This document shows positions 1 to 46,880 of a stretch of DNA of 46,880 nt, piece after piece. Both the position numbers and the translations under genes were made by a program. Source of the stretch: Escherichia phage BEK2; the sequence record MN158206.1. One strand, written 5' to 3'. The notes beneath the pieces were generated by a model. That model was given only the letters and a program-made list of their open reading frames with translations. It had not been told where the DNA came from and did no database searches. Numbering within the stretch: the first letter of the stretch is position 1; the number at the start of each line of letters is the position of its first letter.

Positions 1-507
1 ATGAGCAAAGCAGCATTAAAGATGGGCGAAGGAAATTTCAAGGCGCTCTACAACAAGAAGTATGGCGATATTGCTATGGTGGCAATCAACCGCAAGTACA
101 CGCCTGAGGAAGTTTTCGATTTTGCGGTGAGATACTTCTCTTGGGCTGAAAGTGAGGTAATCAAAGCTATTGAGACGGCGGCTTTCCATGGCGTGGTTAG
201 TGAAAGCCTTGTACACAAACCGCGAGTGTTTACATTAACCGGGCTGGCGCTCTTTATGGGTGTTAACATCAATAGATTCGCTCGATGGCGCACTGAGGCT
301 GGATACTCTGATGTGATGGAATTTATTGATAACGTAATCTACGAGCAGAAGTACCAGCTTGGAGTTGCGGGTATCATCAACTCTACCATCGTTGGTAAAG
401 AGCTTGGTATTGATAAACCGCAGGAGATTAAGATTAGCAACAACTCCACAGCTAATGACGTTGATAGTATGAAGGAAGCACTGGAGTCCGTGATTAGTAA
501 GCTATAG
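1..507 (+). CDS. terminase small subunit (begins at window edge; 5' end unverified)
   Basis: 168-aa ORF immediately upstream of the large terminase and HNH gene; synteny-based call; stop TAG lies inside a degenerate TAGCAC box at 505-519. Confidence 0.5.
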   Translation: MSKAALKMGEGNFKALYNKKYGDIAMVAINRKYTPEEVFDFAVRYFSWAESEVIKAIETAAFHGVVSESLVHKPRVFTLTGLALFMGVNINRFARWRTEAGYSDVMEFIDNVIYEQKYQLGVAGIINSTIVGKELGIDKPQEIKISNNSTANDVDSMKEALESVISKL

Positions 508-547
508 CACTTATTGTTAAAAGAAGAGGCCCAATCAATGAGATAAT
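505..547 (+). promoter_or_regulatory. composite early-type promoter (degenerate box TAGCAC-TTATT-GTTA + -10 GATAAT at +37)
   Basis: box 505-519, -10 542-547, same 37-bp phasing as the other copies; precedes HNH gene. Confidence 0.45.
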
Positions 548-575
548 GGGCCCAACAAACTAGCGAGGTGGCGAT

Positions 576-1088
576 ATGAATTGGCATGATTATTTTGAAT
601 ACAAAGATGGGAAGATTTACTGGAAAGATTACGATAGCGAGAGGCTTGGAAGGAGAAGGATACAGCGAAGATTCATAGGGAAAGAGGTTGGCGGCATTGA
701 TAAAAGCCTAGGGTATGTTAGGGTAAACATGCCTGGTAAAAAATATTGGGTTCATAGAATAATCTGGGAGATGCATAACGGAGTAATACCAGAAGGTATG
801 CAAATTGACCGTATAAATCATGTTAGAAATGTTAATAGGATAGAAAACCTTAGGTTAGTTACAATTCAGGAAAATAGAAAGAATCAGTCAATAAATTCGA
901 GGAATAAGACCGGGGTTACCGGAGTCTGCATAGTATCTAGGACTGGCAAATATGCAGCTCAAATAAAAAAGGATGGAGAGAATATTCACTTGGGATTCTT
1001 TGATAATATTCACGACGCGTCGATTGTCAGGGCGAGGGCTGAATTTATTCTTGGGTATCATAAAAACCACGGGAGGAAAGATGAGTGA
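576..1088 (+). CDS. HNH homing endonuclease with AP2-like DNA-binding domain
   Basis: HNH motif 'YWVHRIIWEMHNG...IDRINHVRNVNRIENLRLVTIQEN' followed by AP2-like 'TGVTGVCIVSRTGKYAAQIKKDG'; 3' end overlaps terL start by 8 nt. Confidence 0.8.
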   Translation: MNWHDYFEYKDGKIYWKDYDSERLGRRRIQRRFIGKEVGGIDKSLGYVRVNMPGKKYWVHRIIWEMHNGVIPEGMQIDRINHVRNVNRIENLRLVTIQENRKNQSINSRNKTGVTGVCIVSRTGKYAAQIKKDGENIHLGFFDNIHDASIVRARAEFILGYHKNHGRKDE

Positions 1089-2652
1089 TTTAATCGTATG
1101 GGATGAGCTGACATACGCAGAAAAGATGGCTATCAAGGCCATCTCTGAGCATAGTTTCGAGGGGTTCTTGCGGTGTTTCTTCCAGATAACTCAGGGCGAG
1201 AGATTCAAAATGAATTGGCATGCGAAGTACCTATGCCGTGTTATAGATGAGATTCTCGAGGGAAAGAGAAAGGATACCATCATAAACGTAGCTCCCGGAT
1301 CAGCCAAAACCGAACTTTTTAGCATTCACTTCCCTGTGTATAGCATGATTAAGATTAAGAAGGTCAGGAATCTTAGTTTGTCGTTCTCTGATTCATTGGT
1401 TAAGCGCAACTCCAAACGCGTCCGTGACCTTATTAAGTCAAAGGAATTTCAGGAGCTCTGGCCTTGCACCTTTGGAACGTGCAGGGATGACGAGATTCAG
1501 GTTCTGGATGAGAATGGCAAAGTTAGGTTTGAGTCTATATCCAAGGCGATGGCAGGACAGGTGACGGGAAGCAGGGGAGGCTACATGACTGACGATTATA
1601 GTGGTTGCATAATGCTTGATGACCCACTAAAGCCTGATGACGCGTTAAGTAATGTAAGAAGAGAGGCTGTCAACATGCTTCTCAAGAACACAATTCGTTC
1701 ACGTCGAGCTAGCTCAGTAAAGGGAAAGGAAACGCCAATACTTTCCGTGCAGCAAAGACTTCATGTTCTGGACACTAGCCACTTCATGGAGTCAGGGCAA
1801 ATGGGCATAAAGTTCGACGTAGTGAAAGTTCCAGCCATAGTCACAGAGGATTACGCCGACACGCTTCCTGATTGGATCAAGCAACAATTTATTGATGATG
1901 TTCTTTCATCACCATTTGTAGAGCGGGATGGGGTTAAGTATTACAGCTACTTTCCGGCAAAGGAGTCAATAGAAGACCTGATGGCCATGTGGGATGCTGA
2001 CCAGTACACGTTCCTTAGTCAGTATCAACAAGAACCAGTAGCACTTGGCGGCAATCTGATTAACGTGGATTGGTTCCAGCGCCTTAGCGATACATTCAGA
2101 CCTCCCGCTAAGTATGATTATCGATTCATCACATGCGATACTGCGATGACTACAAAGAGTTATAGTGACTTCTCTGTACTTCAGTTGTGGGGCTATAAGG
2201 ACGCCAAGATTTACCTGATAGACCAGCGCAGAGGTAAGTGGGAGGCGCCAGAGTTGGAAGCTGAACTGCTGGACTTCGAGAAGAAATCAAGGGCAACCAG
2301 TCAGGCAGATGGCATCCTCCGAAAGATTATCATCGAGAAGAAAGCCTCTGGTATCGGTCTTATTCAATCGGCAGGTAGAGTTATGCGAACACCGATAGAG
2401 CCATACGTGCCGGATAACGACAAGCTAACTAGGGTAATGAGCGCATTGCCACAGATTAAAGCTGGTAACGTAGTTCTTCCCGAGTCAGCGTCGTGGTTAA
2501 ACGGATTGCTTACTGAGGTTGCGGCTTTTACGGCAGATGATTCGCATAAGCACGATGACCAAATTGATACCATGACAATGGCAATCAACCTGGTTCTGAA
2601 CATTGCGGACGATCCTAAGGCGCGACTAATGCGCATAGCGGGAATTAAATAG
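1081..2652 (+). CDS. terminase large subunit
   Basis: ATG 1081 with GGGAGG RBS (track ORF 973 starts inside HNH gene); size and position between terS/HNH and portal; stop TAG embedded in TAGCAC box. Confidence 0.85.
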   Translation: MSDLIVWDELTYAEKMAIKAISEHSFEGFLRCFFQITQGERFKMNWHAKYLCRVIDEILEGKRKDTIINVAPGSAKTELFSIHFPVYSMIKIKKVRNLSLSFSDSLVKRNSKRVRDLIKSKEFQELWPCTFGTCRDDEIQVLDENGKVRFESISKAMAGQVTGSRGGYMTDDYSGCIMLDDPLKPDDALSNVRREAVNMLLKNTIRSRRASSVKGKETPILSVQQRLHVLDTSHFMESGQMGIKFDVVKVPAIVTEDYADTLPDWIKQQFIDDVLSSPFVERDGVKYYSYFPAKESIEDLMAMWDADQYTFLSQYQQEPVALGGNLINVDWFQRLSDTFRPPAKYDYRFITCDTAMTTKSYSDFSVLQLWGYKDAKIYLIDQRRGKWEAPELEAELLDFEKKSRATSQADGILRKIIIEKKASGIGLIQSAGRVMRTPIEPYVPDNDKLTRVMSALPQIKAGNVVLPESASWLNGLLTEVAAFTADDSHKHDDQIDTMTMAINLVLNIADDPKARLMRIAGIK

Positions 2653-2692
2653 CACGAATTGCTAAACATAAAAGCCAGGGATGGCTTATAGT
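2650..2692 (+). promoter_or_regulatory. composite early-type promoter (TAGCACGAATTGCTA + -10 TATAGT)
   Basis: box 2650-2664, -10 2687-2692 (37-bp phasing), spacer contains inverted repeat agcca/tggct. Confidence 0.6.
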
Positions 2693-2727
2693 TACTTCAC
2701 ACAAACGAGATGAGAGGAGATAAACAA

Positions 2728-3111
2728 ATGGGACGCACTTCAAAGGTTGTATATCTTGGAAGCAACACTGGAGAGTGTGGTGGTTTTACAGTAGGAAAGG
2801 AATATAAGGCTTACAATTATAATACTGAATATAATTACATTTCAACTTATGATGATAAAGGTAGCTATCGTCAAATCAAGAACGGAGCATTCCACCACTT
2901 CAAACTCCATGATGAGGATGACCATTTTGTAACTGAGACTGAGTGCGCAGTCATGCAGCCCAGCGAAGATAAAAAACCATCTCTAATATATTGCATAAAC
3001 GGTCATGAAGTTGACATGATTGAGTTTGAAAATGTGCGCCATAAGGTTCTAGAGCTTGATGCTTATGGCGTAAAATGCGACACAATCAAGTTCGAAGTAA
3101 AATTCGAGTAA
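2728..3111 (+). CDS. hypothetical protein (autonomous cargo gene between terL and portal)
   Basis: ATG 2728 with GAGGAG RBS; own promoter upstream and own terminator downstream; no recognisable domain. Confidence 0.6.
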   Translation: MGRTSKVVYLGSNTGECGGFTVGKEYKAYNYNTEYNYISTYDDKGSYRQIKNGAFHHFKLHDEDDHFVTETECAVMQPSEDKKPSLIYCINGHEVDMIEFENVRHKVLELDAYGVKCDTIKFEVKFE

Positions 3112-3132
3112 TCAAAAACTGTGTGATAAACT

Positions 3133-3158
3133 AGCCCCTAAATGGGGCTTTTTTTATT
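3133..3158 (+). terminator. intrinsic terminator
   Basis: hairpin agcccc-taaat-ggggct followed by T7 run. Confidence 0.7.
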
Positions 3159-3168
3159 GGAGAAAAAC

Positions 3169-4437
3169 ATGGTTAAGACAGACAGCTACGCCAATATATT
3201 TCTCGGCGGCAGTGATGGTAGTGAGATTTACGGGAGCTTACAGAATCAGGAACCTACAATTCTGGGTTCGCTTTATGCAAATAATGCCATAGTGCGTAGA
3301 ATTATCGACACAATCCCTGAGACAGCATTAGCGGCAGGATTCCACATTGATGGCATTGATGATGAGCCTGCCTTCTGGTCACGCTGGGATGATCTAGAAA
3401 TGACGCAGAATATTAACGATGCTTGGTCTTGGGCTAGATTATTCGGTGGAGCCGCTATTGTCGCTATCGTTAAGGACAATAGGGCGCTAACAAGTCCTGT
3501 CAGAGAAGGTGCCGAACTTGAAACTGTTAGAGTTTACGACCGCACACAAGTAAAAGTACAAACTCGCGAGGAGAATCCCCGTAACGCACGTTTTGGTAAG
3601 CCACTAACCTATCGCATTACCACAAATGAGAGCGATATGTTCTATGATGTGCATTACAGCAGAATTCACATCATTGACGGAGAGCGAATTCCTAACGTAA
3701 TGCGTCGGCAAAATGACGGCTGGGGCCGCAGCGTTCTATCCAGTGACATTCTTGACTCAATCAAGGATTACACCAACTGCGAACGACTGGCTACGCAACT
3801 ACTGAGAAGAAAGCAGCAAGCAGTGTGGAAAGCCAAAGGTCTGGCTGAGTTGTGTGATGATAGCGAGGGATTTGGTGCCGCAAGGTTGCGCCTAGCACAG
3901 GTTGATAATAATAGCGGAGTTGGTCAGGCGATTGGGATTGATGCAGAATCTGAAGAGTATAGCGTTCTAAACTCTGACATTGGCGGGATTGATGCGTTTC
4001 TGGATAAGAAGTTTGACAGAATCGTTGCTCTGAGCGGTATTCATGAAATTATCCTCAAGAACAAAAACGTTGGCGGCGTGTCATCAAGTCAAAACACTGC
4101 ACTTGAGACATTCCACAAGCTAATTGACCGCAAGCGTAACTCTGAGCTGCTTCCTGTTCTTGAGTTCTTAATTCCGTTCATCGTTAACGTTGACGAATGG
4201 TCGGTTGAGTTTAACCCCTTAGCTCAGGAATCAAGCAAGGACAAAGCGGAGATTCTGGAGAGGAACGTAAACAGCATCGCGACGCTAATTGCATCTGGCG
4301 CTATGGATATTGATGAGGCGAGAGATACATTGCGTACAATCGCTCCAGAGGTTAAGATTAGTGACGGTTCAGTAGAGACAGAGGTGACAATTAGTGAAAC
4401 CAGTAACGACCCGCTGGAAGTATCCGCAGACAATTGA
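3169..4437 (+). CDS. portal protein
   Basis: ATG 3169 after terminator (track start 3142 lies in the hairpin); ~420 aa, follows terL, precedes Mu-F-like head protein. Confidence 0.8.
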   Translation: MVKTDSYANIFLGGSDGSEIYGSLQNQEPTILGSLYANNAIVRRIIDTIPETALAAGFHIDGIDDEPAFWSRWDDLEMTQNINDAWSWARLFGGAAIVAIVKDNRALTSPVREGAELETVRVYDRTQVKVQTREENPRNARFGKPLTYRITTNESDMFYDVHYSRIHIIDGERIPNVMRRQNDGWGRSVLSSDILDSIKDYTNCERLATQLLRRKQQAVWKAKGLAELCDDSEGFGAARLRLAQVDNNSGVGQAIGIDAESEEYSVLNSDIGGIDAFLDKKFDRIVALSGIHEIILKNKNVGGVSSSQNTALETFHKLIDRKRNSELLPVLEFLIPFIVNVDEWSVEFNPLAQESSKDKAEILERNVNSIATLIASGAMDIDEARDTLRTIAPEVKISDGSVETEVTISETSNDPLEVSADN

Positions 4438-5122
4438 GAGCCAGGTTAACCGCAATCTAAGTATTGCGGTAACTGAGTTAATTTCAGCAATGAAGGAGTC
4501 AGCAACAAGGCTTAAAATTGATACTGCGGAGGAACTGGAGGAGGAGGATGGATACCTTGATGGGGTAATTGCGGCATTGGTGGCTTCCTTTATATCAACA
4601 ATCCCAGCCATAGGGGCGGCGATATACAGATACAATAGCTCTCAATTTCTTGCGCTTGCAATCAAGACCGGAGGAAGATCCAACCCTAGCGTTCTAGACC
4701 TTGAAGTTAATGGCATTAATGGCGATGAGCCGTGGTATAATGATGACCTTAATCAGTGGGTTTACACCACAAACAAGTCAGCGATTAAATTACTGAATAA
4801 CATTAAAGATGACTTCATTCAAACGGCATCAACAGCACAGAATGGTGACTACGTTGAGTTATCAGATAGGTACAAAACATACAGAAAGCGAACGGCAAAC
4901 ATCGCATCTGGGATTGTGTCAAGCCTAAACTCTACACTTATGAGGCGGAGGATTGATGATGCTGGCGTTAGTCGTTACATCTGGCATGGTATGCTGGACG
5001 ATAGGGAGCGCCAGTCTCACATAGCAAGAGAAGGCCTTAGCTTTAAACTTGGTGGTAACGATATATTTCCAGGTCAAGAATACGGCTGTCGTTGTTGGTC
5101 TGTTCCAGATTGGGAATCATAA
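4394..5122 (+). CDS. head morphogenesis protein (Mu gpF / SPP1 gp7-like)
   Basis: C-terminal motif 'RYIWHGMLDDRERQSHIAREG' typical of Mu-F family; GTG start at 4394 overlaps portal 3' end, start uncertain. Confidence 0.65.
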   Translation: MKPVTTRWKYPQTIESQVNRNLSIAVTELISAMKESATRLKIDTAEELEEEDGYLDGVIAALVASFISTIPAIGAAIYRYNSSQFLALAIKTGGRSNPSVLDLEVNGINGDEPWYNDDLNQWVYTTNKSAIKLLNNIKDDFIQTASTAQNGDYVELSDRYKTYRKRTANIASGIVSSLNSTLMRRRIDDAGVSRYIWHGMLDDRERQSHIAREGLSFKLGGNDIFPGQEYGCRCWSVPDWES

Positions 5123-5134
5123 TAGGAGAATTAA

Positions 5135-6223
5135 ATGAGTAAAATCCGCTATGATAGCGCGAAGGTGAAGGCTCGATTTGATGAAAACGGCTTTCTGGTT
5201 GATACCCCGATTGTTGCACGCGTCGGGGTGCAAACCTACTACCTTCCAGATGGCACAGAACGCAGAGAATTTAGACCAGCCTCGGAGGTCTTTAAGCCTG
5301 ATTCTCTGGATAGTTATCAGGGCAAACCAATTACATTAGGTCATGTATTTGTTAACTCAGATAATGCTAAAGAGGTCGTTGTAGGCGCGGTGTCTGGCTC
5401 AGCAATGCGTGAAGATTCAAATGTGATTGTTCCACTAACTGTTTACGACAAAGAATCAATCGAGAAGGCCAAAAATGGAATTGCTGGTGAGCTATCTGTA
5501 GGGTACTCAACTGTTGACGTTGAGTCCAAAGGCTGGGGTAGTAACGAAACTGGTGAGTATAAGCTAGATGGTGAGTATCAATCACAGGATGAAATTCCTC
5601 CTGACTGGGTTAGATTCGATGCGCTGCAAACTGAAATTAAAGTAAACCATGTCGCGCTGGTATACAAAGGAAGAGCGCAAGTAGCAAAGTTAAATTTTGA
5701 CGCTCAACAGGAAAACCCGTATACTACTGACGTTGATATCAATAAAGAGGATAAACAGGAAATGATTAAGATTAAACTCGACGGCGCGCAGGAATTCGAA
5801 GTTGCACCGGAAATCGCTTCTCACATCGAAGCACTGAACGCAAAGGCTGACACTGCAATCGCAGAGCGCGACGCACTGAAAGCCAAGGTTGATGCAATGC
5901 CTGCTGAAATCGAAGCTGCAGTTGCTAAAGCGAAAGCTGATGCTGATGCCCTGGCCGCTCTGGTTGCCGTTGCCGCTGAAGCTGGTGTCAAAGCTGATGG
6001 TCTGGATTCTAAAGGTATTAAAGTTGCCTACGTTAAAGAAATCTCCGGCCTTGATGTTAGTGAGAAGTCTGACGCATACATCGACGCGGCATTCGACATT
6101 GCCAAAGAATCTGATAAAATGGCTGAAGTACGTAAAGCGACTACCTCTTCCGATAAATCTGACAGCGCCGATGAGCCTAAGAAATTAGATCCGCGTGCTC
6201 GTTTAGCTAAAATTAAGAAATAA
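5135..6223 (+). CDS. scaffolding/prohead core protein
   Basis: N-terminal globular domain plus Ala/Lys/Asp/Glu-rich coiled-coil C-terminus 'AKADTAIAERDALKAKVDAMPAEIEAAVAKAKADADALAAL'; position before capsid genes. Confidence 0.55.
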   Translation: MSKIRYDSAKVKARFDENGFLVDTPIVARVGVQTYYLPDGTERREFRPASEVFKPDSLDSYQGKPITLGHVFVNSDNAKEVVVGAVSGSAMREDSNVIVPLTVYDKESIEKAKNGIAGELSVGYSTVDVESKGWGSNETGEYKLDGEYQSQDEIPPDWVRFDALQTEIKVNHVALVYKGRAQVAKLNFDAQQENPYTTDVDINKEDKQEMIKIKLDGAQEFEVAPEIASHIEALNAKADTAIAERDALKAKVDAMPAEIEAAVAKAKADADALAALVAVAAEAGVKADGLDSKGIKVAYVKEISGLDVSEKSDAYIDAAFDIAKESDKMAEVRKATTSSDKSDSADEPKKLDPRARLAKIKK

Positions 6224-6235
6224 GGAGTTATAAAC

Positions 6236-6757
6236 ATGGCAATTCGTTCCGTAGCACTGGCTGGTATGATTTCTGATACTTCGCTCTATAACATCGACGG
6301 CGCTTGCGTGGTTGGCGGTGCAGCACCAATTCCGGTTGGCACTTTTGTTGGCGTAACTTCAGCTCAGCCTGTAGATGGTCACAAGGTTGTTGGCCTACCA
6401 GTCGTAACTGGCTCGGCAGTTAAACCTTATGGTGTTGTTGTTAAATCTCATTACGAGACTCCAGATGGCACAGCTCGCGTAAATGAAGCAGTTAACGTAA
6501 TGACTCATGGTCGAATCTGGGTTCGTACAACTCTAGCGGCTGCGCCAGTTTTTGGTAGTAAGGTTTACGTAAACGCGAGTGGCGTTGTTACTACTGAGGT
6601 TGCTACCACTACTTGGGAGACTGGCTTTACATTTGCTGGCGGTTATGTGTCGGCTTACGCTGGCGGCGCTGACCCAATTAAGCAAGGTGAAAGCGTTGAT
6701 GGCGCACTGGTTGAAGTTCAGTTGATTCAATCCGCAGACTCAACCGTCGCCGCTTAA
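6236..6757 (+). CDS. head structural/decoration-like protein
   Basis: Gly/Val/Thr-rich 173 aa ORF with strong RBS AAGGAG, between scaffold and major capsid. Confidence 0.4.
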   Translation: MAIRSVALAGMISDTSLYNIDGACVVGGAAPIPVGTFVGVTSAQPVDGHKVVGLPVVTGSAVKPYGVVVKSHYETPDGTARVNEAVNVMTHGRIWVRTTLAAAPVFGSKVYVNASGVVTTEVATTTWETGFTFAGGYVSAYAGGADPIKQGESVDGALVEVQLIQSADSTVAA

Positions 6758-6772
6758 TAATTAAGATATATA

Positions 6773-6797
6773 AAGCCTCCTTCGGGAGGTTTTTTTA
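6773..6797 (+). terminator. intrinsic terminator
   Basis: aagcctcc-ttcg-ggaggtt + T7. Confidence 0.7.
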
Positions 6798-6802
6798 TAC
6801 CA

Positions 6803-6830
6803 TTGCGTGGGCTAAAAACTCGTGTATAAT
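6803..6830 (+). promoter_or_regulatory. sigma70-like promoter for major capsid gene
   Basis: -35 TTGCGT (6803-6808), 16-bp spacer, -10 TATAAT (6825-6830). Confidence 0.5.
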
Positions 6831-6868
6831 GAATCCGTAGACACCTAACCGAAAAGGAACAATAAAGA

Positions 6869-7813
6869 ATGGCCATTAAATTTGATGCAGAACAAGCAAA
6901 AATCACCGCTCATCTCGAGCAAATGGGCGTAGATAAGGCCGATGCCGCAGGTATCTGGACCGTTAGTCAGCTAACCGCATCTCTGAAACGTGCTTACGAA
7001 AAAGAGTATGCAGACAACTCAGTTGTTAACATTTTCCCTGTAACCAATGAAATCCCTGGTCACGCGAAGTATTTCGAATATCCAGAGTTTGATGGTGTTG
7101 GTATTGCTCAGATTATCGCTGATTACTCTGACGACCTGCCGCTGGTTGATGCATTCATGACCGAGAAGCAAGGTAAAGTGTTCCGTTTCGGTAACGCATT
7201 CCTGATTTCTACTGATGAAATTAAAGCTGGCGCCGCAACTGGTCAATCACTGTCAACTCGCAAGCAGGCGCTGGCTTTCGAAGCGCACGACAACCTGCTT
7301 GATAAACTGGTTTGGTCTGGCTCCACTCCGCACGGTATCCCAAGCGTATTCGATCAGCCGAACATCAACAACGTTGTTGCAACTCCAAACTGGAATTTGC
7401 CGCAGAACGCAATTAATGACGTCACCGCTATGATTGATGCGGTTGAGAGTGCAACTCAAGGCCTCCATCATGTGACTGACATTCTGCTCCCGGCCTCTGC
7501 TCGCCGAGTAATGCAGCAGCTAGTTCCGAATGCCGCCCTGAGCTACGGTGAATTGTTCACTCGTAACAACCCAGGTCTGAATATTCGTTTCTTGCAGTTC
7601 CTGGATAACTACGATGGTGCGGGTGGAAAAGCCGCTCTGGCGTTTGAGAAGAATCCGCTTAACGCTAGCATCGAGATTCCAGAGGCTACTAACGTACTTC
7701 CTGGCCAAGTGAAGGATTTGCATATCAAATACCCCGTAACTTCCAAATCGACAGGCTTGGTAATTTACAGACCTTTAACATTTGCAGTTATCAAAGGCAT
7801 CACCTTTGCTTAA
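6869..7813 (+). CDS. major capsid protein
   Basis: 314 aa, own promoter and terminator, central position in head module. Confidence 0.7.
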   Translation: MAIKFDAEQAKITAHLEQMGVDKADAAGIWTVSQLTASLKRAYEKEYADNSVVNIFPVTNEIPGHAKYFEYPEFDGVGIAQIIADYSDDLPLVDAFMTEKQGKVFRFGNAFLISTDEIKAGAATGQSLSTRKQALAFEAHDNLLDKLVWSGSTPHGIPSVFDQPNINNVVATPNWNLPQNAINDVTAMIDAVESATQGLHHVTDILLPASARRVMQQLVPNAALSYGELFTRNNPGLNIRFLQFLDNYDGAGGKAALAFEKNPLNASIEIPEATNVLPGQVKDLHIKYPVTSKSTGLVIYRPLTFAVIKGITFA

Positions 7814-7818
7814 TAAAT

Positions 7819-7852
7819 CGCCCTCTTCGGAGGGCTTTTTTTACGTCTGTAC
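7819..7852 (+). terminator. intrinsic terminator
   Basis: cgccctc-ttcg-gagggc + T7. Confidence 0.7.
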
Positions 7853-7862
7853 CAAATGGAAT

Positions 7863-7876
7863 TGTTGGGTTATAAT
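7863..7876 (+). promoter_or_regulatory. -10-only promoter candidate (TATAAT)
   Basis: perfect TATAAT at 7871-7876 downstream of terminator, no good -35. Confidence 0.35.
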
Positions 7877-7906
7877 CACTCAATCAGATAAACAAAGGAG
7901 ACAAAA

Positions 7907-8152
7907 ATGATTCGCTTAGAACACACTGGCGCTTGCCTTATCGTTTACAAGGGTGAGAAATATTTGCCTGGTGACACTTTTGAGGTTGATGTAATTTGCG
8001 ACGGACTCAAGCGTTTAATCGCAGAGGGTAAACTCACCATTGAGGGTGACGCCAAAGCAACCAAACAGATCGCGCAAGAAGTTGTTAGCAAGAAAAAGCG
8101 CAAGGAACCGAAAACCATCTCCGAAGCTGAGAGTGGCAACGAGTACAAATAA
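7907..8152 (+). CDS. hypothetical protein
   Basis: 81 aa ORF with RBS AAGGAG, flanked by terminators. Confidence 0.5.
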   Translation: MIRLEHTGACLIVYKGEKYLPGDTFEVDVICDGLKRLIAEGKLTIEGDAKATKQIAQEVVSKKKRKEPKTISEAESGNEYK

Positions 8153-8193
8153 CAAACAGGGCGCTTCGGCGTCCTTTATTGTATGGAGCTAAT

Positions 8194-8595
8194 ATGAATG
8201 ATGCAATTTTGGCGTTTATGCGCTCTCTTGTTCCTGCTCTCAAAGCGGTGGATGACGAATCAATTAATGTATGGATTGATTTGGCACGTCTATACGTATG
8301 CGAAAGCAAGTTTGGCGCAGACAAAGATAAGGCCGTAGGACTTTACGCACTACACCTAATGCTTGCTGATGGCGCGTTTAAGGGTGAGAGTGAAGGGCTG
8401 GAAACATACAGCCGTAGAATGGCAAGTTATGCACTGAGCGGTGAATTCTCTATCACCTATGATAGCCAATCAGCAATCCAAGGTGATTTATCATCTTCCT
8501 CCTGGGGGCGCATGTACAAAGCACTGCTCCGCAAGAAAGGTGGCGGCTTCGGTTTAATTACTTCCGCTGGTGGCGGTGGGTGCGGTTGCCGATGA
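8194..8595 (+). CDS. head-tail connector protein
   Basis: ATG 8194 with GGAG RBS; position after capsid; Gly-rich C-terminus. Confidence 0.45.
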   Translation: MNDAILAFMRSLVPALKAVDDESINVWIDLARLYVCESKFGADKDKAVGLYALHLMLADGAFKGESEGLETYSRRMASYALSGEFSITYDSQSAIQGDLSSSSWGRMYKALLRKKGGGFGLITSAGGGGCGCR

Positions 8596-8963
8596 ACTAC
8601 AACGAAATAGAATCAATTACTCGCGCTGGTATTAACTTCTTTAGTGATGCAAATGGTGTTTATGAAATGAGCACCGGAGCCGGTTATGTTGAAATCGTTA
8701 ACGGCGTTGAGGTAGAGGTTCCTTCGCAGACATCCCAGATAAAAGGATTGGTGCGAGAAATCAAGACGCGCGATATTGATGGCGAGTTTATCCAGTTTGG
8801 CGATAAGCGCGGAATCTTCACGGCACAGGTGGAAATTAAGCAGGGTTATCAGATTAAGGTTGATGGCGAGACTTTCGTTGTTATTGACCCACGGCCCGTT
8901 AAACCAACCGGAACAGTTGTTGGGTATAGACCGATTCTTCGTAGGGTGGCTACTTATGGCTAG
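8592..8963 (+). CDS. head-tail adaptor/head closure protein
   Basis: positional; overlapping start/stop with neighbours. Confidence 0.4.
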   Translation: MNYNEIESITRAGINFFSDANGVYEMSTGAGYVEIVNGVEVEVPSQTSQIKGLVREIKTRDIDGEFIQFGDKRGIFTAQVEIKQGYQIKVDGETFVVIDPRPVKPTGTVVGYRPILRRVATYG

Positions 8964-9405
8964 TTTTATACCGAAGGCTAATGGCGGGGTTATTGAATTT
9001 AGTCGCTCCATTTCTGAATGGATAGATAAGGTTGAATCTGGAGTTGATGGGGTTGTTGCAGGAACCATTATCAAGACAGCTAATGGCCTGGTAGATCAGT
9101 CACCAGTTGACACTGGTAGATTTAAAGCCAACTGGCAAATAACAGCAAACTCCCCGGCTCAGCAGTCAGTAATTGACTATGATAAACTTGGAACAGAGAC
9201 CAAAAGAGCACTCGCAAGACAGGCAAGGGCGGTAGCCAGAGCAAAGGGAACAAAGGTCATTTACATAACAAGCAGGCTTGATTACTCAATTCACCTTGAA
9301 TATGGCGGCTCGGGTCAGGCGCCAAACGGCATTATTAGGATTGTTCAGATGCGGCTTGGTCGATACTTCCAGGAAGCAGTAGAGGAGGCTAAACGTGCAC
9401 TATGA
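8956..9405 (+). CDS. neck/tail completion protein (HK97 gp10-like)
   Basis: ATG 8956 'MASFIPKANGG...' (track ORF 8776 extends into previous gene); positional. Confidence 0.45.
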   Translation: MASFIPKANGGVIEFSRSISEWIDKVESGVDGVVAGTIIKTANGLVDQSPVDTGRFKANWQITANSPAQQSVIDYDKLGTETKRALARQARAVARAKGTKVIYITSRLDYSIHLEYGGSGQAPNGIIRIVQMRLGRYFQEAVEEAKRAL

Positions 9406-9796
9406 ATTGTCTATAGCTGCTAGGAAATATGTTAATGATTTGCTGGTGAGCAGCTTCCCAGTCAGATATCCGGTATCTTGGGAAAACGTTGCTTTCACTC
9501 CTCCAGCAGATGGCTCTATCTGGCTAAAGTATGACTACATCGAGGTTGACACCGCAACATACGGGCTGAGCAGGAAGTGCAAATACTACGTAGGCATGGT
9601 GCAGATTTCTGTTTTCTTCAGTCCGGGAACTGGAATTGATAGGCCAAGACAAATCGCTAATCAATTGGCAGAATCTATCGTTGATGGTACAATGCTTGAC
9701 AGCGGGACCATTTATGAGTCTGGAGTTGTTAACCCGGTTATCAAATCCAAGTCTGGGTGGTTTATCCCGGTTCATTTTTATGTTCGTCTAGACTAA
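9395..9796 (+). CDS. tail terminator-like protein
   Basis: GTG start with GAGGAGG RBS; positional, immediately upstream of major tail protein. Confidence 0.4.
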   Translation: MHYELSIAARKYVNDLLVSSFPVRYPVSWENVAFTPPADGSIWLKYDYIEVDTATYGLSRKCKYYVGMVQISVFFSPGTGIDRPRQIANQLAESIVDGTMLDSGTIYESGVVNPVIKSKSGWFIPVHFYVRLD

Positions 9797-9811
9797 CAAA
9801 AGGAAAAATAC

Positions 9812-10468
9812 ATGGCTCATTTATCAAACGGCACTCAGGTGTTCGTAGAGGGTTCTCGTGGCGAAGCTGTTGCGGTTACAGCAATCTCTAACGCAGCAAG
9901 CCCTGTTTTAACCGTAGCTGACAGCTCTGGTATTGAGGTTGGTAATCACCTCCTGTTTACCGCGTCTTCCTCTACACTGCTTGCTGACAAGCACGTTCGA
10001 GTTACCGCAGTTACTGGTACATCAATCACAGTTGAAGGTATCGATACTTCTAACACCACAAAATTCCCGGCGGGGTTGACTGGTGAGGTGGTTAAGATTA
10101 TTTCCTGGTTCGAGGTTCCGTGCGTTCAGGACGTTTCCACTGACGGCGGCGAGCAGCAATTCGTTAACTTCCAATGCTTGTCCGATGACCGTGAGCAGCA
10201 GATTCCGACTTATAAATCTGCCGTAACTAACACCTTTACCTTTGCTCATGAGTACACCAACCCGGTTTATCCGGTTCTGCGTAACTACGATGAGTCAGGA
10301 CAGGTTGTCGCAATTCATCTGTATGTTCCACGTGCACAGGAGATGCGTTTGCAGTCCGGCACTATCGCTTTCAACGACACGCCAACCATCGGTGTTAACG
10401 AAATCGAAACGGTGTCCATCTCGGTATCAATTCGTGGTCGACTGTCCTCTGTGGCAGCACCAGTTTAA
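9812..10468 (+). CDS. major tail protein
   Basis: 218 aa, strong RBS, followed by terminator, upstream of chaperone/tape-measure genes. Confidence 0.6.
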   Translation: MAHLSNGTQVFVEGSRGEAVAVTAISNAASPVLTVADSSGIEVGNHLLFTASSSTLLADKHVRVTAVTGTSITVEGIDTSNTTKFPAGLTGEVVKIISWFEVPCVQDVSTDGGEQQFVNFQCLSDDREQQIPTYKSAVTNTFTFAHEYTNPVYPVLRNYDESGQVVAIHLYVPRAQEMRLQSGTIAFNDTPTIGVNEIETVSISVSIRGRLSSVAAPV

Positions 10469-10475
10469 AGCACAA

Positions 10476-10497
10476 ACCCTCTTCGGAGGGTTTTTTA
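10476..10497 (+). terminator. intrinsic terminator
   Basis: ccctc-ttcg-gaggg + T6. Confidence 0.7.
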
Positions 10498-10502
10498 TTG
10501 CA

Positions 10503-10545
10503 TAGCACTTTTTGCTAAAGCACTTATCCAATCTTCCTGTATAGT
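10503..10545 (+). promoter_or_regulatory. composite early-type promoter (TAGCACTTTTTGCTA + -10 TATAGT)
   Basis: box 10503-10517, -10 10540-10545, leader 'ctcATCGAAACGAAA'. Confidence 0.6.
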
Positions 10546-10578
10546 TAACTCATCGAAACGAAATGAAGGAATTAAGAA

Positions 10579-10827
10579 ATGAATAACGTTAAAAACATTA
10601 TCAAACTTACTGCGGTTCTGGTTGCTTTTTATGCGGTGGTTCAGATTGTTAACCCAACGGGTGAGGCTGATGCAAATAGCAAGGCAAACAAATATACCGT
10701 TGAGTTTGCCAAAGCCGAGCGAGCATGCCAGGAACTTGTAGGTGGTAAGGTTGATCAAATCATGAAGTATGGTAGTGAGATTTGCAAGGATACCGCCGCT
10801 AAGATTGCAAAAGAAAACACTAAGTAA
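10579..10827 (+). CDS. small secreted/membrane-anchored protein (cargo gene inside tail operon)
   Basis: N-terminal hydrophobic segment 'LTAVLVAFYAVVQIV' then soluble domain with 2 Cys; own promoter. Confidence 0.6.
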   Translation: MNNVKNIIKLTAVLVAFYAVVQIVNPTGEADANSKANKYTVEFAKAERACQELVGGKVDQIMKYGSEICKDTAAKIAKENTK

Positions 10828-10865
10828 TAGAATACATACTCACAAACAATAAGAGGATTAACAAA

Positions 10866-11180
10866 ATGGCAAAGTTCAAACTTTCACTGGCGGCACTCCC
10901 GGACTTTAAGCTACCAGTAAAATTTAAGCTGGCTAACGACCAGGATGTAGAGGTTATTTTTACAGTCAAACACAAGAAAACATCTGAGCTTCAGGAATTG
11001 CTCAGCAAGGAAGATTTGAGCACCAAAGAACTTATTATGGCAATTACCTCTGATTGGGATTTGGAAGAGGAATACAACGAGGATAACGTTAATGAGTTCT
11101 CAGACCTGTTCCCAGCCTCAACCGTAGCGCTAACTACCGCTTATATGCAAGCACTGGCTGGTCAGCGAGTAAAAAACTAA
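10866..11180 (+). CDS. tail assembly chaperone (lambda G-like)
   Basis: 104 aa, acidic, immediately upstream of tape measure; ends at slippery site. Confidence 0.65.
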   Translation: MAKFKLSLAALPDFKLPVKFKLANDQDVEVIFTVKHKKTSELQELLSKEDLSTKELIMAITSDWDLEEEYNEDNVNEFSDLFPASTVALTTAYMQALAGQRVKN

Positions 11181-11500
11181 AACGAGCGGTGTACCTCCAG
11201 TACCAGTCAGAGCCAACTGATGCCGAACTGGAAGCTATTGGGATGCGCCGCTCTGATTACGAAGATGAAGAGCCTGAGGTTTTACACTTTGACGATAACA
11301 TGATGAAGGCGTGGGACATTTATTGTTCAATGGCTACACAATGGAGAGTCGGAGCTAACGGAGCAACTGGCCTAGATTACAACGTGCTAAATTTCCTCTT
11401 TAGAGTGTATAATGTTTCTGAAGAAGAATTGGTGCTCAGCGATTTACGCATCCTTGAAGCTAAGGCTCTTGAGATGATGGATAACCTGAGAAAAAAATAA
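10866..11500 (+). CDS. tail assembly chaperone frameshift fusion (lambda GT-like), -1 shift at A_AAA_AAC 11171-11177
   Basis: heptamer A AAA AAC directly before stop TAA; -1 frame is open to 11500 and is the frame of track ORF 11189..11500. Confidence 0.55.
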
Positions 11501-11519
11501 CCCGCTTCGGCGGGTTTTC
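11500..11519 (+). terminator. intrinsic terminator/attenuator
   Basis: aacccgc-ttcg-gcgggtttt. Confidence 0.5.
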
Positions 11520-11535
11520 TATTATGGAGGCTTAG

Positions 11536-14520
11536 ATGGCAACAAATGAATTAGCCGGAATCACGCTAGCCGTAGACGTCTCGCAGGTAGACAGGGGAAC
11601 GCAATCCCTACAGAAGTTCAGACAGGCCAACCAACAGGCTGCCTCTGGGATTAGTGAGTTCGTCAATGCTGAGCAGGTAGCAAAAACTCAGGCCAGAGAC
11701 ACGGCTCGCGCACTTGCTGAGCAGCAAGCATCACTTGCTAAGCTGCAAACGGCTATTGATCCAACTGCGGCAAAGTTCCGTAAACTCCAGGAGGCTGCTG
11801 TAGGTCTGGATAAGGCTTTCGCGGCTGGCGTAGTTCCTGATGAGGAGTTTTTCCGGTTAGGTGAGGCACTTGAAACGCAGAACGCAAAACTTGCCCGATC
11901 ACGTGCGGCGCTAACTGAGGAGGGAAGGGCGGCAGCACAGGCTGCAAAGGATAAGGCAAAAGCAAAGGCAGAGGCTGACAGATTTATCGCATCACTTGAG
12001 CGCCAGGCTCAAGCGGCAACATTGACGCGTGAGGAGTACTTAAAGTTACAGGCTGCTCAGCTTGGGGTAAGTTCTCAGGCAGCGCCTATTATTGACAGAA
12101 TCGCCGATGCATCACAGAAGGCAAACACCCAGTTAATTGCCCAGAGCAAGGCTTTTCAACGCTCTGGCTTAAGCGCAGGTCAATACAAGGCTGCAATCTC
12201 TCAATTGCCAGCGCAGATTACAGACATTGGCACATCACTTGCTGGCGGCATCCCGATCTGGCTTATTGCAATTCAGCAGGGTGGGCAAATTAAGGATGCA
12301 TTTGGTGGTATTGGCAACACCTTTAGATTCGCGCTCGCAGCCTTAAATCCATTCAATGTTGCTGTTGGTGTTTTGGGTGGGGCGCTTGTAGCTCTTGGTG
12401 TCGGTGCAGCTCAGGCTGAAAGTGAATTCAGGGCGTTAAACTCAGCTATTGCATTCTCCAACAACTCTACAATCGCATCAATCTCGCAGGTTAGAGAGTT
12501 GGTTAGCTCTGTTTCTGATGCAACAGGTGCCACCAGAGGGCTTGTGACTAGCATCGCAACAAGCCTTATTGAGCAAGGGAACCTTACGCTGACGCAGATT
12601 GACAAGATTACCAAATCAACCGCCAGATGGGCGCAGCTTACCGGAAAAGATGCAAAGGAAATTACTGGTTACTACAACCAGATTGCGAGCGACCCAATCC
12701 AGGGTTTGGTTGATTTGGATAAGCGCTTTAACTTCCTCACCAAGGGGCAGTTAACGACAATCGAAAACCTTAGGAAGACAAAGGGAGAGGTTGAGGCTGT
12801 TACCGCCGCAATTGACATTTTCAGTAAGTCCCAGGAAGCCAACCTTAACGACATAGCAGCGCAGTTAACTCCACTTGAGCTAGCCTGGAATGATTTCAAA
12901 AAGTACATCTCCGATATCTGGGATGCAATTAGTCGCAGAACAGTTGGGGCACTGAACCTGTTTGTTGACGTAATCGCCGGAACAATTGAGCAGATCAGGG
13001 TATTCATTAACCAGGGGGATGCCCTGATTGGTGAATTCGTAATTAGCGCAACTCAGGCATTGCAGAATATCCCCGGCCTTGATGGTGTCGGTGATGATGT
13101 AATCAAGAGTCAGCAGAAGATTATCGATGCCGCCAAGAAGCAAAACCTTGAGTTAGAAAAGTCTATCAAGGAGCGCGATGCCAGAATCAGGGAGGGAGAG
13201 CTTGGTTACGTTACTCGCAGAGAAAATCAGAATACCAATGAGCAGTCAGGCACGGATGAGGAGTTTGCAAAAAGGAAGAAGGCGCTTCAGGATGAACTTG
13301 ATGCGATCAAGAAAAACAGAGCCGAGGAGAAGGGTAGGGTTAAAGAGCAAAGGGATCTAACGATAGGTTATGAATCTGGCGTGCTGGCACTTCAGGCCCA
13401 ACTCAAGGCTCTTAAGGAAAACAGGGATGTCGGCGCAGTAATAAGCAATGAGAGCAATCAGTATCGTCAGGAGGTTGCTAAATTCCAGATTCTTGAGCAG
13501 AGGCAACTTGATGGCTCAATTACCAAAGAGCAAGCAAGGCTTCTCATTGAAAAGGATAAAGTTCTTGAGTTGGCTAGGCAGAAGGCTGAACTAGGTGACC
13601 AGATTGTTTTGCAGGAGCGAGCCAATAAGTTAGCTGAAGATAACCGCAAGAAGATTCTTCAGATTAACAATGAAGCAAATAACATTGATTTGGGTGCTGG
13701 CCTGTCTTCTCGTGAACAGCAGAGAGCTAAGGAGATTCAGGCTCTTCAGTCCAATCAGGTTAATGCTGGTGGTTCTGTTGATGATGTTGATTTTCAGCAA
13801 TTGCTGGAAGCAAGAAAGGAATACTACAAGCAGGAGGATAATCTTAGGTCAGACTGGCAAGCTGGCGTAACGTCAACCCTCGCTGACTTGACTGAGAAGT
13901 ACACTGATTACAACCAGATTGCTAAGGACTTGACAGTTGCGGCATTCGATGGAATTACAGACCAGATTACAAACCTTGTAACCACTGGTGAGACCAACTT
14001 CAGGGAGTTCACCGCAAACATCCTCAAAATGATTGCGAAGATTGCAACTCAGTTACTTTTGGTTAAGGCTATTGAATCTACAATCAAGAGCTTTGGTGGT
14101 GACACTGGTGCAGGTAGCGCTTTCGAGTCAATAAAGTCAGCAATTGGTTTCGCTGGCGGCGGCTACACTGGTGACGGCGGGAAGTATCAGCCAGCAGGTA
14201 CGGTGCATCGCGGGGAGTTTGTATTCACAAAAGAGGCAACTAGCCGAATTGGTGTGAAAAACCTTTACGCACTAATGAAGGGTTATGCAAACGGCGGAGC
14301 GGTTGGCGGTCCATCTGGTTATGCTAATGGCGGCTTGGTTTCTGGTGGTGCTGATGTTAATGTTAGTGGCATCACTGTTAACGTAAACTCGGGTGTAGGT
14401 AGCGATCCGGAGCAAGCTAAGGCACTGCAAAATGGCGTCAAGGCTATCGTAGCGGAAGAGATTTCTCAGTCCTTCCAGCAAGGCGGAAGAGCTTATCAGT
14501 ACCTTCGAGGATTCAACTAA
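11536..14520 (+). CDS. tail tape measure protein
   Basis: 994 aa, long coiled-coil Ala/Gln/Lys-rich regions, Gly-rich C-terminus. Confidence 0.85.
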   Translation: MATNELAGITLAVDVSQVDRGTQSLQKFRQANQQAASGISEFVNAEQVAKTQARDTARALAEQQASLAKLQTAIDPTAAKFRKLQEAAVGLDKAFAAGVVPDEEFFRLGEALETQNAKLARSRAALTEEGRAAAQAAKDKAKAKAEADRFIASLERQAQAATLTREEYLKLQAAQLGVSSQAAPIIDRIADASQKANTQLIAQSKAFQRSGLSAGQYKAAISQLPAQITDIGTSLAGGIPIWLIAIQQGGQIKDAFGGIGNTFRFALAALNPFNVAVGVLGGALVALGVGAAQAESEFRALNSAIAFSNNSTIASISQVRELVSSVSDATGATRGLVTSIATSLIEQGNLTLTQIDKITKSTARWAQLTGKDAKEITGYYNQIASDPIQGLVDLDKRFNFLTKGQLTTIENLRKTKGEVEAVTAAIDIFSKSQEANLNDIAAQLTPLELAWNDFKKYISDIWDAISRRTVGALNLFVDVIAGTIEQIRVFINQGDALIGEFVISATQALQNIPGLDGVGDDVIKSQQKIIDAAKKQNLELEKSIKERDARIREGELGYVTRRENQNTNEQSGTDEEFAKRKKALQDELDAIKKNRAEEKGRVKEQRDLTIGYESGVLALQAQLKALKENRDVGAVISNESNQYRQEVAKFQILEQRQLDGSITKEQARLLIEKDKVLELARQKAELGDQIVLQERANKLAEDNRKKILQINNEANNIDLGAGLSSREQQRAKEIQALQSNQVNAGGSVDDVDFQQLLEARKEYYKQEDNLRSDWQAGVTSTLADLTEKYTDYNQIAKDLTVAAFDGITDQITNLVTTGETNFREFTANILKMIAKIATQLLLVKAIESTIKSFGGDTGAGSAFESIKSAIGFAGGGYTGDGGKYQPAGTVHRGEFVFTKEATSRIGVKNLYALMKGYANGGAVGGPSGYANGGLVSGGADVNVSGITVNVNSGVGSDPEQAKALQNGVKAIVAEEISQSFQQGGRAYQYLRGFN

Positions 14521-14550
14521 TTAATGGGGCTTCTGCCCCTAGGGATTTTT

Positions 14551-14901
14551 ATGGCTATTGATACTTTTAACTGGTGCACGCAAGTCCAGGGTGGATCAGC
14601 ATCATTCAGCAATACGAACAACGTGCGAATTGTTAGCTTCGGGAATGGTTTTGAGCAAAGAGGGACTGGTGGTTATCGCAGCAACAAGCGAAGCTACCAG
14701 ATGACCTATACTAACAATGACTGGCGAGAGGTAATGGAATTTTGCTTCAACCACATCATTACCCCGTTCTTCTGGACTACGCCTCAAGGTGACACATCAA
14801 TGTTTGTTATTCAGCAGGATAGCATTAGCGTCACGCCGCTCAGAAAGGATGTTCAGACTGTAAATATGCAATTCGTGGAAGTATTTAGCTCAATGCGTTA
14901 A
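14551..14901 (+). CDS. minor tail protein (lambda gpM-like)
   Basis: 'RIVSFGNGFEQRGTGG' resembles lambda M 'RFGDGYSQRAPAG'; start 14551 (track start 14524 lies in a hairpin). Confidence 0.7.
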   Translation: MAIDTFNWCTQVQGGSASFSNTNNVRIVSFGNGFEQRGTGGYRSNKRSYQMTYTNNDWREVMEFCFNHIITPFFWTTPQGDTSMFVIQQDSISVTPLRKDVQTVNMQFVEVFSSMR

Positions 14902-14904
14902 ACT

Positions 14905-14928
14905 AAGCCCCTATGAGGGGCTTTTTTA
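14905..14928 (+). terminator. intrinsic terminator
   Basis: aagcccc-tatga-ggggc + T6. Confidence 0.65.
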
Positions 14929-14940
14929 TTGGAGAAATAT

Positions 14941-15696
14941 ATGCTAAGTCCAAAGTTTGAGAATCAGTTGCAAAGCCTTTTCCCTGGCGAGATTGTGACA
15001 CTAATCCAGGTTGACGGAACCTCCTTCGGAAGTCTCGTTTACAACTTCCACAATGAGAACATTTCATACACGCCAGAAGAGATTATGATGGCTCAAATGA
15101 ATGGGGAGCCACTACCAGAGAAGACTATTACATTTCGCGGTGAAGAGTATGGTCCTAGACCTTTCGGTATCTCTGGCATCAATATGACTTCTGACGGCAA
15201 AGCCAACAAAGTAACGCTAACAGTATCAAACGTAGACCAGCGTATTAGCGCACTTATCCGTACTTACAATGGATTGGTTAAAGCTAAGGTTACTATCTGG
15301 ATTACTACGCGTGATAACATCAACGAAGACGGGAGCATCGCTGATGGGGACTATCGCAGATTCGTTTACTTCATTGAGCGACCAAAGCAGGTTGACTACA
15401 AAACCGCATCATTTGAGCTAAGTAGCCCAATGGATATGGATGGAATTTATATCCCAGCGAGACTTGTTCAGTCTGTTTGCTATTTCGCCTCTAGGGGTTG
15501 GTATCGTAGCGGTAATGGCTGCGCTTATGCTGGCAATAGATACTTCAACAAGGATGACGAGCCAGTGTCAGACCCATCATTAGACTTCTGTGCAGGAACT
15601 GTTAACAGTTGCAAACTTAGATTTGGTGAGAATAATCAGTTAGATTTCGGTGGTTGTGCTTCAGCAAGCCTTCAGGCTAAAGCCAACCAGAGTTAA
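14941..15696 (+). CDS. minor tail protein (lambda gpL-like)
   Basis: 'LTVSNV' and C-terminal Cys cluster 'CYF...C...C...C' as in lambda L. Confidence 0.75.
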   Translation: MLSPKFENQLQSLFPGEIVTLIQVDGTSFGSLVYNFHNENISYTPEEIMMAQMNGEPLPEKTITFRGEEYGPRPFGISGINMTSDGKANKVTLTVSNVDQRISALIRTYNGLVKAKVTIWITTRDNINEDGSIADGDYRRFVYFIERPKQVDYKTASFELSSPMDMDGIYIPARLVQSVCYFASRGWYRSGNGCAYAGNRYFNKDDEPVSDPSLDFCAGTVNSCKLRFGENNQLDFGGCASASLQAKANQS

Positions 15697-15706
15697 GGAG
15701 AAATAA

Positions 15707-16465
15707 ATGTTAACACCAAAAGTTAAGCTGGAAATCTTCCAGCACGCAAAGGAAGTGTACCCGCAAGAATGTTGCGGGGTTGTTACCCAGAAGGGTAGGG
15801 CACAGAAATACCACAGAATCAAGAACGCCAGCAAAGACCCCGAAAATGAGTTTGTGCTTGATTCAAATGAGTATTCTGATATCGCATTTGGCTTAGCTGA
15901 TAATGAGTCAATTGTTTACATAGTTCACTCACACACGGGAGATGGTGCGACAACAAGACCTAGCCCGGCTGACATTTGTAGCTGCAATGAATGCGAGATT
16001 CCTTATGTTATCGTCAGCATTCCGGAGGGAGATATGCGCATCCTTGATCCATCAGCTATGCCACTGATTGGTCGCCCGTGGGGTTTGGGTAGCTTTGACT
16101 GCTGGGAGCTGGTGATGGCATTCCACAAGAAATACGGCGTAAAACTGAATGACTACCGCGTTAATTACCCGTGGTGGGAGAAACGGTACAATGAAAATAT
16201 CTATGAAGACAACTGGATTAAGGAAGGATTTGAACTGGTAAAAACTTCAGATATTCCGATTGGCTCAATGATTATGATGCAGGTGCAAAGTGAGGTGGCA
16301 AACCACGCTGGAATCTACATTGGCAACAACAGATTCATTCATCACCTTTATGGTAAAATGAGTTCAGTTGATATCTACTCCGATTACTGGCGAGAGCGCA
16401 CTGTGCGAATCGTTCGCCATAAGGATTTACCAGAGGATGTAATTTATGACCCAGAAACTGATTGA
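15707..16465 (+). CDS. tail tip protein (lambda gpK-like; JAMM/MPN + NlpC/P60)
   Basis: JAMM motif 'HSHTGDGATTRPSPAD' and Cys/His C-terminal domain. Confidence 0.75.
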   Translation: MLTPKVKLEIFQHAKEVYPQECCGVVTQKGRAQKYHRIKNASKDPENEFVLDSNEYSDIAFGLADNESIVYIVHSHTGDGATTRPSPADICSCNECEIPYVIVSIPEGDMRILDPSAMPLIGRPWGLGSFDCWELVMAFHKKYGVKLNDYRVNYPWWEKRYNENIYEDNWIKEGFELVKTSDIPIGSMIMMQVQSEVANHAGIYIGNNRFIHHLYGKMSSVDIYSDYWRERTVRIVRHKDLPEDVIYDPETD

Positions 16466-17018
16466 TATTAAGTTAGGCCTATCTTTAGGGCGTAAGTTTG
16501 GCAAGATTCACAAAATGGCAGTGAGCAGCGTTCCTGAAGCAATGCGAGCGCTTTGCTCACAAATTCCTGCTTTCAAGGAGTTCATGAACAGTCATGTTGG
16601 TCAAAACACAAGGTACGCCGTGTTCGTTGATGGTAAAAATGTGAATGAGCATCGAATCTCTGATTTTGGCGCCGTTCAGGAGATACGAATCTTACCAATC
16701 CCGCAAGGTCGTAAGTCTGGCGGCTTGTTTCAGACTATTTTAGGCGCCGCTCTTATCACGGTTGGCATCTTTACCGGGCAGATTTATCTTGTTGGCGCTG
16801 GTGTTTCTCTGGCTGCTGGCGGTATTGCTCAATTACTCTCGCCGCAAGCGACTGGATTAAAGACCCAGAACAACCAAACAAGCAACCGCGCATCATACGC
16901 ATTCGGCTCCGCAGTAAACACGGTGGCAGCTGGCTATCCGGTTTGCCTTCCATATGGCTATCGAACGGTTGGCGGCTCTGTGTTTAGTGCAGGCAGTTAT
17001 TCCGAAGACATTGCTTAA
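16446..17018 (+). CDS. tail assembly protein (lambda gpI-like)
   Basis: 'AMRALCSQIPAFKEF' and 'GRKSGGLFQTILGAAL' parallel lambda I 'AIRALATQLPAFRQK' / 'GAKSGGVFQIVLGAA'. Confidence 0.7.
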   Translation: MTQKLIDIKLGLSLGRKFGKIHKMAVSSVPEAMRALCSQIPAFKEFMNSHVGQNTRYAVFVDGKNVNEHRISDFGAVQEIRILPIPQGRKSGGLFQTILGAALITVGIFTGQIYLVGAGVSLAAGGIAQLLSPQATGLKTQNNQTSNRASYAFGSAVNTVAAGYPVCLPYGYRTVGGSVFSAGSYSEDIA

Positions 17019-17024
17019 ATATCA

Positions 17025-17047
17025 TACCCGCCTAGTGCGGGTTTTTT
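17025..17047 (+). terminator. intrinsic terminator
   Basis: acccgc-ctagt-gcgggt + T6. Confidence 0.65.
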
Positions 17048-17098
17048 ATTTAGTGTAGAATGGCACAAATGATCAAAACAAACATGAGGCTTTGTGAT

Positions 17099-20000
17099 AT
17101 GGCTGAAGATATTAAGATTTATGGTGCTAAGGGTGGTAGTCAGAAGCCGCATCAACCGGTGGAGCAGGAAGATAACCTCATTTCACTAAACAAGGTTAAG
17201 GTGTTGCTTGCTGTCGCTGACGGAGAGGTTGATTCAAACTTCTCAATGAAGGATTTATACCTTGCTGACGTTCCGGTGCAAAACCAGGATGGTAGCTACA
17301 ACTACGAAGGTGTTCGCGCTGAGTTCCGTGCTGGAACGCAGTATCAGGACTATATCGCTGGCCTTGATGGTGCAAACTCAGAGATTCAGGCATCAAGGGA
17401 AATCAAAAACGATACCCCGTACATCATTGCGGTTAACAATACTCAGCTATCGGCGATTCGTGTAAAACTATATTGGCCTCGACTGGTTAAGCAAGAAAGC
17501 AATGGAGACCTGAACGGAACAACTTGTGAGTACGCAATTGACCTGTCTGTTAATGGTGGAGCGTATCAGGAATACACTCGAGGAGTTGCTAACGGGAAGA
17601 CAACTACAGGTTACGACCGCAGCATTCGTGTAAACCTTCCGGCTGAATTTGATAGCGCATTGGTTCGCATCAGAAAGATTACGACAGATTCGACGAGTAG
17701 CACATTGGTTAACGGGATGCAGATTACAACCTATCAGGAAGTAATTGACGCTAAATTCCGCTATCCGCTTACAGCTCTTGTTTACGTTGAGTTTGGCTCT
17801 GACCTTTTTCCTAACGGTATCCCGACAATCTCTATCAAGAAGCGATGGAAGTTGATTCAGGTTCCTACAAACTATGACCCTGAAAGCAGAACTTATAGTG
17901 GCACATGGAATGGTATATTTAAAATGGCATGGTCAAATAACCCTGCGTGGGTTCTTTATGACTTAGTGACAAACCGCCGATATGGTCTTGATCAGAGAGA
18001 GCTTGGTGTAGAGATTGATAAGTGGGGTCTGTACGAAGCTGCGCAATTCTGTGACCAAATGGTTCCAGATGGAAAAGGCGGCATGGAGCCGCGCTACCTG
18101 TGCGATATGGTTGTGCAGAATAAAGTTGAGGCTTACACGCTAATTCGTGATATCTGTTCGATCTTCCGTGGCCTGACTTTCTATGATGGCGAAAAGATTG
18201 GTATCGTAGTTGATAAGCCTCGTAATCCATCTTACATCTTCACGAATGATAACGTTGTAAACGGATTGTTCAGCCGCACCTTTGCCAGTGATAAAAGCCT
18301 TTACACCACGGCAAACGTTCAGTTTGATGATGTTGAGAACAACTATCAGCAGGATATTGAACCAGTATTCGAATTAGAGGCAACTCGTCGTTTTGGATTT
18401 AACCCTGTAGATTTAACTGCGATTGGATGTACTCGCAGAAGTGAAGCAAACAGACGTGGCAGATGGCTACTGAAAACCAACCTGAGAAGCGAAACCATCA
18501 GCTTCACTACCGGGTTGGAAGGTATGATTCCGATGATTGGTGAGGTTATTGCGGTCAATGACGCGGCATGGTCGAGCAACTATCAGTTAAACCTTTCCGG
18601 TCGCATTGAATCAGTCCAGGGATTGCAGGTTTTTACCCCGTTTAAAGTTGACGCAGCGCCTGGCGACAGGATTCTTCTGAACAAGCCTGACGGAAATCCA
18701 GAAGCAAGAACTATTGCAAGCATTTCGGAAGATGGTAGGACGATTAACCTAAACACGGCGTTCAGCTTTGTAGCTCAGCCTGATACTGTGTTCGCAATTG
18801 ATAAGGATAATCTGGCACTTCAGCAGTATGTTGTGACCGGTATTCAAAAAGCAGATACTGATGGTAAGGACTCATTCCAGTATACGATTACTGCGGTAGA
18901 GTACGACCCTAACAAGTATGACGAGATTGACTACGGCGTTAACATTGCTGACCGCCCGACTTCAATTGTGGAACCTGACAGATTGTCGCCACCAGAAAAC
19001 CTGACCGTTTCAAGCTATAGTAAGGTTGTTCAGGGATTATCAGTTGAGACGATGGTAATTGGTTGGGATAAGGCGCCATACGCTAAAACTTACAATGTTC
19101 AGTGGAGGAAAGAGAACGGCAACTGGATTAACGTACCCAGAACAGCTAGCACAGAGGTTGATATCGAAGGTATTTACGCAGGAATCTATGACGTCAGGGT
19201 TCGCAGCGTATCAGATACTGAAAACGTTTCTGCCTGGTCTGACATTGTAACTGTTTCGCTAACTGGCAAGATTGGTCGACCATCTGCGCCTACGGTTATC
19301 ACTGCGTCAACTGATGAAGTATTTGGTATCCGTGTTAAATGGGGATTCCCTGAAGGCTCTGGCGATACTGCTTACACTGAACTTCAGCAGGTTCCAGATA
19401 ATGGTGATGGTACTTACAATCCTGATAGCGCCAGTCTGTTAACTTTGGTCCCGTATCCTCAGTATGAATACTGGCACACACCGATTCAACCAGGCAAGGT
19501 GATTTGGTATCGCGCAAGATTGATTGACAGAATCGGCAATACCTCTGATTGGTCTTATTTCGCTAGAGGCATGAGTACTGACGACGCCAGCATCATCAAC
19601 GATTATATCAAGGTTGATATTGAGGGTTCGGAAGGATTCAAATACCTCGAGCAGAATGCGATTCAAAAGAATCAGGACATTCAGAATCAAGCTGAGGCAA
19701 TTATCGAGAACGCATTGGCTAATGATGGTGATGTTCGTCGCATGACAAAGGAGAACGGCAAACGTAAGGCTGAATATGTTCAGGCAGTTAATCTCATAGC
19801 CGATGAAACTCAGGCGCGTGTAGAGGCTCTCACGCAGCTTAAAGCGCAGATAGATGATGAAATTGTTGGTCAGATTACAACAATTGAAACAGCGCTAGCT
19901 ACAGAGACTGAAGCCAGGGCAACAGCTGACACGGCTTTAACCGCAAGGATTGGTGATAACGAGGCGGCAATAAACCAGAAGCTAGACGCGTTCTCTAATG

Positions 20001-20485
20001 CCACATCAACTGGCGTACAGTACGGAATTAGTTTGGGCCTTAAATACAATGGGCAGACTTATTCATCGGGTATGAGCATGGAACTTGTTGGCACTGGTGA
20101 CAATGTTCGCAGTCAATTCATTTTTGACGCAAACAGATTCGCGATCAGTAATGGCATTGGTTCTGGTTCCGGTCAGTGGCAACTCCCCTTCGTTGTCGAG
20201 AATGGAAACGTGATAATCCAGAGCGCAGTAATCGCCGATGGCTCAATCAGTAACGCTAAGATTGGTAACTTTATTCAGTCTAGTAATTACGTGGCTGGCT
20301 CAAATGGTTGGAGGATATCAAAGGATGGAGCAAGTGAATTCAATAATGTGGTTGTTAGGGGCGCCCTATACGCATCCGAAGGTAACTTTGCTTTTAACGG
20401 AACAAACAATACGGTACAGATTAACGGGAACGGAATCACTGTTAACTTACCTGGAGGAGGAAGAGTTGTGGTAGGTACGTTCTAA
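17099..20485 (+). CDS. central tail fiber / host specificity protein (lambda J-like)
   Basis: strong similarity in order and motifs to lambda J N-terminal 2/3 (e.g. 'LIQVPTNYDPESRTYSGTWNGIFKMAWSNNPAWVLYDLV', 'DKWGLYEAAQFCDQMVPDGKGGMEPRY'); start 17060-17099 uncertain. Confidence 0.9.
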   Translation: MAEDIKIYGAKGGSQKPHQPVEQEDNLISLNKVKVLLAVADGEVDSNFSMKDLYLADVPVQNQDGSYNYEGVRAEFRAGTQYQDYIAGLDGANSEIQASREIKNDTPYIIAVNNTQLSAIRVKLYWPRLVKQESNGDLNGTTCEYAIDLSVNGGAYQEYTRGVANGKTTTGYDRSIRVNLPAEFDSALVRIRKITTDSTSSTLVNGMQITTYQEVIDAKFRYPLTALVYVEFGSDLFPNGIPTISIKKRWKLIQVPTNYDPESRTYSGTWNGIFKMAWSNNPAWVLYDLVTNRRYGLDQRELGVEIDKWGLYEAAQFCDQMVPDGKGGMEPRYLCDMVVQNKVEAYTLIRDICSIFRGLTFYDGEKIGIVVDKPRNPSYIFTNDNVVNGLFSRTFASDKSLYTTANVQFDDVENNYQQDIEPVFELEATRRFGFNPVDLTAIGCTRRSEANRRGRWLLKTNLRSETISFTTGLEGMIPMIGEVIAVNDAAWSSNYQLNLSGRIESVQGLQVFTPFKVDAAPGDRILLNKPDGNPEARTIASISEDGRTINLNTAFSFVAQPDTVFAIDKDNLALQQYVVTGIQKADTDGKDSFQYTITAVEYDPNKYDEIDYGVNIADRPTSIVEPDRLSPPENLTVSSYSKVVQGLSVETMVIGWDKAPYAKTYNVQWRKENGNWINVPRTASTEVDIEGIYAGIYDVRVRSVSDTENVSAWSDIVTVSLTGKIGRPSAPTVITASTDEVFGIRVKWGFPEGSGDTAYTELQQVPDNGDGTYNPDSASLLTLVPYPQYEYWHTPIQPGKVIWYRARLIDRIGNTSDWSYFARGMSTDDASIINDYIKVDIEGSEGFKYLEQNAIQKNQDIQNQAEAIIENALANDGDVRRMTKENGKRKAEYVQAVNLIADETQARVEALTQLKAQIDDEIVGQITTIETALATETEARATADTALTARIGDNEAAINQKLDAFSNATSTGVQYGISLGLKYNGQTYSSGMSMELVGTGDNVRSQFIFDANRFAISNGIGSGSGQWQLPFVVENGNVIIQSAVIADGSISNAKIGNFIQSSNYVAGSNGWRISKDGASEFNNVVVRGALYASEGNFAFNGTNNTVQINGNGITVNLPGGGRVVVGTF

Positions 20486-20489
20486 AACA

Positions 20490-20509
20490 AAGGCCCCGAA
20501 AGGGGCCTT
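20490..20509. terminator. bidirectional terminator between convergent J gene and minus-strand operon
   Basis: aaggcccc-gaaa-ggggcctt flanked by T-runs on both strands. Confidence 0.65.
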
Positions 20510-20513
20510 ATCT

Positions 20514-21458
20514 TTAATACATGTCAGGAAGGTAAGGAAGTGGTGTTGATATTGTTACGTCAGGCCTATTCCCTATCTCGTATCTGACAATCCTTGAACC
20601 GGTTCCTGAGCGAACATAACCATTGCTCATCACGATTCCTTTGTTTCTCAACTCCTTATATGCTGGTATTGCCCTTGTGTTAAATCCACATCTAAGTATT
20701 GGGAAGTAAGAGTCACCAATGTACTGGTTGCTACCTGATAGGTTTATGAATCCAGAAACAACCAATGGCCTTGTGACGGTTGATAAAGTGCAGGCACCAT
20801 TTGAGTTAAATATGTTAAGTCCCGGACCAGGGGTTGGTGCTACCATCTGAAAAATAATCAAGTCCATAGTGACACTTCCTGGGGTATCACCAGTATCTTC
20901 AGTATTTATGTTTGTACATATTAACTGATTGCTCCCATTGTACTCAACTGACACACCGGAGTTGCTCCACTTTCCAAATGGAATTCCATAAATTGGCAGC
21001 GTGTAAGTGTCGGTGAAAGATATACTCTGAGCAAACTTGCACACCAACAACCTGTCAGTGGTGGTTATCGAAGTAAAATCAGTACTATTCGCAACATAAA
21101 TACCCTGGCCAGCCGATGCTCTTAGTACCTCAACAACAGTGCCAGAAAATTGCGTTATACGGTCAGAGTATCCATTCTCGTAACCAATTGATATTGTTCC
21201 GCTTGATTCTGTTGATGAAAATCCATTTATGTAGTAAATCTCAACTCCCCTATCAAGTTCGAATGAGTAGGCGCCATTGTTAGGGATAAGGAACCTTGAC
21301 GCTCCTTCATTGCCCTGAATTGAAAATGTCTTACTAAACCCGCCGCTAGAAACGTTGAAATTGCCAGCGAAATTCAATGCCCGCATCCCTGCGGTAATTG
21401 TCATTGGCTTCCTTCCATCATTGAGGTCTATATAAATACCTTGAGCCATTAATTCCAC
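20514..21458 (-). CDS. putative receptor-binding / tail-tip accessory protein
   Basis: 314 aa Gly/Ser/Thr/Asn-rich beta-type protein co-transcribed downstream of lipoprotein gene, adjacent and convergent to J; functional call is inference. Confidence 0.4.
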
Positions 21459-21679
21459 TCCTTAGAGCCATAATCACTAACAGATCCACCGGAGCCTTTA
21501 ATACCAGCGTAGCGAATATCAACCTCACCAGCAGGAACAACTACACCACCTTTCCACTTAGACACGCACACGCCGTTTGCTTGCGTTGCACACCAACCAT
21601 CCGGGCGAGGACCAGAAGAACAACCAACTGCCATGATTACTGCTGCTGCGATGATTGCTGATTTGATGAAGTTATTCAT
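21449..21679 (-). CDS. lipoprotein, Cor/Llp-like superinfection-exclusion candidate
   Basis: signal peptide + lipobox '[10 protein letters not shown]|SS'; ATG 21679 with AAGGAA RBS; small mature domain with 3 Cys. Confidence 0.65.
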
Positions 21680-21714
21680 TTTGTATTCCTTAGTAATTTC
21701 GTTTCGATGGAGTA

Positions 21715-21757
21715 ATAGTATCGCATCCTTGCGATCAGTGTTTAGCAATTAGTGCTA
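21715..21757 (-). promoter_or_regulatory. composite early-type promoter (box + -10 TACTAT)
   Basis: box 21743-21757 (minus sense TAGCACTAATTGCTA), -10 at 21715-21720, leader 'ctccATCGAAACGAAAT'. Confidence 0.55.
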
Positions 21758-22431
21758 TTCGCCAAAAATACAGCTCTTGCAAATCCACGAGGTGTAAGAC
21801 TGCGAATTACCTTTGTTTTCTTGCTCTTCCCGCCTAGCTTCTTGTGCTGGTCTGAGTATCCATCATTAACGTCAACTGGTGAGGCTTGAGGCCATTTAAA
21901 CCCATTGCCAGACCAAATGCACGTCTTCTTAGGATATGCGTCTCTTGGCTTTATTAGGTCGCTAAAAAACGGGTGTAAATCATCTTCCGGCAAATAGCCT
22001 CCGTATTCGTAAGGGTGAAACGTGTTATCAGGTTTACTCCAGAGCGATGACAGCACGCTGACTGGGTTCTCAATCATGTATGGAACTCCGTATTTTTCAG
22101 CCAGTTTAAAAGCAACCTTGCAAGTCTCTGCCGCCTCAATTTGGAAGTTTTGGTTGGCTAGGCGCTTACGCTCAAAGTGTGCTGCCCCGCTCACGGCTAA
22201 ATCCGTACAGGGCGGGAATGCCATGATAAAATCAGGCTTCACATCAAAATCAAAACTGGAATCTATCCAGGCATTAACGTATGTAATGTTCTCATGCTCA
22301 ACCTTTGCATTTAAGTCACTGTAGCTCCCGTGGTCGGAATCATCAAAGTTGAAGCAGCAGCATGTGTGGCCAGCTTCAGCCCAATCATTTACAGCCAAAC
22401 CAGAACCATCAAATAAAGACCAGATAACCAT
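21742..22431 (-). CDS. DNA methyltransferase (FxGxG / PPC / ENP motifs)
   Basis: 'LFDGSGLA', '[12 protein letters not shown]', 'MIENPV'; class (C5 vs N6) uncertain; C-terminus 'NSTNC' encoded by TAGCAC box. Confidence 0.55.
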
Positions 22432-22460
22432 TTCAAAACCCTCTTCGTTAAAGTGCGGCG

Positions 22461-22503
22461 ATTATACTGCACAAAATTTATTGTTCTTTAGCAATTCGTG
22501 CTA
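22461..22503 (-). promoter_or_regulatory. composite early-type promoter (box + -10 TATAAT)
   Basis: box 22489-22503, perfect TATAAT (minus) at 22461-22466. Confidence 0.6.
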
Positions 22504-23172
22504 TTTCTTTTCCAGCAGCAGCTTGATGTCAATGCCGAGATTATTCTCAATCAATCCGGTCAGCGCATCATTCTTTTCTTTAAGAGCGAAGCATTGCGCT
22601 TCATACTTAAATCTTTCCTCCATCTCATTCGAGCGACTAGCCCAACACTGGCGAGCCTCACAAGCCAGCATATCGAGTTTTTCATCGGTATTCTTATCCA
22701 TGAGTAAGATCTCATTTATTCTTTGCTCTGCAACAATGCGCTGGCTCAGGTGTGCATTTTGCGCATTAGCCACACCAAGCATCATTCGAGCCTCTTTTAG
22801 CTCATCAATGCTTACCATCCGGCTGATTACTTCTGCTTGTTTTTTAACTAACGCCTCGAGCTCATGAAGTCGACGGATAACTCTGCGACGAAGAACTACG
22901 CTGTAGCCAGTGATTAGCGTTTCGGTGAGTTCCTTGTTGAGTAAAATCTCAGATGTATAGCCTCGATTATCCGTAAGTACTTGATAATCATCATGACCCA
23001 AATCTGGGGCATCGTTATAATGTAACAATTCATTGATCATTTCCTTTGTGTCGCGAACGACGTGATCATGACGCTTACCTGTCAATTCAGCAATTTCCTT
23101 CGTGCTCATCATGGTTTTTGGCTGTTCTTTGTACGCTTCAATTTTCATTTTAGTCTCTCTTATGCTTTTCAT
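22501..23172 (-). CDS. Rha-family (phage regulatory protein Rha) domain protein with coiled-coil C-terminus
   Basis: 'MSTKEIAELTGKRHDHVVRDTKEM' matches Rha N-terminal domain; start 23172/23148/23112 uncertain. Confidence 0.65.
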   Translation of the reverse strand: MKSIRETKMKIEAYKEQPKTMMSTKEIAELTGKRHDHVVRDTKEMINELLHYNDAPDLGHDDYQVLTDNRGYTSEILLNKELTETLITGYSVVLRRRVIRRLHELEALVKKQAEVISRMVSIDELKEARMMLGVANAQNAHLSQRIVAEQRINEILLMDKNTDEKLDMLACEARQCWASRSNEMEERFKYEAQCFALKEKNDALTGLIENNLGIDIKLLLEKK

Positions 23173-23252
23173 GGCTCAGATTTGAGCCATCGCTTGGTTT
23201 TGCTCTACCGATTTTCGGTAGACCAAGCAGCACCATTGCCACCATGCGACTA

Positions 23253-23295
23253 AATATACCTAAAGATAGTCAGTTGTCTTTAGCAATTAGTGCTA
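23253..23295 (-). promoter_or_regulatory. composite early-type promoter (box + -10 TATATT)
   Basis: box 23281-23295, -10 (minus) 23253-23258. Confidence 0.5.
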
Positions 23296-23780
23296 TTTAT
23301 CGCCAATTTCACCACAAATCACAGTTACACGTAACCGATGTAACTCGATGTATACAATCTCATTCGCGGAAAATGATATACGCGCCGTTACGCAAATTTA
23401 CGCAATAGTTACATTAAAATATCTATATATATCAACCTTTTACTATTATTATTATTATATATATTACTGTGTATATCATGTAACTACTGTTCTGGAGTGT
23501 TCCGGTTATAATTTTAATATCATGTGGATTTATACAGTATTGTGTGGCAGCCATACCAATGCACCCCCCGCAAGAAACGGTATACACGATATACACGATG
23601 GTTACATTGAGCTATATCTGGGCTGAGATGCCATTTTACGTAACAAGTTGCAATGCCTACACGGAATTACAAGTATTCACGCGTAAGTTTAAATCAACGA
23701 TTGGCAAAACCAATTGGACTGGCTACGGTACCGAATATATAGTTACCTCATCGAAAGCAAGCAACCAGAGAGATACAGAA
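23296..23780. repeat. divergent control region A: iterons + AT-rich microsatellite tract (candidate origin/operator region)
   Basis: GTTAC-AC-GTAAC inverted repeat 23324-23335, TTACGCAA x2 (23386-23404), tandem TATACACGA x2 (23581-23598), (TA)n/(TTA)n tract 23415-23490, shared block 23604-23646. Confidence 0.5.
23714..23743 (+). promoter_or_regulatory. rightward sigma70-like promoter of region A
   Basis: TTGGAC ... TATAGT (23738-23743) followed by leader 'cctcATCGAAAGCAAGCA'. Confidence 0.45.
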
Positions 23781-23975
23781 ATGACCTACTACATTATCAA
23801 AGAGAAAAACAACGCACTGTTCGGCGATTGCTACTTTGGAGGCGAGGCCGGTTACACCACCGATAAGAATGAGGCAGACCGATTCGATACCAAAGAAGAA
23901 GCCAGGGATGTGCTGACTGGTTACTTCACTGAAGAAGATTTGAAGTCTGTTAAAGTAGTTAAGGTCAAGGGGTGA
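23781..23975 (+). CDS. hypothetical protein
   Basis: 64 aa ORF (internal start of track ORF 23544) directly after promoter/leader. Confidence 0.45.
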   Translation: MTYYIIKEKNNALFGDCYFGGEAGYTTDKNEADRFDTKEEARDVLTGYFTEEDLKSVKVVKVKG

Positions 23976-23978
23976 GTT

Positions 23979-24944
23979 ATGAGCTTTAAGGTTTTTACAA
24001 GGGAGGAACTATCAAACTCGGAGTACCACGCTGAAACTGAACACATCTCAGGTTCCTCACTTGTCGAGATTATTCAGGGTTCACCAGCCAAGTGGAGGTT
24101 TAAGCAACGCAATAGCGATAGCAAGGCTCTTAAGTTTGGAACGCTGAGTCACACGTATATCCTAGAGGGTGACATGTTTGATAAAGAATACCTTCGAGCT
24201 ACAGACCTTGATGCGATTGATGGATTAATTACAAGCCAAGCAGGATTATCAGCAGCACTTAAAAAAGTTGGTGTAGCTGGCACGTCCGGGAAGGGGTATA
24301 GCGAGCTCGTAGAAATGATGTATCGTTCTGGTGAGGATTGGCCTGTTAAATGGTTAATTGAGCAGCAGGAGGGCGCGCAGGCGCTCGTGGAGGGTAAGGA
24401 GTTGGTTAGCGCCGCAGACTATGACAAAGTGATAGCTATGCGTGAGGTTCTTTGCAACATTCCGGAATATGATGCAATTGTGAACAGCGAGACGGCGCAG
24501 AAAGAGTTATCAATATTCGGTGAGATTCTAGGTGTTGGAGTTAAGATTCGAATCGACCACGTAGATGTTATTGATGGTGTGGTTCGGATCACAGATTATA
24601 AAACGACAGCGGACGCAAGCCCAGAAGGATTTGGTAAATCAGCATTCAATCACGGATACCTTGCAAAAATGGCATTACAGCGTGATCTATTTGTTAAGGC
24701 ATTCAACGAGAAGCGCAAGGTTGTTGTAGGATTGCTGGCACAGGAGAAGGTGGAGCCATACTTACCAATGCTGTACACCTTAACTGACGAACAGCTTCGA
24801 ATCGGTAGGTTGCAGTATCTTGAGGCGCTGGCTACTTACAAGAAGTGTAAGGAGCTAGATAGCTGGCCAGGGTACTCTAATGGCATTACAGAGCAAGAGC
24901 TATTAGTTCCTGAGTGGGCATTAAAACAATATAAAGAAATCTAA
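23979..24944 (+). CDS. PD-(D/E)xK family exonuclease (recombination nuclease)
   Basis: 'VKIRIDHVDVIDGVVRITDYKT' D..D.K nuclease motif; upstream of Erf. Confidence 0.65.
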   Translation: MSFKVFTREELSNSEYHAETEHISGSSLVEIIQGSPAKWRFKQRNSDSKALKFGTLSHTYILEGDMFDKEYLRATDLDAIDGLITSQAGLSAALKKVGVAGTSGKGYSELVEMMYRSGEDWPVKWLIEQQEGAQALVEGKELVSAADYDKVIAMREVLCNIPEYDAIVNSETAQKELSIFGEILGVGVKIRIDHVDVIDGVVRITDYKTTADASPEGFGKSAFNHGYLAKMALQRDLFVKAFNEKRKVVVGLLAQEKVEPYLPMLYTLTDEQLRIGRLQYLEALATYKKCKELDSWPGYSNGITEQELLVPEWALKQYKEI

Positions 24945-24945
24945 A

Positions 24946-24988
24946 TAGCACGAATTGCTAAAACAAGGTGGGATAGCTGAGGTATAGT
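24946..24988 (+). promoter_or_regulatory. composite early-type promoter (TAGCACGAATTGCTA + -10 TATAGT)
   Basis: box 24946-24960, -10 24983-24988. Confidence 0.6.
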
Positions 24989-25020
24989 TATACCATCAAC
25001 AACGGACGAGGTTAAAGAAA

Positions 25021-25200
25021 GTGAGAATATTTGAAAGTAAAAGCTGTAGCGACATTGAGATATTCGTTAATGAAAATGATGGATTAATTCAAACAATAGA
25101 CATATACCAAGATGGAGATGTTGTCGTTATAAGTGAAAAATGTAAGGCGATAGAGATTGCAGAATATATTTTAAAAATTTCAGAATACCTTGAGGACTGA
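25021..25200 (+). CDS. hypothetical small protein (59 aa, below track threshold)
   Basis: GTG start with GAGG RBS; ends 1 nt before erf ATG. Confidence 0.3.
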   Translation: MRIFESKSCSDIEIFVNENDGLIQTIDIYQDGDVVVISEKCKAIEIAEYILKISEYLED

Positions 25201-25201
25201 C

Positions 25202-25852
25202 ATGCAAATTTCAGAATCATGCAAATCAATTTTAAAGGCGCTTCACACTGCAAAGGCTATGTTTGCAAAAGCGGAAAAAACAAAGTGTAACAATCACCTA
25301 AATAATAGATATGCAACTTTAGAAGACGTACTAGCGGCTGTTGAGCCTGGTTTAGATGAGTGCGGGTTGGTGATGTTCCAGAGTGTTCTTGATGATGAAC
25401 AAACGAATCGTATGAAGGTTGAAACTAAGTTGTTTCATGCAGAATCTGGAGAGTGGGTCAGCTTCTTAATGATTGTCCCAATCAGTAAGAATGATGCACA
25501 AGGTTATGGCTCAGCTTTAACATACGCTAGACGTTACGGAATCACGGCTGCCCTTGGTCTTAGCCAGGCAGATGATGATGGAAATCTGGCGGCTAAGGGA
25601 GTTAAAGACTTTAAACGAGAACTCGAGAAATGCAACACTCTTGATGAGCTTCGTAGTGTATGGAAGGAGGCCAAACAATCACTTGATGCGGCAGGATGGA
25701 AGGTTTTTGAACCTCACATTATCGAGCGAAAAGCAGAGATAGAGGCTAATGCAGCAACTGGCTTCAACCCAGCCACACCTAAGAAAGTTGCAGAAAAAAG
25801 TAGTGATAAAGAAAAGAATGAAGTAGAATCACAACAAATCGACACATTCTAA
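25202..25852 (+). CDS. erf: ERF-family single-strand annealing protein
   Basis: 'RYATLEDVLAAV' and 'GSALTYARRYGI' ERF signature. Confidence 0.8.
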   Translation: MQISESCKSILKALHTAKAMFAKAEKTKCNNHLNNRYATLEDVLAAVEPGLDECGLVMFQSVLDDEQTNRMKVETKLFHAESGEWVSFLMIVPISKNDAQGYGSALTYARRYGITAALGLSQADDDGNLAAKGVKDFKRELEKCNTLDELRSVWKEAKQSLDAAGWKVFEPHIIERKAEIEANAATGFNPATPKKVAEKSSDKEKNEVESQQIDTF

Positions 25853-25893
25853 TTTAATAGGGGCCTCGGCCCCAACAAACAGAGAGATAAAAT

Positions 25894-26319
25894 ATGCACG
25901 TAATTACTGGTCAGATTCGCCGCGCTCCATTCACTAAAGAAGGTCAAAACGCCAATGGTAACTGGAAAATGTTCGCGGTTGATTTGAGTGAGCGATACAA
26001 AGATAAAGATGGTCAATCGCAATATACGAATTACAGAGCCGTCTTCTTCGCTAAAGAATCCATGTTAGACTGGTATAATGAAGCATTTCAAGAGGGTAAG
26101 ATTGTTAGTGTTAGCTCTGAAAGCCTGGCTGTTGATGTTCGTGATAAAGATAGCAAGACTTACGTAACTGTTAACATGAACAATCCTCGTCTTGAGTTTA
26201 GCCAGCGTGGCGATACAGCACCACAACAGCATGGGCAAAAGCAACAACAGAAAACTCAGCAACAGCAGCGTCAGCAACCTCAGCAACAACAACAGGTTGA
26301 AGACGATATTCCCTTCTGA
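25894..26319 (+). CDS. ssb: single-stranded DNA-binding protein
   Basis: OB-fold N-terminus, Gln-rich linker, acidic tip '...VEDDIPF' like E. coli SSB 'DDDIPF'. Confidence 0.85.
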   Translation: MHVITGQIRRAPFTKEGQNANGNWKMFAVDLSERYKDKDGQSQYTNYRAVFFAKESMLDWYNEAFQEGKIVSVSSESLAVDVRDKDSKTYVTVNMNNPRLEFSQRGDTAPQQHGQKQQQKTQQQQRQQPQQQQQVEDDIPF

Positions 26320-26350
26320 TAAAAGATAAAGCCACTTTCTGATTTTGATA

Positions 26351-26374
26351 AAAAGGAGCCTTACGGCTCCTTTT
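26351..26374. terminator. bidirectional terminator
   Basis: aaaaaggagcc-ttac-ggctcctttt. Confidence 0.65.
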
Positions 26375-26379
26375 ATTAC

Positions 26380-27588
26380 TTAAACACCAGTCAGTCTAGA
26401 TAACTCCCTACGTAGAAGCGCGCACTCTAGAGCGAGGCACTCCTCCATTCGAACCATCCATATTTCTCCAGCATCCTTACTTTCATCGGCATCCCATTTT
26501 TCGTGAATAAGTATTCCGTAATCACATGCGTCCAGACCTGCTTTAAGGAACTTGTCTCTGATGTCTTGAGCAATTACACCAATGTGTAGACGAGCTTCAT
26601 TGTCTCCCTTCTCAGAAACTGCCCTCTTCATTTTCCACTGCTTGTAATTTACTGTACTCCAGGCATCAAGAACTTCGTCAGGAATATCACCTATAAAAAC
26701 CTTGTGGTTTTCATCGGAAACAACTGTAGGTGCGTTCTGAAAATACGCATTGTTATATGTCAGTGATGCATATCCAATGTTATGCGTCGCGGTAACGTCA
26801 GGTGCAAGTGTTCTTGTTCTAAGTATTCCCGACACATTACCTCCTCCGAAGTTTACAGCAGCAGTAGTATTTAGCTCTGCACCACTTACGAACTCCTGAA
26901 TCCAGGGGCCTACCGAAGATGAGGATATTTGTCGACGCCACCCCGTCTGCGATGCGCCATTAGTTCGCAATGTTTGTATGGTGTCGTTATTACCTATAAG
27001 GTACTCAACATCCATAATTGATGCACCAGTGCCTCTAGTTGGTACATCTGTGAACACAGAGAATACGGAGCCTGGAATGTAATATCGACCTGGTGTTTTT
27101 ATGTTAGACAGAAGGTTTCCGTTTGATGATGCACTAGAAGCCGTCATGAACTCGATCAATCCAAACTGAAAAACTTTATGCCAACCAGAATCCACGTAAT
27201 TAGCAGCGGCAGATCTATTTATGTGACGTGACCAAAGACCGTTTTCGTTCTGGTAAAAAAAAGAAATCTTATTGTTAGCCTCAAGTGAAGCGTAAACAGT
27301 TAGACGACCAGAAAGTCGTGCGCCGTTGGTTAGAGAAGGCATATCAAATTCTGTGTTTACACTCTGTGCAATCTCCGTCATAAATATGGCGTTATTTGGC
27401 ATTCTGGTAGCAATCAGAGACACAGTCGCTTCATCTGCGGTAATACCTAGTTCAGCAAGTTTAGTCAGAGTCATTACACCGGACTGGTCGTTGAGTCTAC
27501 CTATCTGAGACTCTATCATCATTAAGGCTTCGTCGAGGGAGTCTTTATTGGCAGTAAGAATGTTGGCATCGAGGGTTAATTTTTCCAT
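26380..27588 (-). CDS. tail fiber protein, possible C-terminal intramolecular chaperone domain
   Basis: Gly/Ser/Thr/Asn-rich body; C-terminus 'ARLHIGVIAQDIRDKFLKAGLD...YGILIHEKW' resembles auto-chaperone domains; low certainty. Confidence 0.45.
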   Translation of the reverse strand: MEKLTLDANILTANKDSLDEALMMIESQIGRLNDQSGVMTLTKLAELGITADEATVSLIATRMPNNAIFMTEIAQSVNTEFDMPSLTNGARLSGRLTVYASLEANNKISFFYQNENGLWSRHINRSAAANYVDSGWHKVFQFGLIEFMTASSASSNGNLLSNIKTPGRYYIPGSVFSVFTDVPTRGTGASIMDVEYLIGNNDTIQTLRTNGASQTGWRRQISSSSVGPWIQEFVSGAELNTTAAVNFGGGNVSGILRTRTLAPDVTATHNIGYASLTYNNAYFQNAPTVVSDENHKVFIGDIPDEVLDAWSTVNYKQWKMKRAVSEKGDNEARLHIGVIAQDIRDKFLKAGLDACDYGILIHEKWDADESKDAGEIWMVRMEECLALECALLRRELSRLTGV

Positions 27589-27598
27589 TTTAATATCC

Positions 27599-29116
27599 TT
27601 AAATTGTGAGGTCTACGTATAGTGGTTTGTGGTCACCTATAGCGAGAGGTGTATCTACAGAGCCATATTCACCTTGTTCTGAAAAACCTTTGTGGAATAT
27701 GCGATCAAGATACCATGTACCGCCGTTATTGCTGGTATTAATCTCCCCATTCCGGTTAACCATTGTGAAACCTGCGTCTATGAATGGTTGAAAATCAGAA
27801 TCGTTGTTGGTGTTCCAGTCACCCATCAATACGACATGGCTGTGTGTTTCTGCTGCAGCCATGCTTGCTAACTCGGTTATCATGGCACTAATGCGTTCCT
27901 GTGATAGCGCTAGATGAGTATTATAAACTACAACCGTTGTGCCGTTAACTTTCATCTCAGCTCTTACATAACTCCTGTATTCTGTGTCGCCTACTGTTGG
28001 TTGAGATAAGAAACGGGATCCGGTGACATTGGTTAGCGGTCGAGTTGAAGCTACCATGTTCCCGTAGTTTCTACCGAAGCTGAACCACTCTGAAGTTGAC
28101 TGGAAACCCGATCCGTAAGGGTAAAGCGCTAATTCGGATGCTCGCAAGTTGGGTACAGTATAGCTTTCCTGGCCGCCAACAAAATCCGCACCTATCCGTA
28201 GCCACCAAGTATTAATGTCAACGATTCGCTGCCTGTTAGCGTAGTCACCACCGAAATATCCACTTATACTGCCGGCTCCCCAGTTGTTCCAAGTGACGAA
28301 ACGAACCTTGTTAGAAGTAATTGCGTCTTCGCGCTCTCGAATCATCTGGCGTACGTTATCAGTTGAAGTTGCGACGATCTGTTCCCTAAGGGTAGCATCT
28401 GTTAGGCCAATCCATGCTGTCGGGCCTATTCCGCCAGTCGAATCCACGGTTGAGTTTGCTGGAACAACCTTAGGAAGTTCACCTCCCCACACGTAAGATG
28501 CTGCATTGCCATCTTTAATATCTATTATTTGCTGTGTTTTTGATTCAATTGTAACGCCATCCTGAAAGCTACCAATTAAGGCACCAGAAACAGAAGCGGC
28601 ACTTGCTGCGGCCTGTTGCGCAGATGTGGAAGCTGATGATGCGCTCAATTCGGATGATTGCTTATCCTGTGATACCTGATAAGCATCACTTGATACTTGA
28701 GCGCCAATGGTGACAATTTCTCCATATTGTGTGTTAATTTGGTTAACATCATTTGAAAATTTATCCTGATCAAAATCCTTAAAAACATCAACAGCTGTTG
28801 CAACTTCCGTTTCACGTGACTGGTAGTAACGAAGAGTTTCTGCAACATCCTGAGCCAAACCTTGAACGGTAATCCCATCGTGCGCAAGGATTGCGTAACC
28901 AGTTCCAGCAGGAACGGTTTCAGAGTTGGGGTTGTAAACATTAATCTGCGTATCGCTGATAATTTCTGAGATGGTGTAAATCTGTACCGGCTCTGTTTTA
29001 AATACAATGGTTGCACCAACTCTGATCAGTGTAAGTGGTGCCTTCCATGTTGTACCTACGCCAATAACCTCGCCATTTGCGGCCAGCGAAGCTGTTCCTA
29101 AGTCATAAATTGCCAT
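27599..29116 (-). CDS. tail fiber protein with C-terminal endonuclease/exonuclease/phosphatase (EEP) domain
   Basis: ATG 29116 with GGAGA RBS; Ser/Ala-rich linker; EEP motifs 'FVTWNNWG', 'NTHLA', 'VVLMGDWNTN', 'GDHKPLYVDL'. Confidence 0.7.
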   Translation of the reverse strand: MAIYDLGTASLAANGEVIGVGTTWKAPLTLIRVGATIVFKTEPVQIYTISEIISDTQINVYNPNSETVPAGTGYAILAHDGITVQGLAQDVAETLRYYQSRETEVATAVDVFKDFDQDKFSNDVNQINTQYGEIVTIGAQVSSDAYQVSQDKQSSELSASSASTSAQQAAASAASVSGALIGSFQDGVTIESKTQQIIDIKDGNAASYVWGGELPKVVPANSTVDSTGGIGPTAWIGLTDATLREQIVATSTDNVRQMIREREDAITSNKVRFVTWNNWGAGSISGYFGGDYANRQRIVDINTWWLRIGADFVGGQESYTVPNLRASELALYPYGSGFQSTSEWFSFGRNYGNMVASTRPLTNVTGSRFLSQPTVGDTEYRSYVRAEMKVNGTTVVVYNTHLALSQERISAMITELASMAAAETHSHVVLMGDWNTNNDSDFQPFIDAGFTMVNRNGEINTSNNGGTWYLDRIFHKGFSEQGEYGSVDTPLAIGDHKPLYVDLTI

Positions 29117-29140
29117 CGTGTAAAGTCTCCTTTTGTAAAA

Positions 29141-29155
29141 TAGCACGAATTGCTA
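29141..29155 (+). promoter_or_regulatory. orphan TAGCACGAATTGCTA box (no phased -10 for adjacent gene)
   Basis: perfect box between primase terminator and tail-fiber start codon, antisense to both. Confidence 0.4.
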
Positions 29156-29180
29156 AGTTGGATTGTAGCATCTTTCGGGT

Positions 29181-29202
29181 ATAAAAAACCTCCCGAAGGA
29201 GG
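29181..29202 (-). terminator. intrinsic terminator after primase gene
   Basis: minus sense cctcc-ttcg-ggagg + T6. Confidence 0.65.
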
Positions 29203-30126
29203 TTAGCTATTCAATAAGTCACTTGCCTTATATATCTTCTTCCTGATGCCGCTCTTGAATGAGTATTCATCATTTGGTATTACCACGTCAATACACCTGT
29301 CATCCGCAACGCAAAGCAACTCTCTGTCAAGTTTGCACGCCACTCTCAGCTTTTGGTTTCTAAGCGCGTAAGCAACCATTTCCATGTTGTAACTGGAGTA
29401 GCAAACAAGCACACAGCGGTTGCCAGTAGCAATGTGAACACGATAGCCGTCAATGAGATTATCGACCAGATAAGCGAACTCACCATCCTTAAGGGAACCA
29501 ATAACAGCCACAGACTGGCGAGTGTAATCTTTTGCGGCATAACTAACATCTCCTTCTTCATTGATAAACATTACATTGCACATTTCTTCTGATATACCAT
29601 CACCATAAGCCATGAAGCAAGGTATTGCATGGATTAATTCACCTGATTTTGCTCTACCAACATCAAAGCCAAACTCGCTATAGATTCCCTCGTATATACT
29701 GAGTGGGGTTGATTCTACTCTTTCCGTCCTTCCCATTATCTCTAAGCATCTTTCGTGGTCAATTTGAGCGCCCATTTTGTAGAGCTGGGTTCTTGATGCT
29801 TGCTTGTTTGCCTTGTTGACAACCTCAACCGGGATAAGGTTTAGCCACTCACCGAGAACGTCGATACACTCACTGAATGACTCGCCTCGCAGCTTCTGGA
29901 CCCAGAGAATTCCATCCCCTGAGCCGCACTGGTTGCAGATAATGCCACCATCACCATCTTCGCTAACCTTGTTTGTCCATCTCGCGCGATCGTTTCCACC
30001 GCAATAGATGCATGGCTTGTGCTTCTTGGTCTGGAAAAACTTAGGATCTGCGCCGCAGATGTTTATAAGCGCCTTATCCCACAGTCCGCGCATTCTTGGT
30101 AGAACCTCTTTCTTATCGTAGTGCAT
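29203..30126 (-). CDS. DNA primase (zinc-ribbon + catalytic domain)
   Basis: 'PCIYCGGNDRARW...GGIICNQCGSGDGI' matches primase Zn-ribbon pattern. Confidence 0.65.
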   Translation of the reverse strand: MHYDKKEVLPRMRGLWDKALINICGADPKFFQTKKHKPCIYCGGNDRARWTNKVSEDGDGGIICNQCGSGDGILWVQKLRGESFSECIDVLGEWLNLIPVEVVNKANKQASRTQLYKMGAQIDHERCLEIMGRTERVESTPLSIYEGIYSEFGFDVGRAKSGELIHAIPCFMAYGDGISEEMCNVMFINEEGDVSYAAKDYTRQSVAVIGSLKDGEFAYLVDNLIDGYRVHIATGNRCVLVCYSSYNMEMVAYALRNQKLRVACKLDRELLCVADDRCIDVVIPNDEYSFKSGIRKKIYKASDLLNS

Positions 30127-30208
30127 ATTAATCTATCTCTTAACAAATAAAAAAGGATGTACCTATTATGGCACATCCAATTCTTTACTCTTTAGCTTTT
30201 CGTGCCAA

Positions 30209-30397
30209 TTAAATAACAAAGTGATGAGTCATTCTTCGCGACAAAAAAGACTCAAGATATTTTTCAATTACGTCCTTTTTACCAGTTTTTTTGTTGTAGG
30301 CGTATGGAGTTCCGCTGGTGTTATCAACTTTACCAACAAATTTGTCGCCATCAACGTTAAAGATTGCTACGAATTTACATTTAGGTAATTTGTTCAT
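30209..30397 (-). CDS. hypothetical protein
   Basis: 62 aa ORF with AAGGAT RBS. Confidence 0.4.
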   Translation of the reverse strand: MNKLPKCKFVAIFNVDGDKFVGKVDNTSGTPYAYNKKTGKKDVIEKYLESFLSRRMTHHFVI

Positions 30398-30446
30398 TTT
30401 GTATATCCTTGTTTAGTTTATCGGCTTTCGATGTGTTAACCATACC

Positions 30447-30932
30447 TCATCCATGAGAAATGTCTTTAGCTTTTCGTGCTGCCTCGTTAGCGGCCTTAAT
30501 CTTGCGCCATGAGCGACACTCTGGCTTGGTGGCTAATTCTGCATCAGTGACCACGCGCAGCATGTGACGTTTTTTGCAGCGCAGGGTTAGAGGCTTGCCA
30601 TTGCCGTCGAATTGCAGATCTGGTCGGCAGAATGTGGCTCTAAAACCTTCCCCGGTTCGTTTGTAGTAGTTGTGCGATAACTGAGCACCACGTGCGGAAA
30701 TCATGCCGCGCTTAAACCATTCTTCTACAGCCTGTGGTGTTACCTTTAGCTGCTTTGCGATATTCGCTTTTGTGCCGAAGAAATCAAGAACTATATCTAG
30801 TCGCGCGCGTAGTCCGGCTCTTACTTCATCTTTTAAAACGTAGTAGCCTGAAGGTCGTTTGCGTTGTTTTTTGTCTTCAGTGCGGATAGTTCCGTTGTTC
30901 CCGTTGATTGTTCGCTTGTCGACTGTATTCAT
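30447..30932 (-). CDS. HTH DNA-binding protein (candidate transcriptional regulator)
   Basis: 'TKANIAKQLKVTPQAVEEWFKRGMIS' helix-turn-helix; first gene of leftward operon; GAGGT RBS. Confidence 0.55.
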   Translation of the reverse strand: MNTVDKRTINGNNGTIRTEDKKQRKRPSGYYVLKDEVRAGLRARLDIVLDFFGTKANIAKQLKVTPQAVEEWFKRGMISARGAQLSHNYYKRTGEGFRATFCRPDLQFDGNGKPLTLRCKKRHMLRVVTDAELATKPECRSWRKIKAANEAARKAKDISHG

Positions 30933-30945
30933 TTCATTACCTCAG

Positions 30946-30988
30946 TAGCATTTTTTGTTAAAAGTCATTCTGATTTGATGGTAGTATT
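30946..30988 (+). promoter_or_regulatory. degenerate composite promoter (TAGCATTTTTTGTTA + -10 TAGTAT/AGTATT)
   Basis: box 30946-30960, -10 ~30982-30988 at 36-37 bp; precedes helicase. Confidence 0.4.
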
Positions 30989-31033
30989 GTACTCAATTAA
31001 ACGCTACAAGACAATTTTTATAGGAATTTAGAT

Positions 31034-33028
31034 ATGTTGCCTATCGAGAAGCTGGTTGCCAACTTCGACAAAGAAAGAATCAAGCAGATTCAGAAAGACT
31101 ATCAGTTTGGTGAGATAACCCCTTACGAATTCCAGTGTGTAACATTTGATGCAATTGGCAAGGCTATTGGGAAGTACGAGGCCCCATTTATCGCTGACCT
31201 TTCAGTATCTGCGGGTAAGACAATCATTCTTGCCATGATTGGTAAGCGCATGGAGCAATTGGGGTTGCCTTATATGGTGCTCTCTCGCCAGTCAGAGATA
31301 ATCGGTCAGAACTCGGAAGAACTTCGCAATTTCGGCATCCGTAACAGCGTCTATTGCGCTGGCCTTAACGTTAAATCAGTTTACTACCCGACTATAGTGG
31401 CTAGTGAAGGCACTGCGGCTAACGGCTTGTTTAAGGGGCTTGGTGACTATGTTCCGGCAGTTATAGCTATAGATGAATGCCACATGGTAGATCACATGGA
31501 TATCGTGGAAGCAGAGGAGAACGAAGAAACATTTGAGCAAATGAGCACAAAGAAAGGCGAGATGGTTTTCAAGGATGGCGTTAATACCGGATTGCTTGGC
31601 ACTGGTCGCGCACAGTACACGCTAATAATTATTGAGATGAAGCGCCGATGCAAAGAAAAGTACGGTCGTGAGCTTCGTATCTTTGGCCTTACTGGCAGCC
31701 CGTATCGTAACAATGATCATATTGTCGTTAGCAATCCAAATGTTCGTGGATTCTGGCGCAAAACAGTGATTCAGGTTCCAACGAATTACCTTGTTGATTT
31801 GGGGTTTGTTGTACCAACCGTTTACGGAGAGGTTGGTGATTTGGGTTACGACCTTAGCGAATTTTCGCCAGACGGTAGTGATGGTGTGAAAGACTTTAGT
31901 AAGAAAGAAATGGATGCGATGACTGCGAAGATTCACGACAACCAATCCATGACTCAAAAGATAATGCAGTTTGTCGTCAAAATACTGGAGACTCGCAACG
32001 CCGCATTGGTCACCTGCGCTGGAAAACTCCATTGTGATGAGGCTGCTGCGGCATTGCCGGATGGATACCCTTACGCCATTATCACCGATTCTACCGGAGA
32101 GAGGAAGCGCAGAGAGATTCTTGCAGATTGCCAGACTGGAAAGTACAAGATTATCTTTCAGATTGGATGCCTAACTACGGGCGTAAACCAACCGCTGTGG
32201 GATACTAGCGTCATACTACGCAAGATTGGCAGTCTAACATTAATGATTCAGCTTCTTGGTCGTGGCATGCGAAAACTAAAAAAGGCGCACATAGATGCTG
32301 GGTTCAAGAAGGAAGACCACTTGGTATTAGACTTTGCCGGAGCGCTTGATGACATGGCAGAGCTTTACTTTGACCCAATAATTGAAGAGATTCAGGCTGA
32401 AAAGTTTAAATCCTCAAGAAAAGGTGGTGGTGAGGTTCGCCAGTGTCCGCAATGTGGATATGAGAACTCGCCATTTGCTAGACGCTGTAGCAATAAGATT
32501 GATGGTGTTAGATGCGATCACTTTTTCCAGTTCACAACATGTGATGATATTACCGACCAACAAACAAAGGCAGTAATCAAGAAAGGTTGTGGAACTAAAA
32601 ATGACATAGCAGCAAAAGTTTGTCGTGAATGCGGAGAAATGCTTAAAGACCCAAACGCTAACCTGACTGGAAAGATGTATCGTCGCGGAGACTATTTGCG
32701 TGTTTATGACTTCCAGGTTGGATTGAGCAAAAATCAAACTGGCATAGTAGTTAAGTATAATATCATGGCGCACAACGGAGAAAGATTTAACGCTTGGGAG
32801 TTCTTTAATCCAGAGTCTGACCATCGAGTTTGTAGTGTGCTGTGGAAAAACTTTTGCCTTTCTCATATTGAGAATCGCACAGAAGCAGCACGAATTGGCA
32901 GACTGAAGAATGCCAGAATGATTATGACTAACGCAGATAAGTTTCGTGCGCCAGTCCAGGTGACACACCGCAAGAATGGCAAAGGAAAGGACGTGATCGC
33001 TTTTAAGAATTTTGGAGAATTGTTATGA
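31034..33028 (+). CDS. SF2 DNA helicase (DEAH/DECH-box)
   Basis: Walker A 'SAGKT', Walker B 'IDECH', motif VI 'QLLGRGMR', C-terminal Cys cluster. Confidence 0.85.
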   Translation: MLPIEKLVANFDKERIKQIQKDYQFGEITPYEFQCVTFDAIGKAIGKYEAPFIADLSVSAGKTIILAMIGKRMEQLGLPYMVLSRQSEIIGQNSEELRNFGIRNSVYCAGLNVKSVYYPTIVASEGTAANGLFKGLGDYVPAVIAIDECHMVDHMDIVEAEENEETFEQMSTKKGEMVFKDGVNTGLLGTGRAQYTLIIIEMKRRCKEKYGRELRIFGLTGSPYRNNDHIVVSNPNVRGFWRKTVIQVPTNYLVDLGFVVPTVYGEVGDLGYDLSEFSPDGSDGVKDFSKKEMDAMTAKIHDNQSMTQKIMQFVVKILETRNAALVTCAGKLHCDEAAAALPDGYPYAIITDSTGERKRREILADCQTGKYKIIFQIGCLTTGVNQPLWDTSVILRKIGSLTLMIQLLGRGMRKLKKAHIDAGFKKEDHLVLDFAGALDDMAELYFDPIIEEIQAEKFKSSRKGGGEVRQCPQCGYENSPFARRCSNKIDGVRCDHFFQFTTCDDITDQQTKAVIKKGCGTKNDIAAKVCRECGEMLKDPNANLTGKMYRRGDYLRVYDFQVGLSKNQTGIVVKYNIMAHNGERFNAWEFFNPESDHRVCSVLWKNFCLSHIENRTEAARIGRLKNARMIMTNADKFRAPVQVTHRKNGKGKDVIAFKNFGELL

Positions 33029-33444
33029 AAATTACAGACAAAGTTGACTACATTGAGTTTTACCATGGCCCGGTTAAGTCTTGCCCGAAAGAGGATGACG
33101 AGCAAATCTTTTGCTCTGATTGGGTTAAGTATAACTATCCAGAGATGGTATTTTTCCACTGCGTGAATGAGGGTAAGAAAACCATTGGTCAGGCAAGAAA
33201 AGACCAGGCCAAGGGGCTTCTCAAAGGCGTATCAGACTGTATGTTTCTTATTCCCGAATCTATCCGAGGAAAGTACCCTTTCGGAGCCATAGAGCTAAAG
33301 AGGGCTGGGAAGACGCAGGCTAGTCCGGTCAGCGACGAGCAGAAGTCATTCCTTAAAAGCGTAAGAGAATCAGGAGGTTTTGCCGGGGTAGCCTACGGTC
33401 GCGAGGGTTTTCTAGCGGCGTTTAAAGAAATGATTTCAAAATAG
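33025..33444 (+). CDS. VRR-NUC domain nuclease
   Basis: 'DCMFLIPES...GAIELKR' D..E.K core; coupled to helicase (ATGA overlap). Confidence 0.65.
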   Translation: MKITDKVDYIEFYHGPVKSCPKEDDEQIFCSDWVKYNYPEMVFFHCVNEGKKTIGQARKDQAKGLLKGVSDCMFLIPESIRGKYPFGAIELKRAGKTQASPVSDEQKSFLKSVRESGGFAGVAYGREGFLAAFKEMISK

Positions 33445-33484
33445 CACGAATTGCTAAAGACGTTTCGTTGAGTTGGTGTATTAT
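33442..33484 (+). promoter_or_regulatory. composite early-type promoter (TAGCACGAATTGCTA + -10 TATTAT)
   Basis: box 33442-33456, -10 33479-33484, leader 'ttcATCGAAACGAAACG'. Confidence 0.6.
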
Positions 33485-33522
33485 CTATTCATCGAAACGA
33501 AACGCACAAAGAGAGAAAGAAA

Positions 33523-33723
33523 ATGGCTACTATCTTTACTGGTAAAATCTACGAATCACGCAAAACTGGTTATGAATATGAGTTGGTTATCACAGAAGAT
33601 GGTTACATACTTACTGATACTGATGATATGTCTTACGCATTCGAAGTTAGCCCGACTTACAAAGATGACCTGGAAACTGTTAAAAACGCATTTGGCGAAA
33701 AATTTGATGAGGTATTCGAATAA
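33523..33723 (+). CDS. hypothetical protein
   Basis: 66 aa acidic ORF after promoter. Confidence 0.5.
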   Translation: MATIFTGKIYESRKTGYEYELVITEDGYILTDTDDMSYAFEVSPTYKDDLETVKNAFGEKFDEVFE

Positions 33724-33944
33724 TGGCAATTTTTACATTTGAAAATCAATGGGAAGTTTTCCAGGCGATGGCGGCTAAGGAGTTGCATAAAGCTGGGTAT
33801 AAATATAATGGCTGGGATATGGTTTGGTGCCTGGACATGAGTTTTGAACATGATTACCTGAACACAGATATCGAAACATGGCGTGACCGTATGGTTGCAG
33901 ACATTACTGAAATGAAAAAAGATTGCCCAGAGGATTTTGAATAA
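33723..33944 (+). CDS. hypothetical protein
   Basis: 73 aa ORF, overlapping stop/start. Confidence 0.5.
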   Translation: MAIFTFENQWEVFQAMAAKELHKAGYKYNGWDMVWCLDMSFEHDYLNTDIETWRDRMVADITEMKKDCPEDFE

Positions 33945-34069
33945 TGAAAATTGCAGACAAAGAGATGTTCGAGATCGCACAGACTTATGCAAGTTACGCA
34001 GTTAAAACTGGTTCAGAATATTGCTGGATGTGCGCTAAAGAATACCTAAAAATGGCTTACGGACTATGA
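33944..34069 (+). CDS. hypothetical small protein (41 aa)
   Basis: TAATG and ATGA overlaps with neighbours suggest translational coupling. Confidence 0.3.
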   Translation: MKIADKEMFEIAQTYASYAVKTGSEYCWMCAKEYLKMAYGL

Positions 34070-34314
34070 TAGTTGAAACAGGACGAGCCGCAGTATGGGC
34101 GCACTGCGGAGAGGCGGGAATCCAGGATGACATTAAGCAGATCTCTCGCTTCTTTGACATAAAAGATATTAGCGTTGTGTTCAATGGTAAATTCTCTTAC
34201 ATGGATGATCGACCAAGAAAATACGTAAGAGTTAAGCCAGGTGTCGGGATTGATGTTAATGAGTTCCTCAAATCTGAGGGATACAAGTTTAAGATAAAGA
34301 AGCCTAAGGATTAA
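34066..34314 (+). CDS. hypothetical protein
   Basis: 82 aa ORF. Confidence 0.5.
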   Translation: MIVETGRAAVWAHCGEAGIQDDIKQISRFFDIKDISVVFNGKFSYMDDRPRKYVRVKPGVGIDVNEFLKSEGYKFKIKKPKD

Positions 34315-34316
34315 GC

Positions 34317-34568
34317 ATGTTGGGTTTAGATTTTCAGCCAGAGCATTACGATTTAGTGCATGGGAAAAGTGGCACAAAGTTTAGAGCGATACCTATTACT
34401 GACTGGTTTCCTCCTGATTATGTGGATGTGAATGCAAAAACTAAAGAAGGTAAGTGGGTGCAGATTTATCATTCTCCAGCATGCGGAAACCTGTGCATGA
34501 CTGACCTTGACCAGAAGTTAACAATTAGTGCTGATTTAATTGACTACTGGTTAAAAGAAGTTGAATGA
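34317..34568 (+). CDS. hypothetical protein
   Basis: 83 aa ORF. Confidence 0.5.
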   Translation: MLGLDFQPEHYDLVHGKSGTKFRAIPITDWFPPDYVDVNAKTKEGKWVQIYHSPACGNLCMTDLDQKLTISADLIDYWLKEVE

Positions 34569-34650
34569 AGATCATAATACTAGTAGCATTAGTCCCACTG
34601 TTTAGCTCTACTATCTTATACTTTATCGTAATGAATTAAGGAACTTATAA

Positions 34651-35781
34651 ATGGCAACTGCAAAGATTAGCAACGAACAACTACGCGAAGAACTGGCAAG
34701 TGGCATGACCAACAAGGCAATCGCAGAGAAGTACGGAATGAACATTCGCAATGTTGAATTGCGTCGTAGTAAATTGGCTAAGAGCGGGGAATTGCACGGG
34801 AACCCAGGCATCAAGAAACTAGTTCCTGACGGTTATATGGTTAAAGGCACATCAACAATGATTGACGCGGAAGGTAACGAGAAGATCAGATGGGTTAAAA
34901 CTTCAATAGATAATGAGCGACTTGAGGTTTTAATGGAGCAAGCGCGTGAGGCTTTTTGCTCTGATTTGCCAAAGGCAGATTCGGTCACCCACTCAGGTAA
35001 TGAGGTAAATTCTGAATTAATGACTCTTTACCCGATTTTTGATATCCATATCGGCATGATGGCTCATCGACATGAGTCTGGTGAAAATTATGACACCAAT
35101 ACCGCAGAGAAATTAATGGAATCATATTTCGATCATGCAATTTCTGTATCACCATCATCAGAGAAGGCTGTGATTTTGGTTGGCGGTGATTTCCTTCACT
35201 CTGACGGACTGGAGGCTGTAACTCCAGCAAGTGGGCACTGCCTTGATCAAGATAGTCGATATGCCAAGTTAGTTTATGTGGCAATTCGCTCAATTCGCGG
35301 TGCGGTAGAGAAGATGCTTAAGAAACACAAGGAAGTCGAGATTCAAATCATAGAGGGAAATCATGACCAAAGTGGTATGATTTGGCTTCGTGCGGCAATG
35401 GCTGCATTTTATGAAAGCGAGAGTCGCGTGTTTGTTGATACCAGCCCGGCAATCATGCACAAAACACGATTTGGCTCAACACTACTTGGTTACACGCACG
35501 GTCACACGATGAAGAAAGCAGAAGGCAGGCTTGCAGCTATGGCAACTGATTACAGGAAAGATTTTGGTGAGTGTGAATTTGTTTATTGCCACTCCGGGCA
35601 TTTTCACCACGCAACTGTTACAGAGTGCACTCTTGGGATTGATGAGGTTCACCCAGCTCTGGCTAGCAAGGATGCATATGCCGCTCGAGGAGGGTGGCGA
35701 TCATATCGCCAAGCGGCTGCAATTGTTTACCACAAGAATTTTGGCGAGGTTGGTAGACACATTTATCGCCCAGGTATGTAA
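34651..35781 (+). CDS. calcineurin-like metallophosphoesterase with N-terminal HTH
   Basis: 'DIHIGMM', 'GGDFLHSDG', 'EGNHD', 'GHTH' phosphoesterase motifs; N-terminal 'MTNKAIAEKYGMNIRNVELRR'. Confidence 0.65.
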   Translation: MATAKISNEQLREELASGMTNKAIAEKYGMNIRNVELRRSKLAKSGELHGNPGIKKLVPDGYMVKGTSTMIDAEGNEKIRWVKTSIDNERLEVLMEQAREAFCSDLPKADSVTHSGNEVNSELMTLYPIFDIHIGMMAHRHESGENYDTNTAEKLMESYFDHAISVSPSSEKAVILVGGDFLHSDGLEAVTPASGHCLDQDSRYAKLVYVAIRSIRGAVEKMLKKHKEVEIQIIEGNHDQSGMIWLRAAMAAFYESESRVFVDTSPAIMHKTRFGSTLLGYTHGHTMKKAEGRLAAMATDYRKDFGECEFVYCHSGHFHHATVTECTLGIDEVHPALASKDAYAARGGWRSYRQAAAIVYHKNFGEVGRHIYRPGM

Positions 35782-35782
35782 A

Positions 35783-35825
35783 TAGCACTTTTTGCCTAAA
35801 GCATGCCGTAGAAATGCGGCATAAT
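35783..35825 (+). promoter_or_regulatory. composite promoter variant (TAGCACTTTTTGCCTA + -10 CATAAT)
   Basis: box 35783-35798, -10 35820-35825, spacer inverted repeat atgccg/cggcat. Confidence 0.5.
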
Positions 35826-35866
35826 TACCACATCTAAACGAGATGAACTAAACGAGGAAACACAAA

Positions 35867-36043
35867 ATGACTAAAATGATTTATTGCACCAAAAACAATT
35901 CCAAGACCCTGCCATTTACAGTTAACCAGCCGTACAACGCAGAGTACCAGGGCGATGGATATTACAAGATTTATGGAGACGATATGAAGCACATCTTAGC
36001 GCCGATTGATGGTTCGTTGGTTGAATTTATTATCGCTGACTAG
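35867..36043 (+). CDS. hypothetical small protein (58 aa)
   Basis: ATG 35867 after promoter; followed by terminator. Confidence 0.35.
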   Translation: MTKMIYCTKNNSKTLPFTVNQPYNAEYQGDGYYKIYGDDMKHILAPIDGSLVEFIIAD

Positions 36044-36070
36044 CGCAGCAAAAACATAGTGTTACGAACG

Positions 36071-36096
36071 GGGAGCCTTTTGGCTCCCTTTTTTTA
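36071..36096 (+). terminator. intrinsic terminator
   Basis: ggggagcc-tttt-ggctccc + T7. Confidence 0.7.
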
Positions 36097-36173
36097 TGCT
36101 TCTTTTCCTAGCGGTGCTAATGTATCATTCTTTTATTAACTTAAACATTGACAAATACATAAAGGTGGATCAC

Positions 36174-36389
36174 ATGAGGGAGGTAATTAACGCCGCTACG
36201 GCATCAACTGGAGGCGCTGCGGTAACTGGCGCGGCAACTGGTCAAATGACTATAGCAATAATCAGCCTTATCGCTCTAATCATTTTTGGAGCCTGGGGTG
36301 CTTACTGGAAGTATAAGGATAGTCAAGCTATTCGTCGAGCCCTTGAGTCTGGCGACCTGAAAACGGCAATCAATATAAGGAGCAAGTAA
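36174..36389 (+). CDS. holin/pinholin-like membrane protein
   Basis: ATG 36174 with AAGGTGG RBS; TM segment 'MTIAIISLIALIIFGAWGAYW'; immediately upstream of endolysin. Confidence 0.55.
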   Translation: MREVINAATASTGGAAVTGAATGQMTIAIISLIALIIFGAWGAYWKYKDSQAIRRALESGDLKTAINIRSK

Positions 36390-36875
36390 ATGAAGCAGAA
36401 GCTGGCCATTAGTGCTGCGACAGCTGCGGCAATATACATAGCAGCGCCACTTATTGAGCTTGTGGAGGGTGTAGAGAATAAGCCGTATATTGACATTGCT
36501 GGGGTGAAAACAGTTTGTTCAGGGATCACTGGCAACGACGTAGTTTGGGGTAAAACTTACAGTAACAGGGAATGCAGAAACCTGCTGGAGAAACACATTC
36601 AGATTCATGGGAAGCATGTTCAGGATGCTGTAACCTACCAAATTGCACCGCAGACAAGGGCGGCTTTAATCAGCTTTAGCTACAATGTTGGCGGCTCTGC
36701 GATGAGGAAGTCTACGGCTGTTAAATTAATTAACCAGGGCAAGATTGAGCAAGGTTGCAAGGCTCTCGGGATGTGGGACAAGGCTCGAGTTAACGGGAAA
36801 CTGAAGGTAGTTAAAGGCCTGGTGAATCGCAGGAATGAGGAGATTAAGTTATGCTTAAGTGGATTGCAGCGTTAG
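36390..36875 (+). CDS. endolysin, T4-lysozyme-like, with N-terminal SAR-like segment
   Basis: catalytic triad context 'ELVEGVENKPYIDIAGVKT' (E..D..T); weakly hydrophobic Ala-rich N-terminus. Confidence 0.7.
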   Translation: MKQKLAISAATAAAIYIAAPLIELVEGVENKPYIDIAGVKTVCSGITGNDVVWGKTYSNRECRNLLEKHIQIHGKHVQDAVTYQIAPQTRAALISFSYNVGGSAMRKSTAVKLINQGKIEQGCKALGMWDKARVNGKLKVVKGLVNRRNEEIKLCLSGLQR

Positions 36876-37240
36876 TGATGTGCGTAGCTTTATCTGGATG
36901 CTCAGCAACATCTGCTCTGACCGGGTTAATTGGCAGCAAGCCAGAGATTAGCGCACAGGCTGGAGCAGAAAACAACAATGTTGGAGTTGGGTTAACGAAT
37001 AAGGTTGACCACAGTAACTCCAGCGATGCCACCGTCAAAGATTCTAAGGTTGGTTCACTAGATAGCTCGAGCGGGAAAAAGACTTCTGATAACTCTATTA
37101 AGGCATCAACAATCACGGCAGAAAAGATTGAGATTACAAACAACGAATCATCAGCGCTTCCGTGGGTTGGAACTGGGGCTATGGGGTTACTGGTTTTTGT
37201 TCTCCTGGCCGTAATCTTAAGACGTAAAAAAGCCTCCTAA
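36851..37240 (+). CDS. unimolecular spanin (lipoprotein N-terminus + C-terminal TM)
   Basis: lipobox 'LSGC|S' and C-terminal TM 'LPWVGTGAMGLLVFVLLAVILRRKK', the architecture described for phage T1 gp11. Confidence 0.7.
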   Translation: MLKWIAALVMCVALSGCSATSALTGLIGSKPEISAQAGAENNNVGVGLTNKVDHSNSSDATVKDSKVGSLDSSSGKKTSDNSIKASTITAEKIEITNNESSALPWVGTGAMGLLVFVLLAVILRRKKAS

Positions 37241-37247
37241 TGGAGGC
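37230..37247. terminator. bidirectional terminator between convergent operons
   Basis: agcctcc-taat-ggaggct with flanking A/T runs. Confidence 0.55.
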
Positions 37248-37265
37248 TATGCTTTTCTTTTCTAT

Positions 37266-37463
37266 TTAATCTCTTTCAACCGTGAAAGTTTTGCTAAATT
37301 GCTCATTTGTCATAGTTACAAATCCATTTCTGTGCTTAACCTTCATGTTTTCACTTCCGGCATACATATACTCATATACTCTACCGACAGTAAAGTAAAT
37401 GAAGCACATTTCCTCTCTCTCACTCAGGTTTGCAAAAGACATGCCTTTATATTTGGCCTTCAT
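37266..37463 (-). CDS. hypothetical protein
   Basis: 65 aa ORF. Confidence 0.4.
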   Translation of the reverse strand: MKAKYKGMSFANLSEREEMCFIYFTVGRVYEYMYAGSENMKVKHRNGFVTMTNEQFSKTFTVERD

Positions 37464-37543
37464 GATAATTTCCTTTCTCTTCTTAGTTTATATGGATTAA
37501 TAATAACAAAAGCCCACAAGGGGCTTTTAACAAAAGGTGCTAT

Positions 37544-37879
37544 TTAAGAGAATAACTCGTCGTCCGTCATTGTTCCTATATTCATCATCTCTTTTATGTA
37601 CTTGCTCTCATACCCGCTAAGTGCCTCGAAATTGAAATCAAACGGCCTCTTCAGGCTACCCTTGCTAACAAACTCACCACACTTACCATTAATGTAACCC
37701 GCACTCAACATCTTCGCGCAAAACTCCTTTGAAGCAGCGCTGCAAAATTCCCTATGCGACAACCCGGCGGCTTTGCTAAATCTCTGAGAGTCCTTGTGTT
37801 GGTAGATGAATCGCGCCAAATGCTGCCGTGTGAAATATGAATACGACTCGCAGAACTTAAATATATCTAGCAGGAACAT
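37544..37879 (-). CDS. hypothetical protein
   Basis: 111 aa Cys-containing ORF downstream of ATPase gene. Confidence 0.45.
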   Translation of the reverse strand: MFLLDIFKFCESYSYFTRQHLARFIYQHKDSQRFSKAAGLSHREFCSAASKEFCAKMLSAGYINGKCGEFVSKGSLKRPFDFNFEALSGYESKYIKEMMNIGTMTDDELFS

Positions 37880-37882
37880 TCA

Positions 37883-39466
37883 TCACCCCAGCAGTCGCGG
37901 ATTAATGTAAACCTTATCACCAATCAGGCACGTGTAGTTTTTCTCGTCAAGCATTGGCAGTAGGTGATCTTTAATCTTCGTCATTACCCCAGCCTGAGCC
38001 TCGAACGGCTTAACCTTTCGAGCAGCTTCATATAATGAGCGAATACCAACTACACCCTTGCCGTTCTTTCCTTGCTTGATCAGGATATCAATCAGCTTAT
38101 TCATCTCGGCATTATCGCCAGCGTGACCAGCGGCGTTAGCAGATGAAAGATAAGTCTTGCTAAGTTCATTGAACATAATTACAGCTTCTTGCATGGTATC
38201 AAGCTCAATCTCTCTTGACTTCTGTGGACTCCCGCCATTTGGGTTAAACCAGTTACGCACAGTGTGAAGAACCGCCGCAATCCTGATGGCCTGCTTATCG
38301 AACTTACCCAGGGCGCCGCGCAACATTGTGTGGGAATACTTCCCGCCGTCCGCAAGGTGAGGCTCCATCTCCTGACGTGCGCGGTTAAGATACTTCATTG
38401 CTGAGTTGCTCACTGTCAACTTAACATCTTGCTCATTCATTATTTCATGAACTAATCGGAAATAGTCGGCCTTGAGTCCACCATCAATTGGCTCATATGT
38501 TGAATCTCCATTCTCATCAACAAACACACGCTCGCCCAAAAATGACTTTTCACGCACAAGCAGAAATCGCTCCGACACACCGATACCACGTGCGCCAGCG
38601 TTCATGATTGCATTGATTGTTTCGTCTTGCGCAATTACTGAGATGCAACCCATAGCAACGAAGCTCATGTTGTTCTCTGCGTTCGCACGCGCAATGGACA
38701 CGTTACCAGCATCCCATGCCTTCAGTACAAGTTCGCTGTTCGTCTTCTTGGATCCGTCACCGTACGTCATACCTAGCAGTGAGTTGACGCTCGTCGCCTC
38801 ATCAGAGATAACCGCGAAGTTACCTTGTCGGTTGTTTATTCGTGCCAGACCTTCCGGCGTGGTGTCGGATACAGGGAAAACGATATCACAAAGTTTCTCG
38901 AGCTTTTCCTCAAGCTCCTCCTTCTCCTCAAAAAGAGAAGCCATCTCTGAAGGAGATTTCTCCTGCTTCATCTCTTTGGATAATGCAGATAGTTTGGCCA
39001 TGATCTTCTTGCGCTCACGCTTGCGAACTTCATTAAGACGCTCAGTCTCAGCAATCATTGGAGCAATCGATAGCGAGTTAATTGCTGATTTACCAGTTGA
39101 TGGCGGCTGGCTTGTCACGACGTAGAGCGCAGTTGGTTGTTGGGTTCCATGATACTCAACTGTAAATCGGCCCAGCATCGCAGCGGAAATACACCCCAGG
39201 AAGTGCATGTATGCGGACGACTCAGGAAACTGAACCGAACGAGCTATGTTAGATGACAGTTTGCCAACAACATCAATATCATTACCTAGTGAGATTACGG
39301 GATACTTGTCATTAGCTGCATCAATCTCGACCGGAGCCTTCCAAAATGATTGAGAATGACGATAGCCATTGGCATTGATAGCGACGCGCAGGGGTGGGAG
39401 GTTGTCCGCAGCAGCAATTGCCATAACCTGTTCAACAGACAGTTTATCTTCGTTGAAATCAAACAT
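37883..39466 (-). CDS. P-loop ATPase, putative replication initiator/helicase
   Basis: Walker A 'SQPPSTGKSA', Walker B 'FAVISDEAT'; N- and C-terminal segments paralogous to 42798..43322. Confidence 0.65.
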   Translation of the reverse strand: MFDFNEDKLSVEQVMAIAAADNLPPLRVAINANGYRHSQSFWKAPVEIDAANDKYPVISLGNDIDVVGKLSSNIARSVQFPESSAYMHFLGCISAAMLGRFTVEYHGTQQPTALYVVTSQPPSTGKSAINSLSIAPMIAETERLNEVRKRERKKIMAKLSALSKEMKQEKSPSEMASLFEEKEELEEKLEKLCDIVFPVSDTTPEGLARINNRQGNFAVISDEATSVNSLLGMTYGDGSKKTNSELVLKAWDAGNVSIARANAENNMSFVAMGCISVIAQDETINAIMNAGARGIGVSERFLLVREKSFLGERVFVDENGDSTYEPIDGGLKADYFRLVHEIMNEQDVKLTVSNSAMKYLNRARQEMEPHLADGGKYSHTMLRGALGKFDKQAIRIAAVLHTVRNWFNPNGGSPQKSREIELDTMQEAVIMFNELSKTYLSSANAAGHAGDNAEMNKLIDILIKQGKNGKGVVGIRSLYEAARKVKPFEAQAGVMTKIKDHLLPMLDEKNYTCLIGDKVYINPRLLG

Positions 39467-39539
39467 TACTTCTCTCCGTATTGTTTCTGAGCGGACATTA
39501 TATCAACGACCGCTTATAATTCATTATCAATTTTGCTAT

Positions 39540-39893
39540 TTACAGGTATTGCGCCTCAAAATGGTACGTCTGGCAAAGAGTGTAAAATCCAACATCCTCG
39601 CTGCGGTAAAGCTGCCAAGCATTACCATCCTCATCGTAAATGTAACCGGCATTTTGCCCTATCCCGGCATGCATAGATACCTGGTAGCGCTTTCCTTCTT
39701 TAAAGTCTTTTTTAACTCCTGACTTGTGGTTAACCTTTGTGCAGTAAAGCGTCTTAGTCTTGACGTACTTACCGCGCTCTTCGAGGTTAACCCATTTGCC
39801 ATCTTTCTTAATCTGCTCCACACCATCTTTAACGCGAGCTTTGTAGAGTACGTTTTCGTTGCTGATCCAGCTTTTAGTAATCGTAGTGGTCAT
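39540..39893 (-). CDS. hypothetical protein
   Basis: 117 aa ORF with own promoter. Confidence 0.5.
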   Translation of the reverse strand: MTTTITKSWISNENVLYKARVKDGVEQIKKDGKWVNLEERGKYVKTKTLYCTKVNHKSGVKKDFKEGKRYQVSMHAGIGQNAGYIYDEDGNAWQLYRSEDVGFYTLCQTYHFEAQYL

Positions 39894-39929
39894 TTTGTTT
39901 TCCTTTTCGTGTTTCGTTTCGATGAGATT

Positions 39930-39972
39930 AATATACAGGAAAAGCCCCGAAGGGCTTTAGCAATTAGTGCTA
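39930..39972 (-). promoter_or_regulatory. composite early-type promoter with embedded terminator hairpin
   Basis: box 39958-39972, hairpin aagccc-ttcg-gggctttt in spacer, -10 TATATT 39930-39935, leader 'tctcATCGAAACGAAAC'. Confidence 0.55.
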
Positions 39973-40208
39973 TTTATTTCCTTGAGTCCAAGTGGCGTTA
40001 TCACTACCTTATACCAAGTTCCAATCTCTGGCTTATTTACATTATATGCCAGCTCTACATAACCTAGCCGAAATAGTTTTGGTATACCTCTGGATGACTT
40101 GCCACAATCACGAATCCTGCCGCGATTAAGGTCATAGCTTATTTGATGAATCTCTCCATTATGAATACAGTGGAGGGTTTTTATTGCGGATTCAGAAATT
40201 TTAATCAC
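39957..40208 (-). CDS. hypothetical protein
   Basis: 83 aa, GTG start; C-terminus 'NSTNC' encoded by the box. Confidence 0.45.
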   Translation of the reverse strand: MIKISESAIKTLHCIHNGEIHQISYDLNRGRIRDCGKSSRGIPKLFRLGYVELAYNVNKPEIGTWYKVVITPLGLKEINSTNC

Positions 40209-40375
40209 TTATTTTCACCGTTAATATTCTTCGCATTCTCTATCGCCTTGAGCATAATTTCATGACTCTCAAGCAAGTCCTCGCGGAACCAGTCGCCGCA
40301 AGGCCAGCCCTTACCAGACATCTTTGACACAACTTCAAAATCCCAATAACTCAAATCTGAAGGTAATAGCATCAT
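40205..40375 (-). CDS. hypothetical small protein (56 aa)
   Basis: overlapping start/stop with both neighbours. Confidence 0.3.
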   Translation of the reverse strand: MMLLPSDLSYWDFEVVSKMSGKGWPCGDWFREDLLESHEIMLKAIENAKNINGENK

Positions 40376-40611
40376 TTCACCTCATCAAAAGTTGCAATCC
40401 CAGGAATAAACATTCCAACCTTCCATCCTGCAATGGCAATCCAGCCAGAATCGTTCTTGTGCGGTCGCTCAGCGCCTTTAATTAACCATTCGTTCGGGAT
40501 TGTCTTGCCGTTAATGATTAGTGGCTCAGCGTCGTACATAGAGCCTTTAACGAACGGTGTCAAAACCTTCTTATCGGTACTGGTAATAACGTTAGTGCAG
40601 CGAATTTTCAT
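40372..40611 (-). CDS. hypothetical protein
   Basis: 79 aa ORF. Confidence 0.5.
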   Translation of the reverse strand: MKIRCTNVITSTDKKVLTPFVKGSMYDAEPLIINGKTIPNEWLIKGAERPHKNDSGWIAIAGWKVGMFIPGIATFDEVK

Positions 40612-40781
40612 TGCACCACCTCAAACTCACCAGGGTGAATAACAAGCGGTTTAGATGTGCCATCCATTATTACCACCCTACCATCTCCGCAATCCATGAA
40701 TACATCGTAAACTTCGCCAATCTCAATGCCGTAATAATCTGTTGTGTAAATCGTGTCAAACTTAACAATCTTAATTTTCAT
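40608..40781 (-). CDS. hypothetical small protein (57 aa)
   Basis: GAGGAT RBS, ATGA overlap with downstream gene. Confidence 0.35.
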   Translation of the reverse strand: MKIKIVKFDTIYTTDYYGIEIGEVYDVFMDCGDGRVVIMDGTSKPLVIHPGEFEVVQ

Positions 40782-40791
40782 ATCTCAATCC

Positions 40792-40968
40792 TCAAAATGG
40801 AATGCAGTCTTGGCAGCCAAGTCCATCGCAGCACAGGAATTCATCCTCTGACTGGAATTGCTTAGCCAGATCAATATCTATTCGTCCGCGGACAACCATT
40901 TCGGTGTAATCTTCGTTAAGACCAATCAGTGCGCATTCGTGACGTAACTTATCTTTATCAATCTTCAT
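40792..40968 (-). CDS. hypothetical small Cys-rich protein (58 aa)
   Basis: 'CCDGLGCQDC' cluster; weak RBS. Confidence 0.3.
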   Translation of the reverse strand: MKIDKDKLRHECALIGLNEDYTEMVVRGRIDIDLAKQFQSEDEFLCCDGLGCQDCIPF

Positions 40969-41022
40969 ATCTATACCATCGTTTGGTTTGTGCCGGATGT
41001 CGTCCGGCGGCGATATAATTTA

Positions 41023-41262
41023 TTAGTGCTGCTTTGCTGTGTAAAACTTCCAGTCATCCTGGACTTCAATCAATGTCCCGTTGGCTATCATTGCACTAAG
41101 GCTATCTTCAGTAAGGAGAGTTCTCAGCCAGGTATATTTGTTTCCTACGCGAACATTGCCACAGTTATTAAACACGCTACCGTTTACCAGCATCATCTCA
41201 ACGCCTTTTGAGCCAGGCTTAGTGAAGAGGCGTTTTTCTGTTTTAGTGGTCTGGATGCTCAT
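41023..41262 (-). CDS. hypothetical protein
   Basis: 79 aa, GGAGA RBS, own promoter. Confidence 0.5.
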   Translation of the reverse strand: MSIQTTKTEKRLFTKPGSKGVEMMLVNGSVFNNCGNVRVGNKYTWLRTLLTEDSLSAMIANGTLIEVQDDWKFYTAKQH

Positions 41263-41300
41263 TTTTATCTCCGGTGTGTTCGTTTCGTTTCGATGAAGTA

Positions 41301-41343
41301 ACTATACGCCATCCGTGGCGGTGAGTTTTAGCAATTCGTGCTA
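41301..41343 (-). promoter_or_regulatory. composite early-type promoter (box + -10 TATAGT)
   Basis: box 41329-41343, -10 41301-41306, leader 'cttcATCGAAACGAAACG', spacer inverted repeat cgcca/tggcg. Confidence 0.6.
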
Positions 41344-41633
41344 TTGCGTTCGATGTATGCATTAATTTCTTCAGCAGTTTCCATTGCGGAGCGGAAAGCG
41401 CCTTTTGCGTGGCGAGAATCTCGGAATGACTGGAAAAATTTACGAGCAACGTTTGCGAACATCGCGCCAGTGATACGAGAATCACCGAAATTAGTTTCGA
41501 TTGAGTTACTGATGCCATCACGGAACTCATTCTCAGCCATGAACATCTCAGCCATTTCTGCGGTGGCGAAAAGGTCTGCCAGTGCTTGCATGTTTTCGTG
41601 GTCAGCTTTAGTGAAAAGGTTCATGTTAATCAT
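41328..41633 (-). CDS. hypothetical protein (first gene of leftward early operon)
   Basis: 101 aa; C-terminus 'NSTNC' encoded by box. Confidence 0.5.
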   Translation of the reverse strand: MINMNLFTKADHENMQALADLFATAEMAEMFMAENEFRDGISNSIETNFGDSRITGAMFANVARKFFQSFRDSRHAKGAFRSAMETAEEINAYIERNSTNC

Positions 41634-41670
41634 TTTTGTGTCTCCGTGAGTTCTTCGTTTCGATGGAGTA

Positions 41671-41714
41671 ATAATAGCGAATCACACCCGATCGGTCATT
41701 AGCAAAAAGTGCTA
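41671..41714 (-). promoter_or_regulatory. composite early-type promoter (box TAGCACTTTTTGCTA + -10 TATTAT)
   Basis: box 41700-41714, -10 41671-41676, leader 'ctccATCGAAACGAAGAA'. Confidence 0.55.
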
Positions 41715-42300
41715 TTCGTTAGATTTATGGATTGTTGCAGATATTGCAATGATTCACATAATTATTGCACATACAGCAATATTGCTTCAGATGCAATGAT
41801 GTTTTTGATTGTTGCGAAAAGTGAAATGAAGTGGGGAGTGAGCGAATGAAAGATGGATGGACTACCATACAAGTTGATTTTGATTCTGGCTGGGCCATTT
41901 TCACGCCTACACGTAACGCCAGTAGCGCGATGTAAGCCAAGGCCAATCGTTACGTGAGTTACGCGCAGCTACGCCCGGACTTACACTATAAGTGCTTAAT
42001 ATATATATATATCTTCTTTCTATTATTATTATTAATATTAATATTATTGTATGTAAGTCGTGTAACGTGGGTCCTAGCGATATCTATATGTTTTTTCCTA
42101 TCAGAATACATTATTGCTATTTTATGTGGGATTTAGCCAGTATGGGGCCATTGCACTCATTTGCCTCGTTACACGCACGACACGAAACTACATTGAGCTA
42201 TAGCTGGGCTGGTGTGCCATTTCGCGTAACGACCCCCAAAAGTTACCAAAAATTACACTTGACTACATGTGTAAGTCGGGATATGATGGACTCAACTTAA
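41715..42300. repeat. divergent control region B: ATTGCA iteron array, GTTACG repeats, AT-rich tract, two copies of the shared block (candidate origin)
   Basis: (A/G)TTGC(A/T) about 7 copies 41730-41815; block copies about 41887-41920 and 42190-42232; (TA)n/(TTA)n tract 41995-42055. Confidence 0.5.
42259..42287 (+). promoter_or_regulatory. strong sigma70 promoter (rightward early)
   Basis: -35 TTGACT, 17-bp spacer, -10 TATGAT. Confidence 0.65.
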
Positions 42301-42318
42301 ACGAGAGGAGTGATAGAG

Positions 42319-42798
42319 ATGAACGAGAAGGTAACATTAGGCCAAGTGATTCGTGAGATGGTAAAGGCGGCGCTTAAGTCTGAGGATAAGCAGATCAGCG
42401 TGACACTCAACAAGATTGAGAGCCTTATTGGCGCAGAGGAGGGTGGTCTACATAAGCTTAAGAGCTCATACATCTATAATACAACGGCTCGCATGCCTGA
42501 GTTGAGAGATGCCGGACTGAAGGCGACCCACCATTATGATGAGGATGAGGGTGATAGTGAGTTTGGTGAAACCACTCTGGCTGGGGAAAAGAAGTTAGTT
42601 ATCAAGCTGATTCCTGGAGCTGCAAACATTGGAATCAGGAAGAAGACCAACGACGCGATCAAGGATGAGGCAATCAATGGGTTCAAGGCCAAGATTTCGA
42701 AGGTGATGCCAGACCTCTCTGAGTATGAGGGTGAAGCGCTTGCAGCCGCCATGAAGGCCATTAAGGATTACCGTTTAATTATTGAGGAGATTAAGTAA
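42319..42798 (+). CDS. hypothetical protein (first rightward early gene)
   Basis: ATG 42319 with GAGGAG RBS (track GTG 42310). Confidence 0.55.
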   Translation: MNEKVTLGQVIREMVKAALKSEDKQISVTLNKIESLIGAEEGGLHKLKSSYIYNTTARMPELRDAGLKATHHYDEDEGDSEFGETTLAGEKKLVIKLIPGAANIGIRKKTNDAIKDEAINGFKAKISKVMPDLSEYEGEALAAAMKAIKDYRLIIEEIK

Positions 42799-43322
42799 TG
42801 TTTGACTTTAACGAGGATAAACTGACAGAAGAGCAGGTTATGCAAGTAGCCATGGCAGATAGCCTTCCACCACTACGTGTTGCAATCAGCGCTAACGGGT
42901 ATCGACAGTCAACGGCGTTTTGGGGTTCGATTGATACCTCAGAGGTGTATAGTGGTGATGAGCTTGGTGTACTGATTAAAATCATCAGGAAAATGGGAGT
43001 TAACGGCAAAGGAGTTGTCGGCATTAGGTCTCTATACGAAGGTGCTCGCAAGGTTAAGCCCTTTGAGGGTAGCAATGGAATCATGGCGCGTATTAAGGAT
43101 GAGCTCATCCCAGCTCTAGAGGAAATTAATATCGCTTGCCTAATTGGAGATAAGATTTATGTCCACCCAGCTATCATTGATGAGTACTGGCAACCCAACT
43201 TCAAAACTTACGAAGGTGAGCACCCCAGTAGACTACCACACCACTTGCGATACAGTGACGATGAGATAATAAAGGCGATTCGGTTCTACTGGGAAGCTAA
43301 ATCACTGCTTAGCGGCGGATAG
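42798..43322 (+). CDS. truncated paralog of the 37883..39466 ATPase (N- and C-terminal domains only)
   Basis: 'MFDFNEDKLTEEQVMQVAMADSLPPLRVAISANGYRQS' and 'NGKGVVGIRSLYEGARKVKPFE...CLIGDKIYVHP' match both ends of the 527-aa protein. Confidence 0.6.
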   Translation: MFDFNEDKLTEEQVMQVAMADSLPPLRVAISANGYRQSTAFWGSIDTSEVYSGDELGVLIKIIRKMGVNGKGVVGIRSLYEGARKVKPFEGSNGIMARIKDELIPALEEINIACLIGDKIYVHPAIIDEYWQPNFKTYEGEHPSRLPHHLRYSDDEIIKAIRFYWEAKSLLSGG

Positions 43323-43362
43323 CACGAATTGCTAAAAGGGGATTCATCCTGACTGGTATAAT
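43320..43362 (+). promoter_or_regulatory. composite early-type promoter (TAGCACGAATTGCTA + -10 TATAAT)
   Basis: box 43320-43334, perfect TATAAT 43357-43362. Confidence 0.6.
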
Positions 43363-43516
43363 CCCCACATCAACCACGCGAATGGAAGTTAAGTGACCAT
43401 ATACGAACATAGATTCAGCAGCAGGGGTATTGATATGCTTCTGCACTATATAGACGAAAAATACGCAAAGCTCATGCTTAAGACGCATGGCGGCACAATA
43501 ACGAGGATTAACAAAA

Positions 43517-44149
43517 ATGGCTAAAATTATCATTCTTAACGGACCCGCTTCTATTGGTAAGGACACTATTGGCAACGCGTTATGCTATGATTACCGATGC
43601 ATCAAAACCAGCCTTAAGCGTCCAATGTTTGAAATTGCCGAGTCAATCCTGGGGGTGGAGGCATTCAGTAAGTTCATCACGGCTTATGATGACCGAGATC
43701 AGAAAGAGATGCCTCAGAGCTTCCTTGGTGGCAAGACCTGCCGCGAGTTCATGATCTGGATTAGCGAAACGGTAGTCAAGCCTCTATTTGGCAACCAGCA
43801 ATTCGGTAAGCTGATGAGCGAACATATAAATCTGTGTGATGAAGGATTCACGTTCGTTTGCACTGATGGCGGGTTCACTGATGAAGTCATAAAGCTTGTT
43901 GAAGATGGTCACGATGTTACCGTTGTGCGTCTATTTATGGATGGCAAGACCTTCGCAGGCGATAGTCGTAATTACATCCACATTGAAGAATCTCAGTTCC
44001 ATTACTGCTCGTGGTATCAGGAGTGTGACGTGCATCTAATAAGTGGTGACATTGATGGCGGTGTCCTGGCGGTGGCTGAGGCTTGCGGTATTAGCTCATC
44101 AGTCCCAGAGGTTGATGTTTACGAGTGGGAAGATGGATTGCCCTGGTAA
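43517..44149 (+). CDS. P-loop nucleotide kinase (dNMP-kinase-like)
   Basis: Walker A 'LNGPASIGKDT' resembling T4 gp1 'GVKRSGKDT'. Confidence 0.55.
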   Translation: MAKIIILNGPASIGKDTIGNALCYDYRCIKTSLKRPMFEIAESILGVEAFSKFITAYDDRDQKEMPQSFLGGKTCREFMIWISETVVKPLFGNQQFGKLMSEHINLCDEGFTFVCTDGGFTDEVIKLVEDGHDVTVVRLFMDGKTFAGDSRNYIHIEESQFHYCSWYQECDVHLISGDIDGGVLAVAEACGISSSVPEVDVYEWEDGLPW

Positions 44150-44150
44150 A

Positions 44151-44193
44151 TAGCACTTTTTGCCTAACCCTCTTCGGAGGGTTTTGTTATAGT
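44151..44193 (+). promoter_or_regulatory. composite promoter variant with embedded terminator (TAGCACTTTTTGCCTA, hairpin, -10 TGtTATAGT)
   Basis: box 44151-44166, hairpin ccctc-ttcg-gaggg + T4 (44167-44186), -10 44188-44193, leader 'tcccATCGAAAGCAAAC'. Confidence 0.55.
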
Positions 44194-44231
44194 TATCCCA
44201 TCGAAAGCAAACAACCAAACGGAGCTACAAA

Positions 44232-44324
44232 ATGATTTCTTTACTGATGATTATCCCTGCTGTTATCGCCCTGGGTCTGATGGTTAGTGCTGGTGAGTTC
44301 TACGTCCCAGTCAACAAGAAATAG
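44232..44324 (+). CDS. hypothetical small hydrophobic peptide (30 aa)
   Basis: 'MISLLMIIPAVIALGLMVSAG...' single TM; own promoter; stop in next box. Confidence 0.3.
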   Translation: MISLLMIIPAVIALGLMVSAGEFYVPVNKK

Positions 44325-44363
44325 CACGAAATGATAAGCCGCTCCGGCGGGTTTTGTTATAGT
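44322..44363 (+). promoter_or_regulatory. degenerate composite promoter (TAGCACGAAATGATA + hairpin + -10 TGtTATAGT)
   Basis: -10 44358-44363 at 36 bp. Confidence 0.4.
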
Positions 44364-44392
44364 TAGTTCACACCAAGCGAGAGGAAAGAGAA

Positions 44393-44485
44393 GTGAAGCA
44401 ATACCCATCAAGCAATCACCATAACGGTCACATCATGCAGTTCTATCGCCACAATCTGAAGACTAATGGAGTATTTGGAAAATGA
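44393..44485 (+). CDS. hypothetical small protein (30 aa)
   Basis: GTG with GAGAGGAAAGAG RBS; ATGA overlap with next gene. Confidence 0.3.
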
Positions 44486-44721
44486 TTACAATTAACCTGT
44501 CAGATAAAGACGCAGAAATGCTAAAGAGTATTATTATGAAACCAATGTACTCCACGCTCTCATTCGAGCAGATGCGAGTAGTGAAAGAAGTTGGCACACA
44601 GATTAATAATCAGCAGTTCGACGTTAGCGACTTCGATTCATCTCGTCAATACGAGTCGCTTAGCGTCAATGCTGCGTACATTGATAAAGCAGTATGGGAA
44701 AAGGCGAGAAATAAAAAATGA
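44482..44721 (+). CDS. hypothetical protein
   Basis: 79 aa ORF. Confidence 0.5.
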
Positions 44722-44855
44722 TTTACATCCACACGTACTACACTGGTAAGTTTAATAGCGTTAAGCATGCTCGAGTTCACGATAGCTACGATAGTGCAAA
44801 GGCTCAATGGTTGGTTCTTGGTGGTGATATTAATTCATATAGAGTCGCTGAATAG
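44718..44855 (+). CDS. hypothetical small protein (45 aa)
   Basis: ATGA overlap upstream; stop TAG inside box. Confidence 0.35.
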   Translation: MIYIHTYYTGKFNSVKHARVHDSYDSAKAQWLVLGGDINSYRVAE

Positions 44856-44895
44856 CACTAATTGCTAAAACAGTATTGGGGTAATTTGTTATAGT
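44853..44895 (+). promoter_or_regulatory. composite early-type promoter (TAGCACTAATTGCTA + -10 TGtTATAGT)
   Basis: box 44853-44867, -10 44890-44895, leader 'ccccATCGAAACGAACGAGG'. Confidence 0.6.
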
Positions 44896-44925
44896 TACCC
44901 CATCGAAACGAACGAGGAAGCAGAA

Positions 44926-45105
44926 ATGAAATTCCAACAAGGCGACCCCAAGCTCCAGGCCAACCACTTCGATGGCTACGCAACATTCATCATCGCCCAG
45001 GCATGCGGAATGTGTGAAGAGCCTCAGGTTCACACAATCCACTTAACCGAAGAGCAAGCCCGAGAGCTGGCTTACGAAATTCTAGAGCAATTGAACCGAA
45101 TTTAA
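44926..45105 (+). CDS. hypothetical protein (59 aa)
   Basis: ATG 44926 downstream of promoter/leader; antisense track ORF 44830..45042 rejected. Confidence 0.45.
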   Translation: MKFQQGDPKLQANHFDGYATFIIAQACGMCEEPQVHTIHLTEEQARELAYEILEQLNRI

Positions 45106-45156
45106 CGCGCCTAAAGCGCATTCTAACGAACGATAATTTAAGTAAGGTGATTCATC

Positions 45157-45288
45157 ATGGAAGTACAAGAAAGCCCAGTAGGGTGGTGTAAGAGAATGCA
45201 GGACGAAGCTAAGACTGGTGAAGAGGCAATGGCTTACTACGAACTGGCGCAAATGTGGATGGAACGGGAGAAGAAGAGAAATGACTAA
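45157..45288 (+). CDS. hypothetical small protein (43 aa)
   Basis: AAGGTG RBS. Confidence 0.35.
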   Translation: MEVQESPVGWCKRMQDEAKTGEEAMAYYELAQMWMEREKKRND

Positions 45289-45433
45289 CACTTGTGTATT
45301 TTTTTATGACGGTGAATTTATTGATGACTTAATCTACTTCAATGAAAAGTATGGCGACACATTCGAATGCGACGGCGACAATCTCGAGGTTCTGTCAACT
45401 TTCAATAGGGGTGGAAAAAATGAACTTCACTGA
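45281..45433 (+). CDS. hypothetical small protein (50 aa)
   Basis: internal ATG of track ORF 45218; overlaps neighbours. Confidence 0.35.
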   Translation: MTNTCVFFYDGEFIDDLIYFNEKYGDTFECDGDNLEVLSTFNRGGKNELH

Positions 45434-45572
45434 ATATGTGATTGCATGTGAACGACTGGTTTTCGATATGAAGACTTTCCACTGGTTCATCATTAAGGAT
45501 CTAATTAAGCCTTATAAGCAATGCGTTACGCCAGAGGCATTTATAAAGAACTTCTATAGCACTAAAAGCTAA
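45420..45572 (+). CDS. hypothetical small protein (50 aa)
   Basis: internal ATG of track ORF 45342. Confidence 0.35.
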   Translation: MNFTEYVIACERLVFDMKTFHWFIIKDLIKPYKQCVTPEAFIKNFYSTKS

Positions 45573-45629
45573 ACGCAGTCGCCACGGATGGCATATAATT
45601 ACCATATCAAAACAAAGAGAGATTGAGAT

Positions 45630-45740
45630 ATGACAAGTTATGGTTCTTACACACTTGGTGAGCTATATGACGCTTATTACTCATGGGGTTCAGCATCAGA
45701 ATGCGATGCAGACACAAAGGCAGTAATAATTGAGGATTGA
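45630..45740 (+). CDS. hypothetical small protein (36 aa)
   Basis: RBS-like GAGAGATTGAG upstream. Confidence 0.3.
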   Translation: MTSYGSYTLGELYDAYYSWGSASECDADTKAVIIED

Positions 45741-45743
45741 GAT

Positions 45744-45983
45744 ATGTTCGGACTAAACGAGTCAATGTTCAATGCGGTAAAGCGCCAGGCTAAAAAGCTC
45801 AACGATAAGTATGAGTCATTAAGCAAACTGGAACGCAAGAATGATAAGTTTGTTGCGTGTGTAATCACTGAAGTTTGGGAGCCAGTTTCTACGGTAATCA
45901 GCAGAGATCGCTTTGTCTGGGTAGCTGGTTATTTGCGAGGCCGCGTTGGTCATGACGAGAATGGGGATAGTCTTTATGAGTGA
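45744..45983 (+). CDS. hypothetical protein
   Basis: 79 aa ORF. Confidence 0.5.
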   Translation: MFGLNESMFNAVKRQAKKLNDKYESLSKLERKNDKFVACVITEVWEPVSTVISRDRFVWVAGYLRGRVGHDENGDSLYE

Positions 45984-46040
45984 ATTAACAATCTGGTTTA
46001 TCGCGGGGCTGATTGCTTGGGGTTACTTTATGGTGGTCGC

Positions 46041-46283
46041 ATGAGAACACTTAGGCAGATCTTGAACGGTTGCAAGAAGCATCATTATGTATTTAACAAG
46101 TCTAGAGTGCCCCAGGGTCGTATTGGTTGTGATGAGTACTTTTGCATAAAATGCTTGCACATAATTCACATAAACCATAGGCCATTAAGCTTAAGAAAGC
46201 CTAAGATAGAATCCCTATACGGATACCAGCCGAAAGATAGTGGACATATGTGGGTGATTGGAAAACCGCCAGTTAAACGGTAA
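46041..46283 (+). CDS. hypothetical Cys-containing protein
   Basis: ATG 46041; 'C..C...C' pattern. Confidence 0.45.
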   Translation: MRTLRQILNGCKKHHYVFNKSRVPQGRIGCDEYFCIKCLHIIHINHRPLSLRKPKIESLYGYQPKDSGHMWVIGKPPVKR

Positions 46284-46297
46284 TTGTTAAAAAGAGC

Positions 46298-46326
46298 TTG
46301 CATCACTGACTGGAATTATCTAACAT
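46298..46326 (+). promoter_or_regulatory. sigma70-like promoter upstream of tRNA
   Basis: -35 TTGCAT, 17-bp spacer, -10 TAACAT. Confidence 0.4.
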
Positions 46327-46492
46327 TAACCACGTAGACAAACGAGCCATCCAAGATGGAACGGCGCACGGAGCGCAACTACTAAGTCCGTTGCTCATTA
46401 TGTAGCTCATGCGGCATTAAGACCTAGCGCAAATAGGCATATTAACCGGCTGTATCAGGCAGCCCCGGAGCCGTAACCGGGACTCATTCAAA

Positions 46493-46569
46493 GCTCGAGT
46501 GGCGAAAGTGGATATCGCAAGAGACTTCTAATCTCTAGATTGCTGGTTCGAATCCAGCCTCGGGCGCCA
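46493..46569 (+). tRNA. tRNA-Arg (anticodon UCU)
   Basis: hand-folded cloverleaf: acceptor GCTCGAG/CTCGGGC (one G-U), D-stem GCGA/TCGC with GG in loop, anticodon stem AGAGA/TCTCT, loop CT-TCT-AA, T-arm GCTGG-TTCGAAT-CCAGC, discriminator G, encoded CCA. Confidence 0.8.
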
Positions 46570-46584
46570 ATAAAGGAGTTCATT

Positions 46585-46767
46585 ATGTGGGATGTGAAGT
46601 TGTCCATTCGCTTAATGGGCCGCTCGTGCAAGAATTGCACTCAAGATTATATCGCGTCAGTTGCCGCAATCAGCGCTGAGGATGCGGTAGCGAAAGTAAA
46701 AGAGATGTCAGGCGCTGACCCTGATACTCACAAATTCCTGGTTGCTTACGTTCGTGAGCGAAAGTAA
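46585..46767 (+). CDS. hypothetical protein
   Basis: 60 aa from ATG 46585 with AAGGAG RBS. Confidence 0.45.
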   Translation: MWDVKLSIRLMGRSCKNCTQDYIASVAAISAEDAVAKVKEMSGADPDTHKFLVAYVRERK

Positions 46768-46811
46768 AAAGTGTTATACCCTCGTTAAGTTTCGTTTCTC
46801 TCGTTGTTTTT

Positions 46812-46837
46812 AGCCCTCGCTTGAGGGCTTTTTTTCG
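46812..46837 (+). terminator. intrinsic terminator
   Basis: agccctc-gcttg-agggct + T7. Confidence 0.7.
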
Positions 46838-46846
46838 CCTGCAATA

Positions 46847-46855
46847 TGGTATAAT
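46847..46855 (+). promoter_or_regulatory. extended -10 promoter (TGgTATAAT) for a gene starting beyond window end
   Basis: followed by RBS AAGGAGG at 46871-46877, no start codon inside window. Confidence 0.45.
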
Positions 46856-46880
46856 CTGACCTCAACAAAGGAGGATTAAC

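Follow-up and report, generated by a model that had tools for sequence, protein, structure and literature searches.

A probable programmed −1 frameshift in the tail assembly chaperone genes of a T1-like Escherichia phage

The −1 frameshift which produces the G and GT chaperones of phage lambda was reportedly described by Levin, Hendrix and Casjens in 1993, and Xu, Hendrix and Duda are said to have found in 2004 that a frameshift of this type is near-universal in long-tailed phages; further work by Xu, Hendrix and Duda on the lambda G/GT chaperones reportedly appeared in 2013 and 2014. The ratio of G to GT in lambda, about 30:1, and the binding of partners have been reviewed (PMC5009743). Among T1-like phages, the frameshift was noted in the genome announcements of Stevie (PMC4319613) and U136B (PMC8104045). 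As for the slippery sequence, Sharma et al. measured A_AA.A_AA.C and G_GG.A_AA.C as motifs of low efficiency in E. coli, and insertion sequences such as IS1 use these motifs for programmed frameshifting despite their low efficiency (PMC4066793). The insAB' product of IS1, a small amount of fusion protein made on the same weak A_AAA_AAC in E. coli, is a transposase, and no stimulator has been established for it (PMC4066793), whereas a hairpin is predicted at the locus described here.

The stretch of DNA analysed, called the window in the following, comprises 46,880 nucleotides of Escherichia phage BEK2 (MN158206.1). Its region 9800–11600 matches Escherichia phage BEK3 (MN158207.1; Drexlerviridae, Braunvirinae), a T1-like siphovirus, at 100% identity, and 81 phage records have an identity of at least 80% to this region. 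As in lambda, two overlapping reading frames are flanked by the genes for tail tube and tape measure, the order of the genes and the sizes of their products correspond in type, and ribosomes that slip by −1 close to the end of G would give a G-T fusion of low abundance, here predicted from the sequence. The slip sites are different (G_GGA_AAG in lambda, A_AAA_AAC here); in addition, the present locus has its stop codon immediately next to the heptamer and a predicted strong hairpin downstream, and it belongs to other Pfam families, Phage_TAC_4 and DUF1799. Similarity to G or T of lambda was not detected at the sequence level. The differences in heptamer, stop codon, hairpin and Pfam families leave the kind of system unchanged. 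ST40 and ST39 of T1 are orthologues with about 50% identity; they possess an identical junction (GCA AAA AAC TAA, as T1 records it), the −1-frame sequence KKLKRAVYL and a terminator after T. We estimate the probability that a −1 ribosomal frameshift at 11171–11177 yields a GT fusion at about 0.93. The weak motif suits a system with a scarce long product.

The tail gene cassette and the slip site

The genes of the cassette and the signals at the junction are located on the + strand, in the order tube gene, a reading frame of 82 aa, G, T and tape measure gene. Matches to Phage_tail_3 of Pfam (E 2.5e-67) and to phrog_584, major tail protein (E 1.2e-85), identify 9812..10468 as the gene of the major tail (tube) protein; it is the upstream landmark of the G/GT cassette and, by analogy, encodes the presumed binding partner of the T domain. 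The downstream landmark is the tape measure protein gene (TMP) at 11536..14520, with matches to TMP_2 (E 2.8e-49), Tape_meas_lam_C (E 1.5e-16) and phrog_24 (E 8.9e-230); its product is presumed, again by analogy, to be the partner of G. A first-pass annotation, which was made from the nucleotide sequence alone, had placed the frameshift site directly upstream of the tape measure gene, and this is borne out by the TMP_2 match of the next gene. Other flanking genes were recognized by Pfam as encoding the tail terminator and a minor tail protein.

The standard translation product of G (10866..11180), a tail assembly chaperone of 104 aa, matched Phage_TAC_4 (PF08748) from end to end (E 9.4e-33; 113.5 bits, gathering cut-off 21.1). 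The T extension in the −1 frame extends over 11177..11500, with C11177 being read twice, and shows codon-3 periodicity; the T reading frame matched DUF1799 (PF08809) with E 4.9e-16 and 59.2 bits (gathering cut-off 26). Both halves were matched by the same PHROGs family, phrog_17368, a profile of 213 positions, of which G covers 1–107 and T covers 113–210. Since this profile spans G and T, fusion-length proteins of the family are already present in annotated phages. A word-indexed protein search with the GT fusion gave one match, a DUF1799 protein of 123 aa. For BEK3 or any T1-like phage, a protein-level report of the GT fusion was not found in the literature.

For the fold of G, a model was obtained with AF2 on an alignment of 116 sequences, which replaced a single-sequence AF2 model (pLDDT 53.6, unusable). 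Solved folds of tail assembly chaperones are those of HK97 gp13, B. subtilis YqbN and Rbstp2171 (PDB 2OB9, 3KLU and 3FGX). These three entries are listed as tail assembly chaperones (PMC9603447). Neither the fusion nor the family profile gave a significant match when searched against the sequences of the PDB; the model would lend supportive, if weak, evidence to a tail assembly chaperone fold of G.

The reading frame of 82 aa between the tube gene and G (10579–10827) has phrog_22925, to which no function is assigned, as its sole match, and its N-terminal segment is hydrophobic (KLTAVLVAFYAVVQIV). T1 does not possess a gene at the equivalent place, and for this reason the frame looks like a moron-type insertion in the tail operon of Braunvirinae. 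A terminator-like hairpin is present at 10474–10493, 3' of the tube gene.

The slippery heptamer A_AAA_AAC (AAAAAAC) occupies 11171–11177, where it comprises the last two sense codons of G, Lys and Asn. The codons of the zero frame are GTA (11169), AAA (11172), AAC (11175) and TAA (11178), that is, the heptamer is in the register X_XXY_YYZ with respect to G, and the stop codon at 11178..11180, a possible pause element, follows directly 3' of it. In the −1 frame, no stop codon interrupts the stretch between 11096 and the TAA at 11498–11500, which includes the reading frame 11189..11500. The first-pass annotation had recognized the heptamer at the stop of the 104-aa chaperone and an open −1 frame which reaches 11500 and contains this downstream frame; position, register and reading frame proved to be correct. 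Its interpretation as a G/GT-type chaperone fusion by −1 frameshifting is supported by the family matches, by the conservation of the site and by the switch of coding frame described below.

According to the proposed mechanism, most ribosomes would read G from 10866 to 11180 and end at the TAA at 11178, releasing the chaperone of 104 aa. A small fraction would slip back by one base on A_AAA_AAC, whereby tRNA-Lys would re-pair from AAA to AAA (a perfect match) and tRNA-Asn from AAC to AAA (two of three positions). Translation in the −1 frame would then proceed to 11500. The predicted GT (10866..11177 joined to 11177..11500) has 211 aa and the junction ...AGQRVKN|LKRAVYLQYQ..., and a Glu-C peptide across the junction between G and T is predicted to be FSDLFPASTVALTTAYMQALAGQRVKNLKRAVYLQYQSE. 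The adjoining stop codon and the stable hairpin 6 nt downstream would probably pause the ribosome and set the ratio of G to GT. By analogy with lambda (PMC5009743), G and the G part of GT would bind to the tape measure protein as a coat, while recruitment of the tail tube protein would be the role of the T domain; neither G nor GT would be expected to end up in the virion.

The heptamer alone is no rarer than chance, as AAAAAAC occurs 13 times in the window against an expectation of 13.1 ± 4.0, and in-register slippery heptamers account for about 0.19% of the codons of long open reading frames. What goes beyond chance is its exact position with respect to the stop codon and its conservation in homologous junctions down to about 25–30% protein identity. 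Between 6 and 17 nt upstream of the heptamer, a Shine-Dalgarno-like element of the GGAG, AGGA or GAGG type was not found (11150–11170, GCACTGGCTGGTCAGCGAGT).

Conservation of the junction and of the reading frames

Comparisons were carried out with an annotated set of 12 relatives from at least six genera plus T1, with a larger panel of 88 dereplicated homologous junctions from IMG/VR and GenBank, and with a BEK3-clade set of 12 unique sequences. Furthermore, G alone was used as query in an exhaustive search of 1.84 billion representative proteins, which returned 146 relatives with at most 50% mutual identity and a median length of 105 aa.

In all 12 annotated relatives and in T1, T is found in the −1 frame, and K(K/G/S)L(K/R)RAVYL is read straight from the slip site; the same frame relation applies to 82 of the 88 unique junctions. 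An in-register heptamer ending exactly at the stop codon is present in 69 of the 88 (AAAAAAC in 68, GGGAAAC in one); the stop codon of G is TAA in 80 and TGA in eight. When only the 82 intact junctions are considered, the stop abuts the heptamer in 69 and is situated one codon later in 13, which are of the Webervirus and Rogunavirus types. GGGAAAC is the slip site of a Ralstonia relative. The C-termini of the 146 distant homologues of G were KN in 75 and GN in 41 cases, together 79%, and none of the 146 proteins found with this query in the representative set was of fusion length. KN are the residues encoded by A_AAA_AAC, and GN would result from G_GGA_AAC if the Gly codon is GGA after a G. 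This predominance of KN or GN followed by the stop makes the slip site plus stop codon a hallmark of the whole family.

Webervirus members (the Klebsiella phages KP36 and VAC7, L010 and L004 of the panel) have the junction GCA AAA GTT TAA, and those of the Rogunavirus type (L006 and L023–L027, e.g., phiKP26) have GCA AAG GTC TAA; both are without an X_XXY_YYZ heptamer and keep only a tetramer, A_AAA or A_AAG, which a single codon separates from the stop, yet the −1-frame T with L(K/R)RAVYL is conserved. Judging from these sequences, the two clades would appear to use single-tRNA slippage or another route. L026, which belongs to the Rogunavirus-like group, has regained AAAAAAC.

The same type of event could be considered for the present locus, namely a slip of tRNA-Lys in the P-site on A_AAA before Asn is decoded, which would lead to the junction ...VKK-LKR... 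instead of ...VKN-LKR.... Such a slip would fit the retention of the tetramer only, together with a conserved −1-frame T, in Webervirus and Rogunavirus, and A_AAG and A_AAA are known as shift-prone tetramers in E. coli (PMC4066793). However, the full heptamer including the terminal AAC is kept in the 69 junctions mentioned, and KN and GN termini dominate the wider family, which points to selection on the A-site codon too. A P-site slip appears rather unlikely on these grounds; it is in any case a special form of the frameshift favoured here rather than a competing explanation.

In a gene pair of the lambda type, the coding constraint should pass from one frame to the other at the slip site. 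When the 82 intact junctions are compared, variability is highest at third codon positions of the G frame as far as 11168, but at those of the −1 frame from 11182 onward; the coding signal therefore switches exactly at the heptamer, and the pattern of variability would indicate that dual coding upstream of the heptamer is absent. In the BEK3 clade, three positions (11182, 11183 and 11185) are variable within the 11 nt from the stop to the GTG at 11189; these changes are silent in the −1 frame only (Lys AAA/AAG, Arg CGA/AGG) and are non-synonymous in the zero frame.

These data bear on the possibility that T (11189–11500) is an independent gene, translated from GTG 11189 by termination-reinitiation or from ATG 11240, with the heptamer being incidental. 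An in-frame GTG is indeed present 8 nt after the stop in the BEK3 clade, where GenBank records annotate a separate reading frame, and in some relatives the annotation starts at the Met equivalent to 11240. An independent start of T was also what would have spoken against the frameshift according to the first-pass annotation. GTG 11189 is the Val codon of the conserved KRAVYL motif; it is not maintained outside the BEK3 clade, where GTT, GTA or ATC takes its place, and constraint on the −1 frame is already apparent 5' of it, as seen from the periodicity and from the three substitutions which are silent in this frame. Many relatives do not have a start codon in the T frame for 50–220 nt; in the panel of 88 junctions, the first ATG, GTG or TTG is usually found 50–149 nt past the stop and at most 221 nt past it. 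A usable Shine-Dalgarno sequence for GTG 11189 is missing, the sole similar triplet being GAG at 11184–86, only 2 nt away, and the family-wide KN/GN-stop signature would be left unexplained. Both candidate starts are moreover sequestered in the predicted hairpin, the GUG at 11189 in its 5' arm and the AUG at 11240 in its 3' arm. We regard an independent T gene as very improbable; termination-reinitiation at GTG 11189 has some chance of being a minor route in the BEK3 clade.

The six junctions of the panel in which T is outside the −1 frame were considered as real variants, but homopolymer or assembly errors are the simplest reading. Four of them have five instead of six A residues at the slip run, one (L041) has A6 but frame breaks elsewhere in G, and one (L086) has A8. 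The A5 run (GTAAAAACTAA) occurs in five independent records, L042, L079, L083 and L087 from IMG/VR and L094, which is Escherichia phage 2725-N35 (MN840485.1). In these, the stop codon of G is removed and T is in the +1 frame relative to G; as a consequence, the annotators of 2725-N35 extended G to 117 aa. L083 and L087 are contigs with further frame breaks or a deletion. The A5 records are most likely homopolymer sequencing errors, and their recurrence exactly at the slip site deserves attention. In the A8 case, a distant relative (L086:1501–2125, IMGVR_UViG_3300025728_000347; about 35% identity; CGCGAAAAAAAACTGA), G and T form one continuous in-frame reading frame of 208 aa, which may be due to a homopolymer error or may represent a naturally fused form.

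Downstream RNA structure

An RNA hairpin of 70 nt is predicted at 11184..11253, 6 nt after the heptamer, with a minimum free energy of −31.2 kcal/mol and a basal stem of 10 bp (11184–11193 with 11244–11253). The spacer of this predicted structure is within the 5–9 nt expected for a stimulated bacterial −1 frameshift signal of the dnaX or IS3 type. A fold of 90 nt had −32.6 kcal/mol, with z −5.3 against dinucleotide shuffles and none of 200 shuffles equally stable. Within the + strand, the hairpin belongs to the top 0.07% of 84-nt windows, as only five of 6,686 were equally stable, two being the hairpin itself. At this locus of the BEK3 clade, all other predicted local folds are less stable.

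The hairpin is predicted in all 12 unique BEK3-clade sequences, and the differences between them cluster in the apical loop. Third codon positions in this clade are variable in three of 15 cases when paired, as compared to 107 of 192 elsewhere (Fisher p = 0.013). All changes at the three variable paired positions are A/G or C/U transitions. With respect to base-pair changes, the stems are nearly invariant and the clade is too uniform for covariation. In T1, in Tempevirinae and in an Acinetobacter phage, a compact hairpin of about 32 nt (GGGCGGUUU...AAACCGCC) is found 7 nt after the heptamer, in place of the 70-nt hairpin of the BEK3 clade; its covariation score was 0.126 versus 0.133 for a slid control. 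The RNA following the stop was among the top 5% most stable folds of its own locus in 48 of 61 unique junctions, and a notable structure after the stop was not present in IMM-001, phiKP26, CRES9 and CJ19. For the hairpin, matches to Rfam families were all far below the gathering scores. The odds that the hairpin at 11184–11253 stimulates frameshifting are roughly even. Since Webervirus and Rogunavirus are without the heptamer, and several relatives are without the structure, neither a tandem-slip site nor a stimulator is required throughout the family.

The BEK3 clade has lost the proximal 3' arm of the compact hairpin (Pro-Pro codons have become Glu-Pro), and the same 5' arm is predicted to pair with a distal partner 50 nt further. 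Orthologous G/GT sites of Drexlerviridae may thus have swapped their downstream stimulators while the 5' arm was kept, from the compact 32-nt type to the 70-nt type of the BEK3 clade, with none in others, some of which have even given up the heptamer; we put this forward tentatively, at somewhat less than even odds. Should the swapped stimulators be functional, they would provide a natural series in which a weak heptamer, an abutting stop and interchangeable RNA structures tune a fixed ratio of G to GT.

A change of frame at the level of RNA, i.e., stuttering of RNA polymerase on A6 with deletion of one A in part of the transcripts (A6 to A5, meant to bring T into frame with G), could draw on the homopolymeric nature of the slip site and on the five A5 records and one A8 record, by which the length of the run appears error-prone in biology or in sequencing, but it is highly unlikely, since A6 is shorter than the runs needed for efficient transcriptional slippage (typically 8–9 or more; PMC5009743), the run invariably keeps the X_XXY_YYZ register of ribosomal slip sites, with a final C before the stop, the Ralstonia GGGAAAC and the GN termini in 41 of 146 homologues suggest sites of the G_GGA_AAC type without a long homopolymer, and the predicted structure 6 nt downstream fits a ribosomal stimulator.

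End of T, annotation and single records

Between the stop of T and the start of the tape measure gene, a terminator-like GC hairpin (AACCCGCTTCGGCGGGTT) with a T-rich tail is present on the + strand at 11499..11526. It includes the final two bases of the T stop codon, and the tape measure ATG comes 10 nt later; in T1 and KP36, the corresponding position carries annotated rho-independent terminators. This element may lower the transcription of the tape measure gene in comparison with the chaperones. It is bidirectional, the reverse strand of 11499–11526 being terminator-like as well. A second in-register run on the + strand, A_AAA_AAA at 11491–11497, encodes the C-terminal Lys-Lys of T and is followed at once by the stop. 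A fusion of T to the tape measure protein by way of this run, with TMP being in the −1 frame of T, was considered and rejected, as that frame is closed by a TAG at 11533–11535 before the TMP ATG.

In the record of BEK3 (MN158207.1), both reading frames are labelled "hypothetical protein" and no ribosomal-slippage join is given; most relatives are annotated alike. The T half is without a called gene in atuna and vojen, and in other relatives T was called from arbitrary codons. The frameshift is already known for T1-like phages, and the present case is one more instance of a known mechanism; the practical outcome is therefore a correction of the annotation, to tail assembly chaperone G (104 aa) and the frameshift product GT (211 aa; join 10866..11177, 11177..11500). 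KN or GN before the stop at the C-terminus of Phage_TAC_4 proteins should be a simple rule for locating the site.

One record of the panel (L100, PP134917.1, "Pseudomonas phage PsgS01F", labelled as a phage of Pseudomonas syringae) has 89% identity to BEK3 across the region, and its genome and that of E. coli phage UALMA_PCEc3 are both 44,679 bp long. Doubt attaches to its assigned host; alternatively, the phage could be a contaminant.

Follow-up and report, generated by a model that had tools for sequence, protein, structure and literature searches.

Two genes converge on the tail tip gene J of this phage, and the question they raise is which host receptor they concern. In the window, by which we mean the whole 46,880-nt stretch of DNA analysed here, they had been read as an operon for a lipoprotein that masks an outer-membrane receptor and for the receptor-binding protein (RBP) that uses it, on the pattern of T5 Llp/pb5 and T1/phi80 Cor. 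The pair is indeed present at the place given, as a 76-aa ORF and a long ORF, both on the minus strand. The genes, their junction and the terminator that closes them are as follows.

21449..21679, minus strand: predicted superinfection-exclusion lipoprotein gene, 76 aa, PF24052, orthologue of Rtp45
20514..21449, minus strand: predicted RBP gene, 311 aa, DUF6453, orthologue of Rtp44 and bas02_0024
21447..21463, minus strand: translational-coupling junction, AAGGAG (21463-21458) plus TAATG (21451-21447), read from the sequence
20490..20509, no single strand: bidirectional intrinsic terminator, common to J (plus) and to the lipoprotein-RBP operon (minus), with scan matches on both strands

The junction of the two genes reads AAGGAGTGGAATTAATGG. 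Near its 3' end, the lipoprotein gene contains a Shine-Dalgarno AAGGAG that precedes the ATG at 21449 by 8 nt, and the TAATG of the junction overlaps the lipoprotein stop with that RBP start codon; the lipoprotein and RBP genes are therefore translationally coupled. The preliminary description gave the second protein 314 aa, the length obtained when the long ORF is started, as in the ORF list, at GTG 21458. This GTG overlaps the AAGGAG, and a length of 311 aa is used by the GenBank record and by the homologues from Rtp (Rtp44), Bas01 and Bas02. Given the AAGGAG spacing, the GTG overlap, the TAATG overlap and the homologue annotations, ATG 21449 is almost certainly the start codon in use, so that the gene stands but its product is shortened to 311 aa. 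This product is rich in Gly, Ser, Thr and Asn, as had been noted, with these residues making up 38.6% of it, the highest share among the window's 34 ORFs of at least 150 aa (mean 25.7%, sd 4.7). The convergence on J is also borne out, J ending at 20485 on the plus strand and the 311-aa gene at 20514 on the minus strand. Between them the terminator forms an 8-bp G+C-rich hairpin with T-runs on both strands (-17.8 kcal/mol, z = -3.6). Together with the overlap and its ribosome-binding site, this terminator shared with J upholds the proposed pairing of the two genes in one operon.

Homology places the 311-aa protein firmly. It matches Pfam DUF6453 with E = 2.4e-120 (401.7 bits), and a phmmer search of all PDB sequences aligned its residues 1-311 with residues 1-321 of chain C in 9RPT, 9RPW and 9RQI (E = 1.9e-40). 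The RBP of phage Oekolampad (Bas18) was solved by cryo-EM on LptDE, 9RQI being the complex with Shigella flexneri LptDE (Dunbar et al. PNAS 2025, PMC12685063). Because the full-length alignment to the solved chain is poor in gaps, the 311-aa protein probably shares the double beta-sandwich fold of that RBP, with loops at the tip. Identity to the Oekolampad RBP is ~32–35% (31.8% at 100% coverage). It rises to 79% for Rtp44, 80% for the Bas01 protein, 89.7% for that of HK578, and 97% over 311/311 residues for bas02_0024 of Bas02 (JeanPiccard). Rtp44, which is a closer relative than the Oekolampad RBP, could not be expressed for the structural work (PMC12685063). LptD-type RBPs have been delimited by >30% identity over >99% coverage (preprint 10.64898/2026.04.02.716166), and comparison with either the Bas02 or the Oekolampad protein puts the 311-aa product among them.

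The relatives also indicate what such an RBP recognises. For Bas01 and Bas02 no non-essential receptor could be assigned, and spontaneous resistance came from in-frame lptD deletions (Maffei et al. 2021, PMC8594841). The same study described a 'bona fide RBP locus downstream of gpJ' whose allele tracks LptD specificity without exception, in a correlation spanning Drexlerviridae, Dhillonvirus, Nonagvirus and Seuratvirus (PMC8594841). The correlation of locus with receptor was confirmed on 255 phages (preprint 10.64898/2026.04.02.716166). For the related phage OzMSK, LptD dependence was confirmed as well, and RBP loop sequences were sorted into three groupings (Black et al. 2025). The Oekolampad RBP inserts deep into the open-state LptD barrel, where it contacts EL3-5 and EL11, and the LptD point mutants D352Y and Y671N abolish both RBP binding and infection (PMC12685063). 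The phage analysed here carries the Bas02 allele of the RBP locus, which makes LptD, the essential LPS exporter of the outer membrane, its predicted terminal receptor.

Database names would suggest something else for the 311-aa protein. The label of its family, PHROG 1265, is 'membrane protein; moron, auxiliary metabolic gene and host takeover', and several GenBank records call the homologue a 'membrane protein'. Taken at face value, these names would make the product a non-virion membrane protein or moron and would leave host specificity to J alone. We consider this extremely improbable: in four phage groups the receptor can be predicted from the type of locus (PMC8594841), and a by-eye reading of the 311-aa sequence finds no obvious hydrophobic transmembrane stretch. 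The PHROG label is an automated name at odds with the cryo-EM data. For the pair as a whole, PHROGs offers only 'membrane protein' and 'unknown function', and NCBIfam holds no model for the 311-aa protein or the 76-aa lipoprotein.

The 76-aa product is a lipobox lipoprotein, as proposed, with a signal peptide of residues 1-19 that ends in MAVG and is followed by C20SS. Its N-terminus comprises a basic N-region, a hydrophobic core and the lipobox with a predicted lipidated Cys20, and cleavage would fall at the same site as in Rtp45 (MMVG, then CSS). Residue +2 is Ser, that is, non-Asp. Under the +2 sorting rule of E. coli, a lipoprotein with Ser at this position goes to the outer membrane, and outer-membrane sorting is therefore implied for this one. 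The protein matches Pfam PF24052, 'Phage lipoprotein family', with E = 3.7e-35 (120.2 bits, cut-off 27), and in a search of all PDB sequences its residues 1-76 aligned with residues 1-76 of 9RPS chain D, which is Rtp45 (E = 6.3e-40). In the 9RPS structure, Rtp45, the exclusion lipoprotein of phage Rtp, is seen on LptDE together with endogenous LptM (PMC12685063). Identity is 82.9% to Rtp45, 83% to the Bas02 lipoprotein, 84% to that of HK578 and 87% to that of Bas01, and the closest lipoprotein, at 91%, comes from the 44.2-kb vB_EcoS phage series. The disulfide pair of Rtp45, Cys30 and Cys38, is conserved. The strand at residues 30-35 reads CATQAN where Rtp45 has CATQAS; in Rtp45 it pairs with LptD residues 318-323 (PMC12685063).

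How the lipoprotein would act can be read from the Rtp45 complex. There, Rtp45 sits between LptE and LptM on the periplasmic rim, close to strands 5-8, and a hairpin that it extends into the barrel lumen shifts EL4 by up to 20 Å, an arrangement incompatible with RBP binding; the block is described as steric displacement of EL4, in contrast to the long-range allostery of Llp on FhuA (PMC12685063). We conclude that the gene pair is very probably an LptD-type host-recognition cassette, in which the RBP binds LptD and the lipoprotein blocks that binding. Nothing in the sequence contradicts this explanation.

We infer that the proteins of this phage act like their characterised homologues. The 311-aa RBP would then sit on the tip of the J-like central fibre, held there by non-covalent contacts, and its tip loops would enter the extracellular side of the LptD barrel in the LptDE lipopolysaccharide translocon; contact with LptD, the terminal receptor, would set off DNA injection. 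After export and lipidation at Cys20, the 76-aa product would be sorted into the inner leaflet of the outer membrane. There, flanked by LptE and LptM, it would bind LptD at its periplasmic rim and extend a beta-hairpin up the barrel lumen. Displacement of EL4 by this hairpin would abolish RBP binding, and infected cells, along with envelope debris left after lysis, would become refractory to LptD-using phages. Both proteins would be made from a single coupled operon, which has a phage-type promoter of its own and shares its terminator with J, at a time in infection that we likewise infer. In vivo exclusion by the Rtp45 lipoprotein family is suggested by structure and by analogy; the strain list for the spot assays in PMC12685063 has none expressing Rtp45.

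The logic of a receptor-masking lipoprotein paired with an RBP therefore holds, on the strength of the Rtp45-LptDE structure, the 97% identity to the Bas02 RBP and the Oekolampad alignment, but the receptor would be LptD and not FhuA. With this change of receptor, the test with FhuA-dependent phages or colicins that had been suggested for the lipoprotein is expected to be negative.

The likeness to T5 deserves to be set out. There too a tail-tip RBP, pb5 (gene oad), addresses an outer-membrane beta-barrel while a small periplasmic lipoprotein, Llp, blocks the RBP from inside. Llp, like the lipoprotein here, has ~60 mature residues, and the pb5 and Llp genes are adjacent, as are the two in the window. 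T5 differs in that its receptor is FhuA and its pb5 and Llp genes are divergent, with separate promoters. With Cor of T1, phi80 and N15 the locus shares the slot after J beside recombination genes and the concept of a receptor-specific exclusion lipoprotein. The T1 locus differs in having two small genes co-oriented with J, with cor on the opposite strand, and its receptor is again FhuA.

Could the pair nonetheless be a FhuA-directed system of the T5 (pb5/Llp) or the T1/phi80 (RBP locus plus Cor) type? Its slot, downstream of and convergent on J, is the position of cor in T1, and T1 Cor matched PF24052 below threshold (17.7 bits, E = 0.0035; cut-off 27), which could hint at a very distant common ancestor of these small lipoproteins, although the match is too weak to carry weight. 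Direct comparisons argue otherwise. Against T5 Llp, only a 22-residue signal-peptide region of the lipoprotein aligned, and BLASTP gave no alignment of the lipoprotein with T1 Cor at E <= 100. The RBP had no significant alignment with T5 pb5 (best segment E = 2.0), and none with the protein that T1 encodes between J and cor. The closest relatives, at 97% and 83% identity, come from LptD-dependent phages, and the J tip is just 17% identical to that of T1. A FhuA-directed system is thus highly unlikely. Membership of the pb5/Llp or Cor families was rejected, BLASTP and alignments having found no homology beyond the signal peptide. The resemblance that had been drawn to T5 Llp/pb5 and to T1 Cor is one of function and logic, and for T1 Cor also of slot; it does not extend to sequence homology, the signal peptide of Llp aside.

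The LptD cassette extends beyond its two genes, into the end of J.

20381..20485, plus strand: 3' end of the J (tail tip) gene, which moves with the cassette, by nucleotide homology to HK578

Nucleotide homology to Dhillonvirus HK578 is restricted to window positions 20381-21679, a stretch made up of the RBP and lipoprotein genes, the terminator and the final 105 nt of J. The J protein as a whole is only 36% identical to that of HK578, but the last 28 alignment columns reach 91%. In Bas01, Bas02 and Rtp, whose J proteins are 88–95% identical overall, these 28 columns are 95–100% identical; T1 is the phage with 17%. The C-terminal residues of J, whose conservation is limited to LptD-type phages, are likely to be the docking site of the RBP. 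That the J tip must match the RBP is a published idea (preprint 10.64898/2026.04.02.716166), horizontal exchange of the RBP module has also been described (PMC8594841), and the covariation of J tip and cassette agrees with tip-RBP matching combined with such exchange. The cassette itself is mosaic. Its RBP is closest to that of Bas02 and its lipoprotein to that of the 44.2-kb vB_EcoS series, and these different closest relatives imply recombination inside the cassette as well.

J also bears on whether a second protein receptor is needed besides LptD, a need that would reduce the cassette to one half of the recognition apparatus. Bas01, which belongs to the same subfamily as the phage analysed here, requires NupG as well as LptD, the NupG requirement being assigned to the distal J domain (preprint 10.64898/2026.04.02.716166). 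The relevant part of J does not follow Bas01, however: alignment columns 901-1020 are 43% and then 11% identical to Bas01 but 95–100% identical to Bas02, a phage assigned to LptD only (preprint 10.64898/2026.04.02.716166). These Bas02-like columns rule out a NupG-linked J segment of the Bas01 type. Since the segment matches Bas02 and not Bas01, a NupG requirement is unlikely for this phage, and a need for any second protein receptor is very improbable.

In its gene order the locus is a familiar one. The pairs rtp44/rtp45 of Rtp, bas02_0024/0025 of Bas02 and bas01_0028/0029 of Bas01 (AugustePiccard) have the same order, orientation, sizes (311/76 aa) and gene overlap. Synteny is identical to that of Rtp (rtp43-44-45), Bas01, Bas02 and HK578, with the RBP gene directly downstream of J and accompanied by the lipoprotein gene, and the differences from the Rtp, Bas01 and Bas02 loci are allelic only. 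Outside the cassette there is a difference from the Rtp locus, in that ~1.6 kb upstream of the lipoprotein promoter, with a Dcm-like methyltransferase gene and a Rha-like gene, finds no match there. Oekolampad, a Dhillonvirus whose dependence on LptDE was shown by cryo-EM and resistant mutants, has the same protein families and locus type; it differs in its phage backbone and in an RBP only ~32% identical, and the loops that contact the receptor may be different.

Upstream of the lipoprotein gene, a sigma-70 consensus scan of the 62-nt gap found no promoter. A phage-type promoter element is nevertheless present, judging from a repeated palindrome, a TACTAT hexamer and a leader.

21741..21757, minus strand: palindromic promoter-associated element TAGCACTAATTGCTAAA, a repeated motif with 16 copies in the window
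21698..21720, minus strand: -10-like TACTAT (21720-21715) plus leader CATCGAAACGAA (21709-21698), from the alignment of the 16 copies

The 16 copies of TAGCACTAATTGCTAAA compare with 0.19 expected, and every copy points to its downstream gene. The copy at 21741-21757 shares bases with the stop codon of the Dcm-like methyltransferase gene that lies upstream, and its edge is exactly the right edge, 21757, that the preliminary description had drawn for the locus. Across the copies the layout is the palindrome, 19–20 nt and then a -10-like hexamer (TATAGT, TATAAT or TACTAT). Seven copies continue after the hexamer with the exact leader CATCGAAACGAA (7 exact copies in all, 0.16 expected), a ribosome-binding site and ATG; for the lipoprotein gene the ribosome-binding site is AAGGAA (21691-21686), 3' of the leader. 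The 22 nt that separate a TTGCTA from the -10 hexamer are too many for the TTGCTA to serve as a -35 element. The centre of the palindrome would fall at about -42, where class-II activator sites sit, and TAGCACNAATTGCTA is a putative factor-binding sequence.

The promoter had been called 'early-type', a label that we drop, because the TAGCACTAATTGCTAAA element also precedes genes in the structural half of the genome (at 505, 2650 and 10503). In Rtp a degenerate copy of TAGCACTAATTGCTAAA, with the same TACTAT and leader, lies upstream of rtp45, whereas the upstream region of HK578 is different and sigma-70-like (TTGCAT, ~19-nt spacer, TACTAA). From this comparison, the cassette appears to use whichever promoter type its resident genome supplies. 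Two co-oriented genes farther upstream each have their own TAGCACTAATTGCTAAA copy, at 22487-22503 and 23279-23295, and the terminator scan found none between them and the lipoprotein gene. With no terminator intervening, read-through into the operon from these two promoters is possible.

These observations touch on what the lipoprotein is for. Its main benefit might lie less in superinfection exclusion than in sparing progeny virions from LptD in the debris of lysed cells. Such a benefit would suit a lipoprotein that is coupled to a virion structural gene, so that both are made together, and whose promoter type also precedes late structural genes. The same idea was reportedly proposed for T5 Llp and Rtp45 by Wietzorrek and colleagues in 2006. 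Both roles are named for exclusion factors in PMC12685063. The possible read-through from the promoters at 22487-22503 and 23279-23295 speaks against tying the operon to the structural genes in this way. We regard the sparing of progeny as a serious possibility that falls a little short of an even chance. It concerns purpose, is compatible with the mechanism of an LptD-directed cassette set out above, and the two are not mutually exclusive.

Members of both protein families also occur farther afield. Kuravirus (Gordonclarkvirinae) podophages have unlinked homologues of the RBP and the lipoprotein. Their DUF6453 protein is encoded directly after the tail-needle gene (ORF38 in 172-1), and their Rtp45-family lipoprotein is encoded in the early region. 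From gene order and length, ORF38 of 172-1 would correspond to SU10 gp19, a protein that goes unmentioned in the main text of the SU10 virion-structure paper. Klebsiella Webervirus phages have both genes, again unlinked.

The joint presence in Kuravirus of a DUF6453 protein and an Rtp45-family lipoprotein suggests LptD as the terminal receptor of these O-antigen-dependent podoviruses. More broadly, J tip, RBP and lipoprotein might form a portable LptD-targeting set that has spread beyond small siphophages, with LptD an unrecognised terminal receptor of Kuravirus; this we put forward tentatively, as a somewhat doubtful proposal. The literature searched contained no discussion of LptD as a Kuravirus receptor, one paper mentioning both in separate contexts.

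For the phage analysed here, a two-gene LptD module is already known and structurally characterised in T1-like coliphages, and the locus adds nothing conceptual to Maffei et al. 2021 and Dunbar et al. 2025. It does allow two 'hypothetical protein' genes to be named, as an LptD-specific RBP and a superinfection-exclusion lipoprotein. The predicted use of LptD is of practical value in the design of phage cocktails, where a shared receptor means shared resistance mutations, and for phage-resistant production strains, for example with an LptD EL11 loop deletion.

The label 'hypothetical protein' is the one given to both genes in GenBank MN158207.1, the record of Escherichia phage BEK3 (46,884 bp; Drexlerviridae, Braunvirinae; host E. 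coli K514). By megablast, window positions 20300-22000 match this record at 100% and at the same coordinates, and the lipoprotein/RBP region 20514-21757 is 100% identical. Within 14300-28000 the only differences between the two sequences are a SNP at 22038 and a TAT indel at 23443, and neither falls in the lipoprotein/RBP region.

The palindrome TAGCAC(T/G)AATTGCTAAA occurs 16 times in the window against 0.19 expected, and all 16 copies point the same way as the gene downstream. A -10-like hexamer lies 19–20 nt beyond each palindrome. The copies constitute a genome-wide family of promoter-like elements, standing ahead of structural and DNA-metabolism genes alike. The center of the palindrome falls at about -42, which suggests that the family is activator-dependent. 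The genome paper of the related phage Rtp reportedly attributes an inverted repeat to Rtp52, and this repeat and the palindrome of the window are probably the same. Directly 3' of the hexamer comes a second repeat, the 12-mer CATCGAAACGAA, present in seven exact copies (0.16 expected); since every copy holds this position, the 12-mer is a conserved 5' leader.

Promoter-like repeats, leader copies and the genes of the stretch without an Rtp counterpart (window coordinates)
505, 2650, 10503, 21741, 22487, 23279, 24946, 29141, 33442, 34517, 39956, 41327, 41698, 43320, 44853, 45557: palindrome copies
10551, 21698, 33490, 39913, 41284, 41654, 44901: copies of the 12-mer CATCGAAACGAA
21742–22431: Dcm-like C5-methyltransferase gene, within 21721–23325
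22501–23172: Rha/Roi-like DNA-binding gene, within 21721–23325

Upstream of the lipoprotein promoter, homology to the Rtp locus ends at 21720 and picks up again at 23326; the intervening stretch of ∼1.6 kb (21721–23325) has no counterpart in the Rtp locus compared. Because the methyltransferase gene and the Rha/Roi-like gene within it are each preceded by their own copy of the palindrome, we suggest that gene cassettes have been gained or lost through recombination between promoter repeats. The methyltransferase gene also holds, at 22038, the one substitution (T against G) between the window and MN158207.1, the GenBank record of Escherichia phage BEK3, over 14300–28000. Relative to that record the window lacks one TAT unit of an AT-rich repeat near 23443, in a divergent intergenic region; the record is four bases longer, and this unit accounts for three of them.

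The J gene of BEK3 starts at 17099 in GenBank (MAEDIK..., 1128 aa). In the related phages Bas01, Bas02 and Rtp, the J protein begins MAQMIKTN..., for which the equivalent start in the window is the ATG at 17060 (1141 aa). Judged from these sequences, GenBank probably sets the BEK3 start 13 codons too late.

Relatives of both the DUF6453 receptor-binding protein and the lipoprotein were found in other phage genera.

Homologues in Webervirus and Kuravirus genomes (coordinates of the genome named)
Klebsiella phage NJR15 (Webervirus), 12001–12954: DUF6453 gene, E = 9.8e-86, unannotated
NJR15, 22555–22785: Rtp45-like lipoprotein gene (N-terminus MKTLLVAIVAVITLSG|C...), unannotated
Kuravirus 172-1, 3644–4678: ORF38, DUF6453 match
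SU10 (Kuravirus), 2926–3207: SU10_0104, Rtp45-family lipoprotein, PF24052 match

In the Klebsiella Webervirus phages, J is followed immediately by the DUF6453 gene, with both in the same orientation, and these phages may also use LptD. In NJR15 some 10 kb separate the DUF6453 gene from the lipoprotein gene, which stands right before a DNA methyltransferase gene; the DUF6453 and lipoprotein genes are therefore not always linked.

The DUF6453 protein of the Kuravirus podophages matches the family at E = 2.3e-24 and the solved LptD-bound protein 9RPT_C at E = 6e-9, and its gene sits right behind an inferred tail-needle gene and ahead of the ejection-protein genes. From gene order and length we infer that it corresponds to SU10 gp19, a protein that goes unmentioned in the main text of the paper on the SU10 structure; no discussion of LptD as a Kuravirus receptor was found in the literature searched. 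The lipoprotein (PF24052, E = 2.6e-36; LptDE-bound Rtp45, 9RPS_D, E = 1e-15) is encoded in the early region. Both genes are present in each of IME267 and EC.W2-6.

At 26380–29146 of the window, the annotation places two lateral tail-fibre genes on the minus strand, one of them with a note copied over from T5 pb1, 'binds to the polymannose O-antigen'. Their products are probably the primary, glycan-binding fibres, acting ahead of the LptD step.

Follow-up and report, generated by a model that had tools for sequence, protein, structure and literature searches.

A compact Dcm-like cytosine-5 DNA methyltransferase predicted in an accessory cassette of Escherichia phage BEK2

Does the 229-aa open reading frame at 21742-22431 (minus strand, ATG start) encode a DNA methyltransferase, and of which chemical class? 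The window analysed here is the whole 46,880-nt stretch of Escherichia phage BEK2 (GenBank accession number MN158206.1). Phage BEK3 (MN158207; Drexlerviridae, Braunvirinae) is 99.8% identical to the window, and in its record the same ORF (QGH76800) is labelled "hypothetical protein"; the assignment made below gives a function to this gene. We annotate the coding sequence at 21742-22431 as a compact Dcm-like C5-cytosine DNA methyltransferase (PHROG 757). Overlapping ORFs on the plus strand, at 22022-22324 and 22349-22867, were rejected as antisense artefacts. The protein matches phrog_757 ("DNA methyltransferase") over its full length (residues 1-227, E 2.4e-85). A preliminary description of this DNA had proposed a profile search against methyltransferase families as a check. 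That search gave a single Pfam match, to the C5 DNA methylase family PF00145 (15.8 bits over residues 3-89 only, which is below the gathering cut-off of 22), and no placement in an N6-adenine family. PF00145 is reached at E<0.01 by only 4 of 75 members of the compact family. The NCBIfam models did not match the protein and a phmmer search of PDB sequences found nothing. The family profile gave marginal matches to DNMT2 and HaeIII over residues 1-86 when compared with PDB sequences (E 0.36-0.73); a kinase match in this comparison was discarded as spurious. Taken by themselves, these Pfam, NCBIfam and PDB comparisons are weak evidence.

Homologs are found in 1510 of 50,697 phage records, spread over several phage families whose hosts are mostly Escherichia, Klebsiella and Salmonella. 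Clustering of the compact family gives 4656 clusters at 90% identity, and 1126 representatives remain at 50%. In three longer proteins (P0222, P0237 and P0241; 401-453 aa) the compact methyltransferase domain is located at the C-terminus. The N-terminal 170-200 residues of the longer members match no Pfam family and give no hint of a DNA-binding partner. In another member (P0254) an HNH_2 domain is located after the methyltransferase domain. Phage AugustePiccard (Bas01) encodes an 89% identical ortholog, also of 229 aa (bas01_0030), which is annotated in BASEL as "Dcm-like C5 cytosine methyltransferase", a label given by homology only. With this annotated ortholog and 1510 homolog-bearing records, the gene is nothing exceptional in this phage family. 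The 229-aa protein is an ordinary member of a "Dcm-like" phage family that is widespread and had been described before. The family is already annotated and partly characterised, and nothing here is new in kind.

The class of the enzyme is indicated by its motifs. The preliminary description had noted FDGSG, FPPC and IENP as resembling C5-cytosine enzymes, and all three can be read from the DNA of the minus strand: FDGSG at nt 22413-22399 (residues 7-11), FPPC at 22218-22207 (residues 72-75) and IENP at 22074-22063 (residues 120-123). Conservation was assessed in an alignment of 75 homologs with 34 to 75% identity to the query. Six residues (C75, G82, P123, P140, Y166 and P181) are invariant. 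Conservation of at least 90% is found for F72, P73, T76, K89, E121, N122 and D164 and, in the C-terminal part, for K168, T170, W173, R210, P214, G216 and A220. FDGSG is assigned as motif I, the SAM-binding loop after strand beta1; in the structural model it is preceded by a strand (residues 2-6) and followed by a helix (residues 12-19), and hhalign places it on FAGIGG of E. coli Dcm. At this position the family consensus reads (F/Y)-D-x-(T/S)-G; only 9 of the 75 members have the first G of FDGSG. FPPC is motif IV, in a loop after the strand at residues 68-71 and aligned with GFPCQ of E. coli Dcm. Its Cys75 (codon 22209-22207), which is present in 75/75 homologs, is the predicted catalytic nucleophile. 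IENP is motif VI, at the end of the strand formed by residues 118-121 and aligned with LENV of Dcm. Glu121 (74/75) is predicted to be the N3-protonating glutamate of the ENV motif, and it is followed by N122 (71/75) and P123 (75/75). With C75 and P123 invariant and F72, P73, E121 and N122 at least 90% conserved, the three motifs are the conserved core of the family and not chance matches. The C5-cytosine type claimed at the outset is therefore borne out, with motifs I, IV and VI in canonical order. The hhalign comparison of the family with E. coli Dcm brings these three motifs into register at an E value of 0.13, which is not significant. One element of the first reading did not hold. The motif signature had been called "mixed", but its three parts, FxGxG, PPC and ENP, all belong to the C5 set (motifs I, IV and VI). 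PPC in particular is the normal GPPC/FPC Pro-Cys catalytic motif and not the (D/N/S)PP(Y/F) of amino-methyltransferases.

An AlphaFold2 model calculated from 60 homologs is confident (mean pLDDT 88.3, pTM 0.87) and displays the catalytic fold of a C5-methyltransferase. As in C5 enzymes, motif I follows beta1, FPPC follows beta4 and ENP lies at the end of beta5. A Foldseek search of the PDB returned the catalytic domains of DNMT3A and DNMT3B as the best matches (E 1e-5); their sequence identity to the window protein is 13-18%. The top structural neighbors are all C5 enzymes, with DNMT1, EhMeth and M.MpeI also named in the comparison and DNMT3, HhaI and HaeIII ranked above DNMT2. Generic Rossmann methyltransferases could be aligned to the model over only about 120 residues. 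In BFVD, a library of viral structures, the nearest models are proteins of the same family that carry the name DNA-cytosine methylase.

The motif and structure results bear on a different chemistry, in which the enzyme would be an amino-methyltransferase (N6-adenine or N4-cytosine), Dam-like as in T1, with PPC as a degenerate (D/N/S)PP(Y/F). The P-P dipeptide fits such an enzyme, and Dam is encoded by T1 (ST20), KarlJaspers (bas06_0042) and many other Drexlerviridae. However, PP is followed by an invariant Cys instead of an aromatic residue and preceded by Phe instead of D, N or S, and ENP follows 46 residues past the Cys as in C5 enzymes. No Pfam N6 or N4 family is matched even at E<=10, the structural neighbors point to C5 enzymes, and the K42 homolog described below yields 5mC. 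The comparison with T1 is also negative. T1 Dam is, like the window enzyme, an orphan DNA methyltransferase of Drexlerviridae, but it modifies N6-adenine at GATC and is located elsewhere in the genome (39024-39737 in T1, after the helicase and VRR-NUC genes). In tblastn searches T1 Dam has no homolog in the window and the 229-aa protein has none in T1, and the window site that is syntenic to the T1 Dam locus contains small ORFs only. The gene had been said to differ from the T1 methylase, and this agrees with the lack of any sequence similarity between the two. On the Pfam result, the T1 Dam comparison, the invariant Cys and the structural neighbors, the Dam-like chemistry is effectively refuted and we assign it a probability close to zero. 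A second methyltransferase was not detected when ten further ORFs of the window were scanned with Pfam, and no other methylase is annotated in BEK3 or AugustePiccard. The C5 enzyme thus appears to be the only DNA methyltransferase of this phage. As a separate observation, GATC is strongly under-represented in the window (69 observed vs 214 expected under a Markov model, obs/exp 0.32). The ratio is 0.78 in T1, a phage that encodes its own Dam; a Dam homolog is missing from the window.

The C-terminal half departs from the canonical C5 arrangement. The canonical motif VIII (QxRxR) is absent and a conserved D164-x-Y166-x-K168-K-T170 is found in its place. This motif VIII-like segment (21913-21942, minus strand; D164-A-Y166-P-K168-K169-T170-C-I-W173) leads into a strand at residues 170-175, and its YxKK part may be functionally equivalent to motif VIII. 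A conserved motif IX-like segment (21772-21804, minus strand; residues 210 to 220) can be aligned to residues 399-408 of E. coli Dcm (RRLTPRECAR); the score is also reached by 37 of 500 shuffled sequences and has no significance by itself. The alignment to E. coli Dcm shows no counterpart in the 229-aa protein to the motif X sequence QFGNSV, because the protein stops 9 residues after the motif IX-like segment. A typical target-recognition domain has roughly 80 aa or more and is located between motifs VIII and IX. Only residues 176-209, about 35-40 aa, lie between the strand at 170-175 and the motif IX-like segment, and no target-recognition domain of that kind is found in the protein. The remark that it is too short to carry one was correct. 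The protein consists of little more than the catalytic Rossmann domain, with the motif IX-like helix closing the fold. For comparison, E. coli Dcm, M.HhaI and M.HaeIII have 327-472 aa. The window enzyme differs from such canonical bacterial enzymes in having YxKK instead of QxRxR, no motif X, only some 35-40 aa where they have a target-recognition domain, a score below the Pfam gathering threshold, and no partner restriction enzyme or Vsr. The DNMT3 catalytic domains are also larger (~285 aa), include motifs VIII and X and bind DNA via dimer or tetramer interfaces. The compact architecture is close to the smallest C5-methyltransferase scaffold and is of some enzymological interest.

Is such a reduced protein still a DNA methyltransferase? 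The sub-threshold Pfam score, the missing motif X and the non-canonical motif VIII would also be expected of a weak or inactive remnant, or of an RNA enzyme like DNMT2, retained for some function unrelated to DNA methylation. Two further residues could be counted in the same direction: at the motif II and motif III positions the protein has N28 and W55, and most of the wider family has D. The gene is also dispensable, since the close relative BEK6 lacks it. The conservation data argue against decay, however, since the catalytic residues are all under strong constraint in 75 divergent homologs. N28 and W55 are compatible with activity because the active K42-type enzyme carries the same N and W. 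DNMT2 is outscored in the structure comparison by the DNA enzymes DNMT3, HhaI and HaeIII, and the K42 homolog methylates DNA. We consider a remnant or an RNA enzyme highly unlikely.

The K42 enzyme provides the experimental reference for the family. Mutants of phage K42 (a KarlJaspers-like member of the Drexlerviridae) that escaped retron Ec86 all carried changes in a 711-bp dcm gene (bioRxiv 10.1101/2023.08.16.553469; later Cell Reports 2024). Expression of K42 Dcm was toxic only in the presence of the retron, LC-MS showed that the enzyme raised 5mC on the Ec86 msDNA, and a C82A/E128A/K175A/K176A quadruple mutant was inactive (bioRxiv 10.1101/2023.08.16.553469). Later papers take Dcm as the Eco1 trigger. 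The KarlJaspers (Bas06) gene bas06_0055 (711 bp, 236 aa) is annotated as Dcm-like, and its product shows 59% identity to the window protein over the full length (E 1e-98). Residues C82, E128, K175 and K176 of the K42/KarlJaspers enzyme correspond to C75, E121, K168 and K169 here, and the tiwna ortholog shows the same residue correspondence as the KarlJaspers enzyme. The two proteins share the size class, the motifs and a Cys-to-Glu spacing of 46 residues, and both are encoded by accessory genes of Drexlerviridae. They differ in their setting. KarlJaspers belongs to the Tempevirinae and the window phage to the Braunvirinae; the KarlJaspers dcm lies among early genes near a helicase gene, whereas the window gene lies between roi-like and cor-like genes; and KarlJaspers also encodes Dam (bas06_0042), which the window phage does not. 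Because the K42-type homolog is active, its four mutated residues are kept and N28 and W55 are common to both enzymes, we predict with high confidence, from sequence, model and analogy, that the 229-aa protein is an active DNA C5-cytosine methyltransferase.

The group that is transferred to C5 was considered as well. A structure match to 8yf3 prompted the idea that the enzyme may add a carboxymethyl group from carboxy-SAM (Cx-SAM), made in E. coli with CmoA, as phage CmoX does. The host CmoA would be able to supply Cx-SAM to a phage enzyme. The position in motif X that selects the cofactor (HhaI N304, CmoX R350) is absent in the family, so that the cofactor choice is unreadable from the sequence. 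On the other hand, the product raised on msDNA by the 59% identical homolog was 5mC by LC-MS, and DNMT3B, DNMT3A and other true methyltransferases score equal to or better than 8yf3 in the structure comparison. CmoX genes typically adjoin a phage cmoA and a ligase gene, and no such neighbors are annotated in BEK3 or AugustePiccard. Carboxymethylation is extremely unlikely on these grounds, and methyl transfer from SAM remains our assignment.

The target site is a different matter. CCWGG was assumed for the K42 enzyme from E. coli Dcm, and its only support is the mutated CCTGG of the msDNA (bioRxiv 10.1101/2023.08.16.553469). The retron trigger assays were carried out in MG1655 with the host dcm present, and in this strain, as long as the phage enzyme was absent, msDNA methylation was low and the retron remained silent (bioRxiv 10.1101/2023.08.16.553469). 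The host dcm gene is found in the MG1655 sequence (locus L008, 2900-4318). Since host Dcm left the msDNA poorly methylated and the retron silent, the phage enzyme must differ from it in some respect. Base composition gives no hint of the target because the CCWGG obs/exp ratio in the window (0.83) is the same in T1, which does not have the gene. It is possible, though doubtful, that the family is a minimal type of C5-methyltransferase without motif X that does not recognize CCWGG and that works as a DNMT3-like dimer, reads a site that is short or relaxed, or acts on single-stranded or hairpin DNA. The minimal architecture and the target specificity of the compact family are what remains of interest in this gene.

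The steps of a SAM-dependent DNA (cytosine-5) methyltransferase can be proposed for the enzyme from the established C5 chemistry of the superfamily. The target cytosine would be flipped out of the helix and attacked at C6 by Cys75 of FPPC, and Glu121 of ENP would protonate N3. C5 would then receive the methyl group from SAM bound by the FDGSG loop, and beta-elimination would release the enzyme. The likely role is methylation of the phage DNA during infection, which would protect it from cytosine-sensitive restriction. For Drexlerviridae, the BASEL study saw no simple link between the possession of methyltransferase genes and resistance to restriction. The methylation may also be a liability, as it would be sensed by retron Ec86 (Retron-Eco1), a response known from the 59% identical homolog. 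Two predictions follow: virion DNA should contain 5mC even when the phage has been grown on a dcm-negative host, and the phage should be sensitive to Retron-Eco1 (Ec86), a retron that senses enzymes of this class.

How the gene is carried in the genome can be seen from its flanks. It lies between two copies of a short box, which form a 19-nt direct repeat with a distance of 746 nt. The upstream box TAGCACGAATTGCTAAA (22487-22503, minus strand) is the left copy of this repeat. It has the palindromic core TAGCA-N5-TGCTA, and its TAG serves as stop codon for the gene before it (22501-23172, minus strand), which encodes a Rha/Roi-like regulatory protein (PF09669). The downstream box TAGCACTAATTGCTAAA (21741-21757, minus strand) encodes the last codons of the methyltransferase gene, AAT AGC ACT AAT TGC TAA (NSTNC and stop), and also heads the promoter of the next gene, which encodes a Cor-like lipoprotein. 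This downstream neighbor (21449-21748, minus strand) is a phage lipoprotein of PF24052 and occupies the place where T1 has its Cor superinfection-exclusion gene. The close relative BEK6 (locus L007, 2180-2262) has the same neighbors, a single box and no methyltransferase gene. The GC content of this 746-nt presence/absence cassette (window 21741-22505) is not atypical. The whole region is carried by only 2 of 126 related records. The single box without the gene in BEK6 and the two carrier records mark the gene as an accessory cassette. It was probably gained or lost as an exchangeable module by recombination between the promoter boxes, as the arrangement of the repeats suggests. AugustePiccard shares the downstream junction, the box-encoded NSTNC tail and the promoter region with the window, but has two small ORFs between bas01_0030 and the roi-like gene. 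The box-flanked cassette illustrates accessory gene swapping in Drexlerviridae.

The upstream box is also part of the putative promoter of the methyltransferase gene. A perfect -10 hexamer TATAAT (22461-22466, minus strand) is found 29 nt before the ATG and exactly 20 nt past the upstream box, and a candidate Shine-Dalgarno sequence GAAGAGGG (22439-22446, minus strand) is located 7 nt before the ATG. A generic sigma-70 scan calls nothing at this gene, since a -35 hexamer at 16-18 nt is lacking. A search with the 24 nt around TATAAT gave no further exact copy; the repeated element sits further upstream. This is the box TAGCACNAATTGCTAAA, present in 19 copies in the window at <=3 mismatches (0.22 expected), 11 of them perfect. 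Its consensus is TAGCAC[G/T]AATTGCTAAA, with the same core as the upstream copy. A -10-like hexamer follows 17 of the 19 boxes, at a distance of exactly 20 nt in 15, compared with 17% of random positions, and the 17 boxes with such a hexamer are oriented toward the downstream gene. The leader CATCGAAACGAA is conserved after eight of the 19. No good -35 hexamer at sigma-70 spacing was found at the box copies. The claim that the gene has its own TATAAT promoter with a box therefore stands as far as the sequence elements are concerned, with 19 box copies and TATAAT 20 nt further on; its promoter function is predicted. Examples of the box are found on the plus strand at 2650-2666, 24946-24962, 33442-33458, 43320-43336 and 44853-44869, and on the minus strand at 23279-23295, 39956-39972 and 41327-41343 in addition to the two flanking copies (21741-21757 and 22487-22503). 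The TAG of the box often doubles as the stop codon of the preceding gene, and T1 contains five perfect copies. Elsewhere in the window, an ORF annotated in BEK3 as a homing endonuclease (576-1088, plus strand) is located between the genes for the small and large terminase subunits.

What the first reader, a model, noticed from the sequence alone, without database searches (positions are those of the whole stretch)
22501..23295. Rha-family regulator in an apparently virulent genome, candidate factor for the box regulon
The Rha N-terminal domain ('STKEIAELTGKRHDHVVRD') is followed by a long coiled coil. No integrase or repressor module is present, so it probably has a lytic-cycle regulatory role. 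It is itself transcribed from a box promoter at 23281-23295, which could indicate autoregulation if it binds the box.
Basis: inference. Interest (0 to 1): 0.5.

Follow-up and report, generated by a model that had tools for sequence, protein, structure and literature searches.

The report
Accessory Rha-domain gene, not box regulator
This is an ordinary, optional Rha-type DNA-binding gene carried by a minority of T1-like coliphages; it sits behind the phage family's shared promoter box but is very unlikely to be the protein that reads that box.

Summary
The window is Escherichia phage BEK3, a virulent T1-like phage (Drexlerviridae). The ORF is real: minus strand, 22501-23148, 215 aa. Its N-terminal domain passes Pfam's Phage_pRha cut-off and its C-terminal half is all-helical. 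A copy of the box lies upstream at 23281-23295, followed after 22 nt by a -10-like TATATT.

The idea that this protein runs the "box regulon" does not.

- The box is the published direct repeat of T1-like phages, aaATAGCACnnnTTGnTAAAA. Its function is still unknown.
- It occurs 15-21 times per genome, with the same 22-nt spacing in most copies listed, in T1, Rtp, TLS and Klebsiella phage KP36.
- None of those four genomes encodes any Rha-like ORF.
- Full-length homologues occur in about 59 phage records. A Cro-like HTH regulator (T1 gp23 type) occurs in 824.
- In sister phages the N-terminal domain is swapped for another module while the box stays the same.

The gene is therefore a cargo gene of a hypervariable island upstream of the tail-tip accessory genes. 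It is driven by the box promoter system and does not control it. Its own target is unknown. The gp23-like regulator is a better, still unproven, candidate for the box factor.

The parts
22501..23148 (-). Rha-family CDS, 215 aa plus the stop codon TAG at 22503-22501. An alternative upstream ATG at 23172 would give 223 aa.
   Evidence: ORF list. 100% identical to BEK3 QGH76801.1 'putative DNA-binding protein'. Homologues start at the equivalent of 23148.
22834..23112 (-). N-terminal Phage_pRha domain (residues about 13-105 of the 215-aa protein). Predicted order of elements: beta-alpha-alpha-beta-beta-alpha-alpha, a putative DNA-binding fold.
22504..22833 (-). C-terminal all-helical module (residues about 106-215). 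It is exchanged independently of the N-domain between phages.
   Evidence: AlphaFold2 predicts three long helices at pLDDT 58-67. About 80% identity to P0046, P0053 and P0056, which carry a different N-terminus. Heptad periodicity is not above shuffles.
23149..23246 (-). Inferred 5' leader of about 98 nt with two strong hairpins. The second hairpin covers the upstream ATG at 23172. The transcription start is an estimate from the -10 position.
   Evidence: RNA fold of 23247-23140 (108 nt, including the first codons): MFE -37.2 kcal/mol, z = -5.46. Compensatory stem changes in the homologue L126. No Rfam family matches.
23253..23258 (-). -10-like hexamer TATATT, 22 nt downstream of the box.
   Evidence: Read from the sequence. 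The same 22-nt spacing holds at most box copies of the window and in most copies listed for T1, Rtp, TLS and KP36.
23281..23295 (-). Box copy TAGCACTAATTGCTA upstream of the Rha gene. If the hexamer is the -10, the box centre lies at about -42.
   Evidence: It is a copy of the direct repeat published for TLS, T1 and Rtp (PMC11447400).
22489..22503 (-). Next box copy, TAGCACGAATTGCTA. Its first three bases are the Rha stop codon. With TATAAT 22 nt downstream it would drive the next gene (22431-21742).
30447..30932 (-). Context, not part of the Rha gene: a conserved Cro-like HTH regulator (T1 gp23 / Rtp52 type), the rival candidate for the box factor.
   Evidence: P22_Cro HTH match E=5e-6, below the Pfam cut-off. 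47-96% identical copies in Rtp, BEK6, T1, TLS and KP36. Present in 824 phage records. A sigma70-like TTGTCT-17-TACAAT lies upstream at 31014-30986. A box variant at 30946-30960 (+) lies inside its 5' leader.

Best explanation
The ORF is an intact accessory gene of a virulent T1-like phage. It has two modules: an N-terminal Rha-type domain, predicted to bind DNA, and an all-helical tail that I infer to be an oligomerisation or effector module.

The gene sits in a hypervariable island between a conserved intergenic control region and the lipoprotein / DUF6453 genes that lie next to the J-like tail protein gene. Like roughly twenty other genes of the phage, it is preceded by the family-wide box, a 22-nt spacer and a -10 hexamer. 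It is therefore a member of the box-driven set, not its regulator.

Most likely mechanism (inferred, not shown): the protein binds, as a dimer or higher oligomer, a DNA site of its own that is not the box. That site may be on host DNA, on co-resident prophage DNA or on phage DNA. The protein would then give an optional, strain-dependent benefit and not run the core lytic programme.

Its long structured leader suggests some extra control of its own expression after transcription starts.
For: **Identity and family.**
- The window is 99.9% identical to phage BEK3, Drexlerviridae.
- The protein passes Pfam Phage_pRha and matches PHROG 8235.
- The N-domain model is confident (pLDDT 87.6). Its nearest solved folds are DNA-binding domains, but the scores are weak.

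**Not the box factor.**
- Box counts for TAGCACNNNTTGNTA with up to 1 mismatch: BEK3 20, BEK6 20, T1 21, Rtp 20, TLS 19, KP36 15. Shuffles of the five coliphage genomes give about 1.
- Most copies listed in each genome have the same 22-nt spacing to a TAnnnT hexamer.
- T1, Rtp, TLS and KP36 have no Rha-like ORF by tblastn (E up to 10) or by profile HMMs of either N-terminal module.
- Full-length homologues occur in about 59 phage records. The gp23-like regulator occurs in 824.

**Accessory cargo.**
- Rtp has the same conserved intergenic region but no Rha gene. There the lipoprotein gene's box promoter abuts that region directly.
- The same locus holds different N/C module combinations in other phages, and up to four Rha-like genes in L128.

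**Driven by a box promoter.** The box, the spacer and TATATT are conserved in BEK3, BEK6 and AugustePiccard.

**Structured leader.** z = -5.46.
Against: - No binding data exist. A protein present only in some phages could still bind or modulate the box as an add-on.
- No candidate target site for the protein was found.
- Dimerisation is inferred. The helical tail is modelled at low confidence, and a crude heptad test was not significant.
- Transcription from the box promoter is inferred from conserved architecture only. No mapped transcription start sites for T1-like phages were found in the literature searches.
Confidence: 0.6

Rival explanations
1. One reading: the Rha protein binds the box as a dimer, activates (or represses) all box promoters, and autoregulates through the copy at 23281-23295.
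For: - The box is a near-palindrome (TAGCA-N5-TGCTA), which suits a dimer.
- If the hexamer is the -10, the box centre lies at about -42, a position typical of class II activators (the comparison is from my own knowledge).
- The gene has a putative DNA-binding domain and a box upstream.
Against: - The box set is intact in T1, Rtp, TLS and KP36, which have no Rha-like ORF.
- The gene is present in only about 7% (59 of 824) of the records that carry the family's conserved regulator.
- The N-terminal domain is swapped between phages with identical boxes.
- Its only recognisable promoter is itself a box promoter.
- BEK3 keeps the gp23-like regulator at 96% identity to Rtp's, so nothing has been replaced.
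Confidence: 0.05
2. Antirepressor-type protein binder: the protein acts mainly through protein contacts, for example by inactivating a resident prophage repressor or a host regulator, as its 'anti-repressor' database labels suggest.
For: - PHROG 8235 and related PHROGs are labelled anti-repressor.
- The N-domain is 50-60% identical to the N-domains of prophage proteins annotated as antirepressors, which also carry a KilAC/ANT domain.
- Variable accessory islands often hold genes for host or phage competition (own knowledge).
Against: - The ANT/KilAC domain (PF03374) is absent. Pfam at E up to 1 lists only Phage_pRha and weak helical noise.
- The labels are transferred by homology and have not been tested.
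- No partner can be named.
Confidence: 0.15
3. On who reads the box: the conserved Cro-like HTH protein (T1 gp23 / Rtp52 type, window 30447-30932) is the box-binding factor. It would be made early from its own sigma70-like promoter. It would then activate box promoters that lack a good -35, and repress itself through the box copy in its own leader.
For: - It is present in every box-carrying genome tested, at 47-96% identity, and its HTH region is conserved.
- It occurs in 824 phage records.
- It has an HTH match (P22_Cro, E=5e-6).
- A sigma70-like TTGTCT-17-TACAAT lies upstream. The KP36 authors also annotated a promoter upstream of their homologue.
- In BEK3, Rtp, T1, TLS and KP36 a box copy facing the helicase gene lies 12-14 nt from the regulator's start codon, inside its leader.
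Against: - The evidence is purely circumstantial. Any core gene would co-occur with the box.
- The Pfam match is below the curated cut-off.
- The sigma70-like match is no better than chance for that region (1 found, 0.9 expected).
- The published alternatives remain open: UP-element-like contact with the host polymerase, a stoperator, or an enhancer site (PMC11447400).
Confidence: 0.35

Closest known systems
Rha of phages phi80 and P22 (Pfam PF09669 Phage_pRha; TIGR02681)
   Same: The N-terminal domain matches the Pfam family above its gathering score.
   Different: - It scores only 17 bits against the TIGR02681 cut-off of 45.95.
- It sits in a virulent T1-like phage and not in the late operon of a temperate phage.
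- The defining phenotype, inhibition of phage growth on hosts lacking IHF (own knowledge: Henthorn and Friedman 1995), was not testable here.
Roi of HK022 / BP-933W (the GenBank note on the BEK3 protein)
   Same: It is annotated as a Roi-like DNA-binding protein. Roi is a phage DNA-binding protein of the same broad group (own knowledge: Clerget and Boccard 1996).
   Different: I made no direct comparison with a Roi sequence. The tblastn hits by organism were T1-like coliphages plus N-domain-only hits in Salmonella, Pseudomonas and Klebsiella phages. The Roi label is a remote, untested transfer.
Prophage antirepressor-type proteins with Rha N-domain plus KilAC/ANT (PF03374), e.g. Pseudomonas and Acinetobacter prophages
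   Same: The N-domain is 50-60% identical over about 40-46% of the query.
   Different: The C-terminal ANT domain is absent. An unrelated helical module replaces it.
Domain-shuffled KilA-N / Bro-N / Rha families of DNA viruses (Iyer, Koonin and Aravind 2002; own knowledge)
   Same: - There is two-way module exchange: one C-terminus with two different N-modules, and one N-module with two different C-termini.
- Several such genes can sit in one island.
   Different: The structural scores are weak. Homology between the two N-modules is only hinted at (hhalign E=0.006, probability 6%).
The 21-nt direct repeat of T1-like phages (TLS paper, PMC11447400)
   Same: Like the published repeat, it is oriented with transcription and lies upstream of start codons.
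   Different: The paper leaves the function open (stoperator, enhancer site or UP-like element) and does not mention the fixed 22-nt spacing to a -10 hexamer seen here.

Membership tests
Phage_pRha domain family (Pfam PF09669) | Match to the family HMM above the curated gathering score | tested here: met
   34.8 bits against a cut-off of 29.9, E=2.5e-8, profile positions 1-90 of 91.
phage_pRha subfamily (NCBIfam TIGR02681) | Score above the curated cut-off of 45.95 bits | tested here: not met
   17 bits, E=0.0046, and only residues 7-39 matched.
Rha in the functional sense (phi80 / P22) | A gene of a temperate phage late operon, regulated by IHF, whose product blocks phage growth on hosts lacking IHF | not testable with these tools
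   The definition is from my own knowledge and the Pfam description. The context differs: the genome is a virulent Drexlerviridae phage and the gene lies in an accessory island.
Ant / KilAC antirepressors | Presence of the ANT (KilAC) domain PF03374 | tested here: not met
   It is not among the Pfam matches at E up to 1. It is present in the distant N-domain relatives P0066, P0076, P0095 and others.
PHROG 8235 ('anti-repressor', label untested) | Full-length match to the PHROG profile | tested here: met
   E=4.5e-83, residues 11-223 matched to profile positions 2-219 of 219.
   T1, Rtp, TLS and KP36 have 15-21 boxes each and no Rha-like ORF. Record counts are 59 against 824.
   The N-module is replaced in P0046, P0053, P0056 and P0063. 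The one natural locus examined for these (L128) has box promoters of the same core.
   This needs EMSA, footprinting or DAP-seq.
Winged-helix / KilA-N-like DNA-binding folds | Significant structural match of the N-domain to a solved DNA-binding domain | tested here: inconclusive
Coiled-coil proteins | Heptad periodicity or a confident coiled-coil model | tested here: inconclusive
   Long helices are predicted at pLDDT 58-67. The crude a/d-position test did not exceed shuffles: 312 of 500 shuffles reached the observed value.

The most novel reading that the evidence does not exclude
The Rha-type genes of this island may form a diversifying family of modular proteins, each an exchangeable DNA-targeting head on an exchangeable helical tail. 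T1-like phages would deploy them against host or competing-phage DNA, for example by derepressing or silencing resident prophages or defence loci. Each head would recognise a different target. The structured leader would time their expression.
Probability: 0.15. Interest if true: 0.5.

Novelty: already known. Interest (0 to 1): 0.15.

Why it matters
As proposed, the finding would have named the missing regulator of a conserved promoter element of T1-like phages. The function of that element is still open in the literature (PMC11447400).

The comparative evidence removes this candidate. It points instead to two options: the conserved gp23-like HTH protein, or direct recognition by the host RNA polymerase. 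That narrows the experiment needed to settle the box question.

The Rha gene itself is one more optional, horizontally shuffled phage gene of unknown target. It is useful mainly as an example of module swapping in the variable island.

Tried and rejected
- **Literal box sequence in the literature.** A full-text search found only unrelated primer matches.
- **Transcriptomics or mapped start sites for Drexlerviridae.** Nothing usable turned up. One search was badly framed and returned only unrelated papers.
- **Functional work on Rha or Roi.** The searches gave only annotation-level mentions. The T1 genome paper is not held.
- **PDB sequence search** with the family profile: no hit.
- **Foldseek on the full model:** nothing with E below 0.39.
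- **Other libraries.** PADLOC gave no match. Rfam gave no family for the leader or surroundings.
- **Leader palindromes as Rha operators** (TACCGAAAATCGGTA and GGCTCAAATCTGAGCC). I rejected this. BEK3, BEK6 and AugustePiccard share the N-domain but differ in these palindromes. One stem shows compensatory changes typical of an RNA hairpin. The one shared leader motif also occurs in L128, which has a different N-module.
- **The adjacent intergenic region (23296-23560) as a Rha-specific target.** I rejected this because Rtp, which lacks the gene, has the region almost unchanged.
- **The box as a sigma54 promoter** (TGGCAC-N5-TTGC). I rejected this by reading the sequence: the spacing is 2 nt too short, GG is replaced by AG, and a sigma70-type -10 lies at a fixed distance.
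- **TTGCTA as a -35 hexamer.** The 22-nt spacer is too long for sigma70.
- **T1 gp16 homologue (L001 34655-35782, about 34651-35778 in window coordinates) as a sigma region-4-like protein.** The KP36 annotation hints at this, but Pfam gave no match here.

Full report
**What the window is**

A megablast of 20000-26000 matches Escherichia phage BEK3 (MN158207.1, 46,884 bp, Drexlerviridae, Braunvirinae) at 99.9%. The record's 72 CDS show the usual T1-like layout and no integrase or CI-type repressor. The target protein is 100% identical to QGH76801.1, "putative DNA-binding protein (Roi of BP-933W)".

**Checking the observation**

The ORF lies on the minus strand at 22501-23172.
- The ATG at 23148 is the likely start. 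It has a Shine-Dalgarno-like sequence, is the GenBank start, and matches 215-aa homologues.
- The upstream ATG at 23172 lies inside a hairpin.

Family matches:
- Pfam Phage_pRha matches above its gathering score (34.8 bits against 29.9).
- PHROG 8235 matches full-length.
- The stricter TIGR02681 model does not reach its cut-off.

Structure:
- AlphaFold2 gives a confident N-domain (pLDDT 87.6).
- The C-terminal half is modelled as three long helices at low confidence.
- My crude heptad test did not support a coiled coil.
- There is no solved relative detectable by sequence.

The box at 23281-23295 is real and lies on the gene's strand. It is followed after exactly 22 nt by TATATT.

**What the box is**

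In the window, TAGCACNNNTTGNTA with up to 2 mismatches plus a TAnnnT hexamer 19-25 nt downstream gives 22 candidate sites. Most are intergenic, point towards the next gene and have exactly the 22-nt spacer. A few are in-gene or reverse-strand chance matches.
- A further copy, upstream of the HNH endonuclease gene at 505-519, has a GATAAT-type hexamer (read).
- Many sites are followed by a CATCGAAACGAAAC-type leader.
- The box often overlaps the stop codon of the upstream gene. This is the case at 22489-22503, where TAG is the Rha stop codon.
- There is no good -35. If the hexamer is the -10, the box spans about -49 to -35.

The element is already published. The TLS re-annotation reports a 21-nt direct repeat, aaATAGCACnnnTTGnTAAAA, in 21 copies and oriented with transcription. 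It says similar repeats occur in T1, Rtp and Rogue1. It offers stoperator, enhancer-site or UP-like roles without deciding (PMC11447400).

If the Rha protein read the box, the two should travel together. They do not.

| Phage | Box copies (up to 1 mismatch) | Rha-like ORF | gp23-like regulator |
|---|---|---|---|
| BEK3 | 20 | yes | yes |
| BEK6 | 20 | yes | 96% identical |
| T1 | 21 | none | 53% |
| Rtp | 20 | none | 96% |
| TLS | 19 | none | 47% |
| KP36 (Klebsiella) | 15 | none | 65% |

- Shuffles of the five coliphage genomes give about 1 box each. KP36 was not shuffled.
- The spacing to the -10 hexamer is the same in most copies listed in every genome.
- "None" means no tblastn hit with the full protein or either half at E up to 10. 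It also means no hit for profile HMMs of the Rha N-domain or the alternative N-module against all six-frame ORFs of at least 40 aa.
- In the phage collection the full-length protein occurs in about 59 records. The Cro-like HTH regulator of T1 gp23 / Rtp52 type occurs in 824.

**The gene is shuffled cargo**

Rtp has the neighbouring intergenic region almost unchanged. There, the lipoprotein gene's box promoter abuts that region directly, and BEK3 has the Rha cassette inserted at that point. Elsewhere the same locus holds other combinations:
- the same C-terminal half (about 80% identity) with a different N-module (P0046, P0053, P0056, P0063);
- the same N-domain (82%) with a different C-terminus (AugustePiccard P0065, P0069);
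- four Rha-like genes side by side in L128.

The box in front of these genes keeps the same core. More distant N-domain relatives carry a KilAC/ANT domain, which is absent here. This is the module shuffling long described for KilA-N, Bro-N and Rha proteins (own knowledge: Iyer et al. 2002).

**Better candidates for the box factor**

The gp23-like HTH gene (window 30447-30932) is conserved in all six genomes.
- It has a sub-threshold P22_Cro HTH match.
- A sigma70-like TTGTCT-17-TACAAT lies upstream, though one such match is what chance gives in that region.
- In every genome with site listings, a box copy driving the divergent helicase gene lies 12-14 nt from its start codon, inside its own leader.

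That layout would allow early synthesis, activation of box promoters and self-repression. It is circumstantial. Recognition by the host polymerase alone (UP-like) is not excluded.

**What the Rha protein most likely does**

*Shown:*
- The gene is intact and conserved at 82-95% identity among about 59 phage records.
- It has a Rha-type N-domain.
- Its modules are exchanged between phages.
- It lies behind a box promoter, with a leader of about 98 nt that folds far better than shuffles (z = -5.46).

*Inferred:*
- It binds DNA through the N-domain and oligomerises through the helical tail.
- Its target is not the box.
- It is dispensable for the core lytic programme.

I found no candidate site. 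The leader palindromes behave like RNA hairpins, and the adjacent intergenic region is not specific to Rha-carrying phages.

**Verdict**

The mechanistic interpretation is contradicted by the comparative data. The gene is an already annotated member of a known family with an unknown target, so interest is low. The open and more interesting question is what reads the box.

Noticed in passing
window 23296-23700 and 41998-42257: There are two paralogous divergent intergenic regions. Segment 23418-23475 matches 41998-42055 (79%), and 23603-23671 matches 42189-42257 (72%). Each has a (TTA)n/(TA)n AT-rich tract. The first also has a GTTACACGTAAC palindrome and two TTACGCAA repeats. It is nearly identical in Rtp. 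These could be early promoter regions or a replication origin.
   Followed up: partly
window 23149-23246 (minus strand): The inferred leader of the Rha gene is unusually long compared with the short CATCGAAACGAAAC-type leaders of most box promoters. It folds into two strong hairpins (MFE -37.2 kcal/mol, z = -5.46). One hairpin hides the upstream ATG at 23172. A homologue shows compensatory stem changes (GGCTCA/TGAGCC against GACCCA/TGGGTC). No Rfam family matches.
   Followed up: partly
window 39936-39957, 44166-44187, 44337-44357, 37506-37527 and others: The 22-nt spacer between box and -10 often holds a complete terminator-like hairpin with a T-run, for example AAGCCCTTCGGGGCTTTT. Elsewhere an inverted repeat flanks the -10 (43320: GGGGAT...ATCCCC; 44853: GGGGTAA...TTACCCC). 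Termination of the upstream unit and initiation of the next unit appear to be packed into one element of about 45 nt.
   Followed up: no
window 29141-29155 (+): An orphan box points against the flanking minus-strand genes (tail fibre and primase) and into the primase gene's terminator hairpin. Its TATAAA hexamer is 24 nt away, not 22. The same arrangement is conserved in T1 (34903), Rtp (33763) and BEK6 (28938). It could be an antisense or small-RNA promoter.
   Followed up: no
window 30946-30960 (+) and 30986-31014 (-): A box variant, TAGCATTTTTTGTTA, drives the helicase gene. It lies inside the leader of the divergent gp23-like HTH regulator gene, 12-14 nt from that gene's start codon. The same arrangement occurs in Rtp, T1, TLS and KP36.
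   Followed up: partly
window 21742-22431 (minus strand): The gene immediately downstream of Rha has only a weak match to the N-terminus of C-5 cytosine DNA methyltransferases (E=0.0099, with an FDGSG motif). Like Rha, it is absent from this locus in Rtp and BEK6. It is probably another optional cargo gene with its own box promoter.
   Followed up: partly
L126 (ENA k141_21704): This metagenomic contig is a mirror-image assembly artefact. The gene order is palindromic around the hairpin upstream of the Rha-like gene, so its upstream sequence beyond that hairpin cannot be trusted.
   Followed up: no
IMG/VR loci L023, L030, L040, L051: Exact box matches also occur on viral contigs of 144-188 kb, far larger than T1-like genomes. 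These may be chimeric assemblies or unrelated large phages that share the motif.
   Followed up: no

Follow-up and report, generated by a model that had tools for sequence, protein, structure and literature searches.

Phased direct repeats beside an AT-rich unwinding element make up the origins of lambda-type phages and theta plasmids; in lambda the origin lies inside the initiator gene O and contains four 18-19-bp iterons. SPP1 (oriL and oriR) and P4 (ori and crr) each have two related cis elements kilobases apart, with the same initiator-binding repeats beside AT-rich DNA. The SPP1 initiator is G38P, that of P4 is the C-terminal domain of its alpha protein, and SPP1 oriL lies inside a gene. 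At transcription-primed origins, such as the T7 primary origin and T4 oriF and oriG, a promoter reads into a downstream AT-rich unwinding element. In the SaPIs, Rep helicases bind penta- or hexanucleotide iterons via a C-terminal winged helix, the iterons flanking a central AT-rich region and pointing in opposite directions (PMC9371898).

Among the seven classical T phages is T1, whose relatives often contaminate laboratories and fermentations and are also candidates for phage therapy. According to recent genome papers, no origin has been located in T1-like phages (PMC11447400, PMC7718038), the authors of the TLS genome having sought lambda-type repeats and reported none in it (PMC11447400). 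The T1 record carries no origin feature. Our literature search for an origin or a TSS map in the T1 family turned up only statements that none is known, a result that does not extend to the genome papers on T1 (2004) and Rtp (2006), where one may be mentioned in passing.

Here we describe a locus of Escherichia phage BEK2 (MN158206.1), a T1-like coliphage of the Drexlerviridae, that combines traits of several of these origins. The window is the whole stretch of DNA analyzed, 46,880 nt. The outcome is a precisely bounded, family-wide conserved origin candidate, the best so far for these phages, whose repeat code changes by lineage and which has a second copy per genome. The sharply bounded core and its relationship to a paralog are new; together with the family-specific promoters that flank the core, they had escaped a sequence-only reading of this DNA.

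A conserved core between two divergent operons

The locus, which we call element A, occupies the non-coding gap separating two divergent operons (Table 1). The sequence-only reading had put the gap at about 480 bp, but its actual non-coding length is ~608-632 bp (23149 or 23173 to 23780). On its left, the Rha-like gene is a lineage-specific insert between element A and a cor-like lipoprotein operon, and is missing at the corresponding position in Rtp and Rogue1. On its right, the rtp46 homolog, annotated as 64 aa in Rogue1, ACG-M12, ES and JeanPiccard, is followed in the rightward operon by exonuclease VIII, an Erf-type recombinase and SSB. GC-skew minima lie at 23-24 kb and 41-42 kb; because they coincide with switches in transcription direction, they are uninformative and do not count as independent evidence.

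Table 1. Features of element A, its flanks and its paralog in the window.
Feature	Position	Strand	Basis or remark
Left flanking gene, Rha/anti-repressor-like DNA-binding protein, 215 aa	22501..23148	-	Pfam Phage_pRha; phrog_8235 anti-repressor; BEK3 annotation
Two inverted repeats, leader of leftward transcript	23171-23190 and 23200-23226		Repeat search; terminator-like scan
Leftward family-specific promoter unit	23253..23296	-	Direct-repeat core 23279-23296, 20 nt, -10-like TATATT (23258-23253)
25-nt insert between direct repeat and core	23299..23323		Limited to BEK2, EC3a and TR3
Conserved non-coding core, candidate origin proper	23326..23488	+	163 bp
Left repeat set, tandem CGTAACCGA / TGTAACTCGA / TGTATACAAT	23330..23358	+	TRF period 10
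Invariant box CATYCGCGGAAAAT	23361..23374	+
Four phased sites TACGC, TACGC, TACGC, TACAT	23379, 23389, 23399, 23410 (within 23379..23414)	+	10-11 bp spacing
AT tract, candidate DNA-unwinding element	23414..23468		55 nt
Right repeat set GTGTATATC-ATGTAAC-TAC	23469..23487	+
Right arm	23489..23700	+	Conserved in Braunvirinae, common to paralog; not in Rogue1-like phages
Right-arm block GTTACATTGAGCTATATCTGGGCTGAGATGCCATTTTACGTAAC	23601-23644
Rightward promoter TGGACT-N17-TATAGT, then conserved TATAGTTAnnnCATCGAAA start region	23715..23756	+	Promoter scan
First gene of rightward operon, 64-aa rtp46 homolog	23781..23975	+	True start ATG 23781
Paralog of whole element A (region B)	41905..42290	+	Other large divergent gap, matching motif order

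Within the gap, a core of 163 bp has sharp homology boundaries in 133 phage records, at 78-98% identity. Against Rogue1 the core is 81% identical, compared with 67-77% for the neighboring genes, and its mean column identity over 12 genomes is 83%, with indels of 1, 3 and 8 nt among relatives. The sharp boundaries, a conservation exceeding that of the flanking genes and invariant repeats among variable spacers suggest that the core is under purifying selection as non-coding DNA. The short insert at its left edge is an alignment gap in Rtp, the Rogue1-like phages, DTL and ACG-M12, and is present in TR3.

The flanks of the core are mosaic between phages, with Rha, a Dcm-like methylase, HNH and small ORFs inserted on either side, and in TLS and GH-K3 the gene order is altered, yet the element still lies upstream of recE. 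Mosaic flanks and sharp homology boundaries are what one would see if the core were a module-boundary linker, that is, a homologous-recombination junction for cassette exchange with no biochemical function of its own. We consider this improbable, since such a linker leaves unexplained the repeat phasing, the inverted sites, the second copy, the change of repeat between lineages with retained architecture and the extreme duplex instability described below, and a functional cis site would serve equally well as a recombination anchor.

BLAST searches with the element found nothing in plasmids or in any complete E. coli genome, and the invariant left block matched bacterial genomes once, in a whole T1-like phage contig within a Nitratidesulfovibrio assembly. 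Thus, these searches point to no satellite or plasmid carrier of the element.

Phased and inverted repeats flank an AT tract

Every feature listed in the sequence-only reading was confirmed to be present, far above chance, with only details off. The GTTAC-AC-GTAAC inverted repeat is found at 23324-23335, overlapping the start of the left repeat set, but its left arm is not kept in most relatives. The conserved unit is instead the tandem set, which has a 9-10 nt period, is almost invariant in 12 genomes and carries CGTAAC, TGTAAC and TGTATA at 23330, 23339 and 23349. The box that follows has counterparts in T1 (CATCCGACCGCAGGGAG) and in both TLS copies (ATCCGGCGTA). In the phased sites beyond it, TACGC is invariant and the spacers are variable across the same 12 genomes. 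This phased set takes in the pair of direct repeats TTACGCAA (23388-23395 and 23398-23405), which had been placed 11 bp apart and are in fact 10 bp apart start to start, together with the left inverted site GTTACAT (23408-23414).

The AT tract had been described as a 75-bp (TA)n/(TTA)n stretch. Its simple repeats are indeed there, namely (TA)n at 23424-23432, (ATT)4 at 23445-23456 and (AT)4 at 23457-23464, but the length was generous. The inverted sites enclose 63 nt (23415-23477) with an AT content of 86%, and an 80-bp window from 23404 is 85% AT. The tract is one of the genome's two most AT-rich segments and the second least stable 50-bp and 80-bp duplex window genome-wide (z=5.3). In 14 genomes the inverted sites are 57-67 nt apart. 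The number of (ATT) copies varies, with four in the window, five in GenBank BEK3 and eight in the TR3 paralog, and (ATT)n differs by 3 nt between genomes that are 99.98% identical; this tolerance of length suits an unwinding element more than a promoter spacer. An IHF-like site in the tract, TATCAACCTTTTA (23430-23442), was considered and rejected: the Braunvirinae have it, the Rogue1-like phages have the palindrome CCTTATATAATAAGG, and the paralog is without it.

To the right of the tract, TGTATA and TGTAAC are invariant, and ATGTAAC (23478-23484) is opposite in orientation to GTTACAT at 23408, so that an inverted pair of 12 nt, 92% complementary and 63 nt apart, spans the tract. In the right arm, TRF bears out the tandem repeat TATACACGA, in two copies at 23581-23598, which is an inverted copy of 23469-23482.

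GTAAC/GTTAC occurs nine times in the 608-bp gap, against 1.3 expected (Poisson P=1e-5), and five times in the 163-bp core (P=3.5e-5), and there are six copies of TGTATA in the gap (P=2e-7). An unbiased 6-mer screen returned CGTGTA, GTTACA and CGTAAC as the words with the top joint enrichment in element A and its paralog (P=8e-9 to 5e-7). As in iteron origins in general, several short helix-phased repeats lie in non-coding DNA (P=1e-5 to 2e-7), with an adjoining AT-rich segment of low duplex stability (23414-23468).

A second copy and lineage-specific repeats

The other large divergent gap of the genome, 18 kb from element A, holds a diverged paralog of the whole element, region B. The two are 67.6% identical over 404 nt, with an alignment score of 216 compared with 43+-8 for shuffles, and a profile of the element A orthologs finds region B with nhmmer at E=1.7e-13. 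Region B is the least stable duplex segment genome-wide (z=5.9). A paralog copy with matching motif order is found in BEK2, TR3 and Rogue1, and weakly in T1, and copies A and B carry common lineage-specific variants of the AT tract.

In BEK2, Rogue1, T1, TLS and Klebsiella phage GH-K3 alike, of the two duplex windows with the lowest stability genome-wide (z=4.4-6.3), one lies upstream of recE and the other near the genome ends. The repeat that flanks the tract, inverted across it in both copies, is GTAAC in BEK2 and T1, GTGAAC in TLS and GGTAAGAT in GH-K3. In Rogue1, GTAAC sites flank the tract of copy A, and the top enriched words over both copies are ATACGC-type. Such a lineage-specific repeat is expected of a phage-encoded binder. 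We take the GTTACA repeats to resemble OmpR sites and TGTAAC-N6-TATACA to resemble a TyrR box, but a repeat that differs between lineages infecting the same host argues for a phage-encoded binder.

A cluster of TTGCA/TGCAA repeats (41720-41810) adjoins region B and is similar to the left end of the T1 record, which is rich in TTGCA; 41687-41780 aligns at 85% with the right end of the record for Rogue1. This neighborhood, and the position of element A directly upstream of recombination genes, would suit a packaging or recombination cis site, either an auxiliary pac or a priming site of RecE/Erf-dependent replication. We regard that as very improbable for the shared element: the TTGCA cluster is absent from element A, so that a different part of region B explains a pac function, and the terminase genes are 20 kb from element A. 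In these gaps we distinguish three kinds of cis element: the promoter units found family-wide, a cluster that is probably pac, and the origin-like core.

Coding and RNA content of the region

The 92-aa poly-Tyr ORF at 23348-23626, which had been dismissed as a repeat artefact, is one: it crosses the microsatellite, and indels of 1 and 3 nt in relatives break its frame, so we rejected it as a gene. GenBank also places a 138-aa CDS (QGH76802.1) over 23559-23975, so that 222 bp of the element region are annotated as coding. We judge this CDS to be over-extended, given that the in-frame opening upstream of the rtp46 homolog (138/143 aa when extended) spans merely 27-297 nt across phages whereas the 64-aa body is 51-98% identical; in DTL, ES, JeanPiccard, ACG-M12 and Rogue1 the upstream frame is broken within 27-114 nt.

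That the region encodes a small non-coding RNA or a small protein is, in our view, extremely improbable. Besides the GenBank CDS, the records of TR3, AHP24 and AHP42 have small ORFs annotated over or beside the element, and there are weak terminator-like hairpins in the region. However, an Rfam scan gave a single match, VrrA, which lies outside the core and at 23.1 bits, under the gathering score of 50, is a chance hit. For 12 orthologs, RNAalifold returned -10.7 kcal/mol across 188 columns, the covariation term being -0.06. With no Rfam family above threshold and no covariation among the 12 orthologs, a non-coding RNA was rejected; a protein is opposed by the extension broken in five relatives and by indels of 1, 3 and 8 nt in the core. 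These results correct annotations in many database records, where over-extended or spurious ORFs cover these elements.

Promoters flank the core and face away from it

A 21-nt direct-repeat consensus, aaATAGCACnnnTTGnTAAAA, has been described for TLS, T1, Rtp and Rogue1 without an assigned function (PMC11447400). One copy lies inside the gap, directly left of the core, where 23279-23296 on the minus strand has 0 mismatches to it, the match being limited to an 18-21-nt piece; this copy is intergenic and upstream of the leftward Rha-like gene. Promoter scanning of the unit gave AAGACA-N16-TATATT. The window contains the motif ATAGCACNNNTTGNTAAA 15 times, where 0.04 copies are expected, and a TATAGT-like -10 always follows 20 nt downstream; the sequence of the motif is constant in lineages with differing origin-like repeats. 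It is a separate element and not the iterons of the sequence-only reading. The leftward unit abuts the core in 11/11 relatives with the left flank included. On the other side, a degenerate trace of the direct repeat lies upstream of the rightward promoter, and the TATAGTTAnnnCATCGAAA motif has nine copies against 0.05 expected, one of them at 23738-23756.

The recognizable promoters are thus outside the core, ~45 bp to its left and 230-250 bp to its right, and both point away. Among 12 genomes we found no conserved strong sigma-70 promoter in the core, the best match being 9/12, as expected of AT-rich DNA. Nor does the core look like a sigma-70 promoter/operator control region: the flanking promoters do not overlap the repeats and the tract spacer varies by 3 nt between near-identical genomes. 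The layout also differs from that of a transcription-primed origin, since both recognizable promoters face away and the tract holds just weak 9/12 matches.

The main rival to an origin is an operator or enhancer cluster, in which the repeats would bind a phage regulator, such as the Cro-like 161-aa protein, that switches recE-erf-ssb at element A, small early genes at region B and/or the leftward promoters, the AT tract serving as an UP-like or bendable element or as weak promoters. Lambda OL and OR are a precedent for paired paralogous operator regions. Each copy has a rightward operon downstream and a leftward promoter unit immediately next to it, and the site upstream of recE is kept despite the different gene order of TLS and GH-K3. 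Weak 9/12 -35/-10 matches recur in the tract on both strands, the annotators of EC3a, AHP24 and AHP42 predicted promoters there, and the variability of the Cro-like helix-turn-helix is as expected if specificity shifts with the repeat. Against this, no conserved strong promoter lies within or overlaps the repeats, which are short, 10-bp-phased direct and inverted pentamers or hexamers and not 14-20-bp palindromic operators, and (ATT)n slippage shifts any cross-tract spacer by 3 nt between near-identical genomes. Moreover, the genome has 13 further direct-repeat promoter units that do without such a cluster, and operators leave the two least stable duplex segments of five lineages unexplained. 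On balance, we think operator function unlikely, though a serious contender.

Comparison with known origins

The sequence-only reading took this region for iterons next to an unwinding-like element, a candidate origin or operator cluster. Comparison between phages considerably strengthens the architecture, with invariant, ~10-bp-phased and inverted repeats that recur in the paralog and, with lineage-specific sequences, in four other lineages; origin function is a candidate role. We give roughly even chances to the proposal that the 163-bp core and the right arm are the replication origin of the phage, with region B a second origin or a cis-acting partner.

By analogy, the layout of the core resembles the origins of self-loading helicases such as SaPI Rep. 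As in SaPI origins, GTAAC-type pentamers and hexamers are inverted around an AT tract, here of 55 bp, and the phage has a helicase with a predicted winged-helix C-terminus. A SaPI-type origin has two or more iterons on either side of its AT-rich center. In BEK2, GTTACG (23387) and GTTACA (23408) lie left of the tract, and the oppositely oriented sites on the right are TGTAAC (23479) and just a degenerate TGTATA (23470). The layout is clearer in T1, with GTGTAACAG twice on the right, and in GH-K3. SaPI Rep is, however, an AAA+ 3'-5' helicase, whereas DUF3987 is a 5'-3' helicase of a different family (PMC11724360). Also unlike the SaPIs, where ori is immediately downstream of rep, BEK2 has its helicase gene 14 kb from element A and carries two paralogous copies of the element per genome.

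A related element pair kilobases apart in one small genome is shared with SPP1 oriL/oriR and P4 ori/crr. The initiators differ, and this likeness is architectural, by description; we also take the TLS repeat GTTCAC to resemble the P4 type I iteron TGTTCACC. Phased direct repeats beside an AT-rich element are likewise shared with lambda-type origins, but the BEK2 repeats are merely 5-7 bp and partly inverted.

Several observations count against an origin. The element is distant from the helicase and primase genes, unlike in lambda, P4 and the SaPIs, and both copies lie directly upstream of rightward, putatively early operons, a typical place for transcriptional control. In addition, the T1-like phages have a full RecE/Erf/SSB module, so their replication could be largely recombination-dependent.

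A possible initiation mechanism and candidate binders

By analogy with self-loading helicase origins, we propose that a phage-encoded, sequence-specific protein would bind the (T/C)GTAAC and TACGC repeats, which are ~10-bp phased on the left and inverted across the tract. Binding would bend and melt the (TA)n/(ATT)n tract, allowing the DUF3987 helicase to be loaded on both sides; the phage primase would then prime, and host DNA polymerase III would extend. Two candidates for this binder are the C-terminal domain of the helicase, predicted to be a winged helix, and the Cro-like regulator.

A wider and more tentative proposal, which we rate as somewhat short of an even chance, is that T1-like phages use two co-evolving paralogous origins fired by a split primase/helicase/Cro-like system. 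One origin would lie upstream of recE and the other beside pac or in the terminal redundancy, each with lineage-specific inverted pentamer or hexamer iterons flanking the least stable duplex. Firing would involve a P4-like primase, a DUF3987 helicase that loads itself and has a winged-helix tail, and/or an origin-binding Cro-like protein. If true, this would supply the missing origin of a classical T phage and a new pairing of initiator and origin.

The primase gene (29203-30126) is 6 kb from element A, and the T1 and Rogue1 record notes call their primases similar to the primase part of P4-type alpha proteins. Directly upstream of it on the same strand is the gene for the Cro-like regulator (30447-30932, 161 aa), a helix-turn-helix protein conserved in all lineages examined, in which the helix-turn-helix is the most variable part. 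The gene for the 527-aa DUF3987 helicase (37883-39466) is 2.4 kb from region B (41905), with other genes intervening.

Among the top matches of the winged-helix prediction for the helicase C-terminus are kleisins and MarR, and the putative recognition helix is acidic. The fold is generic, so DNA binding by this domain is a candidate role. Neither the helicase nor the 174-aa protein had a significant match in PDB sequence searches. The 174-aa protein is, as had been proposed, a paralog of the 527-aa ATPase; it appears "headless", with the N-terminal and winged-helix domains and without the ATPase, and in the BEK2 lineage it could be a regulator or competitor at origin-like sites. Over 900 sequenced genomes of T1-like phages (Drexlerviridae) carry the same DUF3987 helicase, and the layout described here indicates a possible self-loading role for DUF3987 helicases.

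Repeats and an AT tract between divergent operons

The non-coding gap between the divergent operons of the window (region A) contains every feature that the sequence-only reading had listed there, with two corrections of measure: the gap is about 610 bp long (608 in our counts) rather than 480, and the two TTACGCAA copies are spaced 10 bp apart, not 11. GTAAC/GTTAC, for which 1.3 occurrences would be expected, is present nine times in these 608 bp (P=1e-5); TGTATA is present six times (P=2e-7). In an unbiased 6-mer screen of region A together with its paralog elsewhere in the window (region B), the top jointly enriched words were CGTGTA, GTTACA and CGTAAC. Within the core, the conserved non-coding part of the gap, the last ATGTAAC is inverted with respect to GTTACAT, 63 nt away. 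Beyond the Rha-like gene, the minus strand continues with a Dcm-like methylase and then a cor-type lipoprotein operon.

Features of region A, region B and their surroundings
Feature	Coordinates	Strand	Description
Rha/anti-repressor-like gene	22501-23148	minus	left flank of gap
Leftward promoter unit	23253-23296		21-nt direct repeat, 20 nt, then -10-like hexamer
Lineage-specific insert			25 nt, between leftward promoter unit and core
Inverted repeat	23324-23335		GTTAC-AC-GTAAC
Core	23326-23488		tandem CGTAACCGA/TGTAACTCGA/TGTATACAAT; invariant box CATYCGCGGAAAAT; TACGC x3 + TACAT, phased at 10-11 bp; GTTACAT; AT tract; GTGTATATC-ATGTAAC
TTACGCAA pair	23388, 23398		
AT tract	23414-23468		(TA)n, (ATT)4, (AT)4
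Right arm	23489-23700		TATACACGA x2; 44-nt block with GTTAC and GTAAC at its ends
Tandem TATACACGA x2	23581-23598		
Rightward promoter	23715-23756		bears family motif TATAGTTAnnnCATCGAAA
Recombination operon	from ATG 23781	plus	right of gap; 64-aa rtp46 homolog (start at this ATG), exonuclease VIII, Erf-type recombinase, SSB
21-nt direct repeat, 15 sites	504, 2649, 10502, 21741, 22487, 23279, 24945, 29140, 33441, 37526, 39956, 41327, 41698, 43319, 44852		
Region B gap	41634-42319		
Region B paralog	41905-42290		
Region B rightward promoter	42260-42288		near-consensus TTGACT-N17-TATGAT

The core is conserved within mosaic surroundings

By BLAST, 133 phage records match the gap, and in all of them homology spans at least 80% of the core. 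Among the more distant Rogunavirinae (Rogue1, AHP24, Sd1, phiEB49, Sf12 and Jk06) the limits of homology are exactly 23326 and 23488, and in Rogue1 the core is 81% identical versus 67-77% for the neighbouring genes. An alignment of 12 genomes has invariant repeats separated by variable spacers. The core is always intergenic in relatives and always adjoins the leftward promoter unit, while the flanks are mosaic, with differing gene insertions on both sides; a recombination linker is a minor alternative reading of such an element.

No match to the element was found in plasmids or complete E. coli genomes. A complete core (nhmmer E=2e-49) is present in NZ_VSMK01000220.1, a contig of 46,669 bp in an assembly of Nitratidesulfovibrio liaohensis. 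This contig is as long as the genome of a T1-like phage and probably represents coliphage contamination of the assembly. Several records named as Campylobacter, Pseudomonas or Enterococcus phages also carry the element.

Coding, RNA and promoter readings

A 92-aa poly-Tyr ORF running through the microsatellite had been dismissed as an artefact, and we agree. The 138-aa GenBank CDS at 23559-23975 is over-extended: only its last 64 codons are conserved, in five relatives the frame ahead of them stays open for no more than 27-114 nt, and a family-typical promoter lies within the supposed coding extension. Comparison of frames among relatives led us to reject a coding role, and a known RNA or conserved RNA fold was likewise rejected; an RNA or small protein is a minor alternative. 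A strong conserved sigma-70 promoter in the core was also rejected; the best conserved candidates reach 9/12, and the (ATT)n tract, whose unit number varies, would fall in their spacer.

Hypothetical proteins are annotated over the non-coding elements in the window (23559-23780), TR3 (16861-17142 and 34868-35125) and AHP24 (2824-2982), and the rtp46 homolog ranges from 64 to 143 aa among records as its start site differs; both are likely annotation artefacts.

Promoters flanking the element

The 21-nt direct repeat, described previously for T1-like phages with no function assigned (PMC11447400), has 15 copies in the window versus 0.04 expected, and the TATAGTTAnnnCATCGAAA family motif nine versus 0.05. 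At the sites with both motifs, a -10-like motif, TATAGTTA, followed by CATCGAAA (nine copies), lies downstream of the 21-nt repeat, at a distance of 20 nt at five sites and 21 nt at one. From this arrangement, the repeat appears to form the upstream part of a composite promoter, a reading that bears on a question left open by the TLS paper. At 29140 the repeat is oriented against its neighbouring genes.

A second copy, and counterparts in other lineages

Region B, in the window's other large gap between divergent genes, has the same order of motifs as region A and shares 67.6% identity with it over 404 nt (alignment score 216 vs 43±8 for shuffles). A profile of region A orthologs detects it at E=1.7e-13; with this profile a second copy also emerges in TR3 (E=5.5e-18), in Rogue1 (E=1.8e-9) and, as a weak match, in T1. 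Variants of the AT tract are common to both copies within a lineage and different between lineages, which points to gene conversion or a common ligand. The (ATT)n unit reaches 8 repeats in the TR3 paralog. The window is Escherichia phage BEK3 (MN158207.1; Drexlerviridae, Braunvirinae), to whose record it is 99.98% identical throughout, with 7 mismatches and 2 gaps. That record has (ATT)5 where the window has (ATT)4 (23445-23456); the two sequences differ by just one other indel, and the cause here is either slippage at the microsatellite or a discrepancy between assemblies.

The cor-recE gap of T1 cannot be aligned by BLAST, yet its layout is that of region A: GTGTAACAG/TGTAACC/TGTTACA repeats come first, followed by a CATCCG box, an AT tract of 75 bp and then GTGTAACAG twice. 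In TLS (GTTCAC/GTGAAC) and in Klebsiella phage GH-K3 (GGTAAGAT/ATCTTACC) the repeat has a different sequence, and in both copies it flanks the AT tract in inverted orientation; gene order is rearranged in GH-K3, and one copy nonetheless lies directly upstream of recE. By nearest-neighbour energies over the whole genomes of BEK3, T1, Rogue1, TLS and GH-K3, the two 50-bp and the two 80-bp windows of lowest stability fall exactly on the two sites (z=4.4-6.3); in the window, duplex stability is lowest in the region B gap.

A cluster of TTGCA/TGCAA repeats at 41720-41810 occurs in region B only. The T1 record begins with a similar TTGCA-rich stretch of 60 nt, at the start of a 2.8-kb terminal repeat, and the GH-K3 record has similar repeats at its ends; BLAST aligns 41687-41780 with the final 94 nt of Rogue1 (85%). 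This cluster is probably the pac region. Its confinement to region B makes a pac function for region A unlikely, and we treat a packaging- or recombination-related site as a minor alternative.

A possible replication origin or operator cluster

Both copies lie upstream of rightward early operons and a Cro-like regulator is conserved, as would suit the main rival reading, an operator or enhancer cluster for these two operons. However, the repeats overlap no promoter, the AT tract tolerates changes in length, and the duplex-stability result also counts against it; we rate an operator cluster as about half as likely as an origin.

Small genomes that carry a pair of related origin-type elements have precedents in SPP1 (oriL/oriR) and P4 (ori/crr). 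In design, the window element resembles the published SaPI origins, on which self-loading Rep helicases act (PMC9371898): its short iterons are phased on one side of the easiest-to-melt DNA of the genome and inverted across it, their sequence changes from lineage to lineage, and the phage helicase has a predicted winged-helix tail. Based on this design and these precedents, we rate one or more replication origins as the best explanation of the element, with about an even chance of being right. We infer each functional step, from binding and melting to loading and initiation.

Recent papers on T1-like phages found no origin (PMC11447400, PMC7718038), one stating that origin-type repeats are absent from TLS (PMC11447400). 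No origin feature is annotated in the T1 record, and no published T1-family origin turned up in the literature searched. If confirmed, the element would add an iteron/DUE-class origin, a kind already known, in a classical phage family.

The DUF3987 helicase (37883-39466, minus strand) has a 'headless' paralog in the 174-aa protein at 42798-43322 (plus strand), which combines the N-terminal 70 residues with the predicted winged-helix domain of the C-terminus and lacks the ATPase core; it has about 300 homologs in metagenomes and is absent from T1, Rogue1 and TLS. A Cro-like regulator/primase operon and a SNF2-type helicase gene are separated by a short divergent gap at 30933-31033, which ranks third in AT content among 100-bp stretches and coincides with another turn in GC skew.

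Follow-up and report, generated by a model that had tools for sequence, protein, structure and literature searches.

A conserved hairpin without a U-tract follows erf in Drexlerviridae phages and may protect the 3' end of the upstream message

The short spacer that separates erf from ssb in Escherichia phage BEK2 carries a GC-rich hairpin whose pairing is conserved, with compensatory change, across the Drexlerviridae. Its stabilizing features are specific to the sense strand, it is not followed by a U-tract in this phage, it accompanies erf when a further gene intervenes ahead of ssb, and it does not lie at the boundary of the transcription unit. The role that we favour, at slightly less than an even chance, is that of an intercistronic 3'-end protective hairpin for the erf-side message, with read-through of transcription to ssb. 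Among known elements it would best be filed with the intercistronic protective hairpins already recognized in enterobacterial operons. In the phage records and papers examined, the hairpin is apparently undescribed so far, and it constitutes an unannotated, family-wide RNA element in a group of phages that are widely used as models and in therapy.

The window (the whole stretch of 46,880 nucleotides that was analysed) is 100% identical over positions 24900-26400 to Escherichia phage BEK3 (MN158207.1; window coordinates equal record coordinates minus 3), an Rtp-like member of the Braunvirinae within the Drexlerviridae that is related to T1. The erf gene (25202-25852, plus strand) encodes an ERF-family single-strand annealing protein (Pfam PF04404, 93.5 bits), whose counterpart in MN158207.1 is annotated as 'recombinase'. 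It is followed by ssb (25894-26319, plus strand), which encodes a T1 gp27-type single-strand DNA-binding protein (PHROG 44, E=1.4e-27), so that the two genes are indeed the co-oriented neighbours that an earlier reading of the sequence alone had proposed. The ssb product yields no SSB match in Pfam and is matched only by PHROG 44; its homologues are annotated as SSB, and its C-terminus is the SSB tail DDIPF. A glutamine-rich, low-complexity linker (QQHGQKQQQKTQQQQRQQPQQQQQ; window positions 26210-26300, approximately codons 106-135 of ssb) precedes this acidic tail. The ssb gene is the final member of an orf25021-erf-ssb unit.

From the end of erf onwards, the DNA reads ACA TTC TAA (the erf stop codon, 25850-25852), TTTAATA, GGGGC CTCG GCCCC, AACAAACAGAGAGATAAAAT and finally ATG CAC. 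In RNA form, a 7-nucleotide A/U-rich spacer (UUUAAUA, 25853-25859, plus strand) leads from the stop codon to the hairpin (25860-25873, plus strand), which is composed of the 5' arm GGGGC (25860-25864), the loop CUCG (25865-25868) and the 3' arm GCCCC (25869-25873). The ssb leader that follows (AACAAACAGAGAGAUAAAAU, 25874-25893, plus strand) is U-poor and rich in purines and A, has no U-tract, and includes a Shine-Dalgarno-like GAGAGA at 25882-25887. The hairpin begins 7 nucleotides past the erf stop codon and ends 20 nucleotides ahead of the ssb ATG. The sequence-only reading had reported a GC stem-loop between the two genes at 25855-25885, and the palindrome does fall inside this interval. 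However, the 6-bp stem given for it would force a sterically impossible loop of 2 nucleotides, and ViennaRNA instead yields five G-C pairs with the 4-nucleotide loop CUCG, worth approximately -10.8 kcal/mol for the hairpin alone.

A structure of this stability is not a product of chance. Only 3 of 5,000 shuffles of the 41-nucleotide spacer match -10.8 kcal/mol, and roughly 1.3% of random 41-nucleotide windows of the genome reach this value. Hairpins of -9.5 kcal/mol or lower number 20 in the window versus 3.1 +/- 1.8 in dinucleotide shuffles, and the exact pattern GGGGCNNNNGCCCC occurs twice where 0 occurrences are expected. An Rfam search over 25000-26800 returned nothing overlapping 25853-25893, even at E<=10.

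Conservation was evaluated by collecting the spacers downstream of erf from 23 GenBank relatives and from 79 IMG/VR loci identified via the Erf profile, for a total of 102 loci and 73 unique spacers. A perfect, strong hairpin (median -12.3 kcal/mol) is present in 65 of these 73, with representatives in the Braunvirinae, Rogunavirinae, Nouzillyvirus, Tunavirinae (T1), Tempevirinae and Webervirus, and about six additional spacers, such as those of JeanPiccard and AHP24, carry it with one mismatched pair. The 5ʹ-flanking stretch between the erf stop codon and the hairpin usually reads (A)UU(U)AAC in the relatives. The stem at this position comes in at least five different sequences, according to clade: GGGGC/GCCCC in the Braunvirinae, Rogunavirinae and Nouzillyvirus, GGGCGGC/GUCGCCC in T1 and its kin, GGGGCG/CGCCCC in Warwickvirus-like phages and other Tempevirinae, GGGCGG/CCGCCC in Webervirus, and CGGGGCG/CGCCCCG in Tlsvirus. 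When 18 distinct 14-nucleotide cores were aligned on their loops, two-sided changes were found at four of the five innermost pairs (23 cells), and the covariation score across these cores was 0.74, compared with 0.18 in shuffles and no more than 0.27 in slid registers. The loop-anchored alignment was built from detected hairpins, which makes its 100% pairing circular; independent support comes from an alignment-free test, in which 64 of the 65 hairpins were better than 99% of the shuffles of their own spacers. MAFFT followed by RNAalifold produced no consensus structure for 31 diverse spacers, because the sequence alignment mis-registered the differing stem classes. These comparisons indicate that the structure of the hairpin is under selection. 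Outside of the Drexlerviridae, erf and ssb are neighbours in the phages KE12, K34PH164 and sortkaff, where the gap between them is 2-12 nucleotides and holds no hairpin.

Several records labelled 'Campylobacter phage', including MG065688.1, and the record PP134917.1 for 'Pseudomonas phage PsgS01F' share 84-85% DNA identity with the window across erf-ssb. The Campylobacter and Pseudomonas host labels look doubtful, or these records may be contaminants.

The two strands of the hairpin are not equivalent. Read on the plus strand, 45 of the 65 loops belong to extra-stable tetraloop families (UNCG 19, GNRA 21, CUUG 5), versus 0 of 65 with UNCG, GNRA or CUUG loops when the minus strand is read. Moreover, 11 of the 65 stems, including those of the whole T1 clade, contain G·U pairs on the plus strand that become A·C mismatches on the minus strand. 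Elsewhere in the window, hairpins with UUCG loops likewise follow the local genes, with TTCG in plus-strand blocks and CGAA in minus-strand blocks. With stable loops and G·U pairs confined to the plus strand, the element works as sense-strand mRNA.

The hairpin keeps a near-constant distance of 5-8 nucleotides from the upstream stop codon in all 65 spacers that carry it, and its distance to the next ATG spans 7-26 nucleotides. In C119, in the IMG/VR locus L047 and in IME542, an extra gene for a protein of 164-179 amino acids lies between the hairpin and ssb (C119 = L014, 641-1135; L047, 1890-2393; IME542 = L009, 667-1206). In each of these variants the hairpin is still located 7 nucleotides past erf, and no new GC hairpin has arisen before ssb. 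Because the stop distance is nearly constant and the insertion variants retain the hairpin at erf, the element belongs to the 3' end of this gene. In C119 the inserted gene bears the annotation HNH endonuclease, and in two cases it abuts or overlaps ssb. This presence/absence polymorphism, placed precisely at the junction of hairpin and ssb, has the look of a homing-endonuclease insertion site. Such natural insertions mark the position directly past the hairpin as one that tolerates added genes, which could be of use in phage engineering.

The relation of the hairpin to transcription termination was examined with the features that define intrinsic terminators. A GC-rich hairpin is present (five G-C pairs, approximately -10.8 kcal/mol), whereas a U-tract is not: the tail, AACAAACAGAGAGA, has no U in the 14 nucleotides after the stem, as the sequence-only reading had correctly noted in reporting the absence of a T tract, and a terminator scan made no call at the hairpin on either strand. 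For intrinsic termination, E. coli RNA polymerase requires at least three U residues adjoining the hairpin, and typically 7-9 U-rich nucleotides are involved (PMC3993855). At hairpins that lack U residues, no termination was observed even in the presence of both NusA and NusG (PMC3993855). Nor does the hairpin occupy the end of a unit, given that ssb starts 20 nucleotides on and the real terminator is found at 26351-26374. This bidirectional terminator (aaaaggagcc-UUAC-ggcuccuuuu) has a 10-bp stem with A-run and T-run flanks and occupies the gap where ssb and the tail-fibre genes converge, forming the 3' boundary of the orf25021-erf-ssb unit. Rfam matches at this site are weak and sub-threshold, and are just terminator-like. 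Likewise, the annotations of T1, AHP24 and TLS place terminators after ssb but leave the interval from the recombinase gene to ssb free of them.

Some ten intrinsic terminators in the same genome provide a direct comparison. They resemble the erf-ssb hairpin in being GC-rich, often with a UUCG loop, and in following a stop codon by a few nucleotides; canonical examples near 7820, 36071, 46812, 3133 and 14905 have 4-8 T residues each. In contrast, the erf-ssb hairpin has no U-tract, lies away from the boundary of its unit, and has neither a repeat nor a promoter adjoining it. The repeat in question is a 19-nucleotide direct repeat (ATAGCACNNNTTGNTAAAA) that is present in 18 copies in the window versus 0.22 expected, for example at 504, 2649, 10502, 24945, 33441, 43319 and 44852 on the plus strand and at 21740, 22486, 23278, 37525, 39955 and 41326 on the minus strand. 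Most copies share the strand of the genes beside them, several are located next to terminator hairpins, and many of the canonical terminators adjoin a copy. A matching 21-nucleotide repeat in phage TLS has been proposed to be a promoter, enhancer or operator (PMC11447400). The copy at 24945-24963 (ATAGCACgaaTTGcTAAAA, plus strand) lies upstream of orf25021-erf-ssb and likely marks the 5' boundary of the unit; the erf-ssb spacer contains no copy.

On the plus strand, no promoter-like site was called between 23743 and 27491. A promoter for ssb within the 3' end of erf was considered and rejected, there being no plus-strand call and the 'RpoD-independent promoter' at this place in the T1 record being a software prediction only. 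As judged from these signals, the hairpin lies inside one transcription unit rather than at its boundary. Because the hairpin has no U-tract and no promoter-like site is found in the 20 nucleotides before ssb, host RNA polymerase is expected to read through the hairpin into this gene. The sequence-only preference for an RNA processing or stability element over a terminator stands in so far as it concerns a family-wide, plus-strand RNA element that lacks a U-tract and is followed 20 nucleotides on by ssb with no intervening promoter-like site; as for 'processing or stability' itself, this is a function that we infer. Hairpin-only matches in Drexlerviridae should not be annotated as terminators.

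Not all relatives lack U residues after the stem. The first 6 nucleotides past the stem contain no more than one T in 43 of the 65 unique spacers and at least four in 11 (approximately 17%), as exemplified by GGGGCG-CUUG-CGCCCC-UUUUGUCAU of Warwickvirus-like phages, in which the next 6 nucleotides read UUUUGU. These U-bearing forms of sister lineages look like canonical terminators, which by their placement would necessarily be leaky. In the Warwickvirus-like phages with the U-run, only 19-22 nucleotides separate the hairpin from the ssb ATG, a distance with no room for a promoter, so that expression of ssb must depend on read-through even there. A tight stop to transcription is therefore possible in no lineage. 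Because about 17% of the relatives carry a U-run after the same hairpin, the element is evolutionarily continuous with terminators, and the orthologous U-less and U-bearing hairpins might serve as a natural series for the interconversion of terminators and decay barriers.

A role in forming and protecting the 3' end of the erf-side message is favoured because it would explain both the U-less and the U-bearing forms. The hairpin would block the 3'-to-5' exonucleases PNPase and RNase II. An endonucleolytic cut farther downstream, or decay that begins from the distal terminator, would be followed by trimming back to the stem, which would leave the message for the upstream recombination genes shielded at its 3' end. 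In consequence, the lifetimes of the erf and ssb segments could differ, as in differential operon decay of the malE-malF type. In sister lineages with a U-run, the same erf 3' end would be formed by partial termination. Read-through, the exonuclease block and the effects on half-life are what we infer, and the arrangement predicts that the recombination module is tuned at the post-transcriptional level. A literature search for transcriptome, RNA-end or half-life data from Drexlerviridae found none, and the one RNA-seq paper that names the family used a T5-like phage.

Known exonuclease barriers are mostly larger than a 5-bp hairpin. Demand should be greatest for the SSB protein, and stabilizing the upstream segment is therefore not an obvious design. 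In addition, terminating ribosomes probably melt the hairpin transiently, because it begins only 7 nucleotides past the stop codon. Cleavage by RNase III was rejected as a function: this enzyme needs a stem much longer than 5 bp, and the stem here is far too short.

E. coli operons commonly contain internal protective 3' structures, and these are conserved (PMC5927463). The hairpin shares with malE-malF and the class described by Dar and Sorek in 2018 (PMC5927463) a conserved, stable, sense-strand stem-loop that follows a gene and lacks a U-tract and, presumably, the continuation of transcription into the next gene. It is a sense-strand stem-loop 3' of a gene in a polycistronic unit, and its structure is conserved in 65 of 73 unique spacers. 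Compared with REP-type elements, however, it is far smaller (14 nucleotides, 5 bp) and has no sequence similarity, and its protective role would be assigned by analogy. Moreover, many of the E. coli protective structures reside inside the downstream open reading frame, whereas this hairpin is in the spacer (PMC5927463).

A second precedent is provided by the intercistronic C(UUCG)G hairpins of phage T4, reportedly described by Tuerk et al. in 1988 (PNAS 85:1364). These also have short GC stems with an extra-stable tetraloop, are intercistronic, and belong to a virulent coliphage that relies on host RNA polymerase. However, the two phage families are unrelated, and the window has C(CUCG)G, whose loop is one substitution from UUCG and falls outside of the UNCG class; exactly C(UUCG)G is found in 16 of the 65 relatives. 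The function of the T4 intercistronic hairpins is itself only partly defined.

The strongest competitor to 3'-end protection, unlikely in our estimation, is a 5'-protective hairpin of the papBA type. In this arrangement, RNase E would cut in the 7-nucleotide spacer, and the processed ssb mRNA would start at the hairpin and end at 26351-26374, making ssb a long-lived and highly expressed segment. Such an outcome would suit a protein that is needed stoichiometrically and whose gene is the last before a strong terminator, and the scheme is an established one, both in papBA itself and in about 30% of decay-regulated E. coli operons (PMC5927463). As in papBA, a spacer hairpin precedes a highly expressed last gene and its terminator, with A/U-rich single-stranded RNA 5' of the stem. 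The junction between erf stop and spacer, UAA|UUU, matches the RNase E preference RN|WUU, as does the UAA|AUU of many relatives, but this motif is loose and carries very low information in A/U-rich sequence, and the cleavage site here is a putative one. A cut at UAA|UUU would also leave about 7 unpaired nucleotides 5' of the stem. Work by Emory, Bouvet and Belasco in 1992 reportedly gives grounds for regarding this as long for 5' protection. In further contrast to what papBA would lead one to expect, the hairpin tracks the upstream gene: it is not associated with the 5' end of the downstream gene in C119, L047 and IME542, and none of these three insertion variants has recreated a hairpin for ssb. 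Finally, variants with a U-tract would terminate ahead of ssb, the very gene to be stabilized.

Somewhat less probable still is that the hairpin in the window phage acts as a weak, leaky terminator or pause site that attenuates transcription of ssb and sets the erf:ssb ratio. In shape and position, with its GC stem, stable tetraloop and placement shortly past a stop codon, the hairpin matches the phage's own canonical terminators, and the 11 of 65 relatives with at least four T residues in the 6 nucleotides after the same hairpin show the form that such a terminator could take. The absence of any U in the 14 nucleotides past the stem nevertheless argues against it, given the need for at least three adjacent U residues (PMC3993855), and the phage family, TLS included, encodes neither a polymerase nor a sigma factor of its own (PMC11447400). 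The lack of U residues is also the prevailing state, with no more than one T in the first 6 nucleotides of 43 of 65 spacers, and a lowering of ssb relative to erf would be counter-intuitive.

A further arrangement is suggested by a second copy of the motif in the window. The sequence UAA-UUAAU-GGGGC-UUCU-GCCCC (hairpin at 14526-14539, plus strand) lies between the co-oriented tape-measure and minor tail genes and is likewise U-less. Five Rtp-like relatives carry this copy as TTAAC or TTATC followed by GGGGC-TTCG-GCCCC, nearly identical to their erf-ssb hairpin, and it is missing from two relatives that have a different upstream gene. Because the two copies are nearly identical, a dedicated factor is conceivable. 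There is a slim chance that UAA-(A)UU(U)AAY-GGGGC-N4-GCCCC is a sequence-specific punctuation signal, present twice per Rtp-like genome, at which an RNA-binding or processing factor of phage or host cuts polycistronic mRNA at stop/start junctions.

We judge a role at the level of translation to be very unlikely, whether by coupling through an unmasked ssb Shine-Dalgarno sequence, by insulation or a block to scanning, or by nucleating SSB autoregulation as in T4 gene 32. The minimum free energy fold encloses the hairpin by pairing UUCU at the end of erf with AGAG in the Shine-Dalgarno sequence of ssb, similar pairings can be drawn in T1 and MikeNSara, and the leader past the hairpin is unstructured and rich in purines and A. 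Across the family, however, pairing between the Shine-Dalgarno sequence and the 5' flank is no better than in shuffled controls (above control in 22 of 65; mean 0.26 versus 0.30), and translational coupling by Shine-Dalgarno sequestration was rejected on this basis. An operator of the T4 gene 32 type is not in evidence either: the leader measures 20 nucleotides here and just 7-26 nucleotides in relatives, the hairpin is simple, and it is parted from ssb in the insertion variants. Recoding by stop read-through or frameshifting was also dismissed, as the spacers of 40-47 nucleotides have no conserved frame, the stop codon is UAA and no slippery heptamer is present.

Finally, we regard it as next to negligible in probability that the palindrome acts in DNA, by binding a protein or by serving as a junction for recombination, or that it is a reserve terminator on the minus strand for antisense transcription coming from the tail-fibre genes: the sequence is a perfect palindrome, many relatives have GUUUAAUU as a minus-strand tail, and the ssb alleles of L012 and L013 differ 3' of an identical spacer that could be a crossover point, but these readings are largely refuted by the confinement of stable tetraloops and G·U pairs to the plus strand, by stems that differ by clade with pairing kept and loops that vary freely (unlike a protein-binding site), by a minus-strand tail in the window (UAUUAAAU) that lacks the features of a terminator, and by the strong bidirectional terminator already present at 26351-26374.

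Other hairpins in the window are of related form. A third U-less GC hairpin (GCCGGA-CGACA-UCCGGC, 40992-41008, minus strand) is located between co-oriented genes; ACAAACCAAACGAUGG separates it from the ATG, and this tail is similar to the one (AACAAACAGAG) that comes after the erf-ssb hairpin. Overall, 25 of the 41 perfect GC-rich hairpins of the window reside wholly within the 11% of it that is intergenic, and their most common loop is UUCG, which always appears in the same orientation as the surrounding genes.

Follow-up and report, generated by a model that had tools for sequence, protein, structure and literature searches.

We found that the minus-strand gene at positions 26380-27588 of the window (the whole 46,880-nt stretch of DNA analysed here) probably codes for subunit two of a receptor-recognition cassette, a mobile pair of genes in the lateral-fibre locus, the two products of which form one two-component fibre. 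The first gene would provide the virion-anchored fibre, composed of a T1-type N-terminal anchor, a Tail_spike_N module and an EEP phosphoesterase, and the second an anchor-less protein, hereafter called the partner, with knob/tower-type domains in residues 1-240 and a stalk plus Peptidase_S74 domain in residues 241-402. The observations behind this reading are the domain identities, the conservation of a catalytic dyad, the linkage of the two genes seen from either side, their co-divergence, the swapping of virion anchors, which affects the EEP protein alone, and the occurrence of short partner forms that have no S74 domain. A mobile EEP-plus-knob cassette with an optional S74 domain appears not to have been described before and to be a variant of the branched or two-component receptor-binding theme; in the searchable literature we found no description of EEP domains on phage fibres or of the pairing of an EEP protein with such a partner.

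The window comprises essentially the whole genome and is 100% identical over the region to the record of Escherichia phage BEK3 (MN158207.1; Drexlerviridae, Braunvirinae; host E. coli K514). The reading frame is genuine: it begins with ATG and encodes 402 aa. Its deposited counterpart in BEK3, QGH76807.1, is labelled 'hypothetical protein', and we identified 28 full-length homologues of 400-456 aa with 38-92% identity. The head and tail operon runs on the plus strand up to a gpJ-like gene with its 3' end at 20485, and the partner gene lies on the minus strand between recombination/ssDNA-binding genes and the primase. The earlier note had placed the fibre genes away from the main tail operon, which is correct and normal for T1-like phages. 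In the BASEL study the same slot is the hypervariable lateral-tail-fibre locus of Drexlerviridae, in which conservation does not extend beyond the extreme 5' terminus of the first fibre gene and the lateral fibres can consist of one or several proteins (PMC8594841). The features of the locus are collected in Table 1. Two further genes of the window are recorded here in passing: the BEK3 record has an annotated homing endonuclease gene between those of the small and large terminase subunits (window 576-1088, plus strand), and a 229-aa 'hypothetical protein' (window 21742-22431, minus strand) contains an 11-letter stretch that seems to resemble motif IV of C5-cytosine DNA methyltransferases. A literature search for BEK3 returned no paper.

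Table 1. Features of the EEP-partner locus, in positions of the window; residue numbers of the EEP protein follow the 515-codon numbering, from which 10 is subtracted for the deposited protein.
Feature	Residues	Position	Strand	Basis
Complete gene for the 402-aa partner protein, one of the long forms in the EEP-fibre partner family		26380..27588	-	ORF, GenBank, homologues
Conserved N-terminal segment, M-x-K-L-T-I-D-A-N-x-L ... I-x-R-L	1-35	27484..27588	-	alignments, AF2
Beta-rich globular core; putative knob/tower-type receptor-binding region	36-240	26869..27483	-	AF2
Tower-repeat homology unit	137-233	26890..27180	-	profile vs PDB
Stalk, long forms only	241-290	26719..26868	-	absent from short forms; low pLDDT
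Peptidase_S74 intramolecular chaperone, predicted released fragment of ~13 kDa	291-402	26383..26718	-	
Ser291 codon, predicted scissile/nucleophilic serine; predicted cut V290/S291	291	26716..26718	-	alignment
Lys296 codon, predicted general base of Ser-Lys dyad (S-x4-K)	296	26701..26703	-	family alignment
Gene junction TAA-GGATATTAAA-ATG		27589..27601	-	sequence read
Upstream EEP gene, lateral fibre protein		27599..29146	-	ORF; GenBank start ATG 29116
Drexlerviridae N-terminal anchor of EEP protein		5' end of EEP gene	-	DNA conservation
Tail_spike_N module (PF18668) of EEP protein	192-248	28403-28573	-	Pfam
EEP phosphoesterase domain (Exo_endo_phos)	~265-515	27602-28354	-	Pfam, PHROG

The 5' end of the upstream EEP gene is 80-89% identical to many T1-like phages and its remainder is unique. 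Its longest reading frame begins with a GTG at 29146, while GenBank and the PHROG alignments point to the downstream ATG (MAIYDLG...). Membership of the EEP superfamily is seen in profile, in fold and in the conserved catalytic set Asn/Glu/Tyr/His/Asp-Asn/Asp/Asp-His, and the phosphoesterase domain is predicted to be catalytically intact. NCBIfam holds no family for the partner and gave only a sub-threshold match for the EEP protein. A Shine-Dalgarno sequence, AAGGA (27596-27600), overlaps the EEP stop codon and is followed after 7 nt by the partner ATG, and a terminator scan found no terminator between the two genes. Promoter and terminator scans were otherwise uninformative, with counts at shuffle level. 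One terminator-like hairpin, AACCTCC-TTCG-GGAGGTT followed by a T-run (29187-29204, minus strand), lies between the primase stop, which it closely follows, and the EEP gene, so that the fibre cassette may have its own promoter; the promoter scan for the cassette gave background level. We also considered that the EEP protein and the partner might be a single gene split by a frameshift. This was ruled out, since the EEP domain runs to its usual C-terminus (...GDHKPLYVDLTI), the alignment of the partner begins at its own Met in every homologue, and the two reading frames are not the same.

The C-terminus of the partner had been described in the earlier note as resembling self-cleaved intramolecular chaperone domains (the motifs quoted there correspond to residues 332-353 and 357-365), and a Peptidase_S74 profile search had been proposed. 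Run here, this search bears the description out: Pfam Peptidase_S74 (PF13884) matches residues 291-347 with 43.8 bits (E 3.1e-11) against a gathering threshold of 22 bits, and a Ser-Lys dyad stands in register with that of characterised members. Six PHROG families of tail fibres and spikes match the C-terminal 140 residues (E 1e-23 to 4e-51). Phmmer searches against the PDB recovered 9vvr (2.9e-22), AS12 gp42 (6eu4, 9.5e-22), the released GA-1 gp12 chaperone (3gud, 1.8e-21) and the endoNF chaperone (3gw6, 8e-11), with the matches beginning at query residues 257-260, and the predicted fold likewise matches 3gud and 3gw6. The S74 identification permits a proper annotation of a gene that was deposited as a hypothetical protein. 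As a separate observation, QGH76807.1 is annotated in its record with the words 'binds to the polymannose O-antigen accelerating adsorption of T5 phage', which repeats the T5 ltf annotation verbatim and was evidently transferred via the common S74 domain; it is misleading, since the receptor-binding part of the partner is unrelated to pb1.

In the alignment with 3gud, S291 corresponds to residue 1 of the released GA-1 gp12 chaperone, and the partner's SDENHK pairs with SDERHK. In a direct alignment with T5 pb1, V290/S291...K296 falls on T1263/S1264...K1269. In pb1, Ser1264 is the scissile serine and Lys1269 the activating lysine, as deduced from the structure, and cleavage needs the assembled trimer and unmasks a binding surface (PMC4690869). 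Across the 28 full-length homologues K296 is invariant and S291 is a Ser in all except one, which has Cys. The accessory residues of T5 were not recovered: Arg1250 of pb1, which is contributed by the adjacent chain, and Asp1239, which precedes the serine, align with T277 and T266 of BEK3. Both are kept in GA-1 and variable within the partner family, of which some members have an Arg two positions after the T277 equivalent, where BEK3 has N279. Efficient autocleavage is therefore not guaranteed, and judged from these alignments a cut at V290/S291 by the S291/K296 pair is likely but not certain. The two Thr, the Cys-bearing homologue and the existence of short forms that need no S74 domain could also mean that the domain is a chaperone only, or a decayed remnant, and that the uncleaved, full-length 44-kDa protein is the form present in the virion. 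We regard this as unlikely, as an invariant K296 and a serine retained in 27/28 proteins at 38-92% identity argue for selection on catalysis and cleavage does take place in GA-1 gp12 and endoNF, the nearest relatives with a solved structure.

The N-terminal part of the partner is of a different kind. The conserved segment of residues 1-35, for which AF2 predicts a helix at residues 18-34, is a candidate docking or trimerisation segment. The core that follows is common to short and long forms and is modelled mostly with pLDDT values of 75-90, its confident beta-rich part spanning residues 40-240. Its best-defined part is a tower unit in residues 137-233 with the motif LSN-x-K-x-PG-x-YY ... FTD-x-P. 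In a profile search against the PDB it aligned with NF5 gp17 445-524 and 539-618 (E 7e-13) and P68 gp17 552-636 (6e-7), and also with the phi812 RBP (receptor-binding protein) 62-142 and phi11 Gp45 565-639; the tower boundaries in the staphylococcal RBPs were taken from published work (PMC4901313). Homology to the phi11 Gp45-type tower repeat was thus found in sequence as well as in fold. Foldseek matches to phi11 and P68 had at first sight allowed an assignment to the five-bladed propeller platform, which was ruled out by the profile-to-PDB alignment to the C-terminal tower repeats. Residues 40-136 may constitute a second tower/knob unit; an internal duplication within the knob region had no support from sequence. 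Residues ~137-233, and probably 40-233, resemble the staphylococcal RBPs phi11 Gp45, 80alpha gp61, P68 gp17 and NF5 gp17 in profile and fold, and the knob domains of R-type pyocin fibres are similar to the same stretch. In contrast to the staphylococcal proteins, that of BEK3 lacks a coiled-coil stem as well as a platform of the five-bladed propeller type, and the hosts here are Gram-negative. In four related proteins of 721-940 aa (P0075, P0087, P0088 and P0091) we noted 3-5 copies of a unit matching BEK3 residues ~153-230, which suggests that the tower/knob unit also occurs in long tandem arrays.

The AF2 monomer model of the 402-aa protein has a mean pLDDT of 69.5, which falls below 50 for residues 241-299. 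Residues 241-290 are expected to be a trimeric beta-helix stalk that folds only as a trimer. This stalk travels with the S74 domain: the long forms of the family, BEK3 included, add both, whereas short forms of 214-277 aa have residues ~1-235 in common with them and then continue into an unrelated tail of ~45 residues without S74. When 1.84 billion representatives were searched exhaustively by phmmer with residues 1-235 as query, only 30 clusters came up, about half of them short and half long, plus a few multi-repeat proteins; the partner family is rare. Two short forms, gp17.01 of phages CR8 and CR44b, carry the GenBank notes 'matches in mass spectrometry analysis; structural' and no database hits, and gp17.01 is called a 'putative tailspike' in the genome announcement (PMC4038870). 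Together with PHROG 22156 they are homologous to the partner over residues ~1-235 (hmmsearch E ~1e-25), they directly follow an EEP-tipped gp17 fibre gene and, according to the mass spectrometry notes, they are virion-associated; they differ in having 271-273 aa, another tail of ~45 residues and neither stalk nor S74. As the short forms do without S74, the chaperone is not intrinsic to the function of the partner.

The partner family was found directly 3' of an EEP fibre gene in every context, about 20/20, and the reverse search from the EEP domain agrees. Seen from the partner side, all 11 long-form cassettes (BEK3, W22, L003, L004, L005/6, L007, L016, L017, L018, L019/20 and L009/10) have an EEP gene at a distance of 9-12 nt upstream. 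Besides BEK3, the long-form contexts are the phi92-like myovirus W22, three SU10-like podovirus contigs, a contig with a T7-type fibre N-terminal domain, gpJ-type Citrobacter koseri prophages with IMG/VR relatives, a podovirus-like contig with a T7-type terminase and two multi-tailspike contigs. In short-form cassettes the EEP stop and partner start range from a 4-nt overlap to a 1-nt gap. Starting from the EEP side, tblastn with the BEK3 EEP domain hit 17 phage records only, and in all of them the next gene abuts or overlaps and matches a profile of the partner's first 245 residues (E 3e-26 to 3.5e-6). Cassettes reached in this way include Citrobacter phages CR44b, CR8 and CrRp3, Cronobacter phage vB_CtuP_B1, Proteus phage PM116, Pseudomonas phage PA28 and the Salmonella kutterviruses Se-H/I/J/N. 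A further locus (L029) is likewise paired, with an EEP protein (P0097) that has a P22-type head-binding domain and, 11 nt on, a 445-aa S74 protein. In the collection of loci, the N-domain alignment led to one IMG/VR locus and the full alignment to two further full-length and five S74-only loci; a genome scan for further loci found nothing. The five S74-only loci, which contain other S74 proteins, served as control and have neither an EEP gene nor a partner N-domain, so that the linkage belongs to the N-terminal part of the partner and not to S74 proteins generally.

Some of these cassettes have peculiarities of their own. In W22 (PV159336.1, gene W22000141, L002:9001-10308) the GenBank CDS starts at L002:9073, while the family alignment points to an ATG at 9001, preceded by GGGGAAAGGA and located 12 nt after the EEP stop; the deposited W22 protein is probably N-terminally short by 24 residues. 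In the multi-tailspike kutterviruses Se-H/I/J/N a short-form cassette is found amid the genes for tailspikes, as in Se-J gp098/gp099 (L021:3719-5798), where the EEP protein has a typical kuttervirus tailspike N-terminus (MNPQFAQPKGST...). Immediately behind the cassette, and in opposite orientation to it, we noted an Acyl_transf_3 gene in a 43-kb phage contig (L004:9301-10248, minus strand) and in Citrobacter koseri prophages (L005/L006:9330-10325, minus strand). It may be a receptor-modifying (O-acetylation) conversion gene, and its position next to the cassette in these two temperate or unclassified contexts is a weak hint of a polysaccharide receptor.

Tight coupling of an enzyme gene to a downstream partner resembles nuclease-immunity pairs, and the partner could in principle be an inhibitor or immunity protein that masks a potentially toxic EEP phosphoesterase in the producing cell. 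We consider this hardly credible: the partner shares homology with the tower/knob domains of fibres, has a fibre-type chaperone at the end of its long form, is a virion protein in CR8 and CR44b and shows no sign of an immunity fold. The order of a fibre gene followed by a coupled gene is also the classic order of Tfa systems. According to such a model the partner, as an analogue of T2 gp38 or Mu/lambda Tfa, would be an assembly factor or tip adhesin that folds or stabilises the EEP fibre and either stays on the tip or is absent from particles. The strict linkage and the co-divergence described below fit this, as does the observation that the fibre protein LtfA of phage DT57C is unstable without LtfB. 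However, no similarity to Tfa/Caudo_TAP was detected in Pfam, NCBIfam or PHROGs, the partner possesses RBP-type domains and an intramolecular chaperone known only from structural trimeric fibres and spikes, and the short form was detected in CR8 and CR44b virions, which leaves a Tfa-like role improbable. A version in which the partner persists as a tip adhesin is really the same as the two-component fibre that we favour.

The two proteins of the cassette co-diverge. When EEP domains and partner N-domains are each compared pair by pair, the two sets of identities correlate with a Pearson r of 0.92 (120 pairs, Mantel p ~2e-4), and among the long forms with r = 0.96. This is no proof of contact, as co-transferred adjacent genes diverge together even without binding. 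Among the EEP proteins of 17 cassettes the first 60 residues fall into nine unrelated anchor types, including T1-type, T7 gp17-type, K1-5-type, kuttervirus tailspike-type, SU10-type and P22 head-binding type, while the first 40 residues of the partner form one cluster in 15/17 cassettes. Thus of the two adjacent genes only the EEP gene carries a phage-specific virion anchor. All EEP proteins have nothing in common but the EEP domain and a short preceding helix. A Tail_spike_N-like module, the obvious candidate for docking, is present in just 6/17 EEP proteins, that of BEK3 included, and was for this reason dismissed as a universal docking platform; docking of the partner would need the EEP domain or the neck, for which we know of no precedent.

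These data also bear on the proposal in the earlier note that the phage has two distinct side fibres. The partner would then form its own trimer and attach directly to the tail beside the EEP fibre, giving two adhesins. Knob/tower domains and an S74 chaperone are hallmarks of trimeric fibres and spikes, the gene lies in the lateral-fibre locus and phages with multiple independent fibres exist, for example the phi92-like W22 cluster. Against this, one and the same family of partner N-termini occurs on siphovirus, podovirus and myovirus backbones and in prophages, next to EEP proteins with nine types of anchors, so that a direct contact would have to suit unrelated tails; among Drexlerviridae conservation of the EEP gene is confined to its 5' end, and the partner family was never seen without the EEP gene in the contexts examined. 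An independent second fibre is in our opinion as improbable as a Tfa-like protein, and two distinct side fibres are not the best reading. One composite or branched fibre is likelier, since the partner has no anchor and always stands behind the EEP gene, the genes co-diverge across a tight junction and the mature partner would, at ~290 residues as predicted from the cleavage site, be a knob and not a long fibre. No rival explains the anchor asymmetry and the RBP-type domains as well as the two-component fibre.

Such a fibre might be made as follows. The EEP and partner genes would be co-translated from one message. The C-terminal chaperone would set three partner chains in register and template the trimeric stalk, and once the trimer is correct, Ser291, activated by Lys296, would cut between V290 and S291 so that the 112-residue chaperone leaves. 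The mature trimer, with ~31 kDa per chain, would sit on the conserved neck/EEP part of the fibre, where the partner knob would bind and the EEP domain cleave a phosphoester of a surface glycan or lipid-linked receptor. From the sequences and models we infer trimerisation, autocleavage, docking on the EEP protein and the nature of receptor and substrate. A bolder version, which we put forward tentatively and consider rather doubtful, is that of an obligate heteromeric machine with the partner placed on the EEP domain itself, the EEP protein representing a new class of phosphodiester-cutting depolymerases and S74 being an optional add-on that is gained and lost. Candidate substrates for such a depolymerase are, for example, phosphate-containing O-antigen or capsule, ECA and LPS core decorations. 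The isolation host, K-12, is rough, and on it the fibre is probably dispensable.

The 402-aa protein thus represents one half of a rare, strictly linked and horizontally mobile EEP-plus-partner cassette that fits at least nine types of tail attachment and occurs in prophages as well as on backbones of siphovirus, podovirus and myovirus kind. It is a defined, portable two-gene unit for host-range engineering. The cassette points to predicted phosphoester cleavage on phage fibres, where glycosidases, lyases and deacetylases are the activities that have been studied well. Since nature provides this protein both with an intramolecular chaperone and without one, the two forms can also be compared to ask what such chaperones are needed for.

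Taken by itself the S74 domain is ordinary. Like the chaperones of K1F endosialidase, GA-1 gp12 and T5 pb1 it has a C-terminal place behind a stalk, matches PF13884 and shows the S-x4-K pattern in register, and the GA-1 domain is 43% identical to it. At the positions that align with the accessory Arg and Asp of T5 and GA-1 these residues are missing here, the domain sits on a small knob protein of 240 residues instead of a long fibre or a large enzymatic spike, and close relatives of the same protein exist without any S74 domain. The closest parallel to the cassette as a whole is LtfA/LtfB of the T5-like phage DT57C, which likewise consists of two adjacent fibre genes in a siphovirus lateral-fibre locus of which only the first product is anchored, the second being anchor-less and ending in pfam13884. 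In the branched fibre of DT57C, LtfB depends on LtfA and LtfA is unstable without LtfB (PMC4728585). We group G7C gp66/gp63.1 and the CBA120 tailspikes with DT57C as anchor-branch systems. Our cassette differs from these in several respects. The T4gp10-like/Tail_spike_N platform is missing in most cassettes, and we infer the branching from the genes. The proximal protein ends in an EEP enzyme and has no S74 domain of its own, and the two genes form a fixed cassette that moves among unrelated phages, not a platform for interchangeable branches.
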